Shown here in pieces: positions 1-47,681 of a DNA stretch of 47,681 bases. This DNA comes from Patescibacteria group bacterium. Its GTDB lineage: Bacteria > Patescibacteriota > UBA1384 > 2-12-FULL-50-11. Below the pieces are notes generated by a model. The model was given only the letters and a program-made list of their open reading frames with translations, ran no database searches and was not told the DNA's origin. The translations under genes and the position numbers were made by a program. Positions within the stretch are counted from its first letter, which is position 1; each line of letters begins with the position of its first letter. Where the stretch lies: positions 1 through 47,681 of the forward strand of contig JALHMV010000004.1 of the NCBI GenBank assembly GCA_022843855.1. Direction: 5' to 3'.

Positions 1-144
1 GAGCACTCGCTCGTGTTGGTTCGTGGCGGTCGCGTTAAGGATCTGCCAGGTGTGAAGTATCACATCGTCCGCGGCGTCTTGAACGCTGAAGGTGTCGAAA
101 ACCGCAAGCAAGGTCGCAGTAAGTACGGAGCGAAGAAGTCGTAA
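1..144 (+). CDS. rpsL: 30S ribosomal protein S12, C-terminal fragment (5' end lies outside the window)
   Basis: Frame-1 translation from nt 1 gives [47 protein letters not shown], the conserved S12 C-terminus. The TAA at 142-144 overlaps the rpsG ATG by 1 nt. Confidence 0.9.
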
Positions 145-617
145 TGCGTGGTCGCAGTAAGATCAAACGGCCGCCGTTCGTGCTCGACAGCAAGTACAAC
201 GACCCGCTTATTACCAAGTTTGTGAACCGGGTGATGCTTGACGGCAAAAAGGAAACAGCTGAGAAGCTCGTCTACGACGCGCTTGAAAAGCTTGCCAAAG
301 AAACCAACAAAGAAGTTCCAGCTCTCTGGCGCGAAATTCTTGAAAAAGCTGCTCCGATTTTGGAAGTCCGCTCTCGCCGTGTTGGCGGTGCCAACTACCA
401 GGTTCCGGTTGAAGTTCGCCCAGCTCGCAAAGTCATTTTGGTTTTGCGCTGGATCGTCACAACTGCTCGCAACAAAAAGGGTGTGCCGATGAGCGATGCG
501 CTCTACACCGAGATGAAAAACATCCTCGAAAACACCGGTACAGTCATGAAGATTCGCGAAGATATGCACAAGATGGCCGAATCCAACCGGGCCTTCGCTC
601 ACTTCGCTCGGTACTAA
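144..617 (+). CDS. rpsG: 30S ribosomal protein S7
   Basis: 157 aa with typical S7 sequence (ILEVRSRRVGGANYQVPVEV, NRAFAHFRY-like C-terminus). Canonical position after rpsL. Confidence 0.97.
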   Translation: MRGRSKIKRPPFVLDSKYNDPLITKFVNRVMLDGKKETAEKLVYDALEKLAKETNKEVPALWREILEKAAPILEVRSRRVGGANYQVPVEVRPARKVILVLRWIVTTARNKKGVPMSDALYTEMKNILENTGTVMKIREDMHKMAESNRAFAHFARY

Positions 618-618
618 G

Positions 619-834
619 ATGTTTAAGGCCCTTCGGTTTCCCTGGGTGGCTTTTTTCTCCGCGGCTATCTCTATGGCTCTGAGTATGTATTGGATGAACC
701 AGCCAGGGGAAACAGCGATATGGTTGAGTGGGTTGAGTTGGTGGATAAGTTTACTCGTATTAGCCCTCACACTCTCTGTAATGACACATCGGATTAATAA
801 GATTAGAAAATTGAATATTAGAGAGAAGAAATAA
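619..834 (+). CDS. Hypothetical small membrane protein (71 aa) filling the rpsG-fusA spacer
   Basis: The ORF starts 1 nt after the rpsG stop, and its TAA abuts the fusA ATG at 835. It has two hydrophobic helices (WVAFFSAAISMALSMYW, LSWWISLLVLALTLSVM) and a basic tail. No recognisable family and no clear SD. Confidence 0.45.
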   Translation: MFKALRFPWVAFFSAAISMALSMYWMNQPGETAIWLSGLSWWISLLVLALTLSVMTHRINKIRKLNIREKK

Positions 835-2922
835 ATGGCACGCGAATATCCGTTAGAAAGAGTTCGTAACTTTGGTATCATCGCTCACATTGACGCGGGT
901 AAAACCACCGTCTCCGAGCGTATTTTGTATTTTACGGGTAAGACCTACAAAATCGGTGAAGTGCACGAAGGCGCCGCGGTCATGGACTGGATGGAGCAAG
1001 AGCAGGAGCGTGGTATCACGATTACCGCTGCCGCTACTACCACCCACTGGAAGGATCACTCCTTCAACATTATCGATACTCCGGGACACATCGACTTTAC
1101 CGTCGAAGTGCAGCGCAGCTTGCGCGTGCTTGACGGTGCCGTTACCGTCTTTGACGGTGTGGCTGGCGTCGAAGCGCAATCCGAAACTGTCTGGCGCCAA
1201 GCCGACAAGTACCGCGTGCCGCGTATCTGTTTCGTCAACAAACTCGACCGCATCGGCGCTGATTTTAAACACGTTATTAAAACTATCCACGAACGTCTCG
1301 GCGCCAAAACCGCCATCCTCCAGCTGCCAATCGGTGCGGAAGATCAGCTCAAAGGCGTCGTTGACCTCCTCGAAAACAAAGCGCTCGTCTGGAATAAGGA
1401 CGAAGCGACCGAACCGACGACCGAAGACGTTCCGGCCGACATGAAGGCCGAAGTCGAAGAATACCGAGCCAAGCTGATCGAGCAGATCGCCGAAACCGAC
1501 GAAGCCTTGCTTGAAAAGTTCTTTAACGGCGAAGAATTGCCGGTTGAGGACCTCAAGAAGGCGCTTCGCAAAGCTGTTATCAACGTCGAACTCTTCCCAG
1601 TCATGGCTGGTTCAGCACTCAAGAACAAAGGCGTTCAGCCGCTCCTCGATGCTGTTGTTGCTTACTTGCCAAGCCCGCTCGACGTTCCGGCTGTCGAAGG
1701 TATTAATCCAAAGAACGAAGAAGAAAAGATTGTTCGCGAGACAAGTGACGACGAGCCGTTTACTGCCCTTGCTTTCAAAGTCGCAACCGACCCATTTGTT
1801 GGTTCGCTGACCTTCTTCCGCGTCTACGCTGGTAAGCTGGCTGCTGGTTCGTACGTCATGAACCCAGGTAAAGGCGAAAAAGAGCGCATCGGCCGCATCG
1901 TTCGCTTGCACGCTAATAGCCGTGAAGATGTGAAAGAAGTCTACGCTGGTGAGATCGCCGCTGCCGTTGGTCTCAAAAACACGACCACCGGTGACACGCT
2001 CTGCACCGAAGACAAGCCAGTATTACTCGAACAAATCTCGTTCCCCGAACCAGTTATTAAGATGTCGATCGAACCAAAAACTAAGGCCGATCAAGAAAAA
2101 ATGGGCGCCGCGCTCCAGCGTCTCGCCGCCGAAGACCCAACGCTGCGACTCTCAAAAGACGAGACGACCTCTCAGACCCTAATCGAAGGTATGGGCGAAC
2201 TTCACCTCGACATTATCGTCGACCGGATGAAGCGCGAGTTTGGGGTCGTTGCCGATAAGGGCGCACCGCAGGTTGCCTACAAAGAAACGATCAAGATTCC
2301 GGTCAAACAAGAAGCCAAGTACATCAAACAAACCGGTGGTCGCGGTCAGTACGGTCACGTTTGGCTCGAAATCGAACCGATCGAATCTGGCACTGGCTTT
2401 GAATTCGTCAACAAAATCGTTGGTGGTGCTATCCCGCGTGAATTTATCCCATCGGTCGAAAAGGGTGTCAAAGACGCACTAACCAAGGGTATTATCGCCG
2501 GCTATCCGATCGTTGACGTCAAAGTGACGCTTTACGATGGTTCGTACCACGATGTTGACTCTTCGGACGTCGCCTTCCAAATCGCGGGTGCGATGGCCTT
2601 CAAGGATGGTTGTAAAAAAGCCAATCCGGTCTTGCTCGAACCGATCATGAAAGTCGAAGTGGTTACTCCTGAAGAATTCTTCGGTAACTGCATGGGCGAC
2701 CTCAATAGCCGCCGCGGCCGTGTGATGGGCACCGAAGACCGCGGTAACTCCAAAGTTATCGACGCGCATGTACCGCTCTCAGAAATGTTTGGCTACATCA
2801 CCGATCTGCGTGGTATGAGCCAAGGTCGCGCCTCGTTCTCGATGGAATTTGACCACTACGAAGAAACACCGGGCAACATTACCGCTCAGATCGTCGGTAA
2901 GTCGGTTAAGGCAACCGACTAA
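835..2922 (+). CDS. fusA: Elongation factor G
   Basis: 695 aa with GTPase motifs [14 protein letters not shown] and NKLD, and full-length EF-G domain order. Canonical str-operon position. Confidence 0.98.
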
Positions 2923-2983
2923 CAACCGTTGTTCGCATACTGCTCACAATCGTCGGTAAGTCCGGCAAAGCTACCGACTAACA
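2884..2983 (+). repeat. Imperfect direct duplication of the last ~41 nt of fusA (copies at 2884-2924 and 2942-2983)
   Basis: Copy 1 is gctcagatcgtcggtaagtcggttaaggcaaccgactaaca. Copy 2 is gctcacaatcgtcggtaagtccggcaaagctaccgactaaca. Copy 2 would encode IVGKSGKATD*, against the real fusA end [10 protein letters not shown]. Confidence 0.8.
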
Positions 2984-2987
2984 CCCC

Positions 2988-3017
2988 TTGACCTCACACC
3001 GAGTCAACAGGTACAAT
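2988..3017 (+). promoter_or_regulatory. Candidate sigma70-type promoter for tuf
   Basis: TTGACC (2988-2993), an 18-nt spacer, then TACAAT (3012-3017), about 60 nt upstream of the tuf ATG. Pattern match only. Confidence 0.4.
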
Positions 3018-3078
3018 AAATCCGCTAATTGCGGTATACTACCGCTATATAAGAATAAAGAAAGGGTTTACTAGTTAA

Positions 3079-4260
3079 ATGGCAGCAACATTTGAACGAA
3101 CAAAACCGCATGTCAACGTTGGTACAATCGGCCACGTCGACCACGGTAAAACTACCCTGACAGCTGCGATCACCAACGTGCTCGCGGAAAAGGGTTGGGC
3201 CGAGAAGCGGGCCGTCGACCAGATCGACAACGCTCCAGAAGAAAAGCAGCGCGGTATTACTATCGCGACGTATCACGTTGAGTACGAGTCCGACAAGCGT
3301 CACTACGCTCACGTCGACTGCCCAGGACACGCTGACTACGTTAAGAACATGATCACCGGCGCCGCCCAGATGGACGCCGCCATTTTGGTCGTGTCCGCTC
3401 CAGATGGTCCAATGCCACAAACCCGCGAGCACATCTTGCTTGCCAAGCAGGTTGGCGTTCCGTACATCGTCGTCTTCATGAACAAGTGCGATCAGGTCTC
3501 TGACCCAGATCTCCTTGAGCTCGTTGAAGAAGAGATTCGTGACCTTCTGACCAAGAACGAATACCCAGGCAAAGACACCCCGATCATCAAGGGCTCGGCT
3601 CTTAAAGCGATCGAAGGTGACGCTGACGCCAAAAAGGCGATCTTCGACCTCGTCGAAGCGCTCGACACCTACGTTCCAGAACCAGTTCGTGAGACCGACA
3701 AGCCATTCTTGATGCCGGTCGAAGACGTTTTCTCGATCAAGGGTCGCGGTACGGTCGTAACCGGTCGTATCGAGCGCGGTCAGATCAAAGTCGGTGACGA
3801 AGTCGAAGTTGTTGGCCTCAAAGCCAGCGCCAAGACCACCATCACCGGTGTCGAAATGTTCCGCAAGCAGTTGAACGAAGGCCAGGCCGGCGACAACGTT
3901 GGTCTCCTTGTTCGCGGTCTTGAGCGAACCGACGTCGAACGCGGTCAGGTTATGTGTAAGCCAGGCTCGATCACCCCACACACCGAATTCGAAGCCGAGT
4001 GCTACATCCTTAAAAAAGAAGAAGGTGGCCGTCACACGCCGTTCACCAAGGGCTACAAGCCGCAGTTCTACTTCCGAACAACGGACGTAACTGGTGAAGT
4101 CGAGCTGCCAGATGGCGCCGAAATGGTTGTCCCAGGAGACACCACGACCTTCAAAGTCAAGCTGATCCAGCCGATCGCGATGGAAGAGAAGCTCCGCTTC
4201 GCCATCCGCGAAGGTGGTAAGACGGTCGGTGCCGGTATTGTGACAAAGATTATTAAGTAA
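3079..4260 (+). CDS. tuf: Elongation factor Tu
   Basis: 393 aa with [17 protein letters not shown] and NKCD motifs. Full-length EF-Tu. Confidence 0.98.
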
Positions 4261-4341
4261 ATGGTATCCTTGTCCCACTTCTCAACTATCGTTTCGAAGT
4301 CGTCACATAACTAACTAGAACTAGATTGAGAAAGCACCTTA

Positions 4342-4680
4342 ATGAGCAAAACACACAACGAAAAGCGCGCCGCCGCCAAGTCGAGCATCCGAATTAAGCT
4401 CAAAGCTTACGATTACCGGGTCATCGACCGCAGCGCCAAAAAGATCATCGAGACGGCTGAAAGAACCGGCGCGATTGTCGCCGGTCCGATCCCGCTGCCG
4501 ACGGAAAAAAATCTTGTCACCGTCAACCGATCGACCTTCGTCCACAAGGACGCACGCGAACAGTTCGAGATCCGCACCCACAAGCGCATCATCGACGTCT
4601 TGGACCCAAATCCAAAGACGCTTGATGCCCTAATGAACCTGGACCTTCCAGCAGGTGTAGACATCGAAATTAAAACGTAA
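4342..4680 (+). CDS. rpsJ: 30S ribosomal protein S10
   Basis: 112 aa. [39 protein letters not shown] is typical S10. Confidence 0.97.
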
Positions 4681-4749
4681 ACGTTTTACTTCTCGTTGCG
4701 AGGCAACTCGCAGTCAAAACCTAAGAGCTCAAAACAAGGTTTGCAAAAA

Positions 4750-4775
4750 GGCCGCTCACCAGAGCGGGCTTTTTG
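4750..4775 (+). terminator. Rho-independent terminator-like hairpin after rpsJ
   Basis: ccgctc-acca-gagcgg stem-loop followed by cttttt. It sits where rplC would normally follow rpsJ. Confidence 0.55.
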
Positions 4776-4824
4776 TTACCCGAATCTTTCCCGAACAGCT
4801 CGTCTGTAGTAAAATACCGTTAAC

Positions 4825-6315
4825 ATGGCAGCGGAAGCTAATCTTGAACAAAAACTTTGGGAGGCTGCTGATACATTGCGCGGAAATATTTCTTCATCTG
4901 AATACAAAGAGGTCGTTTTAGGCCTCATTTTTCTTAAATACATTTCCGATGCGTTCGAGAAGAAATATAATGAGCTGAAGCAGAGCCCGGTATCTGAGCC
5001 GGAAGATCGCGACGAATACACGATGGAAAATATCTACTGGGTGCCCAAACAGGCGCGCTGGTCCTTTATCCGTGATTACGCTAAACAGCCAGCAATCGGA
5101 ACCATTGTTGATAACGCCATGGAGGAGATCGAGAAAGATAATCCCGATCTTAAAGGGGTACTTTTCAAAAATTACGCACGTGAAAGTTTGGACAAACGCC
5201 GTCTCGGGGAGTTGATTGATATTATCTCCAGCATCGATATGTCGGGTCCGGACAAAGGAGATGTGCTGGGCCGCGTTTACGAATACTTTCTTGGTAAATT
5301 TGCCCATGCCGAAGGGCAACGCGGTGGTGAATTCTTTACGCCAAAATCAGTCGTGAAGCTGCTTGTCGAAATGGTCCAGCCGTTCAACGGCCGGGTGTAT
5401 GACCCGTGCTGTGGTAGTGGCGGCATGTTTATACAAAGTGAAAAATTTGTTCTCGACCATCAGGGCAGGATCGACGATATTCATGTCTTTGGCCAAGAGC
5501 TAAATACAACGACAATGCGGCTCGCCAAAATGAATCTGGCCATGCACCATATCGACGCCAAACTCGAGAACGGCGATACGCTCCATAATGATAAACACAA
5601 AGATTTAAAGGCAGATTTCATCCTTGCCAATCCACCGTTTAATGTCAGCGATTGGGGGGAAGAGCATTTGCGTAATGATCTCAGATGGAAGTACGGTATC
5701 CCACCGAAAGGTAACGCTAACTTTGCCTGGGTTCAGCATTTCATTCATCACTTAGCGCCGCGTGGTGTTGCTGGTTTTGTCTTGGCCAACGGTTCTATGG
5801 CCTCGCAAACATCCGGTGAAGGTGAAATTCGCAAGAATATTGTCGAAGCTGACTTAGTTGATTGTATTGTCAGCTTGCCGGATAAGTTATTCTTTAACGC
5901 GGCTATTCCTGCATGTCTGTGGTTCATTGCTCGCAATCGCGAAAACCGCAAAGGCAAGACACTGTTCGTCGACGCGCGCAATATGGGCACGATGATCAAT
6001 CGTCGGAACCGTGAACTGACTGATGCTGACATTCAGAAAATCTCCTATGCATACCACAGCTGGAAAGGTAGTAACGGTGGCGATTACAAGGATGTTCCTG
6101 GCTTTTGCAAGGTTGCCACAGTCAAAGAGATTGCCGAGCAAGACTATATCCTCACTCCTGGCCGCTACGTCGGCAGCGAAGAAATTGAAGAAGACGACGA
6201 GGCGTTCGAAAACAAAATAAAGAGGCTTACAGTAGAACTTTACAGTCAATTTGAGGAGAGCCGCAAGCTCGAATCAGAAATTAATGATAATTTGCGAAAG
6301 ATTAACTATGAGTAA
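4825..6315 (+). CDS. hsdM: Type I restriction-modification system, DNA methyltransferase subunit M
   Basis: 496 aa. HsdM N-terminal domain (LEQKLWEAADTLRGNISSSEYKEVVLGLIFLKYISD), AdoMet motif I (VYDPCCGSGGMF) and N6-adenine motif IV (NPPF). Confidence 0.93.
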   Translation: MAAEANLEQKLWEAADTLRGNISSSEYKEVVLGLIFLKYISDAFEKKYNELKQSPVSEPEDRDEYTMENIYWVPKQARWSFIRDYAKQPAIGTIVDNAMEEIEKDNPDLKGVLFKNYARESLDKRRLGELIDIISSIDMSGPDKGDVLGRVYEYFLGKFAHAEGQRGGEFFTPKSVVKLLVEMVQPFNGRVYDPCCGSGGMFIQSEKFVLDHQGRIDDIHVFGQELNTTTMRLAKMNLAMHHIDAKLENGDTLHNDKHKDLKADFILANPPFNVSDWGEEHLRNDLRWKYGIPPKGNANFAWVQHFIHHLAPRGVAGFVLANGSMASQTSGEGEIRKNIVEADLVDCIVSLPDKLFFNAAIPACLWFIARNRENRKGKTLFVDARNMGTMINRRNRELTDADIQKISYAYHSWKGSNGGDYKDVPGFCKVATVKEIAEQDYILTPGRYVGSEEIEEDDEAFENKIKRLTVELYSQFEESRKLESEINDNLRKINYE

Positions 6316-6838
6316 AAAGCGATTTACGACATACGCGTTTATAGACAGCCAGAACCTAAATCTGGGAACAAAAAAGGATATCTATAAGAATGGCAAGCGA
6401 ATATACAAAGGTTGGCAGTTGGATTTTAAGAAATTTCGACGCTATCTTTCAGATAAATTTAGGGTCGAGAAGGCTTTTCTCTTCATTGGATATATTAAGC
6501 AATACAGAAGCCTTTACCGGAGCCTTCGATCATACGGCTACGAGCTAGTCTTTAAGCCAACCGTCACAGATTCGGACGGTAAGCCAAAGGGTAATGTTGA
6601 CGCTGAGTTGGTACTGCACGCAGCGGCGATCGAGTACGGCAATTTCGATCAGGCGGTGATTGTTGCAGGTGACGGAGATTATAGGTGTTTATGTGAATTC
6701 TTGGTAACTAACAATAAGTTGCGAGCACTTGTTATTCCAAACTCCCTTTCCGAATCGGTATTACTGAAGGATTTTCAGAGATTCAAATTCTTTATTCAGT
6801 ACGAAAAAGATAAGTTGATTATGGAAACTCAGGGTTAA
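6308..6838 (+). CDS. NYN/LabA-like (PIN-fold) predicted ribonuclease embedded in the hsd operon
   Basis: 176 aa from ATG 6308, which overlaps the hsdM stop by 8 nt. Acidic motifs typical of NYN domains: AFIDSQN, GNVDAELV, VIVAGDGDY. Family call from motif memory, not a search. Confidence 0.72.
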   Translation: MSKKRFTTYAFIDSQNLNLGTKKDIYKNGKRIYKGWQLDFKKFRRYLSDKFRVEKAFLFIGYIKQYRSLYRSLRSYGYELVFKPTVTDSDGKPKGNVDAELVLHAAAIEYGNFDQAVIVAGDGDYRCLCEFLVTNNKLRALVIPNSLSESVLLKDFQRFKFFIQYEKDKLIMETQG

Positions 6839-6946
6839 AGGAAATGAGAGGCGTCACATATAACACGCAGTTATACGCTCGTTTCTCTCTCCTGATATCT
6901 AGATTTTCTCATTTTTCTCTACTTAGTCAACCTATTAAGGCTCCAA

Positions 6947-8104
6947 ATGACTAAAACTGTCTTGCTCGGAAATGTTGCAGAAATAAATGCAAATCAGGTA
7001 GGAAAAGGGTATCCATATGAAAAAATAAAATATATTGATGTGGCTTCAGTAAGTAGCGGTAAGGTCGAGAAGATAGATTTAGATTTAGCTAACGCTCCAA
7101 GCAGAGCAAGACGCATTGTACGCGACAATGATATTTTGATTTCTACGGTGCGGCCGAATTTGAAGCACTTCGCGTACATACCAGAAGCCGAGGAAAACTT
7201 GGTTGCCTCGACTGGCTTCGCCACAATTTCTGGCAGCCAAAATGTTGATCCAAAGTACCTCTACTACTATATGACCAGAGACGATATAACAAATTACCTT
7301 ACTTCAGTGGCCGAAGGCCAAGCTACTACATTTCCAGCCTTCCGACCTGAAATTTTACAGAATCTAAAAATTACCCTGCCTGAGCTTGAACAGCAAAAGA
7401 AGATTGGCAACTTTCTTTATTCTCTGGATAAAAAAATCGAACTCAACCAGCGGATGAATGAGACACTGGAAAAAATCGGCCAAACACTTTTTAAGCACTA
7501 CTTCATCGACAACCCCGACCGAAATAATTGGGGAAAACGGTCTTTGAACAGCTTCGGAGAGATAATATGTGGAAAGACACCGCCGAAAAATCGCGCCGAA
7601 TATTTTGGTGGAGTAATTCCCTTCATAAAAATTCCTGACATGCATGGGCAGGTTTTTATTACCGAAACGCAAGATAACCTGACAGAACCTGGTCGAGACT
7701 CTCAAAGAAATAAAACACTGCCCGCCAACACGATATGCGTAAGTTGTATTGCAACTGTCGGGCTAGTTTCGCTTACTTCACAGCCGTCGCAAACAAATCA
7801 GCAAATAAACTCAGTAACACCGACTGAAAAGGAGTACACCTATTATCTATACTTCATGCTCAAAAGCATTAAATCTCAATTGATTGACATGGCCAGCGGA
7901 GGTTCGGCAACGCCTAACTTGAATACTTCATCATTTTCTAAGATTTCTATCACCACTCCTGACAATAAAATTCTTCGTAAATTCGACCAGACTGTAAGAA
8001 TAATTTTCGAGAGGATTCTTAATAACCAAAATCAAAACAAACAGCTAGCCGAGCTTCGCGACTCACTTTTGCCGCGGTTAATTTCTGGGAAAATTCATGC
8101 TTAA
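6947..8104 (+). CDS. hsdS: Type I restriction-modification system, specificity subunit S
   Basis: 385 aa with two target-recognition halves separated by the conserved helical spacer (LPELEQQKKIGNFLYSLDKKIELNQRMNETLEKIGQTLFKHYF). C-terminal repeat of the same type (QLAELRDSLLPRLISGKI). Confidence 0.88.
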   Translation: MTKTVLLGNVAEINANQVGKGYPYEKIKYIDVASVSSGKVEKIDLDLANAPSRARRIVRDNDILISTVRPNLKHFAYIPEAEENLVASTGFATISGSQNVDPKYLYYYMTRDDITNYLTSVAEGQATTFPAFRPEILQNLKITLPELEQQKKIGNFLYSLDKKIELNQRMNETLEKIGQTLFKHYFIDNPDRNNWGKRSLNSFGEIICGKTPPKNRAEYFGGVIPFIKIPDMHGQVFITETQDNLTEPGRDSQRNKTLPANTICVSCIATVGLVSLTSQPSQTNQQINSVTPTEKEYTYYLYFMLKSIKSQLIDMASGGSATPNLNTSSFSKISITTPDNKILRKFDQTVRIIFERILNNQNQNKQLAELRDSLLPRLISGKIHA

Positions 8105-9470
8105 GACGGTAAAGATTTCGCAATATAAAGGTTTCTACGGTACTCAGACGATAGAATTTGCAGTACCAAATAATTCAAGTTTTGGTAGTGGATTAACACT
8201 TGTTGTGGGACCGAATAATACGGGCAAGACCACGGTGATAGAATCATTACTCATTACAGAATCTAAGAAATTCAAAGAAAGTGAGCGACATGGTAAAAAT
8301 GTGCCTAAAATTGTCATAGGAAACACGCAAGGTGGTGCGACGACCTACACCAATAATCGTGGCGGGTCATTAATAAGCTTTTCTGGGGCGCATCATGGGA
8401 TAAATTTTGAACTCATCCCTTCAAGGCGATACTGGCAGTATAAGTTTGGAGGACAACATAATTTTCAACAGTTGGTTAGCCAATCCATTGCAGGAGAGAC
8501 CAGAAATTCGAATGTCTTCGATTTGGGCCCGGTATTAAAAACCATACTTTCCGATAGTCGGATTTTGGAAAGGTTTAACTCACTAATGAAGAGGGTGATC
8601 CCGCACTTTACAAGCTGGACAATTGATACGGGCGATGATGGTAGCGACTACGTAAAATACAAAACAGCCAGCACCTACCATCAATCGAATTTGTTGGGTG
8701 ATGGCATCATCTCTCTGTTTAGGATAGTTGCCCACTTAATCCATGACCAGTCGACTACTTTTATTATTGACGAGCCAGAACTTTCGCTCCACCCCGCAGC
8801 ACAGAAAAGGCTCGCTGCGGTTTTGTCTGAACTCTCTAAAGATAGACAGATAATAATCTGTACTCACTCTCCTTATTTTATTAACTGGCATGATTTTGCT
8901 AATGGAGCAAAAGTGATACGGCTGAACAAGGACGCAGAGACCCCTTGTCGCGTTTACTCGCTGGACAACTCAAAAGACTACTCTCGCTTTATTTCAGGAA
9001 CGATAAATGAATATCAGAAACCTCAATTGCTAGACTTAGCAGCAAAGGAAATTCTATTTAGCGACAGAATATTTTTTACCGAGGGGCAGGAGGATGTTGG
9101 TTTAATTAAAAGGTGGATGGCAGATAACGATATAGCTCAACCATTCGAAATATTTGGCTATGGCGTGGGCGGAGAAAAAAATATGAAGCTCTTCTTGGAA
9201 ATGGCGAAAGATCTTGGAATTGCAAAAGTAGCGGCATTATATGACTCAAATTCAACAAATTATAGCTCCGATCAGAGTAGTTATCCCGACTTCTTATTAA
9301 AAAAGCTTTCGACCGAAGACATTCGGGACAAAGTAAATAGGTGCATACGAAGTTGCCCATACGGGAAAGATAGAAACGGCACTTTTCTTTCAAATGGGAG
9401 AATCAAAACAACGGAAAAATCTAATTTCCAAGCTTTAATGAATGAAATAGTAACGCACTTATCGACTTAA
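8097..9470 (+). CDS. ABC-type ATPase fused to a Toprim/DUF4435-like C-terminal domain (OLD-family-like), embedded between hsdS and hsdR
   Basis: 457 aa. Walker [10 protein letters not shown] (aa 38-46), signature-like LLGDGIISL, Walker [13 protein letters not shown] (aa 222-233), H-loop ICTHSP. C-terminal [16 protein letters not shown] (Toprim-like Glu, aa 329) and AALYDSNS (degenerate DxD). Overlaps the hsdS stop by 8 nt and ends 1 nt before the hsdR ATG. Confidence 0.72.
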
Positions 9471-9471
9471 A

Positions 9472-12400
9472 ATGACTGAAGAAAAAATCGAAAAAGAGGC
9501 ATTGAAAATTTTAGAACGGCTTGGCTGGCAGATTTTGAGCGGGCCGGAAATCGGACCGGAAGGGTCGAGTGAGCGAAAGTACGACGAAGTAATTTTGACA
9601 CGGCGTCTTAGCGAAGCGATTGCGCAGTTAAACCCACGACTTCCAGCATCCACGATCGACGAAGTCGTCAAAAAAGTTAGTCGTCATGATCATCCGGAAA
9701 TGCTGCTGGACAATCACCAATTTCACCAGCAATTAACCGATGGTGTGAGTGTTGAATATAGGGCATCAAATGCCGAAGTTCGGACTGAGCAGGCGAGGGT
9801 TTTTGATTTTGAGAATCCTGAAAACAATGAATTCGTAGCAGTTAATCAGTTCACGGTTATTAATGGCGATTATCACCGTCGACCGGACATTGTTCTGTTT
9901 GTAAGCGGTTTACCATTGGGAATCATTGAAATTAAAGACCCGACTGATGAAAGAGCAACATTAGAAAGTGCATATAACCAACTGCAGACATACGAAGCGG
10001 AAATTCAGCCGTTATTTCGATTCAACGCACTGGAAATAATTACCGACGGCATTGATGCGGAGGTTGGAACAATCAGTGCAACCTATGAACGCTTTAATGC
10101 TTGGAAAAGCATTGATGGCAAAAAAGATCACTCAGGCGTACCTATGCTGAAAGTATTGCTGCGTGGTGTTTGTGACAAAGCGCGATTTTTAGAAATAGTT
10201 CGTAGCTTTATTGTTTTTGAAAAAGATAAAAAACACGGATTTATTAAAAAGCTGGCTGGCTATCACCAATACTGGGCAGTGCAAAAAGCGCTTGACTCTA
10301 CCGTGAAATCAATTCGACCGGGCAGTGATCATCGCGTGGGAGTTATTTGGCATACGCAAGGATCCGGTAAGTCGCTGTCCATGGTTTTTTATGCAGGCAA
10401 GTTGGTCGCTAATCCAGAACTCAGAAATCCAACGGTAATTGTGGTGACAGATCGAAACGATTTAGATAACCAGTTATTTGATACATTCTCGAACTGTCCT
10501 GAGTTGTTGCGTCAAATGCCGGTACAGGCAGAAAGTCGTGACCATTTACAGGAAATACTCAAAGTTCAGTCGGGCGGAATTATTTTCACAACCAATGCAA
10601 AATTCTTTCCAGAAAACGGCAAAGAATTTCCGCTATTAAGTGATCGAGAAAACATTATTGTGATTGCTGACGAAGCCCATCGCAGTCAGTACAACTTTAT
10701 TGACGGCTTCGCCAAACACATTCGCGATGCCTTGCCCAATGCTAGCTTTATTGGTTTTACGGGTACGCCAATTGAGGCCGATGATCGTTCAACACCAGCA
10801 GTGTTTGGTGACTACTTAGATGTTTATGACATCGAGCAGGCCGTTAAGGACGGGGCGACTGTTCCAATTTATTACGAAAGTCGTCTTGTTGAGCTGGATA
10901 TCAACAAAGATATGCGAGCCCGTATAGATAATGAAGTTGCCGAAGTAATCGGTGAGGAAGAGTTAGATCGTCAAGAAGAACTGAAGGCAAAATGGGCGCA
11001 AGTTGAGGCGGTGGTTGGCAACTCAAAACGAATTGAACGAATTGCTAGCGATATAGTTGAGCACTTTGATAATCGCCTTAGTGCAATCGACGGTAAGGGC
11101 ATGATTGTGACGATGAGTCGACGGATAGCAGTTGATTTATATAGCGCCATTGTCTCCCTGAAACCGGAGTGGGTAGGGGAAAGCGACAAGGAGGGTTTCC
11201 TAAAAGTGATAATGACTGGCTCAGCAACCGATCCGGTTGATTGGCAACAGCATATTCGTTCAAAAGAACGGCGCAGAGAGTTGGCGGATCATTTCAAGGA
11301 GCCAAGCTCACCGTTTAAGCTGGTGATCGTGTGCGATATGTGGTTGACAGGTTTTGATGCGCCAAGTTTACATACTATGTATCTAGATAAGCCGCTAAAA
11401 GGCCATAACTTAATGCAAGCTATTGCGCGAATTAACCGTGTGTATACGGATAAGCCCGGCGGTGTAGTTGTTGACTATCTGGGCGTCGCCGCAGCTTTGC
11501 GTGAAGCATTGCAGGACTACACGGTAAGTGGTGGCAAAGGCCGACCAACGCTCGATCAGCGCGAAGCTGTGGCGGTGATGATGGAAAAAATCGAGCAACT
11601 TCGCGATATGTTTCACGATTTCCCATATCGAAAGTACTTTACGGCTGATACTAAACGGCAGTTGCAGGTCTTGTTGGATGCTCAGGAATACGTCCTCTTG
11701 CAAGAAGAAGGGGAGAAGCGCTTGAAGCAGTATGTTCTAGAGCTTTCGAAGGCATTTGCATTAGCCGTTCCAAATGCGCAGGCACTGGCGACTCGCGAAG
11801 AGGTGGCATTCTTCCAGGCGGTGAGAGCGAGGCTTTCTAAGATTGTAGAAAAGGGGAAGAGCGATCAGGACTTTGGGGCGGCAATCAAACAGATCGTTGA
11901 TAAAGCCATCGCCCCGGCTGGTGTGGTGGATATCTTCGAAGCCGCGGGAATTGATAAACCAGATATTTCTATACTGTCTGACGAATTCCTGGCTGAGATT
12001 AGAGGTATGGAGCGCAAAAATTTAGCGGTTGAGGCATTGCGTAAGCTGCTGGACGGAGAGATCAAGGCAAAATTCTCCAAAAATGCAGTAAAGCTTGGTT
12101 CGTTTGCCGAGATGTTGGAGAAGGCCTTGTTGCGTTATAAAAACAATGCGATTGAAGCCGCGCAAGTCATTGAAGAATTGATAGAAATCGCCAACACTAT
12201 TCGATCTTCGGAAGAAGAAGGTGAAAAACTTGGTCTGTCGCCTGATGAGATTGCATTTTACGATGCATTGGCACAGAACGACAGTGCTCGTGCGGTGATG
12301 GGTGATGACAAATTGCGTGACTTGGCACGATTGTTGGTGAAAAGGGTTCGAGAGAATATTACTGTTGATTGGTCAGTACGAGAAGCAGCTCGCGCTCGTC

Positions 12401-12528
12401 TTAAAGTTATGGTCAAAAGACTACTACGAGAATACGGTTATCCGCCAGATCAAGAAAAAATAGCAACTGAGCTTGTGCTTGTGCAGGCTAGTTTGTTTGG
12501 CGACGAATGGAGTAGTCGTGACCGCTAA
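9472..12528 (+). CDS. hsdR: Type I restriction enzyme, endonuclease/translocase subunit R
   Basis: 1018 aa. N-terminal PD-(D/E)xK nuclease ([21 protein letters not shown]). SF2 motor motifs HTQGSGKS (I), [10 protein letters not shown] (II, DEAH) and FTGTP (III). C-terminal helical domain of the kind seen in HsdR ([10 protein letters not shown]...[10 protein letters not shown]). Confidence 0.93.
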
Positions 12529-12784
12529 ACAATTTCAAAATTTACTTAAGAAAAAGCATCAAGCAATAATAGGGGCGCAGTTTTGTTTTTTGATTGCGTT
12601 TGCGGTAGTGATCGGTAATCAGCACAACGCTTTAACAGCGCGGGATAGAAAAGCGCAACAAGTGCAGCAGAGTCTCCATGATATTAGTCAGTGGCATCGA
12701 GCTGAGTATGGGGCGCGCTACGAAGCGGTCGCTCACTCGCTTCTTTTGTTGGATGCGTACGAACAGGGTGGTGTGGAAAAATGA
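12518..12784 (+). CDS. Small single-pass membrane protein, paralog 1 (shorter copy)
   Basis: About 88 aa from GTG 12518; TTG 12497 is an alternative start. The start lies inside the last codons of hsd[33 protein letters not shown]...[15 protein letters not shown] aligns with the 13208 ORF. Start is uncertain. Confidence 0.5.
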
Positions 12785-12797
12785 CAAGAAGTATCTG

Positions 12798-13211
12798 ATG
12801 TCTAAACCGTTTCGCTCTGATAATGCACAAATCAGAAAGACTACAGAAGAGATCCATGGTCACCTTCATCTTGTTCTGAATGACATTGCCCATACTTGCC
12901 CAGACGGTGGCCTCCAGGAGTGTATAGACGGTCAGTTGATCGAATATATTCAACGCCGGAAGGGCTGGCACCCGATTGGAGAAAACGGTTTTTCCTACAA
13001 AAATGGGATCAAAGTTGTTGTTGATTCTTATCGATTTTCAAACGCTTTCGAAACGGTATTGAATATCGGGAAAGAGCTGCTGCGCGCTGAACTTGAGGGC
13101 TTGATTAAAGAATCGGCCAACAAAGGTGATGAAATACGGCGTGCGCTAAAAGAATTCGAGAGTAAAGATTGGACCGCCGCATTTGTTCGGAGGATTGTAA
13201 GTGAAAAATGA
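12798..13211 (+). CDS. Hypothetical soluble protein (137 aa)
   Basis: ATG 12798 lies 13 nt after the paralog-1 stop, and the stop overlaps the next ATG (ATGA at 13208). No recognisable motifs. The C-terminal half is predicted helical. Confidence 0.5.
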   Translation: MSKPFRSDNAQIRKTTEEIHGHLHLVLNDIAHTCPDGGLQECIDGQLIEYIQRRKGWHPIGENGFSYKNGIKVVVDSYRFSNAFETVLNIGKELLRAELEGLIKESANKGDEIRRALKEFESKDWTAAFVRRIVSEK

Positions 13212-13609
13212 TCAAACGCCTAACCGCTCGACAACTCCGGGTACTTGTCAAACAAAAGCACCGCGCCATTATCGGCGCTCAACTGGGGTTACTCCTTATA
13301 TTTGCTATTTTTATCTCGATGCAATACCGCTCGTTGGAACAACTACAGGGCAAGGTTGCTGACTATCAACAGAGTCTCGGACAGATCAGCACTATGCATC
13401 GAGCGCAATGGCGGGCCAGTACCGATGCGACTTTTCATGCGCTTGGGATGCCGGACGCCTATCTCGAAGGCGTCGAAAAGGTCGATGAGGTCTACGAGGC
13501 GGTGATGGCTGCATCTGAAGAAGCCGTCCGGCAGAAAGATCTTATTATTGAAGAGCTAAAAAAATACGGCATCGTGCCGCCGCCTGAGGAACCGACACCG
13601 GCGACCTAA
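13208..13609 (+). CDS. Small single-pass membrane protein, paralog 2 (longer copy, 133 aa)
   Basis: TARQLRVLVKQKHRAIIGAQLGLLLIFAIFIS...QQSLGQISTMHRAQW...AYLEGVEKV aligns with 12518-12784. It has an extra ~45-aa C-terminal tail ending in a Pro-rich stretch. Confidence 0.6.
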   Translation: MIKRLTARQLRVLVKQKHRAIIGAQLGLLLIFAIFISMQYRSLEQLQGKVADYQQSLGQISTMHRAQWRASTDATFHALGMPDAYLEGVEKVDEVYEAVMAASEEAVRQKDLIIEELKKYGIVPPPEEPTPAT

Positions 13610-13653
13610 TTGATTTCCGTGCATTTTGGGTTGTTGCGACTTATGATGATGCT

Positions 13654-14490
13654 ATGAACCAACTCATTACGAACATTCAATGGAAAAAGGTCGGGATCGG
13701 CGCTTTTTGGGCAGTGACAATTTTAGGCTACTTCTCGCTCGTCGCAGTTGTTATGGTGTATTTTTCACCAATCCTGGACGAGCAACTAACGAATCCAGTT
13801 ACTGGTGAAGCATGTCGAGGTGATGCCACGGTAGTCAACATCCCCATCAGCGGCTCACTGTATACCTATCATTTCGAAGAAGGCGACACCGCCTCGTTGG
13901 ATATTACACAGTTGATCCGTCGGGCAAACGATTCGCCAAATATTAGCGCCATTGTCCTTGAGATTGACTCTCCCGGAGGCGATCCAACCGCTGGCGAAGA
14001 AATCGCGGCGGCGGTTGCTGCATCTGAGAAACCGGTGTATGCCCTTGCGCGGGGTTACGCCACATCAGCTGCTTACTGGGCTGGTCTGACCTCGAAAGCG
14101 TTCTATGCGCATTCAACTTCCTTAGTGGGAAGTATTGGTATAACCGCGTCGTACGTGGATGCTGCCGAAAAGAATAAACGGGATGGCTTAACGTACAACC
14201 AATTGTCGACGGGGAAGTTTAAGGATTTATTTGATCCCAACAAGCCGCTCACTAAAGATGAGCGAACTCATATTGAGACGGAGTTAAACAAGTTTAAGGA
14301 ACTATTTGTTGACCAAGTCGCAACATTGCGCAAATTGCCGCGAGAAGAAGTGGTCGCTTTAGCGGACGGCTCCGCGTTGTTGGGTGGAGACGCTAAGACC
14401 AAGAAGTTGATCGATGAAGTCGGAACGATGACGGACGTTAAGAAGCGAATTGAGGCAGACACCGGTACGCCAGCCCTTCTTTGCTGGTAA
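13654..14490 (+). CDS. sppA: Signal peptide peptidase SppA-like serine protease (peptidase family S49), membrane anchored
   Basis: 278 aa with an N-terminal TM (VGIGAFWAVTILGYFSLVAVVMVYF). S49 motifs: LEIDSPGGDPTAGEEIAAAV, ARGYATSAAYWAGL (nucleophile Ser region), SLVGSIGI. Confidence 0.75.
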   Translation: MNQLITNIQWKKVGIGAFWAVTILGYFSLVAVVMVYFSPILDEQLTNPVTGEACRGDATVVNIPISGSLYTYHFEEGDTASLDITQLIRRANDSPNISAIVLEIDSPGGDPTAGEEIAAAVAASEKPVYALARGYATSAAYWAGLTSKAFYAHSTSLVGSIGITASYVDAAEKNKRDGLTYNQLSTGKFKDLFDPNKPLTKDERTHIETELNKFKELFVDQVATLRKLPREEVVALADGSALLGGDAKTKKLIDEVGTMTDVKKRIEADTGTPALLCW

Positions 14491-14521
14491 GAATTATTAG
14501 TACGAATAGTTTTAGGTAATG

Positions 14522-14550
14522 AAAAGGCCGGGTCCATAGAGGACCCGGCC
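14522..14550. terminator. Strong hairpin between convergent genes; the T-run is on the minus strand
   Basis: Perfect 10-bp stem ggccgggtcc / ggacccggcc with a 5-nt loop. Preceded by aaaa on the plus strand, which reads as tttt after the stem on the minus strand. Confidence 0.6.
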
Positions 14551-14567
14551 GTGGCAGACGGAGCTGC

Positions 14568-15065
14568 CTAGTTTGGGTTTGCCAGGAAGTCGCGAAGCTC
14601 CTGGCGGGCTTTGGTTTCGGCATCGAGCTGGTTGACGGCCTCCTTCGCCGTTGTCAGCGCGGTGTCGATCGCGGTGTCGGGACCGATTGCGTCGTAGGCT
14701 TTCTCAAGCACTTCGACGCTCAGTTCTTGGACGTTGAGCGATTGGCACATCGCTGCCAATGTCAGTCGTTCGTCTTGGAGTTTATCTAGCTCGCTCGCGA
14801 CGATTTCCATTTGGGCAGCGATAGCTTCGAGAGCTGTCGCGTACGAACGGTGAACTTCAGCGACTGCCTCAAGCTCACTTTTTGCTTGATTGGCCAAGTC
14901 TGGATCGGGGTAGGTGGACTTCTGCGTCCAGTCGTCAACGATCAGCTTGGCGTCAGCGGTCAGCTCTTCCAACACACCCGCGGCCAGGTAGGCGTTGCGA
15001 ATATGCTGGATTCGTGGCTGGACCTTGCCGAGCCACTCATGGAAGATCGCATCGCCGTTTGGCAT
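14568..15065 (-). CDS. Hypothetical all-helical protein (165 aa), third gene of a minus-strand operon
   Basis: The ATG shares 1 nt with the upstream gene's TGA (TGATG at 15063-15067). Acidic, coiled-coil-like sequence (ELEAVAEVHRSYATALEAIAAQMEIVASELDKLQDERL). No known motif. Confidence 0.6.
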   Translation of the reverse strand: MPNGDAIFHEWLGKVQPRIQHIRNAYLAAGVLEELTADAKLIVDDWTQKSTYPDPDLANQAKSELEAVAEVHRSYATALEAIAAQMEIVASELDKLQDERLTLAAMCQSLNVQELSVEVLEKAYDAIGPDTAIDTALTTAKEAVNQLDAETKARQELRDFLANPN

Positions 15066-15916
15066 CAGACAACTCCCATTTGCTTGACTTCGGCCGGCGA
15101 CATTTCTTTACCGACGTAGACGACGCAATCGGAGCCTTCTTCGGCCCACATTGCGACCATCCGGCGACCGGTGAAGCTCTTGTCACCACTGACAAAGTCG
15201 GCTCGCATGTCGTAGTACGACACCGGTCGACCGACCGTGGTGAGGAGCGTCGGAACGTCGTCGGCAAACTCGCCCAATTCCGAAAGCACCGAAGTGCATT
15301 CGATCGTGCTTTGGCCGGGATTGCGACCGCCCTCGTTAAGGCCGTAGGCGCCGTTGATCTCCCATTGGCAACCACGAAACTCGCGAATCGCCTGATCGGG
15401 AGTGTCGTCTCCGGCTTTGACGTCGTCGAGAAGCTCCTTGCGCTCTTTGAGGAGCAGGTTGGCTTCGCTACTGGTAATGGGCAGTTCCGTTAAAAGGAAC
15501 CATTTCTTCGGCGTTTTCATGATGAGCATGTCGCCGGAGAGCCAGATGAACTGAGTGATCGCTACGCCTTGCGGCGTATAGATATTAGCTAGCGCCGTGG
15601 TGACGACGGTCCGATTGGCTTTCCAGGATTTGGATCCCGGAGCGTAGTTCGGTACGTCGCTGATGACTTGACCAGCTCGGGCTTCGTCGACGGTGATAGC
15701 TTCAACGATATCATCGCTGGGGTTGGTGTCGGGTTCTTCGCGATGAATCACCCGGCCGTTAGCCCGTAGTTGGGGTTCTTGGGCAGCGACTTTCTTAACG
15801 TATCCGAACCACGGGCCAATATGATTTGGCCAGAGGTCGGTCACGATCCAAAAGACGCCGGCGCCGATGACGATCAGGTACACAATGACCTGAAGAACGT
15901 GAAAGAGTGTCCACAT
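15065..15916 (-). CDS. Hypothetical membrane-anchored protein (283 aa), possibly DUF4178-like
   Basis: N-terminal TM (VLQVIVYLIVIGAGVFWIV). The body has two beta-rich segments (ITQFIWLSGDMLIMKTPKKWFLL; GRRMVAMWAEEGSDCVVYVGKEM) reminiscent of DUF4178. This is a tentative call. Starts 6 nt after the upstream stop. Confidence 0.6.
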   Translation of the reverse strand: MWTLFHVLQVIVYLIVIGAGVFWIVTDLWPNHIGPWFGYVKKVAAQEPQLRANGRVIHREEPDTNPSDDIVEAITVDEARAGQVISDVPNYAPGSKSWKANRTVVTTALANIYTPQGVAITQFIWLSGDMLIMKTPKKWFLLTELPITSSEANLLLKERKELLDDVKAGDDTPDQAIREFRGCQWEINGAYGLNEGGRNPGQSTIECTSVLSELGEFADDVPTLLTTVGRPVSYYDMRADFVSGDKSFTGRRMVAMWAEEGSDCVVYVGKEMSPAEVKQMGVV

Positions 15917-15922
15917 AGTTGA

Positions 15923-17347
15923 TTAGTCTCCTCCGCCGAACGAACCAGATCCCGGTCCGCCGAATGATCCGCCCATGCCTCCGCCTGAGCTTCCACCACC
16001 GTAACCGCTCCCGAAGCCGCCTCCGCTTGAGCCGCCATACCCGCCGTAGCTGCCGCCAGAAGAACTGGAGCCGCTATCGTAGGATGTTGTCGGTGGGGGT
16101 GGGGTGTAGGTGTCAACCTCATCGTAGGCTTGGTTAGCCAGACTAGTTGCCGTTTGATAGTGAGTGACCGCCAAGACGGGGTCACTGGCTTCATATTGCC
16201 GGGCCGAATCGCGATGCCGACGAGCACTTGCCAGAGTTGCCTCGGCGGTGTCTTGGTCGTTTCGATCTTCCCAGTCGTCAATATGCTCAGCAGCGCGGCT
16301 GATGGCCGAGTTGGCATCGATACGCTCTGATCGCATGACGGCGACAGCATTACGGACGCGAACGTCGAAGTTGTGCACCGACTTGATGTAGTTCTGGATC
16401 TTGGTGAGCTCGCCTCGAACGCTGCGCAAAAGCACATCAGCCCTGGCAAACTCTTGGGTATCCATACTATTGAGTCGGTTGATCTCGCCCAATGTTTGTT
16501 CGAGATTCGCCAATGACCGCTGATGCGTTGTAAGCCCGGCAGTGAAGCCTTTGCGGTTGTAGGCGCTATAGCGTTCAATCCGCACGGCAGCGTTGTACGC
16601 ATCGGTAAACGAATTACGAAGCGTGCCGAGCGTGTTGCCGGCGTTGCCTGAGAGCTCATTGACGGTCTGACGCAGCTTGGGAGCGCGATCAGCCAGTTCT
16701 AACGATTGTGTGGCGACGCTTTTGGCCTCTTCGCCAATGGCGAAGATCCGGACGTAATCTGGACGATTGTCCCGAGGGTCAATCGCGTTCATGAGCCGGG
16801 CCACTTTCGCTTCGGTTTCGTTGAGCTGGCCAATTACCATGCGAGCGTCACCGAAGTGACGATCGAAGTAGCCGTTGGCAATATGCCCGGCGATCCGGTT
16901 GGTCGTTGCCTGGCTGTAGGCGTTGATTTGGCTGACGACGTTGGGGTAGGCCTCGAGGGCCGTGTCCAAGTCGGTTAGCCCAGCAGTCAAAGCCTTCATA
17001 TCGCGCTGAACTTCAGCGAGGATGTAGCTGGCCTGACCGGTTGCCACTGCCACGGGTTTTGGGTTGGGACCGTCGGCGGCCTTCAGCTTGCTTGTCGCTT
17101 GTTCGAGCGCGGTGATGAGGTCGTTGACCGACAAGTTGTCTGTGTACTTCGGATGCGTTTGTTTCGCAGCCGTGACACGGGCAAGAATGTCGGTCCGTAA
17201 TTCGTTGGTTGTCTTGGTGATAGCTGCCTGAACCGTATCGCGTTGGCGATAGATCTTTCCCGCTTCGTAGTCCTTACCGAACCCGAAGACGAGAGAGAGG
17301 GCAAACAGTCCCAAGATCCATTGCGGAATCGTTGAGCGATTGTTCAT
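15923..17347 (-). CDS. Hypothetical N-terminally anchored long helical protein with a Gly/Ser-rich C-terminal tail (474 aa)
   Basis: Preferred start is ATG 17347 (MNNRSTIPQWILGLFALSLVFGF = TM), preceded by aggaaac. About 400 aa of helical/coiled-coil sequence, then PPPPTTSYDSGSSSSGGSYGGYGGSSGGGFGSGYGGGSSGGGMGGSFGGPGSGSFGGGD. Confidence 0.62.
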   Translation of the reverse strand: MNNRSTIPQWILGLFALSLVFGFGKDYEAGKIYRQRDTVQAAITKTTNELRTDILARVTAAKQTHPKYTDNLSVNDLITALEQATSKLKAADGPNPKPVAVATGQASYILAEVQRDMKALTAGLTDLDTALEAYPNVVSQINAYSQATTNRIAGHIANGYFDRHFGDARMVIGQLNETEAKVARLMNAIDPRDNRPDYVRIFAIGEEAKSVATQSLELADRAPKLRQTVNELSGNAGNTLGTLRNSFTDAYNAAVRIERYSAYNRKGFTAGLTTHQRSLANLEQTLGEINRLNSMDTQEFARADVLLRSVRGELTKIQNYIKSVHNFDVRVRNAVAVMRSERIDANSAISRAAEHIDDWEDRNDQDTAEATLASARRHRDSARQYEASDPVLAVTHYQTATSLANQAYDEVDTYTPPPPTTSYDSGSSSSGGSYGGYGGSSGGGFGSGYGGGSSGGGMGGSFGGPGSGSFGGGD

Positions 17348-17471
17348 AAACTGTTTCCTGTAAGTAAACGTGCGGTGACGGCGCAGTCGCCGCACAGTGC
17401 AGGCGGAATAATAGCAGTTTTCAGGTTAGGAGTCGATGGGTTTGAGGCATATTTTTACTGACCAGTAGAGT

Positions 17472-17504
17472 AAGAGAAAGGCCGAGTCCATATTGAACCC
17501 GGCC
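17472..17504 (-). terminator. Terminator-like hairpin downstream of metK
   Basis: Minus strand reads ggccgggt-tcaatatgg-actcggcc (one mismatch) followed by tttctctt. Confidence 0.45.
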
Positions 17505-17536
17505 ATCTTTTTGTCGACGCTGTCGTTAGGCGCCGG

Positions 17537-18595
17537 TTACATTTTCCTAGTCGTGACCTTCTCCCAAGGGAATGTTTTGCTCGAGAAGTGGCCGTTAATC
17601 GCTGTTTGGCGGTAGATTGGCTGACGTAGGTCTAGGAATTTGATAATCCCTGCTGGTGAGAGGTCGAAATTCTTAACCACCCAATCTCGAGCGGGATAGT
17701 CGGTATCGGTCCAAGCGTCCACCATCACGGGATCGTTATGGCCAATGGCGTAGGCGCACGAGACGAGACATTCGTTGCACCACCCTTGTGAAACAATATT
17801 TTTTGCCAAATAGCGGGCCATGTACGCTGCTGAGCGATCAACTTTGGTTGGGTCCTTTCCACTAAAACAACCGCCACCCTGCGGAATGAGGCCGCCGTAG
17901 GTGTCGACCATGATCTTGCGACCAGTCAGTCCGGTATCTGCTTCAAACCCTCCTTGTAAGAAAATTCCGGTTGGGTTGATGTGGCAATCCTCGAATCGCA
18001 GGTTGGCAACAACCGGTTGTATGACGTGCTCGAATATTTGCTGGCGTAGTTCGTCGGTAGTGATTGTTTCTTCGTGTTGAGTAGAGACGACAACGGTCCA
18101 AACCGAATTGTCGACGGTGGTGACTTGGGCTTTGCCGTCGGGGCGAAGCCAGCTAAATTTTGGATTATTTTTGCGCAATTCCGTCAGCCGATCAGTTAAC
18201 TTGTGAGCCAGAACCACTGGTAGCGGTAAAAGCTGCGGTGTCTCTTTGGTGGCGTAGCCATACATAATTCCTTGGTCGCCTGCGCCGCCCGTGTCGACGC
18301 CCAGAGCGATGTCTGAAGATTGAGTAACGATCTTAACGGTAATATCTAGCGCGTCAGCGTAGCCTATCGATCGATAGACTTGCTTGGCAACATTGGCAGC
18401 GTCAACGGTTGCCTTCGAAGTTACCTCGCCAACAATAAACAAGACACCGTGACCCCCTACGGCTTCGACCGCAACGCGGCTATTTGGGTCGTCTGTTAGA
18501 TATGCATCAAGAATTGCATCGGAAATTTGGTCGCAAATCTTGTCTGGGTGTCCTTCGGTCACTGACTCAGCCGTTCTCCACTGGCTTATAATCAT
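17537..18595 (-). CDS. metK: S-adenosylmethionine synthetase
   Basis: 352 aa with ESVTEGHPDKICDQISD, GAGDQGIMYGYA and GGGCFSGKDPTKVDRSAAY motifs. SD aaggagg lies 5 nt upstream. Confidence 0.95.
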   Translation of the reverse strand: MIISQWRTAESVTEGHPDKICDQISDAILDAYLTDDPNSRVAVEAVGGHGVLFIVGEVTSKATVDAANVAKQVYRSIGYADALDITVKIVTQSSDIALGVDTGGAGDQGIMYGYATKETPQLLPLPVVLAHKLTDRLTELRKNNPKFSWLRPDGKAQVTTVDNSVWTVVVSTQHEETITTDELRQQIFEHVIQPVVANLRFEDCHINPTGIFLQGGFEADTGLTGRKIMVDTYGGLIPQGGGCFSGKDPTKVDRSAAYMARYLAKNIVSQGWCNECLVSCAYAIGHNDPVMVDAWTDTDYPARDWVVKNFDLSPAGIIKFLDLRQPIYRQTAINGHFSSKTFPWEKVTTRKM

Positions 18596-18615
18596 TCTGC
18601 CTCCTTAACATAAAA

Positions 18616-18755
18616 CGAAAAACCTCTCCGAAATGAGAGGTAATTGCTTATATTCATCACTCCGTGTTAACGGTTGGTTGTAGCACCTTACCGATAGTAG
18701 GTTGCTGGCGGTTTTATCGGGCCAAGTCCCTGTCCGCACTCTTGATGGTAGATTG
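18616..18755 (-). promoter_or_regulatory. SAM-I (S-box) riboswitch with intrinsic terminator in the metK leader
   Basis: Minus strand reads ccaucaagagugcggacagggacuuggcccgauaaaaccgccagcaacc...gguaaggugcuacaacc...ccguuaacacggagugaugaa. This matches the S-box core (AUCAAGAG.GCGGA.AGGGAC.GGCCCGAU.A..CC.GCAACC...GGUGCUA). It is followed by ccucuc-auuucg-gagagg-uuuuu (18618-18640) and then the metK SD. Confidence 0.8.
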
Positions 18756-18903
18756 TTAACGTTACCACTATGCCGAGGTGCAACGCCCGCAGTCAAGTCT
18801 AAGTGCAAAGTGGAATACTCGCATAGATCAAATCAAACGATCCTTGCAGGGTGCCACAATTGAATTACAATCAAGGTAATAAAATAACGGAATAAGGAGA
18901 ACT

Positions 18904-19683
18904 ATGGAACCTGAGAAACGACTGGCCGGCCTGCGACGATTTAACTGGGTTATGGCGGTTTTGCATGCGGCGCAAGGCATTGCCATTATTGCATTGAGTG
19001 TCGACTTTAAGTTACCGATTACGGCGAATTACCTAACGTTTGATGTCGCAACTCAGTCGTTACTGCCGGCTTCGAGCGAACTATTCAGGCTGTCCCTACC
19101 TTGGTTGGTGGCAGTATTCTTCTTCCTCTCGAGCTTTGCGCACCTGAGTATTGCGAGTTACTACAACAAGACCTACGACGACAATCTCTTGAAGGGCATT
19201 AATAAGGCTCGGTGGTGGGAGTATTCTTTCTCGGCTTCAATTATGATGATCGCAATTTCGCTGCTGGTTGGTATCTACGACTTTGGTAGCCTACTCATGA
19301 TCTTTTCGCTCGTTGCAACGATGAACTTGCTCGGTTTGGTAATGGAAGTGCAAAATCAGGGTCGCCTTGAGCGCGGCGAGAAGCCAAACTGGTTTAGCTT
19401 CAACTTGGGTTCGTTCGCTGGCCTAATTCCGTGGATCGTGGTCGGGTTAGCGTTTTACTGGAGCGCAAAATTTAGCGGCGCGACGCCGCCAACGTTCGTC
19501 TATTGGATCTATGTCTCGATCTTCGTTTTCTTCAACTGTTTCGCGTTGAACATGATTTTGCAGTACAAGAAGGTCGGAAAGTGGGCAGACTATCTCTACG
19601 GCGAGAAAGCCTACATCGTACTGAGCTTGGTCGCCAAATCGCTGCTCGCGTGGCAGGTATTTGCCGGTACACTTCGTCCGTAA
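18904..19683 (+). CDS. Heliorhodopsin (7-TM retinal protein, inverted topology family)
   Basis: 259 aa, collinear with the reference heliorhodopsin 48C12 as I recall it. FNWVMAVLHAAQ (His), SSFAHLSIASYY (His), RWWEYSFSASIMM (counterion Glu). C-terminal GEKAYIVLSLVAKSLLAWQVFAGTLRP against GERAYIVLSLVAKSALAWQIFSGTLIPA (Schiff-base Lys, here Lys245). SD aaggag upstream. Confidence 0.9.
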   Translation: MEPEKRLAGLRRFNWVMAVLHAAQGIAIIALSVDFKLPITANYLTFDVATQSLLPASSELFRLSLPWLVAVFFFLSSFAHLSIASYYNKTYDDNLLKGINKARWWEYSFSASIMMIAISLLVGIYDFGSLLMIFSLVATMNLLGLVMEVQNQGRLERGEKPNWFSFNLGSFAGLIPWIVVGLAFYWSAKFSGATPPTFVYWIYVSIFVFFNCFALNMILQYKKVGKWADYLYGEKAYIVLSLVAKSLLAWQVFAGTLRP

Positions 19684-19686
19684 CAT

Positions 19687-20247
19687 ATGAATCGCTGCAT
19701 GATCGTGCATGGGTGGGCGGGGAATCCTTCCCATGGCTGGAAACCGTGGTTGAAAGCCGAACTGGAAGCAGCCGGGTGGCAGGTCGAAGCGCCTTCGATG
19801 CCTTCACCGAATACTCCTAAACTTAATGAGTGGCTCGAGGTGCTCGCAGAAATTGTCGGTACACCAGACGAAAACACATACTTTGTTGGTCACAGCTTGG
19901 GCTGCTACACATTTCTGAAATACATCGAACGCCTGCCGGAAAATCAAAGGATCGGTGGGGGAGTGATGGTCGCTGGTTTTGCCGGCTACCTCAAGCACAA
20001 AATCCCAGTTTTAGAAAAATACTATGAAGCCGGTTTGGATTGGGACAAGATCCGTCATCACAACGGCAAATACGCGGCCATTTATTCTGACCGTGATGAT
20101 TACGTCCGGGTAGAATCGGCCTTTGAATTTGAAAAACATCTCGGTGCCACACTGATCAAAAACAACGACTGGGAACACTTCTCCGGCGACGAAGGTATCA
20201 CCCAACTCCCCGACGTCCTCTCCGCATTACTCCACATCTCAAAGTAG
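19687..20247 (+). CDS. YdeN/RBBP9-type alpha/beta serine hydrolase
   Basis: 186 aa. MIVHGWAGNPSHGWKPWL N-terminus and GHSLG nucleophile elbow, with the size typical of the Ser_hydrolase family. Starts 3 nt after the heliorhodopsin stop. Confidence 0.72.
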   Translation: MNRCMIVHGWAGNPSHGWKPWLKAELEAAGWQVEAPSMPSPNTPKLNEWLEVLAEIVGTPDENTYFVGHSLGCYTFLKYIERLPENQRIGGGVMVAGFAGYLKHKIPVLEKYYEAGLDWDKIRHHNGKYAAIYSDRDDYVRVESAFEFEKHLGATLIKNNDWEHFSGDEGITQLPDVLSALLHISK

Positions 20248-20293
20248 CACCACTCAACTTTAGGTGCCCTCTAGTAACTGACATATGCTATGC

Positions 20294-20318
20294 AAAACCC
20301 GCCGACAAGGCGGGTTTT
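20294..20318. terminator. Bidirectional rho-independent terminator
   Basis: aaaacccgcc-gacaa-ggcgggtttt. A/T runs on both sides, between convergent genes. Confidence 0.65.
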
Positions 20319-20343
20319 GGGTTCGGTGAGGCGTCGAGCCTCA

Positions 20344-20568
20344 TTAGGCGGTGAGTGGCAGAGGGAGTCCGCCGCCATCGTCGTCAGACCATTCGATCGG
20401 CAGCATCAGTCTCTGCCCGAAACCGCAGACAACAGCCCACTGACCAGTCTCCGTGGTGATTAGGTACCACCAAACAAACCGACCGTGAAAACCGTTGAGC
20501 CGAATAATCCTATCGATTGACCAAACTTTCCAGTCCGCTTCTCGGGCGAGTGTGTGCAGGCGTTTCAT
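20344..20568 (-). CDS. Hypothetical protein (74 aa)
   Basis: ORF only, Trp-rich, with no motif and a weak RBS. It is bracketed by the terminator and a divergent intergenic region. Confidence 0.35.
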   Translation of the reverse strand: MKRLHTLAREADWKVWSIDRIIRLNGFHGRFVWWYLITTETGQWAVVCGFGQRLMLPIEWSDDDGGGLPLPLTA

Positions 20569-20689
20569 GGTGTGGCTCTCGACGATAACGGTCGCTCCAG
20601 TCTATCAGGCCACGATGACGCCGGCAAGGCCGCCCTCGGGAAACGACGGCAGTTGTGTTCGGTAAAACGGGGTATACAATGAAATAGAG

Positions 20690-22021
20690 ATGGAGGACCT
20701 GCGTCAGTACATCGAGAGCGCTCGCGCGAGCGGGATGACCGACGAACAGATCAAAGCCGAGTTGCGTCGCGTCGGCTGGACCGAAACGCACGTCAGCCAA
20801 GCCTTCTTTGCCGATCCGACAGCGCCGAAACCGCTGCTCGATTTGGGCGACGTAACGAGGACAGACAACTCATCCCCGCCGAAAGTAGATCCCGTACCGC
20901 AGCGTGAGAGCATCAACTCTCCGACCACTGCTCCGGTCGCGGCCGAGCCTACACCCCCGCTGAAAGAAGAGACGACGCCAACCGGATTTAACTGGGGGGC
21001 GTTTTGGCTGACGTGGATCTGGGGCATCGGTCATCGAATCTGGCTCTCTCTTCTCCTCATTCCGTTGGCGATTGCGACTGCTATTTTCTCGCTCTTCTAC
21101 TCGTTTTCGAGCGCTCTCGAAAGTTGGACGGCAACCTCCGGTCAATCGTCGGCAGATGCTTGGCTAATCTCCGGCGCCACCGTCGTCGTTAATCTGCTTA
21201 TTTCGTTGTGCTTTGGACGAAAGGGCACGGCTTGGGCCTGGCACCGTCGCGGTGACCGAGCGCTCGATCAGTTTCAGCGTCGCGAAAAAAGATGGGCGGT
21301 CATCGGTTGGGTCTTCGGCGCTTTGGTTGTCCTTGGGTGGGCGTTGTTTGCTGTTTCACTGATCGCAGATCGGGGCGCTTCAAACCAATTCGAATGCACG
21401 CCAGGTGTCCAAATAGAAATCGGGGGCATCAATCGCTGCGCCGACGAGTCGGGGGAGCAGACGGACACTGTCTCGACAACCAGCTTTAGCGGAACGGGTG
21501 TTCGTTTTGATCACAACGCCGCATGGCAGGTCAAACAGCTGAGCGCGCTGCTCGAAACGGGAGGCGGTGCCGGCGACCTGACCCTATTCTTCACGGCCGC
21601 GGCGATGAGCGAAACTGAGCAGCGTATCGCTGCTGTCAAGAACGATCCGAACGCCGATTTTGGTGCGGTCTTTGGACTTCTTTTTACTGTGCCGCAAGCC
21701 GCAGAGATGTCGGTTGTTACCTTGGAGGCAACGACAGCTCAAGCAGCGGCCGAAGCAGCGTCGCAGTCTACCTGTCAGGGCACGGTTTTTGAATCAGATA
21801 CCACCGCTCCGATCGACTCAAGCCGAATCGAAGCGATCACGTTCGCGAACCGACCGGCGTATGCCGTGGCCAGTCAGCCGAGTTGTCAGTTTGTTTTTTA
21901 CCAAGTCTTTGTTCAGCAAACCAACCAATCAACCGTTGCCCTAACCTTTAATCGAGCGGCTAACTTACAGGCACTCTCGGCTGATCAAAAGGTCGTCGAA
22001 CGATCGGTCCAGATTGACTAG
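20690..22021 (+). CDS. Hypothetical multi-pass membrane protein with extracytoplasmic C-terminal domain
   Basis: 443 aa. Small N-terminal helical domain (MTDEQIKAELRRVGWTETHVSQAF), a Pro/Thr linker, a TM block beginning FNWGAFWLTWIWGIGHRIW (DUF2628-like motif), then a ~210-aa Cys-containing C-terminal domain. Confidence 0.7.
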   Translation: MEDLRQYIESARASGMTDEQIKAELRRVGWTETHVSQAFFADPTAPKPLLDLGDVTRTDNSSPPKVDPVPQRESINSPTTAPVAAEPTPPLKEETTPTGFNWGAFWLTWIWGIGHRIWLSLLLIPLAIATAIFSLFYSFSSALESWTATSGQSSADAWLISGATVVVNLLISLCFGRKGTAWAWHRRGDRALDQFQRREKRWAVIGWVFGALVVLGWALFAVSLIADRGASNQFECTPGVQIEIGGINRCADESGEQTDTVSTTSFSGTGVRFDHNAAWQVKQLSALLETGGGAGDLTLFFTAAAMSETEQRIAAVKNDPNADFGAVFGLLFTVPQAAEMSVVTLEATTAQAAAEAASQSTCQGTVFESDTTAPIDSSRIEAITFANRPAYAVASQPSCQFVFYQVFVQQTNQSTVALTFNRAANLQALSADQKVVERSVQID

Positions 22022-22388
22022 ACGTCCGTCAGACTGCTGCGTGGCTGAGAGCGTCGAGGCCGCCCAAGCGCTCGGGACCAAGACAATCTGGTTCAATACC
22101 GGCACGTTCGGCCGTAAATACACCCTTGATCGCGATAGTCAGGTTACTGTGAGCGCCTCAAAACGAAAGGATCTCCTCAACGGTATCGACACAGAAGTGT
22201 TGCGCGCCAAAGCGAAAGGTTACGAGGTCACGATCAACCTGTTCGCCGAGGATAAGAGCGCCACGTCCGAAGCAACTGACTGGTCGTATCTCTCATCCGG
22301 TGAGGAAATACAGATTCTGAGCGGGTTTATCAATCGCTTGAAGCGAGAGAATATCGCTTTTAGCTTCTTCGATATCGTTCGCCAGTGA
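22014..22388 (+). CDS. Hypothetical protein; the N-terminus resembles a degenerate HAD-hydrolase C-terminal motif (possible gene remnant)
   Basis: Only TTG 22014 or GTG 22038 are available as starts. PSDCCVAESVEAAQALGTKTIWFNTG resembles the HAD motif IV region, but the catalytic GD..D is replaced by AE..E. Confidence 0.35.
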   Translation: MTRRPSDCCVAESVEAAQALGTKTIWFNTGTFGRKYTLDRDSQVTVSASKRKDLLNGIDTEVLRAKAKGYEVTINLFAEDKSATSEATDWSYLSSGEEIQILSGFINRLKRENIAFSFFDIVRQ

Positions 22389-22538
22389 GGTCACTCTCGG
22401 CAGGACAGGCGCCCAAGACAGAGCAACGGGGTAGTCTGCGTGCAGGCGACATAGCCGGTGGTGCTCAAGTTGGCTGATTGTCTCTCGGTTTGATCTCGGG
22501 TATCCTGTTGTCTGGCCCGCGGAGGGGGCAAACGCACA

Positions 22539-22895
22539 TTGGATAACGAAGAAATCACCCGAAGAGACCTTCTGCGTGTAGGTTTAGCTCTAGTTGGTAG
22601 CCTCACAATCCTCAGCTGCGGCGGAGGAGGTGGAGGCGGCCTCGGCTCGACAACGCGCTCGGTTCTTGACCGAACGATCGCCCAATACGGTTCCGATAGT
22701 GTGGTGGCCGATCCGGAGAGTCCTGACTACCTTGTCCAGGTTGGCACGCTCGCGCCGACCAACGACAGCCAGGGGCTTATTTTCCAGATCAATGGTCAGT
22801 TTCCGCCGGAGACGAGTGGTGACGTTAGCGCCGCACGGACTTTTATGGTTCGGGATACGGACACGATTACCTGGCTACTGGTGACACGTCGTTGA
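22539..22895 (+). CDS. Predicted Tat-signal lipoprotein (118 aa)
   Basis: TTG start 10 nt after ggaggggg. Twin-arginine motif ITRRDLLRVG, hydrophobic core, lipobox LSC followed by a G7 linker. Confidence 0.6.
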   Translation: MDNEEITRRDLLRVGLALVGSLTILSCGGGGGGGLGSTTRSVLDRTIAQYGSDSVVADPESPDYLVQVGTLAPTNDSQGLIFQINGQFPPETSGDVSAARTFMVRDTDTITWLLVTRR

Positions 22896-22966
22896 CCGCA
22901 CTTATTGAGGGAGGATCAGGGCCACGGCTCTTGTCCTCCCTTTCACTTTTTAATACAAACAAACAA

Positions 22967-24388
22967 ATGCTAAAACGCTTTCTCTACCTTCTTGCTGTCA
23001 TCGCTGTTGGTTTTGTGCCGTTTTTGGTTACGCACGCCCAGACAGCTCGTTTTGCTTTGGTTGCAATAAGCCCGACTGGCCAAAAAACAGTTTGTGTTGA
23101 ACGCGCCAGCCAGTCGGTTCTAAACGCGCTCGGCGAAAACGGTTTTACGCCAAAACAGGACGATACCGGTTTTATTTACTCGCTCATCGGTCACGACGGA
23201 CCGGTTTCAACTGATCCCGCAGCACAAGCAGCGTTTTGGGGATTTTGGTGGGCGAGTGGCGATAATCTCGGTTTTAGTGATCGCGGTCCGGCCGAGGTTG
23301 TCCCGCAAACTAACAATCGTTACGTCTTCTCTTTCGGCAACGGCACATTGCCATCCAGCATCCCGTCATTCCAAAGCGTTTGCCCGGATCCGGTTCAACC
23401 AGCCGCCGCGCCGGTAAACAATAGTCAGTCAACATCAACGCCCGCGCCCGTTGCTAATCCGAGCGGCCCAACGCTTCAAACATCGATTAACTATTTACGC
23501 ACTAACTTTGCAGCCCAAGCGCTGGCCAACCGAGACTGGGGCGCGATGGCGCTTGGCGCTAATGGAGTAAGCGTTGCAACCGGTACGACCGCTGACCCGA
23601 GTGTCCTAAGCTTGGCGCGCAATGCGCTCGGTAAGGCAGCCCAGGGACAAGAACGAACAAGTTTGGTTGACCAGATTAAAGCGTCGTACGCTGGCGGTCA
23701 GCTCGGGGAAAGTACGCTCATAAGCGACGATATTTTTGGAGTTTTGGCAATTCAGGCAACTGACCCGGCTTGGCTGAGGACACGCACGGATATTTTTCAG
23801 ACGATTCTCAGTTCGCAACGGAGTGACGGTTCGTTTGGCTACAGTGAAAGCGGCGACGGTGATGCCGATATGACAGCCGCTGCAGTCTGGGCGCTGGTCT
23901 ATGCGCCAACATACCCAACCGATGTCATCGCCCGTGCCTTTAACTACCTCAACGCTGCGCGCGCCAGTGACGGCGGCTACGGTTACCGGCCCGGGGCCGC
24001 TGCTAGTGTTGCTACCTCCAGTTGGGTTCTGCTCGCGTATCGAGCAACCGACACGGCTTTTCCGGCACTGGAGACCTACCTCCATAACCAGCGACAAGCA
24101 GACGGCTCGTATCTTCAGTCAGGTCAACCGAATTACCTGAATACGGCCTACGCTGTGTTGGCGTTGTCTGGCCAGCGGATGCCTATTGTCCCAGCGGCTA
24201 CCCCAAACCCGACACCAGCTCCGACTCCATCCCCAACACCAAAACCGACTACTTCGGTATACGGTAACGGCGCTTCGGCGATCGAGCGCACATACACAGA
24301 GACGAACGACTTTGGCTGCTCTGCTAGCGCAGCCGCCACCGCAACGGGTACTGCCGCTTCCGCAACAGCCATCGCCGTCTGTTGGTGA
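22967..24388 (+). CDS. Secreted protein: N-terminal DUF4430-like domain plus prenyltransferase/terpene-cyclase-like alpha-alpha repeats
   Basis: 473 aa from ATG 22967, with a signal peptide (MLKRFLYLLAVIAVGFVPFLVTHAQT). DUF4430-like segment (VCVERASQSVLNALGENGF...FWGFWWASGDN). Repeats QRSDGSFGYSE / RASDGGYGYRP / RQADGSYLQ. PTPAPTPSPTPKPT linker and a Cys-containing tail. Family calls are tentative. Confidence 0.65.
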   Translation: MLKRFLYLLAVIAVGFVPFLVTHAQTARFALVAISPTGQKTVCVERASQSVLNALGENGFTPKQDDTGFIYSLIGHDGPVSTDPAAQAAFWGFWWASGDNLGFSDRGPAEVVPQTNNRYVFSFGNGTLPSSIPSFQSVCPDPVQPAAAPVNNSQSTSTPAPVANPSGPTLQTSINYLRTNFAAQALANRDWGAMALGANGVSVATGTTADPSVLSLARNALGKAAQGQERTSLVDQIKASYAGGQLGESTLISDDIFGVLAIQATDPAWLRTRTDIFQTILSSQRSDGSFGYSESGDGDADMTAAAVWALVYAPTYPTDVIARAFNYLNAARASDGGYGYRPGAAASVATSSWVLLAYRATDTAFPALETYLHNQRQADGSYLQSGQPNYLNTAYAVLALSGQRMPIVPAATPNPTPAPTPSPTPKPTTSVYGNGASAIERTYTETNDFGCSASAAATATGTAASATAIAVCW

Positions 24389-24463
24389 TGCGGCCGACGA
24401 ACCGCTATCAACAACAACGAATCGCTTAGTGACGTTTTCTGGCTAAATCGGTCGGTTTCTTTC

Positions 24464-24492
24464 TTGACTGGCAATCAAGAAACTGTCAAAAT
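24464..24492 (+). promoter_or_regulatory. Candidate promoter for the rplC-led ribosomal operon
   Basis: TTGACT (24464-24469), a 17-nt spacer ending in tgt, then CAAAAT (24487-24492), about 48 nt upstream of the rplC ATG. Pattern match only. Confidence 0.4.
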
Positions 24493-24539
24493 AGCCCTAA
24501 TGTGTGCTCGGTTAATAGCCGTACAACACGGATATCGAA

Positions 24540-25124
24540 ATGACAAAAGCAATCTTGGGATGGAAACTTGGTATGACACAAGTGTGGGACGACAAAGGTC
24601 GTCTGGTTCCTGCTACTGTTATTTTCGCGCCGAGCAATACTGTTCTCACCAAGACTGAAGACCGCGTTCTCGTCGGCATCGCTACTCGCGGCAAGACCAA
24701 CAAAGCCCAGGCTCATCTCGCTAAGAAAATCGATTCGAAGCGTGGCATCGCCCTCAAAGAACTAACCGGCGTTTCTCCGGATATGGAAACGCTTTCGGTT
24801 AGCCAGTTTGCTGTTGGCGATAAGCTCAGTATCAGCGGCGTAACCAAAGGTAAAGGCTTTGCCGGTACGATCAAGCGTCATAATTTCCACCGTGGACCGA
24901 TGACTCACGGCTCAGACAATATTCGCCAGCCGGGTTCGATCGGTGCGCAGCGTCCGCAGCGCGTGCCAAAAGGCCAAAAAATGGCTGGTCACATGGGCGC
25001 AGTCAACCTGACCGTTCGTGGTAACAAGGTTTTGGCCGTCAACGCTGAAGAGAATCTCCTGATCGTCTCCGGCGCAGTCCCTGGTCCCGCCAAAGGACGT
25101 ATTTTAGTACGGAGCAACTCATGA
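24540..25124 (+). CDS. rplC: 50S ribosomal protein L3
   Basis: 194 aa with ILGWKLGMTQVWD and KGKGFAGTIKRHNFHRGPMTHGS. Confidence 0.97.
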   Translation: MTKAILGWKLGMTQVWDDKGRLVPATVIFAPSNTVLTKTEDRVLVGIATRGKTNKAQAHLAKKIDSKRGIALKELTGVSPDMETLSVSQFAVGDKLSISGVTKGKGFAGTIKRHNFHRGPMTHGSDNIRQPGSIGAQRPQRVPKGQKMAGHMGAVNLTVRGNKVLAVNAEENLLIVSGAVPGPAKGRILVRSNS

Positions 25125-25750
25125 GCAAGAAAAACGTCAATATTTCATTAATTAAGCAGGCGGTCCTCGCCAAACAGGCCAACGCTCGTCAAGCTACATC
25201 TGCGACCAAGACTCGCGGTATGGTTCGTGGTGGCGGTCAAAAGCCGTGGAAGCAAAAAGGCACTGGTCGTGCCCGTGCTGGTACCAAAACCTCCCCGATT
25301 TGGGTGGGTGGTGGCCAAGTTTTTGGTCCGCACAAAGACCGCAACTATAAAACTCGTTTACCAAAAAAGATGCAGCGCGCGGCTTTTAAAGAAATGCTCA
25401 CCGCCATTAAGGATCGTATTGTGTCGGTCCCATCTTTGGCGATGAAAACCGCTAAGACAAAAGACGCCGTGGCGATGCTGGCCAAGCACGACCTAAGGGG
25501 TAAACTTCTTCTGGTTACCGAAGCAATTCAGCCAGAGCTTCTACTGTCGACCAACAACCTGCCGAATGTTGAGGTGAAGATGGCGCGTGATTTATCGATC
25601 ATTGACTTAACTGACACGCGAACAATCGTCATGGAAGAGGCAACATACGCTGGCTACTTTGGACCAACTACCGCTCCAGCCAAAGCCGACAAGCCTAAAG
25701 CAGCGGCTAAAAAAACTGCGCCTAAGGCCACGAAGACGGAGAAGAAATAA
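25121..25750 (+). CDS. rplD: 50S ribosomal protein L4
   Basis: 209 aa with [33 protein letters not shown] overlap with rplC. Confidence 0.97.
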
Positions 25751-26073
25751 TGTTTTCAGTGATCAAACCACTCCTAACTGAAAAGTCTGCGGCCAAGATG
25801 TCTGACGGCCTTTACGTTCTTCAGGTTGCTGAAGACGCTACCAAAACGAGCGTTGCTCAAGATGTCGCTACGATGTACAAAGTCGACGCTGTTTCAGTTC
25901 GCATCGTAAATACCCCAGATCGTCGGGTTCGCTTTCGCGGACGCAAAGGAGTTCAGGGCGGCTTCAAGAAGGCCTACGTTCAACTGAAGAAGGGGCAAGA
26001 ACTGCCTGGCTTTGAAGTAAAGAAAGAAAAAGAAACTGGCAAAGACAAGAAAGCTGCAAAGGAGACTAAGTAA
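25750..26073 (+). CDS. rplW: 50S ribosomal protein L23
   Basis: 107 aa. LLTEKS...YVLQV...KTSVAQDVATMYKVDAVSVRIVN. Lys-rich C-terminal extension. Confidence 0.95.
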   Translation: MFSVIKPLLTEKSAAKMSDGLYVLQVAEDATKTSVAQDVATMYKVDAVSVRIVNTPDRRVRFRGRKGVQGGFKKAYVQLKKGQELPGFEVKKEKETGKDKKAAKETK

Positions 26074-26900
26074 TGCCACGCGTCGTCAAATCTACCAATA
26101 ATGCTCGTCGTGGTCTCAGCTACGCTGACTTTTCAACGCTTACCAAAAAACGTCCAGAGAAGTCGTTAACCGTAAAACTCAAAAAGCACGCCGGTCGTGA
26201 TAACCGTGGGCATATCGCCATCCGTCACCGTGGTGGCGGTGCCAAGCGAATGTACCGAATGGTTGATTTTAAATTCATGCCATTTGAGGGTAAGGCCACC
26301 GTGACTGCGATCGAGTACGACCCAAATCGCAGCGCCTTTATCGCCCTTATCGAGCTACCCGACAAGAAAAAGGCCTATATCCTCGCTCCTGACGAGTTAA
26401 AAGTCGGCGACACCGTTACCTCGGGCGCGGCTAAGGCGCAAACAATCGGTTCTCGTCTAAAATTGGCTGACATCGCCGTTGGTACTGCAATCCACAACAT
26501 CGAGCTACAACCAGGACGGGGCGGCCAGATTGTCCGCTCGGCTGGTTCGTCCGCTACTGTTACCGCCAAAGAAGGTAAGTACGCCTATATCCGTCTGGCT
26601 TCTTCAGAAGTTCGTCGCGTCTTGCTAGAATGCATGGCGTCGATTGGACGAGTCTCCAACTCGACTCACAACCTAATTCGTGTTGCCAAAGCCGGCCGTA
26701 AACGTCATATGGGCCATCGACCAACCGTTCGTGGTAAGGCGATGAACCCGAATAGTCACCCGCACGGTGGTGGTGAAGCTGTTAACCCGATTGGTTTGAA
26801 ATATCCAAAGACTCCATGGGGTAAGCACGCGCTCGGCGTTAAGACACGTCGCAATAAACGTACCGACAAATTTATCGTTTCAAGGAGAAAGAAGAAATAA
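26073..26900 (+). CDS. rplB: 50S ribosomal protein L2
   Basis: 275 aa with [16 protein letters not shown] and [16 protein letters not shown]. Confidence 0.98.
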
Positions 26901-26901
26901 G

Positions 26902-27192
26902 ATGGCTCGTTCACTCAAAAAAGGTCCGTTTGCGGACGAAAAGTTACTGAAGAAAATCGATGGCATGCCAGCTGGCAGCAAGACGGTCGTGAAAACCTGG
27001 AGTCGTCGGTCAACCATCTTCCCGGAAATGATCGGCTACACTTTTGGTGTCCACAACGGCAAGAGCTTTACTCCCGTAACCGTCACGGAAGAGATGGTCG
27101 GTCATAAGCTTGGTGAATTTTCGCCAACTCGTAACTTCCGCCATCACGGCGGTAAGATGGCCAAAGAGCAAGCAGCAGGTGGTAAGAAATGA
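26902..27192 (+). CDS. rpsS: 30S ribosomal protein S19
   Basis: 96 aa with [17 protein letters not shown] and [11 protein letters not shown]. Confidence 0.97.
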
Positions 27193-27587
27193 GCGTCGTT
27201 ATTAAATTAAAAATGGTTCGCCACTCAGCGCGCAAACTTGCACCGGTTACCAAACTCGTGCAGGGCAAGGCGCTCGTTGATGCGATTAATCAAACCGCCG
27301 TTATGCCTCAGCACTCGGCTCACGAAGTTAATAAAGCATTAAAGATGGCTCAAGCTGCTGCGACTGGTAAAGAGTTTAAAGCCGAAGAGCTAGTGGTTGC
27401 GCAAATCTTTGCAACACAAGGGCCCAAAATCCGCCGTCAGCGACCGAACGCTCGTGGCCGTGCTAACCGTTACCTGAAGCACCTGGCACACATTACAGTG
27501 GTTGTCGACCAGGCAAAACCAAAGAAAGCCAAGCAAGCTCCGGTTAAAAAAGCCGAAACTAAAGCTGAAGTGAAGGAGAAGAACTAA
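27189..27587 (+). CDS. rplV: 50S ribosomal protein L22
   Basis: 132 aa in the L22 position, with [23 protein letters not shown] and [16 protein letters not shown]. Lys-rich tail. Confidence 0.95.
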
Positions 27588-28255
27588 TGGGCCAGAAGAT
27601 CAATCCGTTAAGCAACCGTATGAGTCTGACCGCGGACTGGAAGAGTAAGTGGTTCGCTGGCTCAAAAACCGATTACCGTAAATATCTCGTCGACGACGTG
27701 AAAATTCGCGAGTACATCATGAAAAAACTCAGCAACGCCGGTATCGGTAACGTTGAGATTGTTCGCTCACGCGATCGGCTGCAGCTCAAACTTACAACGA
27801 GCAAGCCAGGCCTTGTTATCGGTCGTGGTGGTCAGGGCATTAACCTGCTCAAGGAAGAGATTCAAAAGAAGTTTTATCCAGGCGGCATGCCAATTGTTCG
27901 TTTGGACATTATCGAAGAGCGCAAGCCCGAGTTATCCGCTACCTTAGTTGGCCAAAACATCGGCAGCCAAATCGAGCGCCGCATTCCGTATCGCCGAGCC
28001 TGCAAACAAGCGATCGAAAAGTCGATGGCCGCTGGTGCTAAAGGCGTCAAAATCATCGTCTCCGGCCGCCTGAACGGCGCCGAGATCGCTCGTGTTGAAA
28101 AGTTCCAGGACGGATCCATTCCGTTGTCACGATTCAACATGGCGATTGATTATAACGTCTACCACGCCAAAACTACCTACGGCATCATCGGTATTAAGGT
28201 TTGGTTAAACAAAGGTGAGATCGCTGACCAGGTTGAAGTTGAGGAGCGTCGCTAA
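27587..28255 (+). CDS. rpsC: 30S ribosomal protein S3
   Basis: 222 aa with MGQKINP, KH domain ([11 protein letters not shown]) and [10 protein letters not shown]. Confidence 0.98.
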
Positions 28256-28668
28256 TGCTACTGCCAAAAAAGCTCAAACATCGAAAGCTCCATAAGGGTA
28301 CCTACGCCGGTCCGGCTACTCGTGGCTTTACGATCGATTTTGGCGATTACGCTTTAAAAGCAATGGATCGAGCCTGGCTAACAAGTCGGCAGATCGAAGC
28401 CGGTCGTCGAGCGATGACTCGCTATATTCGTCGTGGCGGTAAGATTTGGACACGAATCTTTCCCCACAAACCCGTCACAGCTAAACCAGCAGAAGTCGGC
28501 ATGGGTGGCGGAAAGGGCGCGCTTGACCACTTTGTAGCGGTTATCAAACCAGGAACAATAATTTTTGAGATTTCGGGCGTCGAAGAAGCTGTCGCTGCTG
28601 AAGCGATGCGGCTAGCTGCTCACAAGCTGCCGGTCAAAACCAAATTTGTCCGAAAGGAACGAGCGTAA
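28255..28668 (+). CDS. rplP: 50S ribosomal protein L16
   Basis: 137 aa with [23 protein letters not shown] and [10 protein letters not shown]. Confidence 0.98.
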
Positions 28669-28671
28669 ACA

Positions 28672-28893
28672 ATGAAAAACGCCGATCACTTAAAAGAGCT
28701 ACGCCACTTATCAGTTGAGCAATTAACTGGTAAAATTCAGGAGAGTAAACGGCGACTTGTTGAAGTCGATCAGGAGAAACTCCTCGGTAAGCTCAAAAAT
28801 GTTGCTTCACGGAAGTATTTGAAGCGCCAGATCGCTCAAATGCTGACTATTCGTGACGAAAAAATCGCCGAAAAGGTAAAAACCAATGCGTAA
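28672..28893 (+). CDS. rpmC: 50S ribosomal protein L29
   Basis: 73 aa in the L29 position, with a helical LKELRHLSVEQL motif. Confidence 0.9.
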   Translation: MKNADHLKELRHLSVEQLTGKIQESKRRLVEVDQEKLLGKLKNVASRKYLKRQIAQMLTIRDEKIAEKVKTNA

Positions 28894-29134
28894 AACAATG
28901 ATGGGAGTTGTGGTGTCCGATAAGATGCAGCAAACAGCTGTCGTTGCTGTCACGACTCAAAAAATTCACCCCATTATCAAGAAACGCTACAACCGGACTA
29001 ATCGGTTTATGGCTCACAACCCAGAGAATACCTATAAGACAGGTGACCAGGTCGTTATCGCCGAAACTCGGCCCCGGAGTAAGAACAAGAACTGGGAGAT
29101 TACTGGTCTAGTTGGCGTCAAGGAGAAGAAATAA
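28886..29134 (+). CDS. rpsQ: 30S ribosomal protein S17
   Basis: 82 aa. [18 protein letters not shown]...[17 protein letters not shown]...[14 protein letters not shown]. Confidence 0.96.
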
Positions 29135-29502
29135 TGCTTCAACTCCGCTCTCGCATTAAAGTTGCAGACAACTCCGGCGCCCGCTGGGTCGGTGTGATTA
29201 AGGTAGTTCAGCAAGGCAAGAGCGACGCTGCTCAGATTGGCGACGTCATTATTGCATCGGTTAAGGACGCTATTCCTCGTGGTAACGTCAAAGCTAAAGA
29301 AGTCGTTCGAGCTGTTGTTGTTCGTCAAACCAAGCCGCTGCGCCGTAAAGACGGTTCAACGATTCGTTTTGACGATAATGCGGTTGTCATTATCAACCCG
29401 GACGGTACGCCTCGCGGTACTCGAATTTTTGGACCGATTGCCCGAGAAATCCGCGACAAAGGTTTCGCAAAAATCGTTTCGCTAGCACCGGAGGTTCTCT
29501 AA
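29134..29502 (+). CDS. rplN: 50S ribosomal protein L14
   Basis: 122 aa with [17 protein letters not shown] and [11 protein letters not shown]. Confidence 0.98.
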
Positions 29503-29829
29503 ATGAAAGCTAAAATCCTCAAAGGTGACAAAGTTCTGATTATTGCCGGAAAAGATCGCGGCAAGACTGGAACGGTTGAGCGAGTAATGCCCCGAGATAA
29601 CAAGGTAGTTGTTACCGGCTTAAATATGGTTAAGAAACATCTCAAGAAGTCAGCCAAAAACCCACAGGGCGGTGTTGTGGATAAGGTTCAGCCGATTCAC
29701 ATAAGCAACGTGATGTTGCTCGATCCGAGCCAAAACAAACCAACGCGAGTTGGCTATGTCATTAAAGGTAACGACAAAAATCGTGTCGCCAAACTTAGCG
29801 GCGAAGTCGTGCGTGGGGAGAAGCAATGA
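29503..29829 (+). CDS. rplX: 50S ribosomal protein L24
   Basis: 108 aa with KGDKVLIIAGKDRGKTGTV (KOW motif). Confidence 0.96.
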   Translation: MKAKILKGDKVLIIAGKDRGKTGTVERVMPRDNKVVVTGLNMVKKHLKKSAKNPQGGVVDKVQPIHISNVMLLDPSQNKPTRVGYVIKGNDKNRVAKLSGEVVRGEKQ

Positions 29830-30368
29830 TAATTTCATACAAAGAACGATTTGCGGCTCAAACAAAAGATCTGATGGCAGCGCTTGAAGTTGCTAACGTC
29901 AACGCACTGCCAAAATTGGAGAAAGTCACTGTTAACGTCGGAACTGGTCGCTTCCGAGGAAATAAGGAGATGCTGAGCTATATCGAAGGCGCTCTCAAGC
30001 AGATTACTGGCCAAAAAGCAGCTGTTACGAAATCGCGTAAATCGATCTCGGGCTTTAAGCTCCGCGCTGGCGAAGAAGTGGGCATGAAAGTGACGCTTCG
30101 TAACCAAAAGATGTATGACTTCATTGATCGTTTGATTAACGTAGCCCTACCCCGAATTCGCGAGTTCCGCGGCTTTGAGGCAAAAAACTTTGATGCTCAA
30201 GGCAACTTAACGATCGGTTTTAGCGATACTGTTCCGTTTGCCGAGCTCGGTCACAGCTCTCTCGACAAGCCGTTTGGTCTGTCGATGACCTTCACGTTTG
30301 GCAATTCTAACCGCGATAAGTCATACAAGCTCCTCCAGACTCTTGGCTTACCTGTAAAAATCGATTAA
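29826..30368 (+). CDS. rplE: 50S ribosomal protein L5
   Basis: 180 aa with KVTVNVGTG, GMKVTLRNQKMYDFIDRL and LPRIREFRG. Confidence 0.97.
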   Translation: MIISYKERFAAQTKDLMAALEVANVNALPKLEKVTVNVGTGRFRGNKEMLSYIEGALKQITGQKAAVTKSRKSISGFKLRAGEEVGMKVTLRNQKMYDFIDRLINVALPRIREFRGFEAKNFDAQGNLTIGFSDTVPFAELGHSSLDKPFGLSMTFTFGNSNRDKSYKLLQTLGLPVKID

Positions 30369-30383
30369 ACTAACAAAAGTATT

Positions 30384-30563
30384 ATGGCAAGTAAACGCTT
30401 TCAGACACGGGGAAAACCAAAGTTCGCGGTTCGACACGTCAACCGCTGTGCTTTGTGCGGCCGAAACCGCGGCTACTTGCGCGCGTTTGATATCTGTCGG
30501 ATTTGTTTTCGGGAACGGGCAAGTCGTGGCGAGATCCCCGGCGTACGAAAGGCTTCTTGGTAA
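30384..30563 (+). CDS. rpsN: 30S ribosomal protein S14, zinc-binding type Z (59 aa; below the ORF-track cutoff)
   Basis: Hand translation gives [59 protein letters not shown]. CxxC...CxxC zinc motif. The TAA overlaps the rpsH ATG by 1 nt. Confidence 0.93.
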
Positions 30564-30934
30564 TGTATACCGATACAGTTTCTGACTTGGTAACCCAAAT
30601 CCGTAACGCCTCGGCTGCCGAGAAGGATCTTGTTACCATTCGAAGCTCGAAAGTTGTTCGAGCGATCGCTGATGTCATGAAGACAGCTGGTTTTGTCAGC
30701 AATATTTCTGTCGAAGGTCGCAATCTTCAAATCTCACTCGGGGGCGCTCAACCAGTTACTCACATTAAGCGTCTCAGTAAGCCAGGCTTGCGCCGCTACG
30801 TGAAAACAACTGAGATTCCCACCCCGTTTAGCGGTTTAGGTACGGTTATTTTATCGACTCCCAAAGGAGTTATGACCGGCCTTCAGGCGAAAAAACAAAA
30901 AGTCGGCGGCGAGCTAATTTGTGAGGTCTGGTAA
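30563..30934 (+). CDS. rpsH: 30S ribosomal protein S8
   Basis: 123 aa from ATG 30563 ([16 protein letters not shown]...). The longer track ORF from 30503 overlaps rpsN and is rejected. Confidence 0.95.
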   Translation: MYTDTVSDLVTQIRNASAAEKDLVTIRSSKVVRAIADVMKTAGFVSNISVEGRNLQISLGGAQPVTHIKRLSKPGLRRYVKTTEIPTPFSGLGTVILSTPKGVMTGLQAKKQKVGGELICEVW

Positions 30935-31476
30935 TGTCACGTATCGGAATTCGCCCAGTTGAGGTAAAAGACGGAATTACCGTTGAGCTATCGCCAACCA
31001 AGTTGACAGCGCGTGGCACGCTCGGTGTTCAAGAAGTATCGCTCCCGTACGGCGTTACAGTTGTTCAAAAAGACAACAAGATTGTCGTTACCCGAATCAA
31101 CGACACCAAGCAAAACAAGGCACTTCACGGAACAGTTCGTAACTTGATTCAGAACGCCGTGACCGGTGTTTCGGCGGGGCTTGAAAAGAAGCTCGAGCTC
31201 GTTGGTATCGGTTATCGCGCGGCGCTCGAAGGCAACACCCTTGTTCTCCAGGTCGGGTTTACTCACCCAGTCAAGATGGAAATTCCCGAGGGCCTACAGG
31301 TCAAGATCGAAAAAAATGTCATCGCCGTTAGCGGTGCGGATAAGCAACGCCTGGGACAGTTCTGTGCCGAGATTCGAGCAAACCGACCACCAGAACCGTA
31401 CAAGGGCAAAGGTATTCGCTACCAGGGCGAGCAGGTTCGGATGAAGCAGGGTAAAGCGATGAAGGCAGGGGCATAA
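30934..31476 (+). CDS. rplF: 50S ribosomal protein L6
   Basis: 180 aa with MSRIGIRPV, LVGIGYRA and PEPYKGKGIRY. Confidence 0.97.
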   Translation: MSRIGIRPVEVKDGITVELSPTKLTARGTLGVQEVSLPYGVTVVQKDNKIVVTRINDTKQNKALHGTVRNLIQNAVTGVSAGLEKKLELVGIGYRAALEGNTLVLQVGFTHPVKMEIPEGLQVKIEKNVIAVSGADKQRLGQFCAEIRANRPPEPYKGKGIRYQGEQVRMKQGKAMKAGA

Positions 31477-31478
31477 TC

Positions 31479-31811
31479 ATGAATCAAACACGCCGATCTA
31501 AAATTCAAACTAAACTGCGGAAAACTGTTATCGGTACAGCCGAACGACCCCGTTTGTCGGTATATCGTAGTTTAAACCAGGTTTACGCTCAGCTCATCGA
31601 TGACGCTACGGGTAAGACGCTCGCTTCGGCTCACTCCCTAAAATCAACGGGGAGTCTGTCAGTAAAGGCGACCGAGGTTGGTACGGCGATCGCAGCAGCG
31701 GCCAAGGAGAAGAAGATTAAAAGCGCTGTCTACGACCGCGCCGGTTTTGCCTATAGCGGCGCCGTGAAAGCACTGTGCGAGGCAGCTCGTGCGGCAGGAT
31801 TAACTATTTAA
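31479..31811 (+). CDS. rplR: 50S ribosomal protein L18
   Basis: 110 aa with RPRLSVYRSLNQVYAQLIDD and VYDRAGFAYSGAVKALCEAARAAGL. Confidence 0.96.
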   Translation: MNQTRRSKIQTKLRKTVIGTAERPRLSVYRSLNQVYAQLIDDATGKTLASAHSLKSTGSLSVKATEVGTAIAAAAKEKKIKSAVYDRAGFAYSGAVKALCEAARAAGLTI

Positions 31812-31813
31812 AT

Positions 31814-32314
31814 ATGACACGCGACGAAAAAGCCCCACAAATTGAAGACGTAACCGTAACGCTCCCAGAGCCAGATCTGGAAGAAAAGGTTGTTGGTATC
31901 GACCGAATTTCTCGTACGGTTGCTGGTGGTCGCCGTATTCGTTTTCGCGCTCTCGTGATCGTTGGCAACCGACATGACAAGGTTGGTGTTGGTATGGCGA
32001 AGGCCAACGACGTTCAGTCAGCGATCGCTAAAGCTGTTGCTCAAGCAAAGAAGGTCATGATTACGGTGCCGTTAATCAACGAAACGATTCCGCACCAGGT
32101 CACCGAAACATACGGAACCTCTTCCGTTCTGCTCAAACCGGCGCCAAAAGGTCACTCAATCATCGCCGGTGGTGCCGTTCGACCGGTCCTCGAACTTGCT
32201 GGTATTAAAAATATCGTGAGTAAGACCATTGGGAGTAGCAACGCCCTCAACAGCGCGATGGCGACGTACACCGCCCTAAAAACTCTTAAGCCGCGTCCAA
32301 CAAAGGCAAAATAA
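31814..32314 (+). CDS. rpsE: 30S ribosomal protein S5
   Basis: 166 aa from ATG 31814. [36 protein letters not shown]. Ends with an ATGA-type junction directly onto rplO. Confidence 0.95.
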
Positions 32315-32730
32315 TGAGCATCACTGAACTCTTTAAAGATAATCGATACAAGAAAGCCAAGCGTGTCGGTCGTGGTATTTCGGCCGGTGGCGGTAAAACA
32401 GCTGGTCGCGGTACCAAGGGTCAAAAATCACGCACTGGTTCAAACTCGAAAATCAGTCCGTGGTTTGAAGGTGGTCAAACGCCGCTCTTCCGAAAGATGG
32501 CCAAGGTACGGGGCTTTAAGCACAACGTCGCTAAACCGTTCCTCGTCACCACAACAGTGATCAACCGCTTTTACAAAGACGGGGAGACCGTTTCGCCAAC
32601 AACCATTCTCGAACGCAAAATTGCGCGCAGCAACCAGCTTAAAGGTGGCGTCAAGGTTGTGAAGCGTGATGATCTCTCGGTAAAAGTTCAGTTCGAATCG
32701 GTAAGCGTTTCTAAGACGATTGCCTCGTAA
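32314..32730 (+). CDS. rplO: 50S ribosomal protein L15
   Basis: 138 aa with [25 protein letters not shown]. It follows rpsE immediately, so there is no L30 gene. Confidence 0.96.
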
Positions 32731-32794
32731 TGCGTTTGGTGGGGGAGTGGGGTTTGAGTAACACCCGTCAAGTGTGGTACAGCTGAAGAACGTC

Positions 32795-34072
32795 ATGCTA
32801 CAGTCATTTCTTCAAGTTTTCCGTAGTCCAGATCTCCGTTCTAAGGTTTTCTTTACGCTCGCCATCTTGGTGCTCGTGCGAATCGTGGCGCATATTCCGC
32901 TGCCTCAGATCGACCGCGCTCAACTCGAGACGTTTCTTAACCAGTCGGAAAATCAAATATTTGGTGTCCTGAGTTTGTTTACTGGCGGTGCTCTTGCCCA
33001 ATTGTCGATCAGTCTCATGGGAGTGGGGCCGTACATTACCGCCTCGATTATCATCCAGGTCTTAACCAAGGCTATCCCAACATGGGAAGCGCTCTCCAAA
33101 GAAGGCGGTTCAGGTCGAGAGAAGCTCAATCGATACACCCGTTACGTAAGCGTCCCTCTGGCGGTCATCCAAGGCTACGCGATGATATCTCTTCTGAGGA
33201 GCCAGAACGTCTTCCCGGCCCTCGATGGGATTGATATCCTCCTTGTTCTTACAGCGTTAACGGTAACGAGTGTCTTTTTGATGTGGTTAGGAGAATTGAT
33301 CTCGGAAAAGGGAATCGGTAACGGCATATCACTAATTATCGCTCTTGGGATAGTCGCTGGCTTACCGCAACAGGTTGCCAACGTTGCAACGACAGTTGAG
33401 GCAAGTTCGTATCTAAATATTGTTATTTTCGGAGCGATTGCCTTATTAACTGTTATGGTCGTGATCATGGTTAATGAGGCCGAGCGAAAGATCCCAATCA
33501 CCTACGCCAAGCGACAAGCCGGCCCCGTCCGATCGAGCGCCCCCGTCGATAGCTACCTACCGCTGCGAGTCAATACGGCTGGTGTTATTCCGATTATCTT
33601 TGCGTTGAGCTTTCTGACGTTTCCCGAAGTTGTCGCCCGTTTTCTCTCAACCGCCCGTTCGGAATGGCTCGTCAATTTCTCCAATAGCATCACCGCTTTC
33701 GTCGGAAACGATATCTACTACGCGATCATGTACGCTGTCTTAGTCTTTGCTTTTACGTTCTTTTATACCTACATAGTACTCGAACCAACGCAGTTGGCAG
33801 AGAATCTTCAAAAACAGAGCGGATTTATTCCCGGTGTCCGACCAGGAAGTGAGACAACCACGTTCTTACGCTATACCATCAGTCGGATTACGGTCATCGG
33901 CGCGATCTTCTTAGCGGCGATCGCTGTTTTACCGATCTTTCTCGAAAATAGCTTAAGCATCCCGTCACTCGTCATCGGTGGAACCAGCGTATTAATCGTC
34001 GTCTCGGTTGTAATAGATACCAACCGCCAACTCAGCGGTCAGCTATCGCTCCGTCGGTATGACAGTCTCTAA
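32795..34072 (+). CDS. secY: Preprotein translocase subunit SecY
   Basis: 425 aa from ATG 32795 (GTG 32774 is possible), 10-TM pattern. LRSKVFFTLAILVLVRIVAHIPLP, GVGPYITASIIIQ, NTAGVIPIIFA. Confidence 0.95.
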   Translation: MLQSFLQVFRSPDLRSKVFFTLAILVLVRIVAHIPLPQIDRAQLETFLNQSENQIFGVLSLFTGGALAQLSISLMGVGPYITASIIIQVLTKAIPTWEALSKEGGSGREKLNRYTRYVSVPLAVIQGYAMISLLRSQNVFPALDGIDILLVLTALTVTSVFLMWLGELISEKGIGNGISLIIALGIVAGLPQQVANVATTVEASSYLNIVIFGAIALLTVMVVIMVNEAERKIPITYAKRQAGPVRSSAPVDSYLPLRVNTAGVIPIIFALSFLTFPEVVARFLSTARSEWLVNFSNSITAFVGNDIYYAIMYAVLVFAFTFFYTYIVLEPTQLAENLQKQSGFIPGVRPGSETTTFLRYTISRITVIGAIFLAAIAVLPIFLENSLSIPSLVIGGTSVLIVVSVVIDTNRQLSGQLSLRRYDSL

Positions 34073-34087
34073 GCTATAATATAAACT

Positions 34088-34774
34088 ATGAGCGTCTCAC
34101 CCCTGACTGTATTCGTCGTTCTGGTAGTGTTCGGGTTTCTGTCTGGTTCGACGATTTATTTTTATAACCGGAGTCAGAGCGAAACGGTTAAACAAAAGAA
34201 CGCCGAAGCAACGTTTCAAGCGGAGAGTCTTCCCAGCCCCGCCGAAACATCGTCCAAAGTTGACGAGCTGACTGCTCCGGCCGAACCACGAGGGCGTTTG
34301 AGTTACCCAGCCAACGTCTATAAGGTTCAAGCAAAAGAATCCCTCTTCACTATCGGAGAGAAAATGGGTGTTTCATGGCAAACGATCAAATCGGCAAACG
34401 GTTTGAAAGATGAGAATGTTATTCAGGCAGATTTTCCGCTTGTTATTCCGAAAGTGAGCAAAGAAACTGACTATTTCCGTGTCAACTTTGTCGTTGACGA
34501 AGCGAAGGCGTCGGAGCTCAATCGAGAACTGAGAGATAAAGAGAGTAGTGAATGGTACGACCCGGTAGAGGTAGCAAAAAAACACGTTGAGCCGTATTTC
34601 AACGCACTCAAGACCGACGTCTTTTCGCTCGTTGAGGCTGATCTCTCAAAAGGTACGGCGCTCGTTGAGGTTAAAAGCGAGACTCGACTCATCTACGTCG
34701 GTCTCATTCAACCAAAAATTAAAGGGAAAAAGGGTCTCTGGGCGCTGTATTATGTTGAAGATCGAAGTAAGTGA
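34088..34774 (+). CDS. Membrane-anchored LysM domain protein
   Basis: 228 aa with an N-terminal TM (LTVFVVLVVFGFLSGSTIYFY). LysM motif YKVQAKESLFTIGEKMGVSWQTIKSANGLKDENVIQADFPLVIP. C-terminal domain is unknown. Confidence 0.75.
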   Translation: MSVSPLTVFVVLVVFGFLSGSTIYFYNRSQSETVKQKNAEATFQAESLPSPAETSSKVDELTAPAEPRGRLSYPANVYKVQAKESLFTIGEKMGVSWQTIKSANGLKDENVIQADFPLVIPKVSKETDYFRVNFVVDEAKASELNRELRDKESSEWYDPVEVAKKHVEPYFNALKTDVFSLVEADLSKGTALVEVKSETRLIYVGLIQPKIKGKKGLWALYYVEDRSK

Positions 34775-34775
34775 G

Positions 34776-35369
34776 ATGAAATATCTTTTTCTCGTGAGTG
34801 GCCCGCAAGGTTCAGGGAAAAGTACACAGGCCGAGCAGTTAGCGGCGGTCAATGAGGCGCCGCTTTTCGAATCGGGCCACAAGCTTCGAGAAATGGTCGA
34901 GCGTAACGAACCAGGTGCCCGCGAAGTAGAGCAGTATATGGAAAAAGGCGAGCTGGTGCCGCACCATTACGTCGACACGCTTTTTACGGAATTTTTTGCG
35001 CGCAATAGCAGCTCGCCGATTTTAGTTTCTGACGGGTATCCACGCAATTTACCAGAATTGAAGATCGTTCAGCGGCTATGCAGTGAAGATAATCGCGTCG
35101 TTATCGGTGTTGCCATCGACCTTGACGAAACGACCGCTGTTGAACGAATTATCGCTCGAGCCCAAACCAAAACAGACGGCGATCGTCCTGATGACTCTCC
35201 GGAAGCGATACGACAACGGCTTAATCTGTATCACAAGGAAACCGTTCCGGTTCTCGAGGAACTACGCGCAAACCACGTGCTGCTTTCTGTTGATGGGAGC
35301 GGAACCATCGAGCAGGTTACCGATCTCATGCTTTCGCTGACGCAGTCACAGATTTCAGATGAAGCATAA
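34776..35369 (+). CDS. adk: Adenylate kinase (short-LID type)
   Basis: 197 aa from ATG 34776, with P-loop SGPQGSGKSTQ at aa 8-18. GELVP, DGYPRN. No Zn-finger LID. Confidence 0.9.
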   Translation: MKYLFLVSGPQGSGKSTQAEQLAAVNEAPLFESGHKLREMVERNEPGAREVEQYMEKGELVPHHYVDTLFTEFFARNSSSPILVSDGYPRNLPELKIVQRLCSEDNRVVIGVAIDLDETTAVERIIARAQTKTDGDRPDDSPEAIRQRLNLYHKETVPVLEELRANHVLLSVDGSGTIEQVTDLMLSLTQSQISDEA

Positions 35370-36090
35370 CCGTGAACTGCAACACGCAGCCGGGCTCGTT
35401 GCCTGGAATCTCTTCGAAGAATTAGAACAATTGATCAAGCCCGGTCTAAATCTGCTCACCATTGAAGAGTTAGCCCGAAAGCGCATCGAGTCAAACAAGA
35501 TGAAGCCGGCCTTTCTTGGCTACAAAGGCTACCCCGCTGTCACCTGCCTCTCAGTTAACTCCGCGGTTGTACACGGCATTCCTTACGACTACGCTCTGAA
35601 ATCCGGCGACGTTGTTGCTGTTGACATCGGCATCAACAACAACGGGTATCTCGTCGACACCGCCAGAACCTACGGAGTGGGGGAGATCAGCTCAGAGAAC
35701 CAGAAGCTTTTGACAACGACCTCGGCGGCACTTGAAGCGGCAATACCACTGTGTCGGGCCGGTACGTCCGTCGGTGTAGTCGGACAGTCTATTCAGGAAA
35801 CAGTTGAAGCTGCCGGTTTCTCAATCATCGATGAATTAGCTGGTCACGGCGTCGGCGAAACGCTTCAAGAGGAGCCCAGCGTGCCCAACCACGGACCGGC
35901 CGATCGCGGAGCAAAACTGACAGTCGGAACGGTAATTGCGATCGAACCAATTACGGCCGTTAAGCCCGTTACGATTGCGATTCTTGAAGACGGCTGGACA
36001 ATTATTGCTCAGCCAGACGTCGTCACCGCCCATTTTGAGCACACCGTCCTCATCACGGATAACGGCCCGGTCGTTCTAACCCGTCCATGA
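35359..36090 (+). CDS. map: Methionine aminopeptidase, type I
   Basis: 243 aa with [34 protein letters not shown] and EHTVLIT metal-ligand context. Confidence 0.95.
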
Positions 36091-36190
36091 CAGGTTGTTA
36101 TCTGGTTTGGCGATCGGTATACTTAACCCAGATGGCTATTCGTTTTCGACAGGAGATCGCCTAGGGGCCACTCGACCGGCTCTTTTTACG

Positions 36191-36409
36191 ATGGATAAAG
36201 AAGGTGTCATTGCGCTTGACGGGCTGATCGATGAAGCGCTGCCCAATACGCAATTCCGAATCGTTCTTGATAACGGTCAGCATATCCTTGGATATGTTTC
36301 GGGAAAAATCCGTAAAAACAGGATTCGCATCCTGCCTGGCGATCGTGTGACCGTCGAACTCAGCCCGTACGACATGACGAAAGGTCGAATCACCCGTCGC
36401 TTGACCTAA
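36191..36409 (+). CDS. infA: Translation initiation factor IF-1
   Basis: 72 aa from ATG 36191. [54 protein letters not shown]. Confidence 0.95.
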
Positions 36410-36461
36410 ATAGGGGCTGACAACCAGGAAAAAGTACGATAGAATAAATAACGATATAAAT

Positions 36462-36575
36462 ATGAAAGTTCATGCCGGTGCCAAAAAGCGATGTGACAAG
36501 TGCAAAACCGTCCGCCGACGGGGAGTTTTGTATGTCATCTGCCAGAACCCGCGCCACAAACAGCGACAAGGATAA
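36462..36575 (+). CDS. rpmJ: 50S ribosomal protein L36 (37 aa; below the ORF-track cutoff)
   Basis: Hand translation gives [39 protein letters not shown]...C....H zinc ribbon pattern. Confidence 0.93.
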
Positions 36576-36621
36576 CAGTGATGAGCGCTCATTTTCCCAA
36601 TAAGTATATTTCGAAATAACA

Positions 36622-37008
36622 ATGCCACGGATTGCCGGAGTAAACATTCCAGATAATAAACGTGTCGAGATTGGCTTGAGCTATGTCTTTGGGGTTGGCC
36701 CATCGAATTGTAAAGTAATTCTCGACAAAGCCGGTGTAAAAGATAATCCCAAATTTTCGGAGCTCACCGAGACTGAGGTTGATACCATTCGAGCTATCGT
36801 CGAAAAAGAATACACCGTTGAAGGCGACCTCAAGCAGCAAGTCAGCCAGAATATCCGACGCTTAAAAGATATTAATAGTTACCGCGGTACGCGACATCGT
36901 CGCGGGTTACCTGTTCACGGTCAGCGAACAAAGACCAACGCACGGACCAAACGAGGTAAGAAAGTTACGGTCGGTAGCGGTAAGAAGAAAGCAGCAGATA
37001 AAACCTAA
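36622..37008 (+). CDS. rpsM: 30S ribosomal protein S13
   Basis: 128 aa with MPRIAGVNIP, IRRLKDINSYRGTRHRRGLPVHGQRTKTNART. Confidence 0.98.
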   Translation: MPRIAGVNIPDNKRVEIGLSYVFGVGPSNCKVILDKAGVKDNPKFSELTETEVDTIRAIVEKEYTVEGDLKQQVSQNIRRLKDINSYRGTRHRRGLPVHGQRTKTNARTKRGKKVTVGSGKKKAADKT

Positions 37009-37010
37009 AC

Positions 37011-37406
37011 ATGGCTAAGAAACCCGTAAAGGCAACAAAGAAGAAAGTTTTTGAAAAGGTTGAGGAGATCCGCCTCTTTATTTACGCGTCCTTCAACAAT
37101 ACGATTATCACCGCATCCGGTTATAAATCAGGTAATGTTCTCGGCTGGACCTCCTCAGGCGGCTCAGGGTTTAAAGGAACAAAAAAAGGTACTCCGTACG
37201 CTGCCGGCATTGCGATGAAGAATCTTCTCGATAAGATCGCACCGTACGAACCGCAGATCGCGCATGTCTTTGTTTCTGGTGCCGGTAACGGTCGCGACGC
37301 CGCGCTTCGAGCGTTGATCGGAACAGGTATTAAAACCGCTGAAATCAAAGATGTAACCGCCCTTCCTCACAACGGAGTACGAGCTAAAAAGGCGCGACGA
37401 GTTTAA
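37011..37406 (+). CDS. rpsK: 30S ribosomal protein S11
   Basis: 131 aa with FNNTIIT, GFKGTKKGTPYAA and PHNGVRAKKARRV. Confidence 0.98.
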   Translation: MAKKPVKATKKKVFEKVEEIRLFIYASFNNTIITASGYKSGNVLGWTSSGGSGFKGTKKGTPYAAGIAMKNLLDKIAPYEPQIAHVFVSGAGNGRDAALRALIGTGIKTAEIKDVTALPHNGVRAKKARRV

Positions 37407-37408
37407 TC

Positions 37409-37960
37409 ATGGAAAACACACCAACCCAATCACCAGATCAGAAAAATACACGCACCGGTACCGGTGCGCCACAACGCCCAACTGGTAATCGCCGACAGAA
37501 GAAGATTACCGAGTACGGTTCTCAACTTCAGGAAAAACAGCGTCTCCGCAACAACTATGGTCTACGCGAGAAGCAGTTCCGTCGCTACTTCGAAATCGCT
37601 TCCACTGAACGCGGCCAAACCGGCCGAGCTTTGCTCGAGCAGCTCGAAAGCCGTCTAGATAACGTGCTCTTTCGTGCAGGGCTAGCAACGAGTCGTGCGC
37701 ACGCTCGCCAGCTGGTTAGCCACAAACATTTCCGTGTAAACGGTAAGCGGGTCAACATTCCGTCGCTCCCAGTTTCTGAAGGCGACATCATTGAGCCAGT
37801 CAAAAAAGAAGGTATCAGCATCCGACCGGAAGCATCTGAATACACTTGGATTGATCTCGACAAAAAGTCGATGAAACTTACAATTACCGGTACACCATCA
37901 GAGTCAGACCTACCGATCGAGTTTGATACTCAAAAAGTTATTGAATTCTACTCACGTTAA
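37409..37960 (+). CDS. rpsD: 30S ribosomal protein S4 with a non-canonical N-terminus
   Basis: 183 aa. The S4 core (YGSQLQEKQRLRNNYGLREKQFRRYF, LESRLDNVLFRAGLATSRAHARQLVSHKHFRVNGKRVNIPS) is preceded by a ~35-aa low-complexity segment instead of the usual MARY.GP... N-terminal domain. Confidence 0.93.
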   Translation: MENTPTQSPDQKNTRTGTGAPQRPTGNRRQKKITEYGSQLQEKQRLRNNYGLREKQFRRYFEIASTERGQTGRALLEQLESRLDNVLFRAGLATSRAHARQLVSHKHFRVNGKRVNIPSLPVSEGDIIEPVKKEGISIRPEASEYTWIDLDKKSMKLTITGTPSESDLPIEFDTQKVIEFYSR

Positions 37961-38041
37961 AATGAGTCCGAACCTTGATCGTTACGTCTCTAACTGGTAT
38001 GATGTACAAGCAAATTTGAATTTGGAGGTTATCTAACAACA

Positions 38042-38833
38042 ATGTCGTATAAATTGCCTGAAGTATCGTTGATGCAGGTGAAGGCCGAGGAAGTCACTGA
38101 TAATAACGGTACTTTCGTTATCGAGCCGCTCCTGCCTGGGTTTGGTCTTACAATTGGAAACGCGCTCCGTCGCGTTCTTCTGTCGTCACTCCCTGGCGCA
38201 GCGATAACTTCGATCCGTATTGACGGTGTCGCTCACGAGTTCACAACCATCAAGGGTGTGCGCCAAGACGTTGTTGATCTTATCCTCAACCTCAAACAAG
38301 TCCGTCTTACCGTGGAGTCAGATGAGCCACAGGTTATCATCCTCGACGTTAAAGGTGAGAAAGCGGTTAAGGCCGGTGATTTCAAGTGCCCAACTGGTGT
38401 CACTATCATCAATAAAGATCTCGCTTTAGCTGACGTTGTCGCTGGCGGTAAGCTTCTCCTCGAAGCAACTGTTGAACGCGGTCGTGGTTACGTCCCGACA
38501 GAGATGCGCAAAGACGAAAAGTTGCCGATCGGCGTCATCGCTATCGATTCGGCTTTCTCTCCGGTTAAGCGCGTCAACTTCAATACTGAGAATACCCGCG
38601 TTGGAAAAATGACCAACTTTGACCGCCTTGTTCTTGAGATCGAAACTGACGGTTCAATTACCCCGCAACACGCTCTCGAGCACGCGTCGGCTATCCTCGT
38701 CGACCACTTCTCTGTTATCGCTGGTGATCAGACAGCTGAACCTGGACAGTCTGATCTCGAAGCAACAGCAGAAGACGGTGAAGCCGAAGAAGCACCAAAA
38801 GCCAAAAAATCGACCAAGAAAGCCGCTAAGTAA
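38042..38833 (+). CDS. rpoA: DNA-directed RNA polymerase alpha subunit, N-terminal domain only (no alpha-CTD)
   Basis: 263 aa. The NTD is collinear with E. coli RpoA 1-235 (GNALRRVLLSSLPGAAITSIRIDGV, VERGRGYVP, FSPVKRVNF). It ends in a 35-aa acidic/Lys tail. The LE.SVR..NCL helix-hairpin-helix motif is absent. Confidence 0.93.
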   Translation: MSYKLPEVSLMQVKAEEVTDNNGTFVIEPLLPGFGLTIGNALRRVLLSSLPGAAITSIRIDGVAHEFTTIKGVRQDVVDLILNLKQVRLTVESDEPQVIILDVKGEKAVKAGDFKCPTGVTIINKDLALADVVAGGKLLLEATVERGRGYVPTEMRKDEKLPIGVIAIDSAFSPVKRVNFNTENTRVGKMTNFDRLVLEIETDGSITPQHALEHASAILVDHFSVIAGDQTAEPGQSDLEATAEDGEAEEAPKAKKSTKKAAK

Positions 38834-38838
38834 CGCCG

Positions 38839-39258
38839 ATGAAGCGAGTTGTCCGCGCCCATTCTGACTTCCTTTCCACCCAGCTGCGCAACCAGCTCAC
38901 TTCACTTGTTCTCTACGAAGCTGTTACGACTACTACCGCCAACGCTAAGAATCTCCTCCCATTTGCTAACCGTTTTTTCAATAAAATGAAAAAGGCCGAT
39001 TTAGGAGCGAAGAAGCTAGCCCACGCTACGCTCTTCGATAAAAAAGCGATCGAAAAGGTATTTGAAGAAATCATGCCCCGCTACAAGTCTGAGGAGACGA
39101 CCTTCGTTCGTTCGTTGCGCGTCGCCGCGCGCAAAGGTGATAACGCCCCCCAGACACTCGTCAGCTTAATCGCGACCCTCGATGTCAAGCCAACGGCAAA
39201 AGAGAACACGGAAGCCAAACCAAAGCCAAAGACGCGAACTAAGAAGGCGGCGCAATGA
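38839..39258 (+). CDS. rplQ: 50S ribosomal protein L17
   Basis: 139 aa in the L17 position after rpoA. LRNQLTSLVLYEAVTTTTANAKNLLPFANRF. Lys-rich tail. Confidence 0.93.
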   Translation: MKRVVRAHSDFLSTQLRNQLTSLVLYEAVTTTTANAKNLLPFANRFFNKMKKADLGAKKLAHATLFDKKAIEKVFEEIMPRYKSEETTFVRSLRVAARKGDNAPQTLVSLIATLDVKPTAKENTEAKPKPKTRTKKAAQ

Positions 39259-39632
39259 CCGAATTGAAAAAAGTAACAACTCATACGCTTGACGCCAACG
39301 GTAAGGTACTCGGACGACTAGCGACAGAAATCGCGACGCTACTGCGTGGTAAGAACAAAGTTGGCTTTACTTATCACCAAGATCACGGAGACCGAGTCGT
39401 GGTAAAAAATGCTGATAAGGTTGTCCTAACTGGCAATAAAGCGACACAAAAAAAGTACTACCGTCACTCTAGCTACCCAGGCGGATTGCGCGAAGTTTCA
39501 TACAAAGAAATGAGCGAACAGCATCCCGACCGAGTAATTCGGCTAGCCGTACAGAACATGCTACCAAATAACCGTCTTCGAACAGGGTGGTTAAAGCGTC
39601 TTATTATTGAAACAGGAGAGCCACATGCCTAA
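39255..39632 (+). CDS. rplM: 50S ribosomal protein L13
   Basis: 125 aa with LGRLATEIATLLRGKNK, KKYYRHSSYPGGL and MLPNNRL. Confidence 0.96.
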   Translation: MTELKKVTTHTLDANGKVLGRLATEIATLLRGKNKVGFTYHQDHGDRVVVKNADKVVLTGNKATQKKYYRHSSYPGGLREVSYKEMSEQHPDRVIRLAVQNMLPNNRLRTGWLKRLIIETGEPHA

Positions 39633-40002
39633 AACAGCTGACCAATTTACCGGTGTCGGTCGCCGAAAAACCGCCGTTGCACAAACCCGCCTCACGACAG
39701 GCAAAGGTCTCTTTATCGTCAACGGCAAAGAGCAGCCGCTCCCGCGGAAAATTGCAACGATGTACGAGCTCGTTGGACGCACCGGACAGCTCAACGCTGA
39801 GGTTATCCTTCGCGGAGGTGGTAGAACCGGTCAGATCGACGCCGCCGCTCTGGGGATCGCCCGCGCGCTCGTTGGACTCAACCCTGATTTTCGCTCGACG
39901 CTGCGTAAGGGTGGTTATCTTACCAGAGACGCTCGCGTTACCGAACGGAAAAAACCGGGACTCAAAAAAGCCCGCCGTTCGCCGCAGTGGGCGAAGCGTT
40001 AA
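39625..40002 (+). CDS. rpsI: 30S ribosomal protein S9
   Basis: 125 aa from ATG 39625. GVGRRKTAVAQTRL and TRDARVTERKKPGLKKARRSPQWAKR. Confidence 0.96.
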   Translation: MPKTADQFTGVGRRKTAVAQTRLTTGKGLFIVNGKEQPLPRKIATMYELVGRTGQLNAEVILRGGGRTGQIDAAALGIARALVGLNPDFRSTLRKGGYLTRDARVTERKKPGLKKARRSPQWAKR

Positions 40003-40016
40003 ACAGCACCTGTTGC

Positions 40017-40044
40017 AAAAGAGCCGTCCGCGGCTCTTTTGCTT
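40017..40044 (+). terminator. Rho-independent terminator after rpsI
   Basis: aaaagagccg-tccg-cggctctttt followed by gcttt. Confidence 0.7.
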
Positions 40045-40092
40045 TGGTGGCCGAGGTTGAATCAGAGTAGCCTTTCAGAGAAAATAGGGTTG

Positions 40093-40410
40093 ATGAGCAA
40101 GAACAAGCTCGAACAAGTCAACCAGGCGTATAAGAAGGCGCTTGCGCAAGTGCTCGTCAAGGAGATGCCGCAGATCGTTGAGCTAACCGTCTCGGACGTT
40201 CTCATTGACCCTTCGTACCAACACGGGAGAGTCTATCTGCGTACGAGCCCCGAGATTTTCGAGCAAGTTGAGAAGAAGCGATCGGATATACTAACCCAAC
40301 TGACAAAATATGTTGAAACTCGGTACACGCCAAAACTGACCTTTCATCTCGACGACGGCCAGTTGGACCATCTCGACCAGCTCTTCGAGAAAATTGAAAC
40401 CAAGCAATGA
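40093..40410 (+). CDS. rbfA: Ribosome-binding factor A
   Basis: 105 aa from ATG 40093. LTVSDVLIDPSYQHGRVYL...RYTPKLTFHLDD pattern is typical of RbfA. Confidence 0.8.
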   Translation: MSKNKLEQVNQAYKKALAQVLVKEMPQIVELTVSDVLIDPSYQHGRVYLRTSPEIFEQVEKKRSDILTQLTKYVETRYTPKLTFHLDDGQLDHLDQLFEKIETKQ

Positions 40411-40787
40411 AGACTCGGGTACTGCTCTTTCTGTTGTTTGTCGCAACGCTGATCGCCGGCGGTACATTGGTAACCGTTCTCTTCAACACTGCTCCGACGA
40501 CGACTGAGATAATCCTACTCTTCTATTGCGCGCTCACGGTAGTAATCTTCGGATTAGTGTTCTTCACGATCTACAGTCTGGCGGCACTCCGCTTTCAGGG
40601 ACTGCCCGACTGGCAAAGCACGGTAAGCGCGCTGCGGATTGGGGTGATCGCCGGGATTTTCAGCGCTGTTCTGCTGGCAATTCAGTCAGTATCCTTCTTA
40701 AACCTCGCCACCTTTGTCATTGTTCTCATTCTGGCGCTCGCGTGTGAGCTGATGTTGCGCCGTCGACTAGTGGTAGGGAAGCGATGA
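40407..40787 (+). CDS. Hypothetical 4-TM membrane protein
   Basis: 126 aa with four hydrophobic segments. ATGA-type overlaps with rbfA upstream and pheS downstream. Confidence 0.65.
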   Translation: MKTRVLLFLLFVATLIAGGTLVTVLFNTAPTTTEIILLFYCALTVVIFGLVFFTIYSLAALRFQGLPDWQSTVSALRIGVIAGIFSAVLLAIQSVSFLNLATFVIVLILALACELMLRRRLVVGKR

Positions 40788-41467
40788 CTGGCCACCTGCA
40801 CCCGATCACGCAAGTTACAGAAAAGATCGCGACATATTTTGCCGATTACGGTTTTGAGGTCGTAAACGGGCCAGAAATTGAGACGGAAGAATACAATTTT
40901 GACAAACTTCGAGTCTCAGCTGATCACCCTGCACGCGACGAACAGGATACGTTCTACATCAAGCCAGGATGGGTGCTTCGGACCCATGCCACAAACATAC
41001 AGCTTCGTGCCATGGAGACACGTAAGCCCCCCGTTCGAATAATCTCGCCAGGACGAGTCTTCCGTAACGAAGCAACTGACTCGACGCACAACACAACCTT
41101 TCACCAACTCGATATGCTGGTGATCGGTGAGGATATAACGCTCGGCCACCTAATCGGAACGCTTCAAGGGATGATGCGCCACTTGGTCGGGAACGATATT
41201 GAGTTTCGGATCCGCCCCGGTTTTTTTCCGTTTGTTGAGCCGGGACTTGAGCTAGATTTTCGGCGAAAGAACTCGGAACAATGGACGGAGATTTTAGGCG
41301 CCGGTATGGTTCATCCAGAGGTTCTTGGCAATATGGGCTTAGACAGCAAGAAATACACTGGCTTCGCCTTCGGAATGGGTGTCGAGCGAATTTTGGCAGT
41401 TATCAGCGGTGTTGACGACGTCAGACATAACTTAAGCGGCGATTACCGTTTTCTCGGGCAGTTCTAA
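40784..41467 (+). CDS. pheS: Phenylalanine--tRNA ligase alpha subunit, catalytic core only
   Basis: 227 aa starting at the HP.T motif (GHLHPITQV). Has HPARDEQDTFY, FRNE, HQLDMLV and GFAFGMGVERI. The ~100-aa N-terminal coiled coil of typical bacterial PheS is absent. Confidence 0.93.
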   Translation: MTGHLHPITQVTEKIATYFADYGFEVVNGPEIETEEYNFDKLRVSADHPARDEQDTFYIKPGWVLRTHATNIQLRAMETRKPPVRIISPGRVFRNEATDSTHNTTFHQLDMLVIGEDITLGHLIGTLQGMMRHLVGNDIEFRIRPGFFPFVEPGLELDFRRKNSEQWTEILGAGMVHPEVLGNMGLDSKKYTGFAFGMGVERILAVISGVDDVRHNLSGDYRFLGQF

Positions 41468-43329
41468 TGCGCGTCTTCCGCTCTGATTTACTTGCGTTTC
41501 TTCCTCAGTTGACGCTCGATACTGCGAGTCTAGCTGGAATGTTGTCGATGATTGGCCATGAGTCGGAAGTCATAAACGACGGAGAGCTTGAGGTAAAAGT
41601 CTTTCCGAGCCGCGGTGACGTACTTTCATTGCGCGGTCTAACACGAGACTTAGCCGCGTTGCGTCCAGAAGTAGGGGAATGGGTCGATTGCCCGGTAGCG
41701 CAACTACCGGAACCGACTGATTTCTTTTCGCTGACGATTGACCCCCGCGCCCAACGCTACGTATATGCTGACCATCTCATCCTTCTCTCAAACTATCGAC
41801 CGACTGCAAGCCCAGAAAAGATTCGGCGACTACTGAGACCGCTTGGCCTACAACCGAAAGATCTTCTCGTTGATCTGACGAATATTATTACCTACGAGAC
41901 TGGTCAGCCGCTTCATGCCTTTGATTTTGAGAGCATTGCCGCTGGCATGACTCTCGATCTTTCCCGAAGCGGCGAGTCGTTTGTCGCGCTTAACAACAAG
42001 AAAATTGAACTGGAAAGCGATCTCCTCATCGCTCGTCATGCCATAACAAAAGACGTAGTTGATTTGGTCGGTACGATCGGGGGCAAGAATTCTTCCGCTC
42101 AGCTCAAATCAGGGAAAGTACTCATCCAGGCCGCTGCGTTTGAGCCGAGCATTATTCGTCGCAATAGCCGTTCAACAGGCATAACGACTGAAGCGTCGTA
42201 CCGATACCAGCGAGGGGTCGACCCGGCCCTGCCTAATCTGGCGCTTGCCAGGTTCGCATTACTCCTTAAAGAAGCGCTCCCAAGTATCTCCATCGATGCG
42301 TATCAAAGTTTCTCTAACGTTCCAGTAGCTACTGAAATCGCACTTGACCGAAACTATGTAAGTCGTCTCCTTGGTCACGAGGTACCGACAACCGCAATCG
42401 ACACATTAGACAACCTAGGTTTTAGGATAAAGGGGAGCTCGGTTATACCGCCCAGCTGGCGTTTTGATATCACATGCCCGGCTGATATCGCTGAAGAAAT
42501 TGGAAGAATCATTGGTCTAGACGCGATTACGCCAACGCCCTTAGGCGCGAAGTCCGGCTCCTATGCTGGGGAGTTTTGGCAGGTCTTGGGTCTCAAGCGT
42601 GCTTTAGTAGAGCAAGGGCTCACCGAAACAATGACGTATTCCTTTGTCGAGAACGGCTTTGTTACATTGCAAGACCCACGCACCGACGACCAAAAAGCGA
42701 TGCGAACAAACCTACGAACGGGGATCCTTTCGACGCTCGCAAGAAATCCGTATTTGCACAAAGCAGCCTTCTTTGAGATCGGCAACGTCTTCACCCCTGA
42801 CGAGTCAACGCATATCGGGGTCGGTGTCACCGGCCGAAGAGAGAGCGCGATTCGCCAACTTGAGAGCACTCTCAAGGAGATGTGCGGCCTATCACTTACC
42901 TTTGAACAAGTCGATCCGACCGAGTTGGCACGGTTCGATGTAAAGCAAGCAAAGGTTTTCTATGGGGAGCTGCCCGTAAAGATGGTTGAAAAGAGATTCG
43001 TCTACCTACCCAACCGGGATATGACAATTCAACGCTTTACCACAATTAGTAAATATCCACCTATCGTTCGAGATATCACCATTGTCGTTGACAAAACGAT
43101 CGATTCATCAGTCGTCACAAGTCATTGTTTAGCCAACGACGCGATACTGATCGCCGAGCTCGTCGACCGCTTCGAATCTACGGAAAAGCTTGGCGAAGAA
43201 AAAGTCGCGCTGACATTCCGGCTTTTTGTTCAGAGTATTGAGCGGACACTCCGCGACGAAGAGGCAACAAAAATTATCGAACAGGTTTTCCATACATTGT
43301 CTGATACGGTACCATTCGAGATACGATGA
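41467..43329 (+). CDS. pheT: Phenylalanine--tRNA ligase beta subunit, shortened
   Basis: 620 aa with B3/4-like, B5 (FDITCPADIAEEIGRIIGLDAI), core and C-terminal FDX-ACB (ISKYPPIVRDITIVVD) regions. It is shorter than the ~790-aa typical bacterial PheT, and the N-terminal tRNA-binding OB region appears missing. Confidence 0.9.
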   Translation: MRVFRSDLLAFLPQLTLDTASLAGMLSMIGHESEVINDGELEVKVFPSRGDVLSLRGLTRDLAALRPEVGEWVDCPVAQLPEPTDFFSLTIDPRAQRYVYADHLILLSNYRPTASPEKIRRLLRPLGLQPKDLLVDLTNIITYETGQPLHAFDFESIAAGMTLDLSRSGESFVALNNKKIELESDLLIARHAITKDVVDLVGTIGGKNSSAQLKSGKVLIQAAAFEPSIIRRNSRSTGITTEASYRYQRGVDPALPNLALARFALLLKEALPSISIDAYQSFSNVPVATEIALDRNYVSRLLGHEVPTTAIDTLDNLGFRIKGSSVIPPSWRFDITCPADIAEEIGRIIGLDAITPTPLGAKSGSYAGEFWQVLGLKRALVEQGLTETMTYSFVENGFVTLQDPRTDDQKAMRTNLRTGILSTLARNPYLHKAAFFEIGNVFTPDESTHIGVGVTGRRESAIRQLESTLKEMCGLSLTFEQVDPTELARFDVKQAKVFYGELPVKMVEKRFVYLPNRDMTIQRFTTISKYPPIVRDITIVVDKTIDSSVVTSHCLANDAILIAELVDRFESTEKLGEEKVALTFRLFVQSIERTLRDEEATKIIEQVFHTLSDTVPFEIR

Positions 43330-44708
43330 CAAACCAACGAATCCTTGCTCGTGACGTCGCTAACCACGTTGATTCTACCGTCACTGTCCGTGGTTGGGCC
43401 GAGAGTATCCGCCGGCACTCCAAAGTAGCCTTTATTGATCTTCGAGATCGAACAGGCATTACACAGATCGTCGTAACAGGCGAGTTGCTAACGGCTATAC
43501 AAACGGTAACCGATGAATCAGTCCTATCCGTGACGGGTAAAGTAACAAAACGCCCACAAAACCTGATTAACGCCAACATTGTCTCGGGAACAATCGAAAT
43601 ACAGGCTGAGTCGGTCGAAGTCGATACGCTTGCGGCCGCGCTACCAATGCCGCTCAACGACCGGAGCGTTGGCGAAGATGTCCGTCTAAAATACCGCTAC
43701 CTCGACCTTCGAAGTCGAAAAATGGCCGAGAACCTTCGATTACGACATCAGATGAATCAATACATTCGTCAATACTTGAGCGAGCGAGAGTTTGTCGAAG
43801 TCGAGACCCCGACCATCTCAAAATCGACTCCCGAGGGCGCTCGCGACTATTTGGTTCCAAGCCGAATCATCCCCGGTAGTTTTTACGCCTTACCGCAATC
43901 TCCTCAGCAGTATAAGCAACTACTCATGGTTGGTGGCATCGAACGCTACTTCCAGATTGCCCGCTGCTTCCGTGACGAGGACGCCCGCGGCGATCGTCAA
44001 CCAGAATTTACCCAGTTAGATATCGAGATGAGCTTTACTACCCAAGAGGAAATTCTGGCAACGGTTGAGGAGCTGTTTCTCGGGCTAGTTACAAAGTTTT
44101 TCCCTGAAAAAACACTGACCTTCGGCGAATCGGTGCCGCGATTAACGCACGCAGAAGTCATGGAAAAATACGGCACCGACAAGCCTGACTTGCGCAAGGA
44201 CACAACAAATCCCGATGAACTGGCATTCGCTTTCGTGGTCGATTTCCCGCTTTTTGATTGGGACGAAAAGAAGAAGCGTTTCGATGCAGCTCACCACCCG
44301 TTTACCGCACCCAAAAAAGAGTATATCGAGACGTTTGAAAAACAACCAAAAGAAGCGCTATCTGAGGCGTACGATTTGGTGCTGAACGGTTCGGAGATTG
44401 CCAGCGGAAGCATCCGAATCAACCAGCCAGAGCTGCAGTCGCGCATATTTGCGTTCATCGGACACGACCAACGCTCGATCGATGAAAAGTTCGGCCACAT
44501 CATTGAGGCTTTCCGATTTGGCGCACCGCCGCACGGCGGCATTGCCCCGGGGTTGGATCGGATCTATTCGATACTTTTGAAGGAAGAAACTATTCGCGAT
44601 GTGATCGCGTTTGCCAAGGCAGGTGACGGTCGTGACTTGATGATGAACGCCCCGAGTGTTGTTGACGATTCACAGCTCAAAGAACTGGGTATTCAATTAC
44701 GTAAGTGA
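43326..44708 (+). CDS. aspS: Aspartate--tRNA ligase, bacterial-type core without the GAD insertion domain
   Basis: 460 aa with FYALPQSPQQYKQLLM, FRDEDARGDRQPEFTQLDIEMSF and GGIAPGLDRI. DKPDLRKDTTNPDELAFAFVVDFPLF joins directly the two segments that flank the ~130-aa insertion in E. coli AspRS. Confidence 0.92.
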   Translation: MTNQRILARDVANHVDSTVTVRGWAESIRRHSKVAFIDLRDRTGITQIVVTGELLTAIQTVTDESVLSVTGKVTKRPQNLINANIVSGTIEIQAESVEVDTLAAALPMPLNDRSVGEDVRLKYRYLDLRSRKMAENLRLRHQMNQYIRQYLSEREFVEVETPTISKSTPEGARDYLVPSRIIPGSFYALPQSPQQYKQLLMVGGIERYFQIARCFRDEDARGDRQPEFTQLDIEMSFTTQEEILATVEELFLGLVTKFFPEKTLTFGESVPRLTHAEVMEKYGTDKPDLRKDTTNPDELAFAFVVDFPLFDWDEKKKRFDAAHHPFTAPKKEYIETFEKQPKEALSEAYDLVLNGSEIASGSIRINQPELQSRIFAFIGHDQRSIDEKFGHIIEAFRFGAPPHGGIAPGLDRIYSILLKEETIRDVIAFAKAGDGRDLMMNAPSVVDDSQLKELGIQLRK

Positions 44709-45706
44709 TGTACGAGCCGGTGAGGCGAAATCATATCAGCTCGAGTAGAAAGAAGAAGGCCCGATTTCTCACAGTATTCTTGACTATCGCCGTTCTACTT
44801 CTATTGCGGCAACTCTCAGAGGGAATCGATCCGGTAACTGTTTCAGGGGCACATAGCAGCAAACTGACTGCGGACCTACCAACCCACCAGTACATTACCG
44901 TCAGTCCCACCGCACCAGCACCGCCGGTATACGCCAAAAATATCCTTCTTCTTGATGCGGAAAACGGCGATGTGTTGTATGGCCAAAAGATCGACGACCC
45001 TATTCCAGTAGCTTCAACAACTAAGATGGTAACTGCCTTAACAGTTGTTCGAAAAATGAAGCTGGATACCATTACTACCGTTAGTAAACGCCCACCAACC
45101 GTCCAGGGTTCAAAGATTAACCTTAGAGCGGGAGAAAAAATATCCGTTGGCGATCTACTAAAAGGTTTATTGATTAATTCTGGAAATGACGCCGCATTTG
45201 CTCTAGCGGAAGCGTATTCCGGAAAAGAAGGGGAGTACCAGCCGTTTATTGATGAGATGAACGCGTATGTGCGAGAGCATAATCTCCCGACATCCAAGTT
45301 CTTTGACCCTGCTGGTCTCGACGACGAGCGGGGTCGATCAACAGCTCGTGAACTTGCTCACATCGCTCGACTTGTTTTAGCTGACTCGACGCTTCGCTCA
45401 ATTATAATGACGCCGCAAACCGCTATTGCTTCGACAGACGGTGCGATAGTTCACGAATTAAAGAACACTAATCGATTAATCCAAAGCGATACGATCTACT
45501 ACCTGCCTAACGCGTTAGGAGTGAAAACCGGATTTACTCATGAAGCGGGTCACTGTCTGGTCGCGGCGTATACAATGGGCGATAAGACACTGATTGGCGT
45601 AGTCATGAACACGGCTGAGTACACCACTACCGCTTCTGCCAGCGAAATGCGTAAACTCTTCCTCTGGGCAGAAAAGCACACTTCCCTTCGACAATACCGC
45701 TATTGA
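44708..45706 (+). CDS. D-alanyl-D-alanine carboxypeptidase (PBP5-like, peptidase S11)
   Basis: About 332 aa (GTG 44705 is an alternative start) with an N-terminal TM. SxxK (ASTTKM), SxN (SGND) and KTG (KTGFT) motifs. Confidence 0.88.
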   Translation: MYEPVRRNHISSSRKKKARFLTVFLTIAVLLLLRQLSEGIDPVTVSGAHSSKLTADLPTHQYITVSPTAPAPPVYAKNILLLDAENGDVLYGQKIDDPIPVASTTKMVTALTVVRKMKLDTITTVSKRPPTVQGSKINLRAGEKISVGDLLKGLLINSGNDAAFALAEAYSGKEGEYQPFIDEMNAYVREHNLPTSKFFDPAGLDDERGRSTARELAHIARLVLADSTLRSIIMTPQTAIASTDGAIVHELKNTNRLIQSDTIYYLPNALGVKTGFTHEAGHCLVAAYTMGDKTLIGVVMNTAEYTTTASASEMRKLFLWAEKHTSLRQYRY

Positions 45707-45743
45707 CGACTACTCCGCACCTGGATCAACATATGTGTAAGTC

Positions 45744-45772
45744 TTGACAAGAACAGTAGACGGTATATTAAT
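45744..45772 (+). promoter_or_regulatory. Candidate promoter for the 45838 membrane-protein gene
   Basis: Consensus TTGACA (45744-45749), then a 16/17-nt spacer to TATTAAT (45766-45772). Followed by a ~65-nt leader and SD aaaggag. Confidence 0.4.
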
Positions 45773-45825
45773 AACGTAAACATCGTATTTCCTTCCGAGG
45801 AGACTCTGGAAGAGATTACAAATAA

Positions 45826-46521
<696 letters not shown>

Positions 46522-46545
46522 AAAGCGAAACGAGAGGCGCCTGTG

Positions 46546-46576
46546 AAAAACCCCGGAGTAACACCGGGGTTTTTCT
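46546..46576. terminator. Bidirectional rho-independent terminator
   Basis: aaaaaccccgg-agtaaca-ccggggttttt between convergent genes. Confidence 0.7.
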
Positions 46577-46597
46577 TTGCTCGTATTATCCTCACCG

Positions 46598-47305
46598 TCA
46601 TTTCTTAGCGATCGTTTCCCAGCGAGATAGCGCGTCGGTAGCGGCAGTTTGCTCAGCGCGTTGCTTGGAGCTACCAGAGCCCTGAGCAATTAATCGTCCG
46701 TGAGCGTAGACGCCTACAATAAATTCTTTCTGATGATCGGGTCCCGTTTCTCCAAGTACTTTATACTCGGGAGTAGCGTTCAAATCTTCCTGACTGAGTT
46801 CTTGCAGACGAGATTTTGGGTCAACGTAGAGTCGCTTCTCAATAATCTCTGGTAAAAGACTAACGAGATACTTGTGAATGAATTCGGATGCCTGAGCGTA
46901 ACCCATATCAAGGTAGATTGCGCCGATAAGCGCCTCAAACGTGTTGGCCAGTATTAGGCTTCGTGTTCGGCCGCCGCTTTTTTCCTCACCCTTACTTAAG
47001 TAGAGGTAGTCACCAAGTTTAATTTCGGCGGCAACTTTAGCCAACACCTCGCCCTTAACAATTGAACTACGCCAGTTTGTGAGCTCTCCCTCGGGATTGT
47101 CAAAATTTTTGTAGAGATATTCCGTTACAACCAGCTCCAAGACGGCGTCACCGAGAAATTCTAAGCGCTCGTTGTGTTCCTGCGTGTTATCAGCCGCTTC
47201 GTTGAGATATGAACGATGAACGAACGCGTTTCTGAGTAGCGACTGGTTGGTGAAAGACAGGCCGCTTTTTTTCTGAAAATCTTCAATTGTCGCGCTCTGG
47301 GGCAT
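46598..47305 (-). CDS. rnc: Ribonuclease III
   Basis: 235 aa from ATG 47305 ([10 protein letters not shown]...). RNase III signature [12 protein letters not shown] and a C-terminal dsRBD (KEFIVGVY...[14 protein letters not shown]). The longer track ORF start at 47419 lies inside nusB. Confidence 0.92.
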
Positions 47306-47681
47306 CGGCCTCTGTTTTTTCTTTAGTTGCTGCGGCTTCCTCGGCGACAAAGCGATCGCTATTGCGGTAGAGCGTACCAAGCACGCCGTTAATAAATTTT
47401 GACGAGTTCTCGCCGCCAAATGTTTTGGCTAGCTCAACAGCTTCGTTAATCGCTACTTTTGGCGGGATGTCCTGGCTCTTGAGAAGCTCGTAGCCAGCAA
47501 TTCGTAAGATACTCTTGTCGATAACAGATATCTGGTCAAGCGGCCACTCCGGAGCGGCCGCGGCGATTAGCGTATCAACCTCGTCGATAAAAGCTGCCGT
47601 TCCTTCAACCGTCGCCTTGAGATACTCCATATCGACGTCTTTCTCAACGGGTTTGACGACTCGTTCCGCTATCTCCCACAC
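47283..47681 (-). CDS. nusB: Transcription antitermination factor NusB (5' end lies outside the window)
   Basis: [23 protein letters not shown]...[30 protein letters not shown] is typical NusB. Acidic/Lys C-terminal tail. Confidence 0.88.

Follow-up and report, generated by a model that had tools for sequence, protein, structure and literature searches.

Defence genes nested inside Type I restriction–modification (R-M) loci are documented more fully than was recognized in the first-pass annotation of the locus described here, which had named prrC and the rlo genes as precedents: PrrC, Rlo and TgvAB are known cases, a 'guilt-by-embedding' survey has been published (Payne et al., 2024) and further literature exists on the subject (Matelska et al., 2017, PMC5499597; Vizzarro et al., 2024, PMC11411939). 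PrrC lies within a Type IC locus and is switched on by Stp (PMC12707154). An earlier study also noted PIN-like nucleases whose transcription is coupled to Type I R-M (Matelska et al., 2017, PMC5499597). As a rule, an embedded defence gene is a system in its own right (Payne et al., 2024, bioRxiv 10.1101/2024.01.29.577857), and the same survey reports HEC-04, a validated single-protein ABC ATPase–TOPRIM defence, and HEC-09, an embedded NYN protein. Class 1 OLD nucleases are defined as isolated single genes and are described in a review as not lying near other defence genes (PMC6755086, PMC10568477).

The window analysed here, a stretch of 47,681 nucleotides, comes from the genome of a Berkelbacteria-like member of the Patescibacteria, a tiny-celled bacterium. 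The ORF list and reading of the sequence reveal five co-directional genes on the + strand at 4825–12528: hsdM (4825–6315), encoding a Type I N6-adenine DNA methyltransferase subunit of 496 aa; an NYN gene (6308–6838, ATG at 6308; 176 aa); hsdS (6947–8104), for a specificity subunit of 385 aa with two target-recognition domains; an ABC-ATPase/Toprim gene, hereafter OLD (8097–9470; 457 aa); and hsdR (9472–12528), for the restriction (translocase-endonuclease) subunit of 1018 aa. The first-pass annotation had proposed a full Type I locus with two non-hsd genes wedged in by coupling-type junctions, and the ORFs and overlaps are exactly as it gave them: the NYN start overlaps the hsdM stop by 8 nt (ATGAGTAA), the overlap of the OLD start with the hsdS stop is likewise 8 nt (ATGCTTAA) and a single spacer base separates the OLD stop from the hsdR ATG. 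Only NYN and hsdS are further apart, with a gap of 108 nt. The PADLOC run that it recommended identified the hsd products as Type I methyltransferase (MTase_I, 1.1e-207), specificity subunit (Specificity_I, 9e-85) and restriction endonuclease (REase_I, 1127 bits, full length). Pfam concurs, with HsdM_N and N6_Mtase (E = 2.6e-112) in HsdM, Methylase_S in two stretches of HsdS, and HSDR_N, SWI2_SNF2, T1R_D3-like and T1RH-like_C in HsdR, which also matches TIGR00348 (hsdR, 4e-186). The Type I backbone is complete and apparently intact. As in the embedded systems of Payne et al. (2024), Campylobacter Rlo and Vibrio TgvAB, same-strand genes lie between the subunits of a host system (Type I R-M, BREX, DISARM or Hma), whereas the host here is a Patescibacteria genome.

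Both insert families predicted at first reading, an RNase fold of the NYN/PIN-like type and a compact ATPase-nuclease resembling OLD, were recovered by Pfam. The ATPase matches AAA_15/AAA_21 and OLD-like_TOPRIM (PF20469), the latter barely passing at 23.5 bits, only 0.3 bits above the cut-off of 23.2, and its best PADLOC family is Old (1.2e-22). Among class 1 OLD proteins (P2 Old, Thermus scotoductus OLD, Escherichia coli YbjD), the T. scotoductus structure (PDB entry 6P74) is its best PDB match by both profile and fold: the family profile aligns from Walker B through Toprim (2.4e-22), and the AlphaFold model (pLDDT 88.6) matches it over most of its length in Foldseek (E = 3.6e-15; the alignment of the 457-residue query spans 475 columns). 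The conserved motifs comprise Walker A (GPNNTGKT), Walker B (IIDEPE), THSP and the Toprim residues E329/D333/D383/D408/D411/K412. We therefore assign the protein, on sequence and model, as a predicted compact class-1-like OLD-family nuclease in which an ABC ATPase is fused to a Toprim domain. It differs from class 1 OLD in being shorter (457 versus 528 aa for TsOLD) and in not keeping the second Asp of the Toprim DxD, which is degenerate (D383-S-N; family consensus D-x-G/N), so that its nuclease competence is an assumption. PARIS (AriA/AriB) and Gabija (GajA/GajB) likewise combine an ABC ATPase with a Toprim nuclease, and the trigger of PARIS is Ocr, an anti-restriction protein. However, PADLOC and PDB matches to AriA are limited to the Walker B region, no AriB-type (DUF4435) Toprim was detected by Pfam or PADLOC, and neither the ORFs nor Pfam reveal a GajB-type helicase gene adjoining OLD. 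HEC-04 and HEC-09 were also considered as sequence homologues and set aside, since BLASTP found nothing beyond superfamily motifs: only 87 residues around Walker B align between OLD and the first 399 residues of HEC-04, and NYN matches HEC-09 with an E-value of 0.014.

The NYN protein resembles the LabA-like proteins (NYN.COG1432 cluster; VPA0982, PDB entry 2QIP) in its Pfam NYN match (PF01936, E = 1.2e-12), fold and conserved catalytic Asp/Asn. 2QIP is its sole significant structural match (3e-9 by sequence, TM 0.67–0.72 by fold), the family alignment, with which the annotated N-terminus agrees, shows no variation at D13, N16, D98, D122 and D124, and PADLOC has no family for it. From these comparisons it is a predicted LabA-type RNase belonging to a very large Patescibacteria family that normally stands alone. 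More than 8000 homologues occur at about 70% identity, those that are named being Patescibacteria with one exception, and their neighbours are housekeeping genes (e.g. HisRS, L13/S9, Obg, YchF). Recurrence inside hsd operons is almost nil: one of 19 metagenome loci is hsd-linked, the rest being solo among housekeeping genes. Compared with other LabA-like proteins, the Patescibacteria subfamily shows unusually high conservation and a dedicated structured 3′ motif; our literature search returned no paper containing both 'NYN domain' and 'Patescibacteria', nor a description of this conservation or motif.

In the window, this motif lies directly 3′ of NYN (6846–6896, + strand) and takes up half of the NYN–hsdS gap, which is thus more than a spacer, a point not seen in the first-pass annotation. 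It is built of an outer stem (GRGAG/CTCYC) extended by GCG/CGU, an inner hairpin and YTGAT at its end, and it accompanies NYN in further genomes (3′ of NYN in L084–L092, L107 and L110 as well). RNAalifold finds 14 pairs, five with compensatory changes; 97.4% of cells are paired, none of 500 shuffles reaches the observed score, and slid controls give at most one compensatory pair. Rfam holds no matching family. The motif may terminate transcription, and its position means that the five genes may form two transcription units, hsdM–NYN and hsdS–OLD–hsdR; if it is a terminator, the single-operon picture is weakened.

Comparison with related genomes delimits the insertion. A bidirectional terminator-like hairpin found by terminator scan after rpsJ (4752–4767, + strand) forms the conserved left flank: in the sister strain L121 (EF-Tu and S10 both 98% identical), homology (81% by blastn, L121 10574–10652 versus window 4719–4796) stops about 30 nt past the hairpin, near 4796–4800. 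It resumes at 12519 (L121 17157–17418 versus window 12519–12780), within a small gene with one hydrophobic segment (12518–12784, + strand) that probably starts with GTG, overlaps the end of hsdR by 11 nt and forms the right flank; its L121 counterpart has an ATG start overlapping the stop of a Type III res gene. Between these flanks, L121 carries the Type III genes mod and res with an Old-like ATPase gene between them. GC content is 0.40–0.46 in the cassette genes versus 0.50–0.57 in the surrounding host genes. A related cassette (L001, HsdM 83% identical) is located after dnaK, indicating that the cassette moves between genomic sites. By sequence comparison, we consider about 4800–12517 to be one swappable, strain-variable defence cassette in a hot spot bounded by the rpsJ terminator and the small putative membrane-protein gene. 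The explanation that we favour, with some reserve, is that this is a strain-variable Type I R-M cassette carrying two nested, self-sufficient passengers, OLD and NYN, at the rpsJ hot spot.

We may wonder whether NYN is rather a resident housekeeping-type RNA-processing gene beside rpsJ, around which the hsd genes were assembled by hot-spot recombination, its place inside the operon being a historical accident without defence meaning. The size of the family, which shows about 70% identity across Patescibacteria classes and lies next to housekeeping genes, and the retention of its own 3′ motif inside the operon fit such an origin. So does locus L084 (S10 91% identical to that of the window), in which rpsJ, terminator, NYN and motif are followed by a PIF1-like helicase in the absence of hsdM or any other hsd gene. 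It counts against the favoured explanation that one simple insertion does not account for the rpsJ–NYN adjacency common to the window and L084. We nevertheless hold a resident origin to be possible but doubtful: relative to the closest strain, L121, NYN falls inside the swapped cassette and outside the conserved flank, NYN is missing after rpsJ in L122 (EF-Tu 96%), and the composition of the gene is foreign in both the window and L084 (GC 0.39–0.41, 0.405 in the window, versus about 0.53 in flanking host genes). Two precise insertions would moreover be required to surround NYN with hsd genes, and in related operons the hsdM|hsdS slot gathers defence candidates, namely PDC-S05 and DUF3800. This slot, occupied by NYN here, is a variable cargo position: L001 has two unknown small ORFs there, L002 has DUF3800 and an unknown gene, and L015 has PDC-S05.

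To the question of whether OLD homologues recur in other hsd operons, the answer is yes, and in the hsdS|hsdR slot again, in five of 11 close-relative contexts (L001, 78% identity; L002/L003, 59%; L118, 58%, where the gene upstream of OLD is confirmed as Methylase_S; L106, 57%; L015, 36%). In the four closest contexts (L001, L002, L118 and L106; the L003 contig ends inside hsdR), OLD and hsdR are spaced by −4 to +6 nt, and in L015 the two genes are 471 nt apart with a 154-aa ORF between them. OLD could act as a guardian of restriction, wired to the R-M enzyme as PrrC is to EcoprrI: held inactive by, or monitoring, the HsdR/methyltransferase complex, or sensing DNA-mimic anti-restriction proteins in the way that PARIS senses Ocr, its Toprim nuclease would be unleashed when a phage inhibits restriction. 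Like PrrC, OLD joins an ABC-type NTPase at the N-terminus to a nuclease at the C-terminus, and like PrrC it is nested in a Type I hsd operon, in the slot between hsdS and hsdR. The coupled codons, roughly congruent pairwise identities of OLD and HsdR and, in the allelic Type III cassette that L121 carries, an OLD-like gene immediately preceding res point the same way, and anti-defence proteins act as triggers of known ABC-ATPase defence proteins (Payne et al., 2024).

Such wiring is nonetheless unlikely in our assessment. The effector of OLD is Toprim and not the anticodon-nuclease domain of PrrC; no PrrC domain was detected by Pfam or PADLOC, any more than an AriB-type one, and no PrrC model figures among the best 25 of 158 PADLOC matches. 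Whereas PrrC homologues are almost exclusively hsd-embedded (Payne et al., 2024), the OLD family, with at least 492 relatives among GTDB species genomes, is mostly solo, as in the class 1 definition: any hsd gene lies within 10 kb in only about six of 76 loci examined, 67 same-strand neighbours show no recurrent Pfam family, and several close relatives (L103–L105, L004, L115–L117, L119 and L120), including some 57–61% identical, have no nearby hsd or R-M gene. The embedded members, which depart from the class 1 description by their nesting in R-M operons, fall among solo ones in the tree and do not form a clade. An R-M partner cannot therefore be a general need, and the functional dependence on the R-M complex once suggested for both inserts is not indicated for either, both families occurring mainly without hsd genes. 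The regularity of the OLD slot and the OLD-before-res order in L121 nevertheless go beyond what simple defence-island clustering would lead one to expect and speak for a functional link of some kind with the restriction subunit.

That NYN and OLD together form a new two-gene RNase/ATPase-nuclease defence system with the Type I operon as scaffold, as the first-pass annotation implied from their shared cassette and coupling-type junctions, is highly improbable and, as a conserved pair, close to refuted by co-occurrence: in the nearest hsd-embedded relatives of OLD the hsdM|hsdS slot is filled by other genes and none of the other embedded loci has NYN, OLD is found in none of the 19 NYN metagenome loci nor in the P0037 and P0006 contexts, hsdS separates the two genes in the window, and in the one supporting case, the unrelated Chitinophagales locus L026, where an NYN homologue (47%) precedes an OLD homologue (34%) by about 170 nt without hsd genes, a terminator-like hairpin stands between them.

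Under the favoured explanation of two independent passengers, OLD would be co-translated with HsdS and HsdR through the overlapping stop and start codons and would serve as an independent second-line nuclease, probably of the abortive-infection type, its ATPase domain sensing a phage cue and releasing Toprim cleavage of nucleic acid. Nesting would ensure co-expression and co-transfer with R-M and could extend coverage to phages that escape or inhibit restriction; the earlier idea of a backup for inhibited restriction is a reasonable conjecture for the OLD gene only. NYN, with its own 3′ RNA motif, would be a hitch-hiker in the hsdM|hsdS cargo slot, perhaps an RNase with a defence or toxin-like role, perhaps a resident gene for RNA processing, and a partner of neither OLD nor the R-M enzyme. 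The window provides a new example of an already described nesting habit, and its extra genes do not constitute a new paired system. The most interesting lead is the presence of an OLD-type gene directly upstream of the restriction subunit in both allelic cassettes.

The five open reading frames that the first-pass annotation had proposed for this locus, and all of their junctions, were borne out exactly by ORF calling and by reading the sequence at each junction. All lie on the plus strand. The locus opens with hsdM (4825–6315; Pfam, PADLOC and NCBIfam), encoding an N6-adenine methyltransferase, followed by the NYN gene (6308–6838), which overlaps the hsdM stop codon via ATGAGTAA, and by hsdS (6947–8104; Pfam and PADLOC), with two target-recognition domains. 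The ATPase/Toprim gene (OLD in the following; 8097–9470) overlaps the hsdS stop codon via ATGCTTAA, and hsdR (9472–12528), encoding an SF2 translocase and nuclease, starts one spacer base after it. The Type I R-M system is complete, with full-length matches for HsdM, HsdS and HsdR and no frameshifts (Pfam, PADLOC, NCBIfam). Profile searches also recovered the domains suspected in the two inserts, namely NYN (PF01936, 49 bits versus a cut-off of 24.2) in the first and an AAA_15/AAA_21 ATPase with an OLD-like Toprim in the second. Family alignments support the start codons chosen for the two inserts, whose N-termini line up with those of their relatives. The GC content of the cassette genes is 0.40–0.46, compared with 0.50–0.57 in the host genes. 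A sigma-70-type promoter scan of the rpsJ–hsdM and NYN–hsdS gaps gave no plus-strand site upstream of hsdM or hsdS, and such sites were rarer overall in the scanned region than in shuffles.

The best solved relative of the OLD protein is the class 1 OLD of Thermus scotoductus (PDB entry 6P74; E = 2.4e-22 with a 35-homologue profile against the PDB), with a match that spans Walker B through the Toprim domain. It is followed, with the same profile, by AriA, GajA and retron ATPases, which match mainly in the ATPase part. The AlphaFold model is confident (pLDDT 88.6) and is aligned to 6P74 by Foldseek over 475 columns, covering most of the length of the 457-residue query; its ATPase part also matches SMC/Rad50 heads. 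The N-terminal ABC ATPase of OLD-family nucleases is present, with Walker A (GPNNTGKT), Walker B (IIDEPE) and the H-loop (THSP) invariant or nearly so among the 35 homologues. In the Toprim domain, for which the Pfam OLD-like_TOPRIM match (23.5 bits) lies 0.3 bits above the cut-off of 23.2, residues Glu329, Asp333 and Asp383 are conserved, as is a DIRDK motif (Asp408, Asp411, Lys412). The reference residues in Bp OLD are Glu400, Glu404 and Asp455/Asp457 (PMC6755086). Glu329 and Asp333 fit the Glu and Glu+4 spacing, and Asp383 occupies the position of the first Asp of the DxD motif in the HMM alignment to 6P74. The second Asp is absent (D-S-N, with a family consensus of D-x-G/N). Asp408 is invariant and Asp411/Lys412 are near-invariant (at least 90% of the 35 family sequences), and these residues are candidates for the second metal site and for the conserved lysine. 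We therefore file the protein as a compact, class-1-like OLD-family nuclease, its nuclease competence being predicted from sequence. In four homologues (P0205, P0213, P0216 and P0234) a Trp replaces a family-invariant Gly (for example TWPNNTGKT); reading TGA as Trp in a genome with code 25, where TGA = Gly, would produce this pattern. For L038, a Gracilibacteria locus, no intact ORF was obtained under table 11.

Domain and sequence tests ruled out that the OLD gene is PARIS, Gabija, PrrC or HEC-04. Gabija (OLD class 2) needs an adjacent UvrD/PcrA-like gajB, whereas the window OLD adjoins hsdS and hsdR, and no UvrD-like gene was found in the cassette (ORF calls and Pfam). AriA of PARIS resembles the window OLD in the Walker B segment only, and DUF4435, the AriB-type Toprim that in PARIS is either separate from AriA or fused to it, gave no Pfam match at E ≤ 0.01. 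PrrC and RloC have a C-terminal anticodon-nuclease domain and are near-obligately embedded in hsd loci, whereas the window OLD ends in a Toprim domain and its family is mostly not hsd-linked; no PrrC model is among the best 25 of the 158 PADLOC matches listed. Similarity to HEC-04 in BLASTP is local, covering 87 residues around Walker B (the first 399 residues of HEC-04 were compared), and the NYN protein matches the published HEC-09 sequence over only 42 residues (E = 0.014). With such local similarity only, the two inserts are not sequence homologues of HEC-04 and HEC-09.

With each GTDB species represented by a single genome, a scan returned at least 492 OLD relatives from many bacterial phyla and some archaea. 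An hsd homologue lies within 10 kb in only about six of the 76 analysed loci, and no recurrent Pfam family was found among the 67 same-strand immediate neighbours of OLD in the GTDB-species loci; members of the OLD family therefore basically stand alone. Taken as a whole, the family occurs as the isolated single gene by which class 1 OLD is defined (PMC6755086, PMC10568477), whereas the window copy is nested among hsd genes. The closest relatives (56–78% identity) differ: in the homologous loci L001, L002/L003, L106 and L118 the order is always hsdS–OLD–hsdR, with an OLD-to-hsdR spacing of −4 to +6 nt in L001, L002, L118 and L106, a range covering the loci where OLD abuts a fully readable hsdR. 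In L004, L005, L103–105, L115–117 and L119–120, OLD has no hsd genes nearby. A more distant homologue (36% identity) in L015 lies in the order hsdM–PDC-S05–hsdS–OLD–orf154–hsdR. A single clade of embedded OLD genes, or one ancient capture, is rejected by a neighbour-joining tree in which embedded and solo members interleave. Pairwise identities of OLD and HsdR are roughly congruent. The embedded/solo pattern implies that OLD repeatedly enters and leaves this slot, or was repeatedly lost from it.

The NYN protein has a LabA-like protein (PDB entry 2QIP) as its only structural relative, by both sequence and fold. It shows the fold and the acidic active-site residues of NYN/LabA-like PIN-fold proteins, with the catalytic residues Asp13, Asn16, Asp98, Asp122 and Asp124 invariant in the family, and is a predicted metal-dependent RNase. 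More than 8000 homologues were found at about 70% identity; with one exception the named ones are Patescibacteria, including Daviesbacteria, Levybacteria, Gottesmanbacteria and Parcubacteria. Their neighbours are housekeeping genes (NUDIX/YchF, a methyltransferase with a G5-domain gene, HisRS, L13/S9 and Obg), and hsdM is nearby in only one of 19 metagenome loci. Outside the window, L086 (485–3504) is the one NYN locus with a Type I gene close by; it contains NYN, a staphylococcal-nuclease-like gene on the opposite strand and then hsdM, this HsdM being 56% identical to that of the window. Recurrence within hsd operons, raised by the first-pass annotation for both inserts, holds for OLD, whereas NYN is almost never hsd-linked. 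Viral contigs yielded no more than five near full-length OLD-family members and two good matches to NYN, so that phages are not notable carriers of either gene.

The NYN stop codon is directly followed by a covarying motif some 50 nt long (6846–6896, plus strand), which recurs behind NYN in at least ten other loci, many of them from Patescibacteria (for example L084, 955–1005; L089, approximately 2768–2815; L107, approximately 4526–4575). It comprises three helices and 14 pairs, with 97% of cells paired, compensatory changes at five pairs in two helices and YTGAT at its end. None of the shuffles scores as high, and in slid controls the number of compensatory pairs never exceeds one. The motif has no Rfam match that would make it a known RNA, and a conserved small ORF was rejected because start codons and frames, read by eye, vary among loci. 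Behind NYN genes that are more distant, this 3′ place is taken by a terminator-like hairpin. Given this NYN-linked recurrence, the 108-nt ‘gap’ between NYN and hsdS is the NYN module's own 3′ element, which may terminate or process the transcript. About 35–45 nt beyond the motif, a TTGTCA/TGTCAA box resembling a −35 element is present in most loci. A search for direct repeats around the NYN module, which might have pointed to transposition, gave one 9-mer in L084 and nothing general.

The idea that NYN and OLD form one system did not survive the comparison: they are not a conserved pair in about 95 OLD and 25 NYN loci. NYN is absent from all other OLD-carrying hsd operons examined, where the hsdM–hsdS slot holds unrelated cargo, which argues against a pair. 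This cargo is PDC-S05, a candidate of the embedding survey, in L015 (7727–8827; E = 1.5e-150), DUF3800 with an uncharacterised 264-residue gene in L002 (1637–2383) and two uncharacterised small ORFs in L001 (3096–3913). In L001 and L002 the last cargo gene overlaps the hsdS start by 4 nt. The sole NYN–OLD adjacency outside the window is in L026, a Chitinophagales MAG (9309–11353), where a NYN homologue (47% identity) precedes an OLD homologue (34% identity) by about 170 nt, with a terminator-like hairpin between the two genes and no hsd.

By its EF-Tu, the window belongs to Patescibacteria and is closest to MAGs of Candidatus Berkelbacteria. The closest contig, L121, is from a sister strain (EF-Tu and S10 98% identical) and shares both flanks, with the rpsJ terminator to the left and, to the right, the gene of a small protein that has one hydrophobic segment, followed by heliorhodopsin. 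The interval in L121 (10653–17155) carries a Type III mod, an Old-like ABC ATPase (PADLOC Old, 2.6e-60; IVEGHSD and ILHD motifs) and a Type III res, with overlapping junctions, in place of window positions ~4800–12517. Homology stops at window position ~4796 and resumes at 12519, at the start codon of the small gene. The five genes therefore form one allelic cassette. The gene of the restriction subunit (hsdR in the window, res in L121) is immediately preceded by an OLD-type gene in both alleles. The same site reads rpsJ–orf106–PIF1 in L122 and rpsJ–NYN–motif–PIF1-like in L084, and in L001 the related hsd cassette is located behind dnaK; the site is therefore a hot spot and the cassette mobile. 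In L084 (12–947; S10 91% identical), the order is rpsJ, terminator, NYN and motif; hsdM is missing between the first and NYN, the place of hsdS is taken by a PIF1-like helicase, and NYN is AT-rich there too, relative to its neighbours (GC content 0.39 versus 0.53). The rpsJ–NYN adjacency common to L084 and the window could reflect an NYN gene that predates the hsd genes at this site, or a site that repeatedly captures NYN modules.

The small gene (12518–12784, plus strand) has a probable GTG start and overlaps the end of hsdR by 11 nt; its homologue in L121 overlaps the res stop codon. It has a paralogue, also with one hydrophobic segment, at 13208–13609, and an uncharacterised 177-residue ORF lies between the two. 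It should be noted that rpsJ (S10; 4342–4680) is about 20 kb from rplC (L3; 24540–25124) and the remaining ribosomal protein cluster. The interval holds the defence cassette, an S49 peptidase, uncharacterised genes, metK (17537–18595, minus strand), heliorhodopsin and a serine hydrolase. A SAM riboswitch (RF00162, 46.8 bits; 18651–18751, minus strand) lies upstream of metK, and next to it is the heliorhodopsin gene (PF18761, E = 1e-92; 18904–19683, plus strand), which is conserved in L121.

The R-M backbone would work as a standard Type I enzyme. OLD would probably be co-translated with HsdS and HsdR via the overlapping codons, and would be expected to work on its own, as an ATP-regulated Toprim nuclease that adds a second, probably abortive, line of protection. 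Phage anti-defence proteins are the cue for known relatives: P2 Old answers to RecBCD inhibitors, and PARIS and Gabija to Ocr (Payne et al., 2024; 10.1101/2024.01.29.577857). A direct link, in which OLD guards restriction itself, is plausible if rather doubtful: the regular hsdS–hsdR slot of OLD and the Type III allele of L121, with its OLD-type gene before res, speak for it, but the many solo relatives of OLD speak against it. We may go further, in a speculative and frankly improbable joint reading, and see the OLD-type ABC-ATPase/Toprim genes directly upstream of hsdR or res as a dedicated class of ‘restriction guardians’. These would follow the logic of PrrC with a Toprim effector, be co-translated with the translocase-nuclease subunit and be fired when phage anti-restriction proteins disable ATP-dependent restriction. 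NYN and its covarying 3′ RNA hairpin would in addition be a separate, undescribed RNase-plus-cis-RNA module, self-regulating or resembling a type III toxin–antitoxin, and widespread in Patescibacteria.

Nesting within Type I loci has precedents in PrrC (PMC12707154) and in the Campylobacter Rlo genes and Vibrio TgvAB (PMC11411939), and PIN-like nucleases coupled to Type I R-M were already noted (PMC5499597). The embedding survey gave HEC-04, a validated ABC ATPase-TOPRIM, and HEC-09, an NYN protein with no phenotype (10.1101/2024.01.29.577857). HEC-09 is the only NYN- or OLD-like entry among the matches listed from part of the supplementary tables of Payne et al. (2024). Extra nucleases on R-M backbones have been described for Proteobacteria by this ‘guilt-by-embedding’ (10.1101/2024.01.29.577857), and a review lists the role of class 1 OLD proteins as an open question (PMC10568477). 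Nested defence genes in Type I loci are thus already established, and what is new here is a further example, in an under-studied phylum.

In Patescibacteria, genomes are tiny and few defence systems have been recognised. The present locus is a compact, swappable defence hot spot after rpsJ, where R-M backbones carry extra nucleases. Two leads emerge from it. In both the Type I and the Type III allele, the gene just upstream of the R subunit is of OLD type, and the conserved RNA element behind NYN is a candidate for a new RNA family, linked to a highly abundant, uncharacterised group of predicted RNases. The Type I and Type III cassettes form a natural pair of constructs for asking whether OLD-type nucleases guard ATP-dependent restriction enzymes.

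Follow-up and report, generated by a model that had tools for sequence, protein, structure and literature searches.

In this study, we analysed an NYN-domain gene that lies inside a type I restriction–modification (R-M) operon of a Patescibacteria genome of 855 kb, within a window of 47,681 nucleotides (the whole stretch of DNA analysed). The best reading of the sequences is that this gene is a mobile passenger of the operon, and that its conserved partner is a small RNA gene and not the restriction enzyme. On balance, we consider it somewhat more probable than not that the NYN gene and the antisense RNA form a self-contained, toxin-antitoxin-like module carried by the hsd operon.

The NYN gene and its host operon

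The operon has the order hsdM, NYN, hsdS, OLD-like ATPase/TOPRIM and hsdR (Table 1). All three type I R-M subunit genes lie on one strand and are recognized by Pfam, NCBIfam-type and PADLOC profiles, and the intrinsic terminator of rpsJ (4752–4767) is located upstream of hsdM. The compact OLD-like ATPase/TOPRIM nuclease between hsdS and hsdR is a second passenger.

Table 1 Features of the hsd operon and its NYN passenger in the window.
Feature	Position	Strand	Evidence
hsdM, type I R-M methyltransferase subunit	4825..6315	+	Pfam N6_Mtase 2.6e-112 and HsdM_N; PADLOC MTase_I 1e-207
LabA-type NYN (PIN-like) nuclease gene, 176 aa (probable)	6308..6838	+	Translation; PF01936 49 bits; AlphaFold2/Foldseek
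Predicted small RNA of ~60 nt, convergent with the NYN gene	6835..6897	-	Covariance model; covariation
Putative sigma-70-type promoter of the small RNA	6903..6930	-	Promoter scan 9/12
hsdS, specificity subunit	6947..8104	+	Pfam Methylase_S 6.4e-39; PADLOC Specificity_I 9e-85
ABC-type ATPase and OLD-like TOPRIM gene	8097..9470	+	AAA_15, AAA_21, OLD-like_TOPRIM; PADLOC Old 1.2e-22
hsdR, restriction subunit	9472..12528	+	TIGR00348 hsdR 4e-186; PADLOC REase_I 1127 bits

The NYN reading frame translates without internal stops, and the three motifs named in the original prediction are all present in the protein (FIDSQN at residues 11–16, NVDAEL at 96–101 and AGDGDY at 120–125). The match to the Pfam NYN domain is well above its cut-off of 24.2 bits (E = 1.2e-12), and PF01936 is present in every homologue listed. 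The AlphaFold2 model (pLDDT 92.9) has alternating strands and helices in a PIN-like three-layer α/β fold, with no extra N-terminal domain. A Foldseek search with this model, the check proposed at the outset, pointed to the NYN/LabA-like VPA0982 from Vibrio parahaemolyticus (PDB 2qip; TM 0.72–0.77) as the sole match at E ≤ 0.001. The same structure was retrieved by phmmer against the PDB (E = 3e-9), with the D and GDGD motifs aligned. The acidic residues, on whose retention in homologues the original prediction had staked the assignment, are intact: across 78 homologues, no substitution is seen at D98, D122 or D124, and D13 is kept in at least 90%. No match was found in NCBIfam, PADLOC (E ≤ 0.01) or PHROGs. 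The Pfam domain, the modelled fold and the four acidic residues agree with the proposed identity, and the product is probably a metal-dependent NYN/PIN-like nuclease; as judged from its sequence, it is an active-looking LabA-type enzyme and most likely an RNase. VPA0982, a LabA/DUF88-type NYN protein, shares the fold and the KGxxD and GDGD motifs with it, but the two are only 21% identical, and VPA0982 lacks the insert of 12–14 residues after helix 1 that marks the clade of the 176-aa protein.

The NYN start codon (ATG, 6308–6310) is located inside the last codons of hsdM, and the two genes overlap by 8 nt (ATGAGTAA). Abutting or overlapping junctions are also found at other hsdM–NYN loci. The start is suitably placed for the translational coupling to hsdM that had been suggested, through which the NYN gene may borrow hsdM transcription as well as its translation.

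A predicted convergent small RNA gene behind the NYN gene

The 108-nt gap between the NYN gene and hsdS (6839–6946) exists as described, and its suggested role as the site of an internal hsdS promoter was not borne out: the promoter scan found none on the plus strand of the gap, nor was a plus-strand terminator found there, and 96 of the 108 bases fall in a minus-strand small-RNA gene (promoter and transcript). The gap thus appears to hold a small antisense RNA gene, apparently undescribed, that is convergent with the NYN gene and is its conserved partner. The predicted RNA has a 5′ tail (UAUCAGGA) followed by a long imperfect hairpin (MFE -23 kcal/mol, z = -4.55), and its U-rich tail overlies the NYN stop codon (6836–6838). 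The covariance model R1 detects it with 61.3 bits (E = 9e-14) as the sole match in the 855-kb genome. Its promoter consists of a -35 box TTGACT, a 16-nt spacer and a TG-extended -10 box GAAAAT, which ends 7 nt ahead of the conserved TCA box. Other R-M-embedded type-A copies compared have promoters of 10–11/12, and the U-tract here (AUUUCCUUUAA) is weaker than at those loci; because both elements are weaker, this copy may be poorly expressed.

A permissive search of Rfam 15 with six loci, including this one, gave no match, and searches of the literature for NYN with antisense RNA or toxin-antitoxin systems, or for CPR with NYN, returned nothing relevant. The possibility that the small RNA is a peptide gene was rejected: type A lacks an AUG altogether, and the AUG of type B comes with neither a conserved stop nor a ribosome-binding site.

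Conservation and covariation of the RNA family

The comparison of loci directly supports the RNA gene as a conserved, covarying unit with a promoter and a U-tract. Nucleotide conservation is limited to the 3′ flank of the NYN gene (632 blastn pairs downstream versus 14 upstream), and in the alignments it is the antisense strand that carries a promoter, a hairpin and a U-run. A promoter scoring at least 9/12 is present in 99 of 115 non-redundant family instances, compared with 11 of 115 shuffles, and the -10 box of the family ends 7–8 nt ahead of the conserved box. In the covariance-model realignment of type A, 89.5% of cells pair, as opposed to 73% in shuffled and 37–50% in slid controls, and 12 of 16 pairs are compensatory; MAFFT with RNAalifold had mis-aligned the inner stem and gave only 10 pairs. 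The outer helix of type B is 96% paired, with compensatory changes in 6 of 7 pairs.

The conserved element might instead work on the NYN-sense strand or as DNA, that is, as a 3′-UTR hairpin for stability or processing or as an attC-like recombination site. The cassette-like mobility of the NYN gene would suit a recombination site, and the wobble-pair test gave overall equal pairing on the two strands (89.5% versus 90.1%, and 84.4% versus 84.4%), with the sense strand pairing better at two internal positions. However, the solid helices alone favour the antisense strand, on which they are 100% paired, and only this strand has the U-run after the hairpin and the TTGACA-N17-TATAAT promoter conserved at a fixed distance of 7–8 nt. 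Orphan copies, too, keep both promoter and U-run. We therefore regard a sense-strand or DNA element as quite improbable.

Placement of the RNA at the 3′ ends of NYN genes is near-exclusive. Among 401 genomes of the phylum, 62 of 87 RNA matches are convergent at the 3′ end of an NYN gene. The RNA is present after the NYN gene at most loci sampled, most of the remaining NYN genes are trailed by further RNA variants, and the R-M-embedded copies retain the RNA wherever it was looked for. Two tandem copies occur only in the loci L058 and L137; otherwise, the RNA is a single unit. Orphan RNA copies and NYN remnants also occur. About 14 of 20 orphan RNAs inspected stand alone next to housekeeping genes, so that a separate function of the RNA is possible. 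We rejected the idea that orphan RNAs mark another toxin family; their convergent neighbours are ordinary housekeeping genes.

Distribution and mobility of the NYN family

The NYN protein has more than 7,900 homologues. The family is patchy: 108 of the 401 genomes of the phylum have it, roughly one quarter of the Patescibacteria sampled. Some genomes have multiple copies, and others carry pseudogenes with stop codons. This census rests on whole-genome searches and fetched regions, as a single-protein locus search of genome contigs gave only 4 loci. The closest relatives belong to other classes, and identity across classes is about 70%. Neighbouring genes are highly variable and mostly housekeeping, including translation genes, and one copy lies on a viral contig, flanked by the portal and terminase genes. 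These features are best read as those of an accessory, horizontally mobile element of Patescibacteria that would comprise two parts, the NYN gene and the RNA.

We also considered that the protein is a non-toxic accessory RNase of RNA processing or turnover, with the RNA as autoregulatory antisense, substrate or cofactor and the hsd operon as a tolerant 'genomic sink'. The very high conservation across classes, the largely translation-related and housekeeping neighbourhood and the solitary RNA copies beside housekeeping genes fit this explanation, as does the published NYN candidate HEC-09, which was found by embedding and protected against none of the phages tested (bioRxiv 10.1101/2024.01.29.577857). 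However, a conflict or selfish element is a better fit to the patchiness, the presence of several copies in some genomes, the pseudogenes, the carriage by a phage and the relatedness across classes, and the enrichment beside R-M loci described below, with its independent events, speaks against a mere sink. An accessory RNase of this kind is in our judgement unlikely, though it deserves more weight than a sense-strand element.

Linkage to restriction–modification loci

A survey of NYN genes beside hsdM, as the original prediction had proposed, showed that the association is recurrent and above chance, but that it concerns only about 7% of the copies. By the later coordinates, 9 of 122 NYN genes adjoin or lie inside R-M loci; the formal enrichment test, which predates the ninth linked copy, compared 8 of 125 with a rough expectation of 0.4% (about 17-fold, p about 4e-8). 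A quick tree requires at least five independent gains, and recurrent, independent embedding in R-M loci is directly supported by these data. The order hsdM–NYN–hsdS is found again in L007, L108 and L157. In general, genes nested in type I R-M systems are mostly defence genes (guilt-by-embedding; bioRxiv 10.1101/2024.01.29.577857).

The nested position had suggested a logic like that of PrrC, in which the NYN protein would be a latent RNase, inactive in the HsdMSR complex and freed when a phage inhibits restriction. PrrC itself is a precedent: in EcoprrI (hsdM-hsdS-prrC-hsdR), as here, the gene of an RNA-directed nuclease lies inside a type I R-M operon, and the junction with hsdM, the recurrent gene order and the R-M association well above chance agree with such a link. 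The wider family does not support this logic. More than 90% of its members have no R-M neighbour, and 54 of the 108 NYN-bearing genomes lack any N6_Mtase match, which argues indirectly against latency through an R-M complex. The placement varies between loci, with NYN genes on either side of hsdM or beyond hsdR; NYN genes also occur within helicase plus type IIG systems, and the RNA partner is retained at the embedded copies where it was looked for. PrrC combines an ABC-ATPase-like domain with a nuclease domain, whereas the NYN protein is a single domain of 176 aa with no ATPase match, no sensor domain and no PADLOC PrrC match. Moreover, PrrC is encoded between hsdS and hsdR, almost only within type I R-M systems, while the NYN gene sits by hsdM and is mostly found elsewhere; in this operon, it is the OLD-like gene that occupies the position of PrrC. 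A PrrC-like mechanism is thus highly improbable, and we return to the NYN–RNA pair as the functional unit.

Proposed working of the NYN–RNA cassette

We propose that the cassette consists of the NYN gene and a structured RNA of about 60 nt, which would have a promoter of its own, be transcribed against the direction of the NYN gene and end on the NYN stop codon. Complementarity between this RNA and the 3′ untranslated region of any NYN transcript would be complete. The RNA probably restrains the nuclease, through antisense base pairing with the mRNA, through binding to the protein or through both, and the pair may then serve in a toxin-antitoxin system or in abortive infection. From these features, we infer that the RNA is transcribed, that the protein is a toxic RNase under the control of this RNA, and that the pair has a role in defence. 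In the hsd operon, the cassette would add a second conflict function beside restriction, as the OLD-type gene two genes further on would, without being part of the restriction enzyme itself.

A more specific version is conceivable but doubtful, namely that an NYN gene with a convergent hairpin RNA of about 60 nt represents a new class of RNA-gated nuclease modules, widespread among Patescibacteria and also carried by some of their phages. A single structured RNA, recognized by way of the loop and the conserved AUCAY box at its 5′ end, would silence a PIN-like RNase by acting on mRNA and protein alike, so that type I and type III logic would be combined without repeats. During infection, such a module might fire as a back-up to restriction. 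In the hsd operon, the antisense RNA might also cut or occlude the hsdM–NYN–hsdS transcript, and expression of hsdS and hsdR would thereby be tied to the state of the module.

Patescibacteria are thought to be poor in known defence systems. If the pair works as proposed, it would rank as a highly abundant toxin-antitoxin or defence module, one absent from the literature searched. The NYN fold would join the RNA-controlled toxins, and bacterial RNA biology would gain a small-RNA family absent from Rfam 15. The repeated nesting by hsdM offers a concrete case for studying why defence genes embed in R-M operons. For annotation, the 'intergenic gap' behind such NYN genes may well be a gene.

Comparison with known systems

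In several type I toxin-antitoxin systems, namely txpA/RatA and bsrG/SR4 of B. subtilis and fst/RNA II of the E. faecalis par locus, the antisense RNA is convergent and overlaps the 3′ end of the toxin gene. At the sequence level, the NYN–RNA pair resembles txpA/RatA-like systems: a separate RNA gene, equipped with a promoter and a terminator, faces the protein gene tail-to-tail, and the two are complementary at the 3′ end of the latter. The pair also shares with them a patchy, mobile distribution with orphan RNA copies. Known type I toxins are small hydrophobic membrane peptides, such as those of the txpA/RatA-like systems, whereas the protein here is a predicted soluble nuclease of 176 aa. 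Unlike the antisense RNAs of these systems, the NYN-linked RNA, as known from sequence, has conserved boxes and a covarying fold that exceed the needs of antisense pairing. SymE/SymR and RalR/RalA are type I pairs in which a nuclease-type toxin is under small-RNA control, as proposed here for NYN, but the folds of SymE and RalR are unrelated to NYN. In SymE/SymR the overlap is at the 5′ end of the target, in RalR/RalA the pairing is inside the coding region, and neither pair is known to have a conserved family of structured hairpins like that of the NYN-linked RNA.

Type III systems (ToxIN, CptIN and TenpIN) likewise combine an endoribonuclease, which is a predicted activity in our case, with a structured RNA. 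They are often abortive-infection modules, as proposed for the NYN–RNA pair, and in both, a change of protein clade is accompanied by a change of RNA type (A and B in the present family). Their known antitoxins, however, are tandem repeats encoded ahead of the toxin in the same orientation, and the toxin processes them, whereas the NYN-linked RNA is a single downstream unit on the opposite strand. With peptides set against a nuclease, and upstream repeats against a single RNA, neither the known type I toxins nor the known type III antitoxins match the NYN–RNA pair. HEC-09 (Payne et al. 2024) and the protein described here are both NYN candidates embedded in DNA-modification defence systems. 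HEC-09 is a MARF1-like protein with an HTH-like N-terminal domain ahead of NYN and has no reported RNA partner; the protein of the hsd operon, by contrast, has neither an extra N-terminal domain nor a PADLOC match, and its gene is followed by a predicted convergent RNA.

Genomic context and the NYN protein

The window's genome comprises 855 kb in 39 contigs, and the names of homologous proteins assign it to Patescibacteria/CPR. A strong intrinsic terminator after rpsJ (S10) is followed directly by the hsd operon, with no rplC in the interval; because the operon rather than rplC follows rpsJ, the restriction-modification (R-M) locus lies inside the usual S10 ribosomal-protein cluster. Between hsdS and hsdR lies a second passenger gene; its compact product joins an ABC-type ATPase to an OLD-like TOPRIM nuclease, and the gene overlaps the hsdS stop at its start and finishes 1 nt short of the hsdR ATG.

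The NYN ORF has a stop-free translation of 176 aa. Its ATG lies within the end of hsdM, and the 8-nt overlap (ATGAGTAA) bears out the coupling of the two genes proposed in the original prediction. The N-terminus of the protein aligns with its homologues, which indicates that the start is correct. The protein belongs to PF01936 in Pfam (49 bits against a cut-off of 24.2); searches of NCBIfam, PADLOC and PHROGs with it gave no matching model. Structure prediction with AlphaFold2 from 78 homologues reached a pLDDT of 92.9. Searched against the PDB with Foldseek, the model has one significant match, VPA0982 (a LabA-like NYN protein; 2qip, TM 0.72–0.77), which phmmer with the window protein also recovered. 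Across the aligned homologues, D98, D122 and D124 never vary and D13 almost never does, and this conservation indicates an intact NYN active site. The assignment as a nuclease-type gene is thus borne out by family, structural match and conserved aspartates, and the three motifs quoted for it (FIDSQN, NVDAEL and AGDGDY) are all found. We looked for membership of a non-nuclease family and for loss of the acidic residues; neither applies, given PF01936 and the conserved D98, D122 and D124.

Features of the window in their order along the locus, and comparable loci elsewhere (L and G numbers denote retrieved NYN or small-RNA loci and sampled genomes, respectively)
Feature	Location	Strand	Remark
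rpsJ up to hsdM	4342–4825
Intrinsic terminator	4752–4767
hsdM	4825–6315
NYN gene	6308–6838	+
Small RNA	6835–6897	−	E 9e-14
Small-RNA promoter	6930–6903	−	flagged by promoter scan
hsdS	6947–8104
ATPase/OLD-TOPRIM gene	8097–9470
hsdR	9472–12528
hsdM-NYN-(hsdS)	window, L007, L108, L157		tandem NYN pair at L007:7145–8677
NYN-hsdM…hsdS	L059, L164, L183, G017, G279
NYN directly past hsdR	G045
Methylase-NYN	L076
SNF2 helicase-NYN-type IIG enzyme	L048:140–5312, L051:4354–10594
NYN and RNA in viral contig (IMG/VR)	L188:3835–8882
Tandem RNA gene pair after one NYN gene	L058:8511–8689, L137:1606–1804
Solitary RNA copies (examples)	L199:2001–2062, L210:2001–2062
Second NYN gene of G000	C6:4156–4605 (L005/L196)		PF01936, 117 bits

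A predicted small-RNA gene downstream of NYN

When the 300-nt flanks of 155 NYN genes were compared by short blastn, 632 significant pairs came from the downstream side and 14 from the upstream side. The conserved block begins at the NYN stop codon and reads as a complete small gene on the opposite strand: TTGACA, about 17 nt, TATAAT, 7–8 nt, an (A)AUCAY box, a long imperfect hairpin and a U-run. The promoter matches at 9 or more of 12 positions in 99 of 115 non-redundant instances, compared with 11 of 115 after shuffling. There are two main RNA types, each tied to one NYN clade: type A accompanies the clade with a 12–14-residue insert, which includes the window's protein, and type B the lower-identity clade. 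Most remaining NYN copies are followed by further RNA variants, and two loci carry tandem RNA genes after a single NYN gene.

When the type A covariance model was realigned over 59 instances, 89.5% of cells were paired (73% in shuffles, 37–50% in slid controls), compensatory changes occurred in 12 of 16 pairs, and the covariation score was 0.451 versus 0.149, with none of 500 shuffles reaching 0.451. The type B outer helix is 96% paired, with compensatory changes in six of seven pairs. A wobble-pair test was an overall draw between the strands; the unambiguous helices reach 100% pairing on the antisense strand only, and the fixed-distance promoter and U-run are likewise confined to it, so that this is the predicted transcribed strand from these sequence features.

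The window's genome contains a single covariance-model match to the RNA, with a predicted fold of −23 kcal/mol (z −4.55). This RNA and its promoter occupy 96 of the 108 bases between NYN and hsdS, and a scan of the gap for a plus-strand promoter or terminator found none, contrary to the suggestion that it could hold a promoter for hsdS. The RNA promoter here matches at 9 of 12 positions and the U-tract is interrupted; the other embedded type A loci compared with it are stronger in both respects (promoter 10–11 of 12). Such weakness may make read-through from hsdM into hsdS easier, or it may be a sign of decay.

Distribution and mobility

The NYN family comprises at least 7,986 matching proteins, many about 70% identical between CPR classes. 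In an even sample of the phylum (401 genomes) it occurs in 108, sometimes in multiple copies and sometimes with in-frame stops. The window's genome (G000) also has a second, canonical NYN gene, too divergent for tblastn with the window protein; neither RNA model matched beside it. Within the same sample, 62 of 87 RNA hits face a NYN gene convergently at its 3' end, in most cases within −20 to +50 nt. Among 20 others inspected, five adjoin NYN remnants (C-terminal at L201, L205 and L217), one is next to a different NYN gene, at its 5' end, and 14 are solitary beside housekeeping genes and retain an intact promoter and U-run. Neighbours in this set (L199–L218) include NTP transferase, CysRS, GatB, CTP synthase and topoisomerase I.

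Four long contigs with NYN have wholly different neighbourhoods: one reads hsdM-NYN-NYN-hsdS-Abi_alpha-hsdR, and the other three have no R-M genes nearby. We retrieved ±8 kb at 60 genomic and 80 metagenomic copies, screened these loci with the Hsd proteins of the window and L007, and compared immediate neighbours with Pfam and PADLOC. The neighbours are mostly unrelated housekeeping genes (GTPases, tRNA synthetases, SecA and others), and the NYN start overlaps or abuts unrelated upstream genes as it does hsdM, which suggests a cassette without its own promoter. In three genomes of one family (L057, L058 and L059), NYN follows a gene for a translational GTPase of about 598 aa, and two of the three have a methylase or hsdM directly downstream, suggesting a local insertion hotspot. 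On the viral contig, NYN and its RNA stand between the portal and large-terminase genes in the opposite orientation.

Linkage to restriction-modification loci

A survey of NYN co-occurrence with hsdM, as the original prediction had proposed, found recurrent linkage in a minority of copies: 9 of 122 in the 401-genome sample are R-M-linked. The formal test, which predates the ninth copy, compared 8 of 125 with an expected rate of roughly 0.4% derived from approximate counts (p ~4e-8); of those eight, two are type IIG loci, outside the N6_Mtase hits. An N6_Mtase hit is commoner among genomes with NYN (54 of 108) than among those lacking it (87 of 293; odds ratio of 2.4, p 2e-4, not corrected for phylogeny). 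A quick maximum-likelihood tree built from 150 NYN proteins requires 11 changes of the R-M-linked label, at least five of them forced by well-supported branches. The linkage is real and recurrent, yet facultative. At L048 and L051, whose genomes belong to one family, the NYN–RNA cassette lies between genes for an SNF2/DrmD-like helicase and a type IIG restriction-methylase. The tandem NYN genes of L007, from different clades, lie between hsdM and hsdS, with type B RNA after the first and type A after the second.

By analogy with PrrC, the NYN protein had been proposed to be a latent RNase held by the R-M complex. More than 90% of copies have no adjacent N6-methylase system and half of the host genomes have no detectable one, which argues indirectly against HsdMSR-dependent latency; this explanation is therefore not supported. 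The RNA partner is retained in the R-M-embedded copies inspected for it, and in the window the NYN–RNA pair sits within a type I R-M operon. Any NYN transcript would carry at its 3' end the complement of the RNA from this dedicated convergent gene, and the small RNA may restrain the nuclease in toxin–antitoxin fashion. The pair fits a conflict element in its patchy cross-class spread, multiple copies and pseudogenes, and likewise in the viral portal/terminase copy, the orphan RNAs and the enrichment in modification-based defence loci. Most likely, the NYN gene and RNA form a mobile module of NYN plus antisense RNA carried within the hsd operon.

Comparison with known systems

No such family was found in Rfam 15, and our literature search found no description of the pair. 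Payne et al. (bioRxiv 10.1101/2024.01.29.577857) showed that most genes found inside Hma, BREX, DISARM and type I R-M systems serve in defence, but their NYN candidate HEC-09 gave no protection; the window protein is not detectable by PADLOC as a member of HEC-09. The NYN–RNA pair does not match the defining features of PrrC. The pair shares its layout with the 3'-overlapping antisense RNA loci of type I toxin–antitoxin systems, but the type I toxin is a membrane peptide, whereas the protein here is a nuclease. As in type III systems, the conserved boxes in the RNA suggest recognition by a protein. The pair has the full set of defining features of neither type.

Follow-up and report, generated by a model that had tools for sequence, protein, structure and literature searches.

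Class 1 OLD proteins, exemplified by P2 Old, Ts OLD of Thermus scotoductus (PDB 6p74) and Vc OLD of Vibrio cholerae, carry an N-terminal ABC ATPase with an insert and a C-terminal OLD-type Toprim domain on one polypeptide, and have no conserved partner gene. P2 Old comprises 586 aa. The architecture of Ts OLD, including a four-helix dimerization domain, has been described together with its catalytic residues and metal ligands (PMC7049728), and a length window of 500–600 aa is used in the field for Class 1 (PMC12392090). OLD-type ABC ATPases are also associated with Toprim effectors in Gabija (GajA, Class 2), where the Toprim domain has a helical insert and the partner GajB is UvrD-like, and in PARIS (Class 4), where the system comprises two genes.

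Related proteins are known from within larger defense operons. HEC-04, a compact single-chain ATPase-Toprim protein inside the multi-gene, restriction-like Hma system, defends against phage, and its Walker A and metal-site mutants lose defense (bioRxiv 10.1101/2024.01.29.577857). PrrC joins an ABC-type ATPase N-domain to a nuclease, described as HEPN (PMC3710099). Within a type I operon it is placed between the hsdS and hsdR genes; it is embedded in EcoprrI, and is found almost exclusively in type I restriction-modification (R-M) systems (bioRxiv 10.1101/2024.01.29.577857). In BREX and BREX-related operons, TOPRIM-linked OLD-ABC modules are likewise flanked by core genes of a methylation-based defense, and have been interpreted as back-up suicidal effectors (PMC12839542).

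We have analyzed a stretch of 47,681 nucleotides (the window) from a Patescibacteria group bacterium, in which a compact OLD-family gene is sandwiched in a type I R-M operon. The genes of the operon and a hairpin to their left are listed here with the evidence for each.

4752..4767, matched on both strands: terminator-like hairpin between rpsJ (4342-4680) and hsdM (consensus scan only)
4825..6315, plus strand: hsdM, 496 aa, first gene of the operon (Pfam N6_Mtase 3e-112 and HsdM_N; PADLOC MTase_I 1e-207)
6308..6838, plus strand: NYN-domain gene, predicted RNase, in the hsdM-hsdS cargo slot (Pfam NYN 1.6e-12)
6947..8104, plus strand: hsdS, 385 aa (Pfam Methylase_S 6e-39, two stretches; PADLOC Specificity_I 9e-85)
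8097..9470, plus strand: compact OLD-family gene, 457 aa, ATG start (ORF and translation)
9472..12528, plus strand: hsdR, 1018 aa (TIGR00348 4e-186; PADLOC REase_I, E = 0)

The initial annotation had proposed a 457-aa ATPase-Toprim fusion between hsdS and hsdR, and this agrees with the ORF list and with the Pfam and PADLOC calls for the flanking genes. HsdM, HsdS and HsdR are each matched by their own family model across most of their length, and HsdR contains the Pfam domains HSDR_N, SWI2_SNF2, T1R_D3-like and T1RH-like_C. The OLD gene starts inside the end of hsdS, creating an 8-nt overlap (ATGCTTAA, 8097-8104), and its stop codon (9468-9470) is separated from the ATG of hsdR (9472) by a spacer of 1 nt. 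Comparable gene overlaps are seen at six other loci (L081, L082, L086, L092, L169 and L012). Judged from the arrangement of its start and stop codons, the gene is co-transcribed and translationally coupled with its hsd neighbors.

The product of the ORF is a single-chain OLD-family ABC-ATPase/Toprim fusion. Pfam AAA_15/AAA_21 match it at about 1e-20, the best PADLOC model is Old (78 bits, 1.2e-22), and the closest structure is 6p74, found at 5e-12, or at 1e-21 with the family profile. Taken with the PF20469 match described below, these OLD-family sequence matches lie far beyond chance. An AF2 model of the full-length protein has a pLDDT of 90.1, and Foldseek aligns it best to 6p74, over 494 columns with an identity of only 16%, followed by the retron Eco8 OLD protein and GajA; SMC/Rad50 heads and OLD ATPases are also matched. 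PtuA, Eco8 and MAD3 were considered as identities and rejected, their scores falling far under the PADLOC or NCBIfam cut-offs. Matches to PADLOC and NCBIfam were all partial or low-scoring, and no specific model or named system in them covers the protein.

The ATPase domain and its motifs are as follows, all on the plus strand; the motifs are taken from the translation.

8097..8996, plus strand: ABC ATPase domain, aa 1-300 (motif conservation and AF2 model)
8208-8234, plus strand: Walker A GPNNTGKTT, aa 38-46, with K44
8691-8717, plus strand: signature-like LLGDGIISL, aa 199-207
8760-8780, plus strand: Walker B FIIDEPE, aa 222-228, with D225 and E226
8862-8873, plus strand: H-loop THSP, aa 256-259, with H257

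The columns of the ATPase motifs are invariant or nearly so in alignments of 63 and of 119 family members; K44, S206, D225/E226, the D-loop histidine H232 and H257 are conserved among the 119. In the AF2 model an insert at aa 71-167, consisting of a short beta-sheet and three helices (123-132, 143-152 and 154-167), occupies the place of the four-helix dimerization domain of Ts OLD. It is shorter than that of Ts OLD and is modeled with lower confidence (pLDDT 62-87).

The C-terminal region provides the following features, again on the plus strand.

9054..9467, plus strand: Toprim domain, predicted nuclease, aa 320-457 (PF20469, profile alignment to 6p74, conservation)
9081-9095, plus strand: EGQED with E329 and D333, motif at aa 326-336 (translation)
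9243-9251, plus strand: DSN, aa 383-385, with D383, and N385 replacing the second Asp of DxD (translation)
9318-9332, plus strand: DIRDK, that is D408, I, R410, D411 and K412, following T406 (conservation)
C416 and C420: CxxxC in a variable loop of the domain

Every motif listed by the initial annotation, from Walker A to the Toprim motif and DSN, is present in the translation. PF20469 (OLD-like_TOPRIM), whose cut-off is 23.2 bits, reaches 23.5 bits for the entire protein and 25.7 bits (E = 1.7e-5) when the C-terminal 157 aa are searched separately; it is the sole Pfam match to the C-terminal domain, with none of HEPN type. The suggestion of a Toprim/DUF4435-like motif therein holds for Toprim, of the OLD type, and fails for DUF4435: models for DUF4435, AriB and RloB gave no match to the domain even at E ≤ 10. 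The resemblance to the AriB half of PARIS that had been drawn from it has accordingly been abandoned.

Structure prediction, which had been proposed as a check on the Toprim fold, supports it in part. Strands and helices follow the order beta-alpha-beta-alpha-beta-alpha-beta both in the full-length model, whose best match is 6p74, and in a model of the isolated C-terminal domain (aa 296-457, pLDDT 85). The isolated domain, when compared with PDB and BFVD using Foldseek, gave no match at E ≤ 1e-3. Its best PDB hits were PTS EIIA-Man (0.04), a generic Rossmann-like fold, and RecR (0.17), and its best BFVD hits were two Toprim primases (0.014 and 0.097), none of them significant. We do not read this outcome as refuting the Toprim fold. 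The assignment of a Toprim fold therefore depends on the sequence profiles, the full-length structural match and the order of secondary structure elements.

In the profile alignment to 6p74, which is continuous through E377, D381 and D431 of Ts OLD, E329 corresponds to E377, D333 to D381, D383 to D431, and residue 385 to D433. The equivalence of D408/R410/K412 to E480 and the Arg of Ts OLD would follow from their position after beta-4, rather than from superposition. Across 119 members, with identities ranging down to about 30%, E329, D333, D383, D408, R410 and K412 show little or no variation. By contrast residue 385 is D, N or G across the family (in the 63- and 119-member alignments), and T406, at the position equivalent to S478, is variable. 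The reduction of DxD to DSN was correctly noted in the initial annotation; on the evidence of these alignments, however, loss of the second Asp characterizes the family at large and is no peculiarity of this gene.

What does this imply for catalysis? A likely interpretation of the near-invariance of the six residues is that the nuclease site is active in a modified form, and given the incomplete DxD and the variable T406, its catalysis could be weak or altered. It might instead be argued that the Toprim domain is dead, a pseudo-nuclease that merely binds nucleic acid and leaves the ATPase as the effector or sensor. N385 is in keeping with this, as is the absence of the second Asp from all nine hsd-sandwiched members and its common replacement by G or N in the family. 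So too is E. coli YbjD, a Class 1 OLD protein whose Toprim domain is reported to be dispensable for its phenotypes (PMC13261556). Yet it is difficult to see why E329, D333, D383, D408, R410 and K412 would be so conserved if they served neither catalysis nor metal binding, and Ts OLD with either metal A or metal B mutated alone still nicks (PMC7049728). We therefore consider a dead Toprim domain improbable.

The compact protein differs from its Class 1 relatives in several respects. It is ~70–130 aa shorter (457 aa, compared with 525 aa for Ts OLD and 586 aa for P2 Old), as the initial annotation had surmised and as PDB chain lengths of 528 aa for Ts OLD and 575–598 aa for GajA bear out. Relative to Ts OLD, ~50 aa are lost in the ATPase insert region, ahead of the signature motif, and ~20–25 aa in the C-terminal part of the Toprim domain. 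The equivalents of E377, D381 and D431 are retained, whereas the compact family has DIRDK where Ts OLD has S478, E480 and Arg, and does not conserve the second Asp of DxD. The likeness to PARIS and GajA lies in the ATPase core: AriA models match that core only, in a system of two genes where here there is a fusion, and GajA models match weakly (4e-17 over the full length, 6e-4 for the C-terminal part). GajA is moreover accompanied by GajB, while the neighbors of the OLD gene in the window are hsdS and hsdR.

HEC-04 shares with the OLD protein a compact single chain, a location inside a multi-gene defense operon, and a spacing of ~55 residues between the E and D of the Toprim domain. However, its host system is Hma, not type I R-M, and it retains both Asp residues (D375/D377). 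HEC-04, which we assume to be present in PADLOC-DB 2.0.0, does not appear among the 25 PADLOC models that match the protein best (all at E ≤ 7.6e-13), and no HEC model in PADLOC matched the C-terminal domain.

The hsd-linked RloA/RloB of Campylobacter are a two-gene pair of an ATPase and an RloB-like protein (PF13707). We rejected this identity, taking the pair as so defined: the OLD protein is encoded by a single gene, and gave no RloB Pfam match at E ≤ 10. From PrrC it is distinguished, on that protein's description, by having Toprim in place of HEPN. The compact OLD protein thus does not fall into an hsd-linked family that already has a name, PrrC and RloA/RloB differing from it by their descriptions.

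A word-indexed search returned 985 hits, and the family comprises 436 representatives of clusters at 50% identity (E ≤ 1e-30). Among the best 150 of these 436, nearly all are 450–500 aa in length and match along their full length. In a collection of one genome per species there are at least 476 confirmed matching stretches, spread patchily through many bacterial and archaeal phyla. Since the family lies mostly at 450–500 aa, below the 500–600 aa window for Class 1, and has no specific PADLOC or NCBIfam model, the label of a distinct OLD subclass that was put forward initially is reasonable. In contrast to Class 1, the family was not found in 50,697 phage records, and it is present on only one of 72,556 plasmids; the usual carriers of defense genes are not obviously spreading it.

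The neighborhoods of homologs, a survey of which had been recommended, proved readable in 62 cases. No hsd gene is found within 10 kb in 42 of these, about two thirds, while 20 have hsd genes within that distance, nine of them in the order hsdS-OLD-hsdR, in two clades. The 516 flanking ORFs fall into 474 clusters, with no conserved partner gene. At the family level the gene therefore resembles Class 1 in standing alone in a variable neighborhood, although in the window its neighbors are hsd genes; the family is basically a self-contained, Class-1-like single-gene module. The large neighbors of standalone members include carboxyltransferase, methylmalonyl-CoA mutase, FtsK and ABC1 kinase, or R-M systems of types ISP and IIG. 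The only recurrent flanking cluster consists of ORFs of 70–120 aa, at seven loci.

Could the family then act as a housekeeping factor, maintaining the genome or taking part in the cell cycle, for example as a repair nickase, its location among hsd genes being incidental? Some standalone relatives adjoin scpA/scpB, ftsK or metabolic genes, the family is absent from phages and nearly so from plasmids, its ATPase fold resembles SMC/Rad50 heads, and Cran1, of an archaeal OLD class, is a cell-cycle factor with a non-defense role (PMC12796447). Against this the spread is patchy and the neighborhood not conserved, one third of the readable contexts lie beside R-M genes (type I, type ISP, type IIG), and the local GC content is low. 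The gene, moreover, has the behavior of a cassette and is missing from this site in close sister genomes. We judge a housekeeping role to be decidedly improbable.

The behavior as a cassette is seen by comparison with sister operons. Two of these, L172 and L173, encode HsdR 93% identical to that of the window and occupy the same fusA-tuf-rpsJ site; in two more, L174 and L175, HsdR is 82% identical. Between hsdS and hsdR these four carry a 279-aa gene, a 273-aa gene, a DUF4062 gene, or genes of 205, 29 and 344 aa, all unrelated to OLD. DNA homology to the sister operons breaks precisely at the borders of the OLD ORF: in a blastn comparison of the window with L172 it ends at 8091 and resumes at 9469. 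Because unrelated genes occupy the same position and homology stops at the ORF borders, we conclude that the OLD gene does not encode a restriction subunit but occupies a cargo slot as an exchangeable cassette. The content of the hsdM-hsdS slot varies similarly. GC content is 41% at 6–10 kb compared with 50–55% in the flanks, which points to a foreign origin.

The sister operons bear directly on the proposal that the protein assists or regulates the restriction enzyme as one of its subunits, modulating for instance translocation or cleavage by HsdR, or restriction alleviation. In favor of such a subunit are its place in the operon, its translational coupling and the way in which it seems to diverge together with the hsd genes. 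Nevertheless, operons with HsdR 93% identical do without OLD and carry other genes in its place, most readable contexts lack hsd genes altogether, and HsdM, HsdS and HsdR each match their family model over most of their length. The proposal is largely refuted, and we regard it as very improbable.

HsdR of the window has EcoR124I as its closest solved relative (PDB EcoR124I/II HsdR at 2e-32). EcoR124I is a type IC enzyme, as is EcoprrI. This, and the position of the OLD gene at the same place between hsdS and hsdR as prrC in the prr locus, raises a different possibility, that the protein is held latent by docking on HsdR, HsdS or HsdM until an anti-restriction protein of the Ocr/Stp type releases its nuclease on tRNA or DNA, aborting infection. 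The ABC ATPases of PrrC and PARIS respond to Stp and Ocr (10.1101/2024.01.29.577857), P2 Old is a Toprim tRNA nuclease (PMC12445682), and AriB is described as another (PMC12409363). Through its start and stop codons the gene is closely coupled to hsdS and hsdR, a third of the readable contexts are hsd-linked, and over seven sandwiched loci OLD identity tracks that of HsdR and HsdM (pairwise values 78/81/83, 60/53/61, 38/36/41, 86/84 and 65/71/73). On the other hand, co-divergence is also expected from inheritance of the whole operon. With most of the family lacking an hsd partner, latency cannot generally depend on Hsd proteins, and the unrelated cargo in operons of 82–93% HsdR identity fits co-transfer and co-expression equally well. 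Such a latent guard is possible, though we think it unlikely. An obligate OLD-HsdR partnership, which parallel divergence might suggest, was down-weighted given that HsdR relatives 93% identical carry other cargo.

The same comparison can be extended to the operon lineage as a whole. The protein might be a Toprim-based analogue of PrrC acting on the type I complex, within a lineage that has two cargo slots exchanging cassettes. The hsdM-hsdS and hsdS-hsdR slots would then swap guard or effector cassettes (OLD, NYN, HEPN, Fic, DUF4062, DUF3800 and unassigned genes) gene for gene, to be read out by translational coupling. This extension is again tentative, and we rate it as a minor possibility.

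We favor the explanation that the compact OLD protein is a passenger cassette in the type I R-M operon, serving as a second-line anti-phage effector, and consider this probable. The ABC-type ATPase, probably dimeric like other OLD proteins, would control the metal-dependent nuclease of the C-terminal Toprim domain. E329 and D383 would correspond to metal A and D333 and D408 probably to metal B, R410 and K412 would be the basic residues likely to act in catalysis, and DxD could do without its second Asp. In this Berkelbacteria-like genome, OLD is one of several interchangeable cassettes in the hsdS-hsdR slot of a horizontally mobile operon, and would travel and be expressed with the R-M system. 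On sensing an infection cue the ATPase may allow the nuclease to cleave DNA or tRNA, so that a phage escaping restriction would be stopped. The analysis establishes domain identity, membership of the family, the pattern of conservation, the behavior as a cassette and the coupling within the operon, whereas nuclease activity, a function in defense, the trigger and the substrate are inferred.

With PrrC the compact OLD protein shares the position, an ABC-type ATPase fused to a nuclease and the model of a latent back-up effector, but its family is mostly standalone. The likeness to the BREX modules (PMC12839542), whose host differs from type I R-M, is one of concept and not of compared sequences. 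The compact OLD gene fits the published picture of defense genes nested in defense operons, of which PrrC, HEC-04 and the BREX OLD modules are examples. The dispensability of the YbjD Toprim domain, the incomplete DxD and variable T406, the absence of significant Foldseek matches for the isolated C-terminal domain, the absence from phages and near-absence from plasmids, and the housekeeping neighbors of several standalone members count against the passenger-effector explanation, and the non-defense role of Cran1 counts against a defense function.

A length window of 500–600 aa causes OLD surveys to miss a widespread compact family of ~455 aa, present in bacteria and archaea and marked by a relaxed DxD and a conserved DIRDK. 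From a single characterized member one would learn how small an OLD architecture can be, and to what extent it requires the canonical two-metal site. The sister operons, near-identical and at the same chromosomal site with a precise swap between hsdS and hsdR, offer an unusually clean natural experiment, and compact OLD adds to the small known defense repertoire of CPR/Patescibacteria, whose genomes are tiny.

Some minor observations concern the rest of the operon. A search of the window yielded no tRNA genes, and in a promoter and terminator scan of the region the count of terminator-like sites was not above the shuffled expectation; the hairpin at 4752..4767 may delimit the hsd transcription unit on the left. 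The NYN gene, listed as an ORF from a TTG at 6251, probably starts at the ATG at 6308, and then shares 8 nt with the end of hsdM (ATGAGTAA).

The target gene lies in a block of five genes on the same strand of the window:

4825-6315, plus strand, hsdM (profile matches)
6251-6838, plus strand, ORF of an NYN-domain protein (predicted RNase), probable ATG at 6308, between hsdM and hsdS
6947-8104, plus strand, hsdS (profile matches)
8097-9470, plus strand, OLD target, ATG start, 457 aa
9472-12528, plus strand, hsdR (profile matches)

The OLD gene is thus found between hsdS and hsdR, where the initial annotation had placed it. The hsdM stop and NYN start share an 8-nt overlap (ATGAGTAA), as do the hsdS stop and OLD start (ATGCTTAA), and a spacer of 1 nt separates the OLD gene from hsdR. 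The block is located directly downstream of fusA-tuf-rpsJ and is GC-poorer than its surroundings (41% at 6-10 kb of the window versus 50-55% in the flanks). The closest named relatives of the window EF-G are from Candidatus Berkelbacteria (79-81% identity), and the host is therefore a CPR/Patescibacteria bacterium.

All the sequence motifs initially described were found in the protein, i.e., GPNNTGKTT (aa 38-46), LLGDGIISL (199-207), FIIDEPE (222-228) and THSP (256-259), together with the C-terminal motif at aa 326-336 and DSN at aa 383-385. The protein is matched by Pfam AAA_15/AAA_21 at about 1e-20, and by PF20469 (OLD-like_TOPRIM) with 23.5 bits for the full protein and 25.7 bits for the C-terminal 157 aa, just above the curated cut-off of 23.2 bits. 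Among PADLOC models Old scores best (1.2e-22, 78 bits), and next come the ATPase cores of AriA, NsnB, HEC-01A, GajA and PtuA. None of the DUF4435, AriB and RloB models matched, so that of the proposed VEG..D-like Toprim/DUF4435 motif the DUF4435 part is not borne out. The nearest solved relative is the Thermus scotoductus Class 1 OLD (Ts OLD, PDB 6p74; 5e-12, or 1.1e-21 with the family profile), with an alignment that runs unbroken from the signature motif and Walker B through into the Toprim domain.

The fold was examined using an AlphaFold2 model calculated from an alignment of 63 relatives (pLDDT 90.1, pTM 0.90). Comparison of the full-length model with the PDB by Foldseek gave 6p74 as the best match (E 3.8e-15, 494 aligned columns); later matches were SMC/Rad50 heads (ATPase only), and then the full-length OLDs retron Eco8 and GajA. 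In the predicted models the C-terminal part has the beta-alpha-beta-alpha-beta-alpha-beta order of Toprim, with E329 following strand 1 and D383 following strand 3. Modelled alone (pLDDT 85), however, this domain had no significant Foldseek neighbor in the PDB (best matches PTS EIIA-Man, 0.04, and RecR, 0.17) or in BFVD (phage DNA primase, 0.014, and a DnaG/twinkle TOPRIM protein, 0.097). Support for the assignment of the domain as Toprim therefore comes from the sequence profiles and from the structural match of the full-length model.

In Ts OLD metal A is bound by E377, D431 and D433, and metal B by D381, S478 and E480, with an arginine acting like Bp K562 (PMC7049728). Alignment of the target to 6p74 gives the equivalences E329 = E377, D333 = D381, D383 = D431 and N385 = D433. 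Since N385 aligns with D433, it was correct that the DxD motif appears only as DSN. The window gene is not exceptional in this respect: among 63 and 119 family members, residue 385 can be D, N or G. In the same sets E329, D333, D383, D408, R410 and K412 are invariant or nearly so, D408 to K412 forming a D-I-R-D-K motif, and T406 is variable. The ATPase motif residues K44, S206, D225/E226, H232 and H257 are conserved. From its position after strand 4 we infer that D408 replaces E480 as a ligand of metal B, and R410 or K412, similarly placed, would be the catalytic basic residue. That the Toprim residues remain so strictly conserved down to about 30% identity points to a catalytic site that is modified but working, and speaks against a dead domain; a nuclease-dead ATPase is a minor alternative that we consider improbable. 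The DIRDK motif is followed in the window (9333-9380, aa 413-428) and in relatives by a variable insert, containing CxxxC (C416, C420) in the subclade of the window and up to 4-5 cysteines elsewhere; many members lack the insert. It may form a small metal-binding knuckle beside the active site.

The target belongs to a discrete family. A word-indexed search gave 985 matches, the best 120 being 37-78% identical and mostly 450-500 aa in length. When 1.84 billion cluster representatives were searched exhaustively with a profile, 436 were found at E<=1e-30, and among the best 150 of these nearly all are 450-500 aa with full-length matches. At least 476 matching stretches were confirmed as relatives in a collection with one genome per species, from many bacterial and some archaeal phyla. 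In their sources, members of the family are called 'predicted ATP-dependent endonuclease of OLD family', 'AAA family ATPase' or 'ATP-binding protein'. The family was not found in 50,697 phage records, and one of 72,556 plasmids carried a member. Compared with Ts OLD the family is shorter in two stretches: about 50 aa are missing ahead of the signature motif, in the region of the Ts OLD four-helix dimerisation domain (three short helices in the target model), and about 20-25 aa towards the C-terminal end of Toprim. Class 1 OLD proteins are defined in the field as 500-600 aa, with a length filter (PMC12392090), and the compact family therefore falls outside current OLD trees. The noted compactness is thus a property of the whole family, and we found no specific PADLOC or NCBIfam model that covers it, in agreement with the suggestion of a distinct OLD subclass. 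A few relatives are longer: P0017 (631 aa) is a NUDIX fusion, and P0221 and P0246 (667-685 aa) have an N-terminal extension of about 200 aa. P0093, P0096 and P0114 (also P0085 and P0086) have Trp at otherwise invariant Gly columns of the alignment of OLD relatives. Gracilibacteria/Absconditabacteria read UGA as Gly (code 25), and such Trp would be expected if genes of this kind had been translated with UGA as Trp. One locus, L034, is from Gracilibacteria.

Genomic contexts were compared for 160 loci from genomes and metagenomes plus 10 obtained by exact look-up of family members, with iterative searches of their ORFs using the window Hsd proteins. Flanks were readable for 62 of 119 full-length members. 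The hsdS-OLD-hsdR order of the window occurs in nine of these, hsd genes are nearby in another arrangement in 11, and in 42 there is no hsd within 10 kb. On our own rough estimate of a chance rate of 1-2%, linkage in one third of contexts is far above expectation. Several standalone members lie among housekeeping genes and others adjoin type ISP or type IIG restriction-modification (R-M) genes; a housekeeping role for the target is a minor alternative, to which we give little weight. The 516 flanking ORFs fell into 474 clusters, with no recurrent neighbor besides hsd save one cluster of small ORFs (71-121 aa), found within four genes of an OLD homolog at 7 of 79 genome loci (L003, L007, L025, L037 and L039 included). 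The sandwiched members form two clades, {window, L081, L082/83, L086, L169} and {L012, L092, L093}, within both of which OLD identity tracks that of HsdR and HsdM.

The HsdR protein of the window has relatives of 92-93% and about 82% identity, and in that database the closest relative of OLD reaches only 78% identity. The loci of four HsdR relatives were looked up. L172 and L173 (HsdR 93%) occupy the same fusA-tuf-rpsJ-hsdM site as the window, and carry an unrelated 279-aa or 273-aa gene between hsdS and hsdR. At that position L174 (HsdR 82%) has a DUF4062 gene and L175 (HsdR 82%) three small genes. In all four the cargo overlaps both its neighbors, at the stop of hsdS and at the start of hsdR. 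The content of the hsdM-hsdS position varies just as much, with NYN in the window and elsewhere a HEPN-like Hypoth_Ymh protein, Fic, DUF3800 or unknown proteins. By blastn, homology of the window to L172 covers 4366-6221 (rpsJ-hsdM), 7432-8091 (the 3' half of hsdS) and 9469-12506 (hsdR, 87.5%), the breaks coinciding exactly with the borders of the OLD ORF; against L081 it is unbroken through OLD and hsdR. Unrelated cargo in sister operons and breaks at the ORF borders thus show the OLD gene to be an exchangeable, precisely delimited cassette that occupies a cargo slot in this hsd operon lineage. The initial annotation had raised the possibility of an accessory or regulatory subunit of the restriction complex; because sister operons have other cargo in place of the OLD gene, we regard this as very unlikely indeed.

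Cargo regions are L172 5315-8008, L173 5205-8004, L174 5389-8004, L175 2948-8001, L081 3096-3913, L082 1637-3273, and L012 7727-8827 and 11416-11880. Most cargo genes of both slots overlap or abut the start or stop codons of their neighbors. Several cargo proteins of 273-344 aa had no Pfam or PADLOC match, and their genes are candidates for a new role in defence. Between the window and L172, HsdR is 93% identical in protein and 87.5% in DNA (9472-12528), whereas EF-G is only 82% and 75% identical (835-2922). The contrast points to hsdR having been horizontally exchanged or recombined in recent times, between related Berkelbacteria-like genomes and at a conserved site.

Methylation-based defence operons with an embedded OLD-type ATPase-Toprim are already known. 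In Hma systems the embedded ABC ATPase-TOPRIM fusion HEC-04 confers phage protection that requires the Walker A lysine and metal ligands, and embedded genes are common in type I R-M, BREX and DISARM, PrrC being the classical example (bioRxiv 10.1101/2024.01.29.577857). In BREX, embedded modules of the OLD-ABC/Toprim kind have been described as suicidal effectors that serve as a back-up (PMC12839542). The target resembles HEC-04 as an ATPase-Toprim fusion inside a defence operon, although its host is type I R-M rather than Hma, and resembles PrrC in the position it recurrently occupies in type I operons. What is new is a compact family that falls short of the Class 1 length range and combines a relaxed DxD with the DIRDK motif; its recurrent placement in the PrrC position; and clean evidence for gene-for-gene cassette exchange in two slots of one operon lineage. 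We think it reasonably probable that the protein is a Class-1-like, ATP-controlled Toprim nuclease that travels as embedded cargo of a mobile type I R-M system and is expressed together with it. It would be a self-contained enzyme, its ATPase controlling the nuclease, that acts as a second line of defence; candidate substrates are DNA, on which Ts OLD and Vc OLD act, and tRNA, the substrate of P2 Old and AriB. A guard function like that of PrrC, in which the Hsd complex keeps the OLD protein latent until anti-restriction proteins trigger its release, is favoured by the hsdS-hsdR position, the coupling to neighboring genes and the co-divergence of OLD and Hsd, but neither the many standalone relatives nor the exchange of cargo require it, and it seems to us unlikely, if less so than the other alternatives.

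The NYN gene of the window had no PADLOC match. Another embedded NYN protein is HEC-09, with no demonstrated defence activity (bioRxiv 10.1101/2024.01.29.577857). In L023 an NYN homolog (9309-9785) immediately precedes an OLD-family member, and in L027 another is 7 kb from a member. The S10 ribosomal-protein operon is split in the window, with rpsJ (4342-4680) and rplC (24540-25124) ~20 kb apart. Several further ORFs of this insert had no Pfam match; those identified in addition to the hsd block are:

13654-14490, S49 peptidase
17537-18595, minus strand, MetK
18904-19683, heliorhodopsin (Pfam 1e-92)
19687-20247, serine hydrolase

An insert at the same rpsJ-rplC place in L172 is shorter. Directly 3' of hsdR the window has overlapping ORFs at 12678-13211 (177 aa) and 13208-13609 (133 aa) with no Pfam match, and 12901-13211, the 3' part of the 177-aa ORF, is 81% identical in DNA to L173 12320-12630. 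At this position L172 and L173 have DpnI-like and PD-(D/E)XK nuclease genes.

Follow-up and report, generated by a model that had tools for sequence, protein, structure and literature searches.

The four genes that directly follow hsdR in the stretch of DNA analysed here (47,681 nucleotides, the window) are, in the reading that we favour with some caution, a one-off mosaic of three independent units standing side by side as co-transcribed cargo of a genomic island. The first of these units would be a horizontally mobile type I restriction-modification (R-M) cassette, ending at about position 12514. The second would be a lineage-restricted pair made up of B, an orphan protein of the cytoplasm, and C, a type-II membrane protein, with A as an old, truncated extra copy of the latter, and the third would be D, an SppA-type S49 protease with one N-terminal helix as its anchor and its catalytic domain turned outward. 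From comparison of the sequences, A to D do not form a conserved four-part system, because homology of the cassette ends at 12514, the S49 relatives of D are found without A, B or C, and B recurs with A/C-type proteins but without an S49 protease.

All four genes lie on the plus strand, as does hsdR itself (9472-12528; Pfam HSDR_N, SWI2_SNF2 and T1RH-like_C), which provides the context of the tail and is not counted as part of it. The first-pass annotation had placed the four genes directly behind hsdR, and each was found where it had been placed. Gene A (12518-12784) encodes a predicted 88-aa single-pass, N-in membrane protein that is a truncated paralogue of C. Two starts overlapping the end of hsdR had been offered for it, of which GTG 12518 is the better: a GGAG motif is found five nucleotides before it, and no ribosome-binding site of this kind precedes TTG 12497. 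With this start, A overlaps hsdR (stop at 12528) by 11 nt. The product of gene B (12798-13211) is soluble, has 137 aa, the length first proposed, and belongs to an orphan family that is very rare; the start is taken to be ATG 12798 since the N-terminal MSKP is conserved in B homologues, and the 177-aa reading frame from 12678 is an over-extension. The start of C (13208-13609; 133 aa, single-pass, predicted N-in/C-out) overlaps the stop of B by 4 nt (ATGA at 13208), and a gap of 44 nt separates C from D (13654-14490), a 278-aa membrane-anchored S49 serine peptidase of the SppA 36K type that is predicted to face outward. Both junctions are as originally described. By hydropathy and flank charges, A, C and D each have a single hydrophobic span near the N-terminus, preceded by a basic flank, from which an N-in/C-out topology is predicted, and B has none.

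Scanning the interval from hsdR to D revealed no convincing terminator or promoter. The only strong hairpin, at 14526-14550 (no strand assigned), lies after D, between this gene and a convergent minus-strand operon; it has a 10-bp GC stem, with the T-run on the minus strand, and appears to be the only credible stop for a transcript running from hsdR to D. A near-copy of this hairpin is located at 17480-17504. The four genes are real by these sequence features and are probably co-expressed with hsdR.

The cassette itself has the gene order hsdM-NYN-hsdS-OLD-hsdR, a type I R-M system in which hsdR is the last gene. Orthologues of hsdR with 81% protein identity are present at other genomic sites in two other genera (genomes G005 and G009), and blastn against the hsd operons of these genomes gives about 72% at the DNA level, covering hsdM and hsdR and ending at 12510-12514. 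The type I R-M cassette is horizontally mobile and ends at about 12514; because its homology ends there, the sequence evidence places A to D outside it. In G005 and G009, where A to D are absent, the orthologous hsdR is followed by either a 136-aa protein with DUF6994 and Bro-N or a 315-aa protein with RadA, and these unrelated genes overlap the hsdR stop as well. The tail thereby resembles the passenger genes of type I systems (PrrC-type anticodon nucleases, OLD, NYN, RhuM, Fic and a YgjP-like peptidase), which are likewise tightly packed with hsd, often with overlapping stops and starts, and which vary between orthologous cassettes; the operon in the window carries two of them, NYN and OLD, and what stands in the slot behind hsdR differs among G005, G009 and the locus L024. 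Unlike such passengers, however, A to D fall beyond the cassette homology, A, C and D are predicted to act at or outside the membrane rather than on nucleic acid, and none of the four matches a known defence family.

The locus lies in a hypervariable island between rpsJ and rplC in a Saccharibacteria genome of about 0.86 Mb. Comparing two versions of this island, G011 and L004, we observed that the flanks are 93-97% identical and that cassettes have been swapped on both sides of a PDDEXK_1-B pair; the slot after B holds an S1 protease in G011 and a 149-aa A/C-type protein in L004, as alternative cassettes. If the tail is a mosaic, A to D would be transcribed by read-through from the hsd operon, as the overlapping or close starts and the lack of a terminator before 14526 suggest, and their co-expression with restriction would be a by-product of the site at which the cassette landed. 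It would follow that the slot behind hsdR and the rpsJ-rplC junction of Saccharibacteria gather unrelated cargo that is co-expressed with restriction, which helps annotation and cautions against inferring function from tight packing. The same packing also argues against a mosaic: overlaps of 11 nt and 4 nt, a single strand and no internal terminator have the look of a functional operon, and such tight coupling counts against pure accident.

The identity of D as a peptidase is well supported by its sequence. It matches Pfam PF01343 (Peptidase_S49) with 114.5 bits (cut-off 24.9, E=5.7e-33) and TIGR00706, the SppA equivalog model, with 144.0 bits; as the latter score is below the cut-off of 155.45, orthology to SppA is not established. 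In an alignment with the SppA proteins of B. subtilis and E. coli (3RST, 3BF0), Ser138 (in ATSAAYW) and Lys190 (in GKFKD) of D fall on the catalytic Ser and Lys positions, and both are invariant in 13 members of its clade; the catalytic dyad is thus intact. The transmembrane span is predicted at residues 17-35, flanked by charges of +2 (N side) and -3 (C side), and a pair of cysteines conserved in the clade, Cys54 and Cys277, is consistent with the predicted extracytoplasmic domain. On this basis we assign D to the S49 family (MEROPS clan SK), SppA 36K type, and the earlier call of a membrane-anchored S49 protease holds. By likeness to SppA of B. subtilis, D would cut membrane-embedded or membrane-proximal peptides at the outer face.

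Three other roles for D were rejected. The phage prohead proteases (S49, lambda C type) and the NfeD proteins of NfeD/stomatin pairs have the ClpP-fold serine peptidase in common with D, and there is a strong match to the head-maturation protease family phrog_53 (E=1.3e-41). D, however, carries a membrane anchor, with no portal, capsid or terminase gene nearby and no phage structural genes in the window. The match to NfeD1b_N is weak (31.3 bits, cut-off 40), and D is without an SPFH/stomatin partner among its neighbours. Control of HsdR by D was discarded in view of the outward orientation of the protease domain.

D belongs to a short-form Patescibacterial clade of S49 proteases, and it is accessory. 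Of the 162 genomes of the class, 18 carry S49; the 144 that lack it include both genomes of the same genus and all 18 other genomes of the family. The closest relatives of D are P0005 and P0006 (about 50% identity over the full length) and P0008 (63% over 64% of the length). All three lie in the rpsJ-rplC island, upstream of rplC and directly behind a PDDEXK_1 (Cas4-like) nuclease, without A, B or C, and in L024 and L025 no remnant of B or C is present in the 640 nt that separate PDDEXK_1 from S49. Searching 77 related S49 loci with profiles of A/C and B (hmmsearch) gave no match, so the co-occurrence of these families with S49 peptidases for which a survey had been suggested is not seen there, nor did we find any enrichment of small single-pass membrane proteins next to S49 genes.

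These data bear on the idea, raised in the first-pass annotation, of an unrelated SppA operon that merely sits beside the R-M genes. In its plainest version, an ordinary housekeeping SppA operon with two small membrane helpers would have ended up by chance next to inserted R-M genes. D is indeed closest to SppA models and structures, many of its homologues are labelled 'signal peptide peptidase SppA' or 'protease-4' in their sources, and the neighbours of some S49 genes are housekeeping genes (YchF, a tRNA synthetase, PGK and TIM). We nevertheless regard this version as very improbable: the gene is missing from most genomes of the class and from those of the same genus and family, D scores below the equivalog cut-off, no homologue of A/C or B lies near any of the 77 other S49 loci, and the region differs between near-identical genomes. 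The original idea does not fit fully: D is not a housekeeping SppA here, and its clade turns up beside restriction or defence genes above the chance expectation. Homologues standing as ordinary SppA neighbours without R-M context are found at many S49 loci, but not among the closest ones.

Of about 11 genomes that carry hsdR, 3-5 have a gene of the short S49 clade within about 5-7 kb of type I genes, compared with about 0.3 expected under random placement (50 genomes tested); our own Poisson estimate for this excess is P about 0.003. In L098 an hsdR that is 53% identical to the one in the window is followed by a 137-nt gap and then S49, and in L024 the order is hsdR, YgjP, PDDEXK_1, S49. Other restriction or defence genes are found in the same position, with a methyltransferase (MTase) and MvaI/BcnI (type II R-M) preceding S49 in L067, and MTases and GmrSD_N/HEPN preceding it in L079 by a gap of 12 nt; in L092, L114, L117 and L088 type I genes are within about 5 kb. 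The tallies of S49 neighbours contain many HNH, GmrSD, MTase, Fic, RhuM, YgjP and AAA_15 genes. R-M genes are absent within 7 kb of the majority of S49 loci, and long-form S49 genes show no association with restriction among the class genomes checked. An S1 protease unrelated to S49 is also found near type I hsdR (L169, L170 and G011). The association of the short clade with restriction genes looks non-random, and we found no paper on a clade of SppA-type proteases that, in ultra-small bacteria, behaves as mobile cargo of islands next to restriction systems.

Such an association would be expected if S49 and its small partners were an envelope-level effector of defence or exclusion that works, and is co-regulated, with type I R-M, possibly by destroying membrane-inserting proteins of phages or competitors while restriction handles the DNA. 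The apparent translational or transcriptional coupling of A to D with hsdR, the position of short-form S49 directly or a short way behind genes for restriction or defence across independent lineages, the excess of type I neighbours and the presence of a second, unrelated protease at the same kind of site all point this way. The co-location would, however, arise just as well if S49 and restriction genes were both accessory cargo restricted to a small number of variable hot spots, and most S49 loci are without R-M genes. Moreover, the orthologous hsd cassettes work without A to D, a protease domain outside the cell cannot act on HsdR or DNA, PADLOC-DB v2 contains no family for A, B, C or D, and the long-form proteases do not share the association. 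We therefore consider this explanation distinctly unlikely. An envelope-level module co-transcribed with R-M had been proposed before; the overlap and the missing terminator make co-transcription plausible, but the tail is neither a conserved module nor part of the cassette.

A and C are true paralogues, as first proposed, with 42-46% identity (E=1e-18 in a six-frame search). A is without the last ~45 residues of C, and the frame beyond its stop has a similarity to the C tail too weak to call as decay. A also matches the 149-aa partner of B in L004 (E=2e-7), with which it has the motif LDAYEQGG in common, and C is collinear with the same L004 gene, so placed behind B. From these sequences A is best read as an old, truncated extra copy of C. 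A matched no family in the libraries searched, C likewise has no Pfam or NCBIfam family, and homologue searches with C found nothing outside the window. An AlphaFold2 model of C (pLDDT 75) has a long helix and a return helix, with the ectodomain predicted to be an acidic helical hairpin, and fold search in the PDB gave generic coiled-coil matches, none of them significant; profile searches against PDB sequences were likewise negative.

B is exceptionally rare: among 1.8 billion representatives it has two close and four distant homologues, its profile matches only G000 and G011 among the 162 genomes of the class, and a metagenome scan with the B alignment gave no match (the wider alignment has no usable conserved stretch). 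Its AlphaFold2 model (pLDDT 81.5) is an alpha/beta fold with no match in PDB or BFVD, where sequence searches, including a profile search against PDB sequences, also gave none, and fold searches recognised no DNA-binding or enzymatic fold. Conserved features of B are a GF-Y-NG hairpin and a DW motif.

The neighbours of the B family suggest that the second and third units may be less independent than the mosaic would have it. In three of six contexts the family adjoins a membrane serine protease: S49 is two genes downstream of B in the window, a 417-aa multi-TM HtrA/MarP-like S1 protease is directly behind B in G011, and in L027 an S1 protease 73% identical to that of G011 precedes, at a distance of 7 nt, a B homologue with only about 32% identity to B of the window. 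The order of B and the S1 protease is opposite in G011 and L027. Small genes for helix-turn-helix (HTH) proteins follow B homologues in L027 (sigma70 region 4) and L031 (XRE), the sigma70_r4 mini-gene of L027 recurs behind the S1 protease in L169, and a small membrane ORF precedes the B homologues in L028-30. The association of the rare B family with membrane serine proteases looks non-random.

One explanation is that B, a small membrane partner (A or C) and an outward-facing serine protease anchored in the membrane together make up a true accessory module that does not depend on hsd. In one variant, DegS/RseA-like regulated proteolysis, the protease would cut the single-pass ectodomain and free or alter cytoplasmic B, with a small HTH output in some versions; in another, a toxin/antitoxin-like pair would be held in check by proteolysis. 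Three adjacencies in so rare a family, the swap of S1 protease and A/C-type protein in an identical slot, and the recurring HTH genes and membrane ORFs speak for such a module. On the other hand, ten contigs carry PDDEXK_1, B and a 149-aa A/C-family protein without a protease, two B homologues adjoin serine recombinases with no protease in view, and neither the 77 S49 loci nor eight further S1 protease loci have a B-like neighbour. There are only about six independent contexts, every one of them in an island prone to recombination, where adjacency comes cheaply, and the fold of B is not recognisably that of a DNA-binding protein or an enzyme. We judge a module of this kind to be unlikely, and retain the mosaic as our preferred reading. 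Still, S49 near type I genes, type II R-M and GmrSD/HEPN, together with B near proteases, hints at a functional link that the mosaic leaves unexplained.

The likeness to DegS/RseA or MarP signalling is in the arrangement of a membrane-anchored extracytoplasmic serine protease beside an N-in/C-out single-pass protein and a cytoplasmic partner; the proteases next to B in G011 and L027 are HtrA/DegS/MarP-like, with a sigma70 region-4 mini-protein near in L027 and L169. No sigma factor or anti-sigma domain was detected in B or A/C, however, and D is of clan SK (S49), not the PA clan; the likeness is architectural only.

A further parallel is B. subtilis SppA with SppI. SppI is a multi-pass RDD-domain protein, and SppA is presumably about 60 residues longer than D. 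B. subtilis SppA (PDB 3RST, 4KWB) shares with D the single N-terminal anchor, the outward S49 domain and the Ser/Lys dyad, and differs from it in that D has the conserved Cys pair, a TIGR00706 score below cut-off and the standing of an accessory island gene. SppI (YteJ) is an inhibitor that binds to SppA, and together they confer protection against lantibiotics and cationic peptides (PMC7568657). In both cases a small membrane protein is encoded beside the protease, but A and C show no Pfam or NCBIfam family by which they would be SppI/YteJ homologues, they lie upstream of the protease and not downstream, and other members of the S49 clade are without such a partner. By analogy, D may be regulated by the tethered ectodomains of A and C or may have them as substrates, and the cytoplasmic tail of C, which is basic, may be a docking site for B.

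A broader and quite doubtful hypothesis is that outward-facing membrane serine proteases, short S49 and interchangeably a MarP/HtrA-like S1 family of Patescibacteria, are mobile envelope immunity or exclusion factors at the tails of cassettes for restriction and other kinds of defence, with B and A/C as an adaptor or sensor pair that controls the protease. If this were true, A-B-C-D would be the most complete example so far of a new kind of accessory system based on a protease. Either the S49 island clade or the orphan-fold protein B near membrane proteases could mark a layer of defence, or of interaction with the host, at the envelope of organisms that live attached to other cells.

Horizontally acquired DNA has been estimated at up to 13% of genome length in Patescibacteria (PMC12455944). 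In the window, with an average GC content of 0.50, the hsd genes have values of 0.40-0.46, and those of A, B, C and D are 0.46, 0.44, 0.52 and 0.50, respectively.

Between the end of rpsJ at 4680 and the start of rplC at 24540, the window (contig C4 of a 0.86-Mb genome in 39 contigs) carries an accessory island of about 20 kb. Its first hsd gene is hsdM (4825-6315), followed in order by an NYN gene, hsdS, an OLD-type ATPase/Toprim gene and hsdR (9472-12528). Directly after hsdR come four genes, which we call A, B, C and D; a GC-rich (0.57) three-gene block follows on the minus strand (14568-17395), and metK, a heliorhodopsin gene and others make up the remainder. On either side of this block lies a 25-nt GC hairpin (14526-14550 and 17480-17504). 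The two are nearly identical, have similar T-rich tails and are both on the minus strand; they resemble a terminator that has been duplicated, or else the boundaries of an inserted segment.

The first-pass annotation had described the four genes as a membrane/protease module starting inside the hsdR stop region, and examination of the reading frames bore out the gene structure. A (88 aa) does begin within the end of hsdR, most likely at the GTG at 12518, which has a GGAG 5 nt upstream; from this start, the overlap is 11 nt. B (12798-13211, 137 aa) starts at the ATG at 12798, with the MSKP N-terminus common to its homologues; the gene-caller version (P0001, 177 aa) is over-extended. The start of C (13208-13609, 133 aa) overlaps the B stop as ATGA, and 44 nt separate C from D (13654-14490, 278 aa). 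A and C are indeed paralogous (42-46% identity, E=1e-18), A being without the last ~45 residues of C. By hydropathy and flanking charges, A, C and D are each predicted to cross the membrane once (N-in/C-out), and B has no predicted span. Consensus scans turned up neither a credible promoter nor a credible terminator from hsdR to D, and the hairpin at 14526-14550 is the sole strong one; from the gene layout we infer that A to D are co-transcribed with hsdR.

Judged by sequence comparison, the four genes do not belong to the hsd cassette. Orthologous hsdR genes (81% identity) are present in G005 and G009, which represent two other genera of the family; neither lies at the rpsJ-rplC junction. DNA similarity to these operons extends over hsdM, a core part of hsdS, and hsdR, ending at 12510-12514, just short of the start of A. 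What follows hsdR differs: in G005 a 315-aa gene and radA, in G009 a 136-aa gene (with an ATGA overlap with the hsdR stop), a DUF6994 gene and a Bro-N gene. Varying genes thus occupy the slot behind hsdR, each abutting or overlapping the hsdR stop. The GC content, 0.40-0.46 for the hsd genes, A and B and 0.50-0.52 for C and D, like the whole window, agrees with this placement outside the cassette. In two unrelated type I operons a DUF6994 gene comes directly after hsdR, at 8713-9866 in L065 (the G009 locus, where the 136-aa gene stands between the two) and at 3405-4118 in L170.

The assignment of D to the S49 peptidases was confirmed (PF01343, E=5.7e-33). Ser138 and Lys190, invariant across its clade, fall on the catalytic dyad positions in an alignment with solved SppA structures. 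On TIGR00706 (SppA) D reaches 144 bits, below the cut-off of 155, and it matches a phage head-protease PHROG at E=1.3e-41; we argue that it is of SppA type and not a phage head protease, because it has a membrane anchor and phage genes are absent. In alignment A4 of this short S49 clade, one cysteine is conserved just past the membrane span (C54 in D, GCNV in others) and a second in a C-terminal CW motif (C277 in D), a pair that may form a disulfide marking an extracytoplasmic domain.

The closest relatives of D (P0005 and P0006, ~50% identity; P0008, 63% over two thirds) are located upstream of rplC in the islands of related genomes, directly 3' of a Cas4-like PDDEXK_1 nuclease gene and without A, B or C. 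Across species-representative genomes, 79 loci of the clade were recovered, mostly in Patescibacteria, and hmmsearch with A/C and B profiles found no homologue at the 77 examined; small single-pass membrane proteins are no commoner next to the S49 gene than a few genes away. The clade is accessory: of 162 genomes of the class, 18 carry it, and the other genomes of the family lack it. In two loci the 5' end of the PDDEXK_1 gene is present a second time as a short copy: in L026 at 3-122, followed by an inserted NYN cassette and the full gene at 1000-1695, and in L050 (G004) at 2097-2177, upstream of an inserted cassette, with the full gene at 4789-5478. This arrangement suggests cassette insertion with target duplication at the start of the gene.

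B and A/C are orphan families: A, B and C gave nothing above noise against Pfam, NCBIfam, PHROGs and PADLOC, and B has two close and four distant relatives among 1.8 billion representatives. The AlphaFold model of B is confident (pLDDT 81.5; five helices surrounding a three-stranded sheet) and resembles no PDB or BFVD structure significantly, nor does a B profile match PDB sequences; the model of C, a single long helix (membrane span and stalk) plus a return helix, matches generic coiled coils only. Ten metagenome contigs carry PDDEXK_1, B and a gene for a 149-aa protein in that order. The latter belongs to the A/C family, with a shared architecture, E=2e-7 against A, an identical LDAYEQGG motif and an alignment collinear with the whole of C. 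What is actually conserved is therefore the pair of B and an A/C-type membrane protein, and this pair occurs without a protease.

L004 and the G011 locus (L003), from two genomes, are 93-97% identical in DNA over rpsJ, PDDEXK_1-B and the genes beyond, and differ completely in two slots. The defence slot directly after rpsJ holds a type I R-M system and an AAA_13 ATPase in G011 (1624-9109), and PhdYeFM, Shedu (SduA_C), EcoO109I R-M and a LexA-like gene in L004 (1765-7237). In the second slot, behind B, G011 has a 417-aa multi-TM HtrA/MarP-like S1 protease (10419-11756) and L004 the 149-aa A/C-type protein (8381-8927), with one breakpoint inside the 3' end of B (last ~7 codons). The island is thus a cassette-swapping site, and the slot after rpsJ a defence hot spot within the S10 ribosomal-protein operon.

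Taken as a single module, the four genes do not hold together: S49 relatives lack A, B and C, B with A/C recurs without the protease, and the four are not a conserved unit. As a set they are found in this genome only, and they are best regarded as cargo placed side by side; the module as originally proposed is largely an accident of position. Transcription from the hsd promoter probably runs on through A, B, C and D as far as the hairpin at 14526, giving one long transcript. D would sit in the membrane with its ClpP-fold domain outside, and would degrade membrane-embedded or membrane-proximal peptides as does Bacillus subtilis SppA, whose activity protects against lantibiotics and cationic peptides and is restrained by the co-encoded membrane protein SppI (PMC7568657). 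C and its truncated copy A would present an acidic helical hairpin on that same outer side of the membrane, obvious candidates for a tethered regulator or substrate. The only part of C within reach of B would be its basic 19-residue cytoplasmic tail; such contacts are drawn by analogy, not from evidence. D adds a member to the S49/SppA family and belongs to a clade whose mobile, island-associated lifestyle is unusual.

The S49 clade is repeatedly found next to restriction or defence genes. The S49 gene follows hsdM, hsdS and hsdR (53% identical to that of the window) in L098; a different type I system (hsdR 31% identical), a YgjP-like gene and PDDEXK_1 in L024; a MTase and MvaI/BcnI in L067; and, after 12 nt, two MTases and GmrSD_N/HEPN in L079. 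Type I genes lie within about 5 kb of it in L092, L114, L117 and L088. HSDR_N matches occur in 13 of 50 S49-bearing genomes, and hsdR falls inside the ±7-kb S49 locus three times (five counting hsdM just inside) vs ~0.3 expected from random placement computed from genome sizes; our own Poisson estimate gives P about 0.003. This proximity is probably not due to chance. Pfam tallies of two genes each side at 63 loci revealed no conserved partner. Many neighbours are of island type (HNH, HTH_3, GmrSD_N, N6_N4_Mtase, Fic, RhuM, YgjP, Eco57I, AAA_15, an integrase), and housekeeping genes are also among them. The distribution fits cargo of variable or defence islands, and does not demonstrate a mechanistic link to restriction. 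Patescibacteria genomes are described as having many islands, one with a complete type I system (PMC12455944); our literature search found no paper on an S49-restriction association.

B-family genes adjoin membrane serine proteases in three of ~6 independent contexts, which is probably not chance: the S49 gene D in the window, the S1 protease directly after B in G011, and, in L027, a protease sharing 73% identity with that of G011 (E=5e-99), with a distant B homologue (~32% identical to B of the window) 7 nt downstream, followed by a 66-aa sigma70-region-4 gene. Eight further loci of the S1 protease have no B-like gene. Other B homologues adjoin large serine recombinases, a TraG-like ATPase or an XRE regulator, neighbours that mark mobile elements. 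The protease-in-defence-island pattern and the B-protease adjacency merit a systematic test.

The S1 MarP/HtrA-like membrane protease (L169, L170, L171-L174) has a ~130-aa C-terminal extra domain. A type I hsdR with a Cas4-like or DUF6994 gene is found in three of its contexts, and an ArdC-like gene in four. In L169 and L170 it comes after type I hsdR together with a DUF2779/Cas4-like or DUF6994 gene, and a 68-aa sigma70 region-4 gene lies directly 3' of it in L169; in L171 it is upstream of an ArdC-N/zincin anti-restriction-like gene, with same-sized neighbours in L172-L174. Just upstream of the distant B homologue P0125, L028 and L030 contain an uncalled ORF of ~88 aa (~190-460, frame with MANCYICGRP...) with two CxxC pairs and a C-terminal hydrophobic tail, a small membrane protein adjoining a B-family gene.

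Follow-up and report, generated by a model that had tools for sequence, protein, structure and literature searches.

The stretch of DNA that we analyzed (47,681 nucleotides, hereafter the window) carries a heliorhodopsin (HeR) gene on its plus strand at 18904..19683, running from an ATG start through 259 codons to a TAA stop, as identified from the open reading frame (ORF), Pfam, NCBIfam, PDB sequences, and a structural model. Direct reading of the sequence places a Shine-Dalgarno-like AAGGAG at 18894..18899 on the same strand, 4 nt 5' of the ATG. The ORF is intact, and the antisense strand of the locus is rich in stops. A preliminary description of this DNA had reported a 259-aa ORF here, and its coordinates, length, start, and stop were exactly borne out. 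Heliorhodopsins are retinal-binding light receptors whose function is still debated and partly understood.

That description had suggested checking family membership with a profile HMM search and a phylogeny, and we carried out both. Pfam PF18761 matched over the entire profile (positions 1-242 of 242; E=1.2e-92; 310.1 bits against a gathering cut-off of 26.7), and the NCBIfam equivalog NF038020, "heliorhodopsin HeR," scored 316.9 bits against a cut-off of 100, so that both matches are full length and above the curated cut-offs. The top PDB sequence matches were solved HeRs only (six sequences, E from 1e-70 to 8e-37): TaHeR (6is6, E=1.3e-70; 7clj, E about 1e-70), 48C12 (6su3, 6uh3, and 9ljj, E about 5e-50), and the eukaryotic Cv06 (9vfc, E=8e-37). 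Given the scores obtained with PF18761, NF038020, and 6is6, a chance match is excluded, and we conclude that the window gene is a genuine, intact heliorhodopsin.

Two other identities were considered and rejected. A type-1 microbial rhodopsin is contradicted by the absence of a PF01036 match at E<=0.01 and by the motif in transmembrane helix 7 (TM7), which is SxxxK and not DxxxK; the fold also speaks against it, since Foldseek comparisons with type-1 rhodopsins reached TM scores of only 0.5-0.65 (E>=1.4e-3), as does a predicted topology with the N-terminus inside. A pseudogene is countered by the intact ORF and by a dN/dS of 0.043 between the window HeR and its nearest relative (locus L001), a ratio indicating that the gene is under strong purifying selection. 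All of our sequence-level tests place the protein within the heliorhodopsin family, and the residues with assigned functions are, by alignment, all intact.

We mapped these residues with HMMER alignments of the window HeR to PDB chains. Collinearity with 48C12, which the preliminary description had proposed, extends over residues 5-259, and the four motifs that it had singled out, VLHAAQ (H21), FAHLS (H80), WWEYSFS (E106), and SLVAKSLLAWQ (K245), were all found and mapped to both 48C12 and TaHeR. H21 corresponds to H23 in each of these proteins, S76 to S76 of 48C12 and S78 of TaHeR, H80 to H80 and H82, the TM3 counter-ion E106 to E107 and E108, S241 to S237 and S234, and the Schiff-base lysine K245 to K241 and K238. 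The hydrogen-bond network around the Schiff base of 48C12 comprises Asn16, His23, Gln26, Ser76, His80, Tyr92, Arg104, Glu107, Tyr108, Ser111, Glu149, Glu230, Ser237, Lys241, and Trp246 (PMC9726877). All 15 are identical in the alignment of the window HeR, where they are N14, H21, Q24, S76, H80, Y91, R103, E106, Y107, S110, E148, E234, S241, K245, and W250. Across an alignment of 55 homologues, reaching down to about 61% identity, 14 of the 15 are invariant and S76 is kept in at least 90%; the TM7 SxxxK motif, S241-L-V-A-K245, is likewise invariant in all 55. Both the identity of the HeR and its intact photochemical core are thus shown by computation.

An AlphaFold2 model built from the 55-sequence alignment (mean pLDDT 92, pTM 0.87) contains seven helices, at residues 3-31, 65-84, 101-121, 127-150, 164-191, 197-221, and 230-257, and the two-stranded beta-hairpin in the AB loop that is typical of HeRs (strands 36-47 and 52-64). 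Foldseek superposed this model on TaHeR 6is6 with TM scores of 0.93/0.96 and an rmsd of 1.6 A, and on 48C12 (6su3) with a TM score of about 0.90. An inverted topology, with the N-terminus in the cytoplasm, is family-defining for heliorhodopsins. The loops of the model hold 14 Lys and Arg residues on the side of the N-terminus and the BC, DE, and FG loops and 4 on the side of the AB, CD, and EF loops and the C-terminus, and therefore, by the positive-inside rule, the model predicts this same inverted arrangement for the window HeR, with the N-terminus cytoplasmic and the C-terminus outside.

The best solved relative is TaHeR, from Thermoplasmatales archaeon SG8-52-1 (PDB 6is6, 7clj, 7u55), with 122 of 251 positions identical (48%). 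Its H23, S78, H82, E108, S234, and K238 are each matched by the same amino acid in the window HeR. About 52% of positions differ, TaHeR is archaeal while the window HeR comes from a bacterium of the candidate phyla radiation (CPR), and the window protein is longer by 4 residues in the DE loop and by 5 in the EF loop. The founding member of the family, 48C12 (PDB 6su3, 6su4, 6uh3), has the SLVAK motif in common with the window HeR at an identity of about 43% (111/258), but N138, W146, Q213, and Y214 of 48C12 are replaced by V137, L145, M217, and I218. The HeRs described from CPR bacteria of the class Saccharimonadia resemble the window HeR in host class, in the SLVAK motif, and in inverted topology (Chiriac et al. 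2022, PMC9166423).

Our homologue collection held more than 7,000 sequences at E<=1e-20, the nearest of them 93% identical to the window HeR, and several already carry the name "heliorhodopsin HeR" in metagenome-assembled genomes (MAGs) of Patescibacteria, Woykebacteria, and Caldiserica. Searching public assemblies for the exact sequence of the window HeR returned no record. We surveyed loci on GTDB contigs, taking one genome per species; among the best 80 HeR loci, 47 are labelled Candidatus Saccharibacteria, Saccharimonas, or Saccharimonadales, and a further 14 or so bear the labels Patescibacteria, Berkelbacteria, or Dojkabacteria. Next come HeRs of Chloroflexi, Actinobacteria, and Thermoplasmata, at about 50-55% identity. 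In a neighbor-joining tree, which was built without viral HeR sequences, the window HeR lies deep inside a Saccharibacteria-dominated HeR clade, with TaHeR in a neighbouring group and 48C12 far off.

The flanking genes point to the same host. Those for EF-Tu, S10, and L3 are 85-98% identical to their counterparts at the loci with the closest HeRs, and L30 is absent between S5 and an L15-like ORF, a trait usually noted for CPR bacteria. On this sequence evidence the host is a member of the Saccharibacteria (class Saccharimonadia) within the CPR. The preliminary description had spoken of a "CPR-like genome," and it was right to do so, because the nearest relatives of both the HeR and the ribosomal genes are Candidatus Saccharibacteria MAGs and L30 is missing. 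With regard to the cell envelope, the window contains LysM and D-Ala-D-Ala carboxypeptidase genes, and no sortase or envelope markers were found among its ORFs. According to published reports, HeRs are confined to monoderms. Saccharibacteria are bounded by a single membrane, and the hosts to which they attach may be carotenoid producers (PMC9296517).

The HeR gene sits within a lineage-variable block of 19.9 kb (4681..24539, no strand assigned) that we delimited from Pfam matches to its genes, the corresponding junctions in relatives, and GC content. At the start of the window stand rpsG, fusA, tuf, and rpsJ, in that order; rpsJ (4342..4680) forms the left border of the block and rplC (24540..25124) the right border, after which the rest of the S10-spc-alpha cluster follows. 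From left to right, the block contains a type I restriction-modification (R-M) system (hsdM, hsdS, and hsdR) with an embedded NYN gene and a gene for an OLD-family ATPase-TOPRIM protein; two hypothetical genes and an S49 peptidase gene; three minus-strand hypothetical genes; a minus-strand metK equipped with a SAM-I riboswitch (46.8 bits) and its terminator hairpin; and finally the HeR gene, a PF06821 serine hydrolase gene, and four hypothetical genes.

The rpsJ-rplC junction is also split in close relatives, with differing cargo. The relative with the nearest HeR (L001, 93% identity) carries an N6_N4 methyltransferase gene, AAA and ResIII genes, a cupin gene, HeR, the hydrolase, and glycosyltransferase genes; two others (L002 and L006, 87%) have HeR 400 nt upstream of rplC; another (L005, 75%) has Pif1, HeR, and a different type I R-M system; and two (L088 and L089) have no HeR, their junctions holding only the hydrolase, MazG, and MsrA. 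We searched the HeR-less island of L088 for an HeR remnant and found none. This variation agrees with the preliminary description's placement of the gene in an "accessory block," and we conclude that HeR is a variable gene of a recurrently remodelled island. It is dispensable for this lineage, given that some close relatives carry it and at least one (L088) does not, and only in a narrow sublineage is the gene sited between rpsJ and rplC with a YdeN-type hydrolase beside it. The GC content of the HeR gene (0.496) resembles that of core genes (0.49-0.55), the R-M block lying at 0.40-0.46, and together with the low dN/dS this composition indicates that HeR is not a recent foreign arrival. No tRNA, flanking direct repeats, or integrase genes were detected at the borders of the 19.9-kb block, where short repeats occurred at chance level. 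Upstream of HeR on the plus strand, no sigma-70 site met our criteria, and the regional count of such sites equalled the shuffled expectation.

Retinal would have to reach such a protein from somewhere, and the window offers no pathway for making it. Families of carotenoid and retinal synthesis (crt, blh) had no match in any scanned ORF of the 47.7-kb window, in keeping with what the preliminary description had stated, and among the Pfam-negative hypothetical proteins none was multi-TM, His-rich, and about 280 aa long, as a Blh-like protein would be. We considered a 498-aa protein as a possible carotenoid enzyme and rejected it, since its match to the prenyltransferase alpha-alpha toroid repeat was below threshold and the protein is signal-anchored and probably extracellular. 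Jaffe et al. (2022, PMC9296517) did not find blh in Saccharibacteria genomes that encode type-1 rhodopsins, suggested that the host supplies the retinal, and pointed out that an opening in apo-TaHeR lets external retinal bind rapidly. Given that the window lacks a retinal pathway and that published rhodopsin-bearing Saccharibacteria lack blh, the chromophore is most likely external.

The opening itself appears to be preserved. A 2025 preprint defines the motif of this lateral fenestration as two aromatic residues facing each other, together with a pair of small residues and one Gly (bioRxiv 10.1101/2025.11.27.691015), and the window HeR has this motif in alignment: Y164, C168, G171, F203, A207, and N204 of TaHeR correspond to F166, S170, G173, F210, A214, and N211. 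Since the fenestration residues are conserved and host retinal has already been proposed in the literature, retinal scavenging is plausible and consistent with the sequence.

Our overall explanation, to which we assign a probability of roughly 80%, is that the window HeR is a functional heliorhodopsin of the prokaryotic, TaHeR-like kind that binds retinal and, as a photoreceptor of the TaHeR/48C12 type that pumps no ions, modulates one or more partner proteins, with its chromophore coming from outside. If it works as its characterized relatives do, light would isomerize all-trans-retinal on K245, the Schiff-base proton would move to E106 and the H80/H21 water cluster and stay inside the protein, and a long-lived intermediate would alter the cytoplasmic and extracellular surfaces of the HeR. 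Because such an intermediate would change the surfaces of the protein, the role of the HeR would be to sense light for, or to regulate, one or more partners and not to pump ions, and retinal from the host or the environment would enter via the lateral fenestration. Both the regulatory role and the exogenous supply of retinal are suggested by characterized relatives and by the literature.

Regulatory precedents, as presented in PMC11109279 and in published abstracts, give HeRs glutamine synthetase, a photolyase, and an ABC transporter as partners. AbHeR with glutamine synthetase, TfHeR with photolyase, and OcHeR with the OmrDE ABC transporter belong to the same family as the window HeR and, as those sources summarize them, resemble it in a presumed light-dependent protein-protein interaction with the product of a neighbouring gene. 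Unlike these three, the window HeR has no such partner genes nearby, and the adjoining candidate is a small serine hydrolase. No histidine kinase, response regulator, glutamine synthetase, photolyase, or ABC exporter gene adjoins it. When 12 window proteins were compared by tblastn with 85 related loci, the window neighbours recurred only within the closest subclade, and across the 80 nearest HeR loci the neighbourhood is not conserved. A second method, de novo clustering of the four neighbours on either side of HeR across related loci, revealed MsrA, sortase, HAD, RsmE, and PD-(D/E)XK genes flanking HeR in a different Saccharibacteria HeR subclade. Two-component and oxidative-stress neighbourhoods of HeRs have been described (Bulzu et al. 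2021, PMC8612252), and the MsrA/sortase/HAD/RsmE neighbourhood fits the oxidative-stress idea of that study, but this does not apply to the window locus. Since signalling genes are absent nearby and the neighbourhood is not conserved, a sensor with a partner is proposed for the window HeR by analogy only.

The hydrolase gene begins 3 nt after the HeR stop (19687..20247, plus strand) and encodes a 186-aa alpha/beta-fold serine hydrolase of the YdeN/RBBP9 family (Pfam PF06821, E=1.1e-23; PDB 1uxo, YdeN, E=3.1e-30), with an intact GHSLG nucleophile motif and neither a signal peptide nor a TM segment. From this arrangement the two genes are probably co-transcribed. This raises the potential that they form a two-gene module, in which HeR, once activated by light, would bind the hydrolase in the cytoplasm and modulate the activity of this enzyme. 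Their shared orientation, the short gap with no terminator-like site in it, and the recurrence of the same 3-nt junction in L001 all favor such a module, as do the features of the hydrolase that suit a cytoplasmic enzyme and, as summarized in the sources above, the precedents of AbHeR and TfHeR. In addition, the subclade has 7 distinct HeR loci, and in 5 of them (the window, L001, L086, L091, and L092) the hydrolase is found no more than 1.3 kb from HeR. "Alpha/beta hydrolase" is among the ten recurrent groups of HeR operon partners in Cho et al. (2024, PMC11109279), a group that joins helR with a neighbouring same-strand hydrolase gene under one predicted promoter and to which the window pair may belong.

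However, the linkage loosens as soon as other relatives are compared. Same-strand adjacency with the 3-nt gap is seen in the window and L001 and is broken or rearranged elsewhere: in L086 the two genes are kept apart by a 53-aa ORF and a 376-nt gap, an opposite-strand DUF2200 gene intervenes in L091, and in L092 the hydrolase lies upstream with fabH on the minus strand in between. L005 and L006 have HeR but no hydrolase; L088 and L089 have the hydrolase but no HeR, as do L087 and L090 within the extent of their contigs. We reject an obligate HeR-hydrolase operon, since relatives differ in the order, the spacing, and the presence of the two genes. The remaining ~75 HeR loci have no nearby homologue of the hydrolase, the hydrolase family is widespread in CPR lineages irrespective of HeR, and the co-location may reflect common residence in one variable island. 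We therefore regard the module as improbable, though it is the strongest of the alternatives to the partner-modulating photoreceptor outlined above. The pairing is a legitimate but weak lead, in that it recalls a published partner group and yet is loosely linked and unaccompanied by a hydrolase homologue at ~75 loci, and the hydrolase, as the only local partner candidate, is a weak one. A light-regulated pair in this sublineage, in which HeR would switch an esterase or peptidase at the cytoplasmic face or the hydrolase would help to release or process a host-derived chromophore precursor, is a slightly longer shot still.

Alternatively, the fenestration might serve a "two-antenna" light-harvesting HeR, in which an exogenous xanthophyll bound there would absorb light alongside retinal. 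The preprint that defined the fenestration motif proposed a second carotenoid antenna for most HeRs (bioRxiv 10.1101/2025.11.27.691015). The window HeR carries the signature of the carotenoid site, namely, the aromatic pair F166/F210, the small residues S170/A214, G173, and N211, and single-membrane Saccharibacteria on hosts that may make carotenoids (PMC9296517) would be suitably placed to acquire one. However, the proposal derives from docking and sequence statistics, a carotenoid-bound HeR or energy transfer has not been shown, uptake of retinal explains the same fenestration, and the proposal is silent on the use of the absorbed energy. We hold this second antenna to be unlikely here, to much the same degree as the light-regulated pair, and it is not exclusive of the externally supplied photoreceptor that we favor.

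Less probable is proton transport, light-gated or light-driven, of the kind known from the viral heliorhodopsin V2HeR3. One HeR subfamily transports protons (PMC9448325), and the internal relay of E106, H80, and H21 could in principle conduct them, but among characterized proteins the window HeR comes closest to TaHeR (48% identity) and 48C12 (41-43%) and not to viral HeRs, and the window HeR possesses the fenestration motif that the transporting subfamily 2 lacks (10.1101/2025.11.27.691015). Equally remote is an opsin with no working chromophore supply, whether as an accessory gene undergoing drift or as a membrane protein that works independently of light: the variable island, the absence of the gene from at least one close relative, and the lack of a retinal pathway in view within the window would suit it, but a dN/dS of 0.04, the retention of K245 and the other network residues across 55 homologues down to about 61% identity (S76 in at least 90%), a strong ribosome-binding site, and the wide occurrence of HeR across Saccharibacteria species in our survey and in PMC9166423 all argue against it.

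Much of what the favored photoreceptor reading describes has been anticipated. Chiriac et al. (2022, PMC9166423) screened 1,326 CPR genomes and recovered 98 HeRs, 80 of them in Saccharimonadia, reported SLVAK, SLIAK, and SFVAK as the commonest lysine motifs of CPR HeRs, and discussed a role in sensing oxidative stress. Patescibacteria were also included in the HeR neighbourhood analyses of Bulzu et al. (2021, PMC8612252) and of a preprint by Chazan et al. (2021), and the NCBI pipeline names such Patescibacteria proteins "heliorhodopsin HeR" automatically. Given that the window HeR is a canonical, routine member of the family and that the occurrence, numbers, and motifs of HeRs in Saccharimonadia, as well as the proposal that Saccharibacteria rhodopsins depend on host retinal, are already published, we consider the finding itself to be known. 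What is modestly new is positional: the S10 ribosomal operon is split by the recurrently remodelled island that holds the gene, and the gene has a loose link to a YdeN-type hydrolase.

Since we found no report of an expressed and characterized Saccharibacteria HeR in the literature that we searched, heterologous expression is still worthwhile as a routine follow-up. An episymbiont genome measures roughly 1 Mb, so the list of possible partners is short, and a Saccharibacteria HeR is thus a reasonable experimental handle. To that extent the preliminary description was justified in calling the gene a good handle on light sensing in an episymbiont, but the novelty that it implied does not stand, as Saccharimonadia HeRs had already been published (PMC9166423). 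The window HeR adds one canonical example to its family and opens no new question. Were it to form a light-regulated pair with its downstream hydrolase, a CPR heliorhodopsin would for the first time have a defined output, and HeRs would gain a new class of partner.

In the S10 operon, rpsJ and rplC normally lie next to each other, and in the window they are separated by a 19.9-kb block (rpsJ at 4342..4680, rplC at 24540..25124; region 4342-25124). The same junction is also interrupted in three related GTDB loci whose EF-Tu proteins are 92-98% identical, namely L001 (16-kb insert), L005 (>15 kb) and L088 (3.3 kb). The cargo is not alike among the four, and across loci it includes restriction-modification (R-M) systems, heliorhodopsin (HeR), a YdeN-type hydrolase, MazG, MsrA and glycosyltransferases. 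In its behaviour the junction resembles a hotspot for integration, or a defence-island hotspot, within a ribosomal operon. For the 19.9-kb block we found no tRNA, integrase or flanking repeats.

Part of this block is a type I R-M system (4825-12528), consisting of hsdM (4825..6315), hsdS (6947..8104) and hsdR (9472..12528), with two additional genes inside it. One encodes an NYN-domain protein (6251..6838), and the other an OLD-family ATPase-TOPRIM nuclease (8097..9470) whose top PADLOC match is Old and which is also AriA/GajA-like. Because the GC content of the R-M region is 0.40-0.46, compared with 0.50-0.55 for core genes, the system was probably acquired horizontally. Two stretches of lineage-specific hypothetical genes, at 14568-17395 (minus strand) and 20690-24388, gave no Pfam matches. 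Among their products, one of 490 aa ends in a Gly/Ser-rich C-terminal tail, another of 443 aa combines four predicted TM segments with a Pro/Thr-rich linker, and a third, of 498 aa, is signal-anchored and has a sub-threshold match to a prenyltransferase/terpenoid-cyclase-like alpha-alpha toroid; these are probably located at the cell surface.

HeR is divergently transcribed from metK, which encodes a 352-aa product and lies with its upstream elements at 17537-18800 on the minus strand. These elements comprise a promoter-like site (18796..18767), a SAM-I riboswitch 5' of the gene (18651..18751; it scores 46.8 bits, where the gathering threshold is 44.4) and an accompanying terminator hairpin with a T-run (18641..18622). 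Among other loci, metK is close to HeR in L086 and immediately upstream of it in L035.

Between rpsE (31775..32314) and secY, rpmD (L30) is missing (window 31775-32730). Directly after rpsE comes a 138-aa ORF without a Pfam match, presumably L15, and secY is next. The absence of L30 agrees with the loss of ribosomal proteins that is usually reported in CPR bacteria.

Several taxon labels are at odds with the neighbour-joining tree of HeR proteins. HeRs from three contigs named "uncultured Gammaproteobacteria" (L048, L068 and L082) cluster with those of Patescibacteria, and L007, labelled "Berkelbacteria" (74% identity), falls within the window's Saccharibacteria subclade. Diderms have been reported to lack HeRs. 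The discrepancies probably stem from errors in binning or labelling, or alternatively from lateral transfers.

A distinct Saccharibacteria HeR subclade (L037, L038, L040, L042, L044-L046, L070, L077 and L085, at about position 10001 in each) has conserved HeR surroundings: upstream lie MsrA (PF01625) and a sortase, and downstream a HAD phosphatase, RsmE, a PD-(D/E)XK protein and seryl-tRNA synthetase. That MsrA is linked to HeR in this subclade fits the published hypothesis that connects HeRs with oxidative stress.
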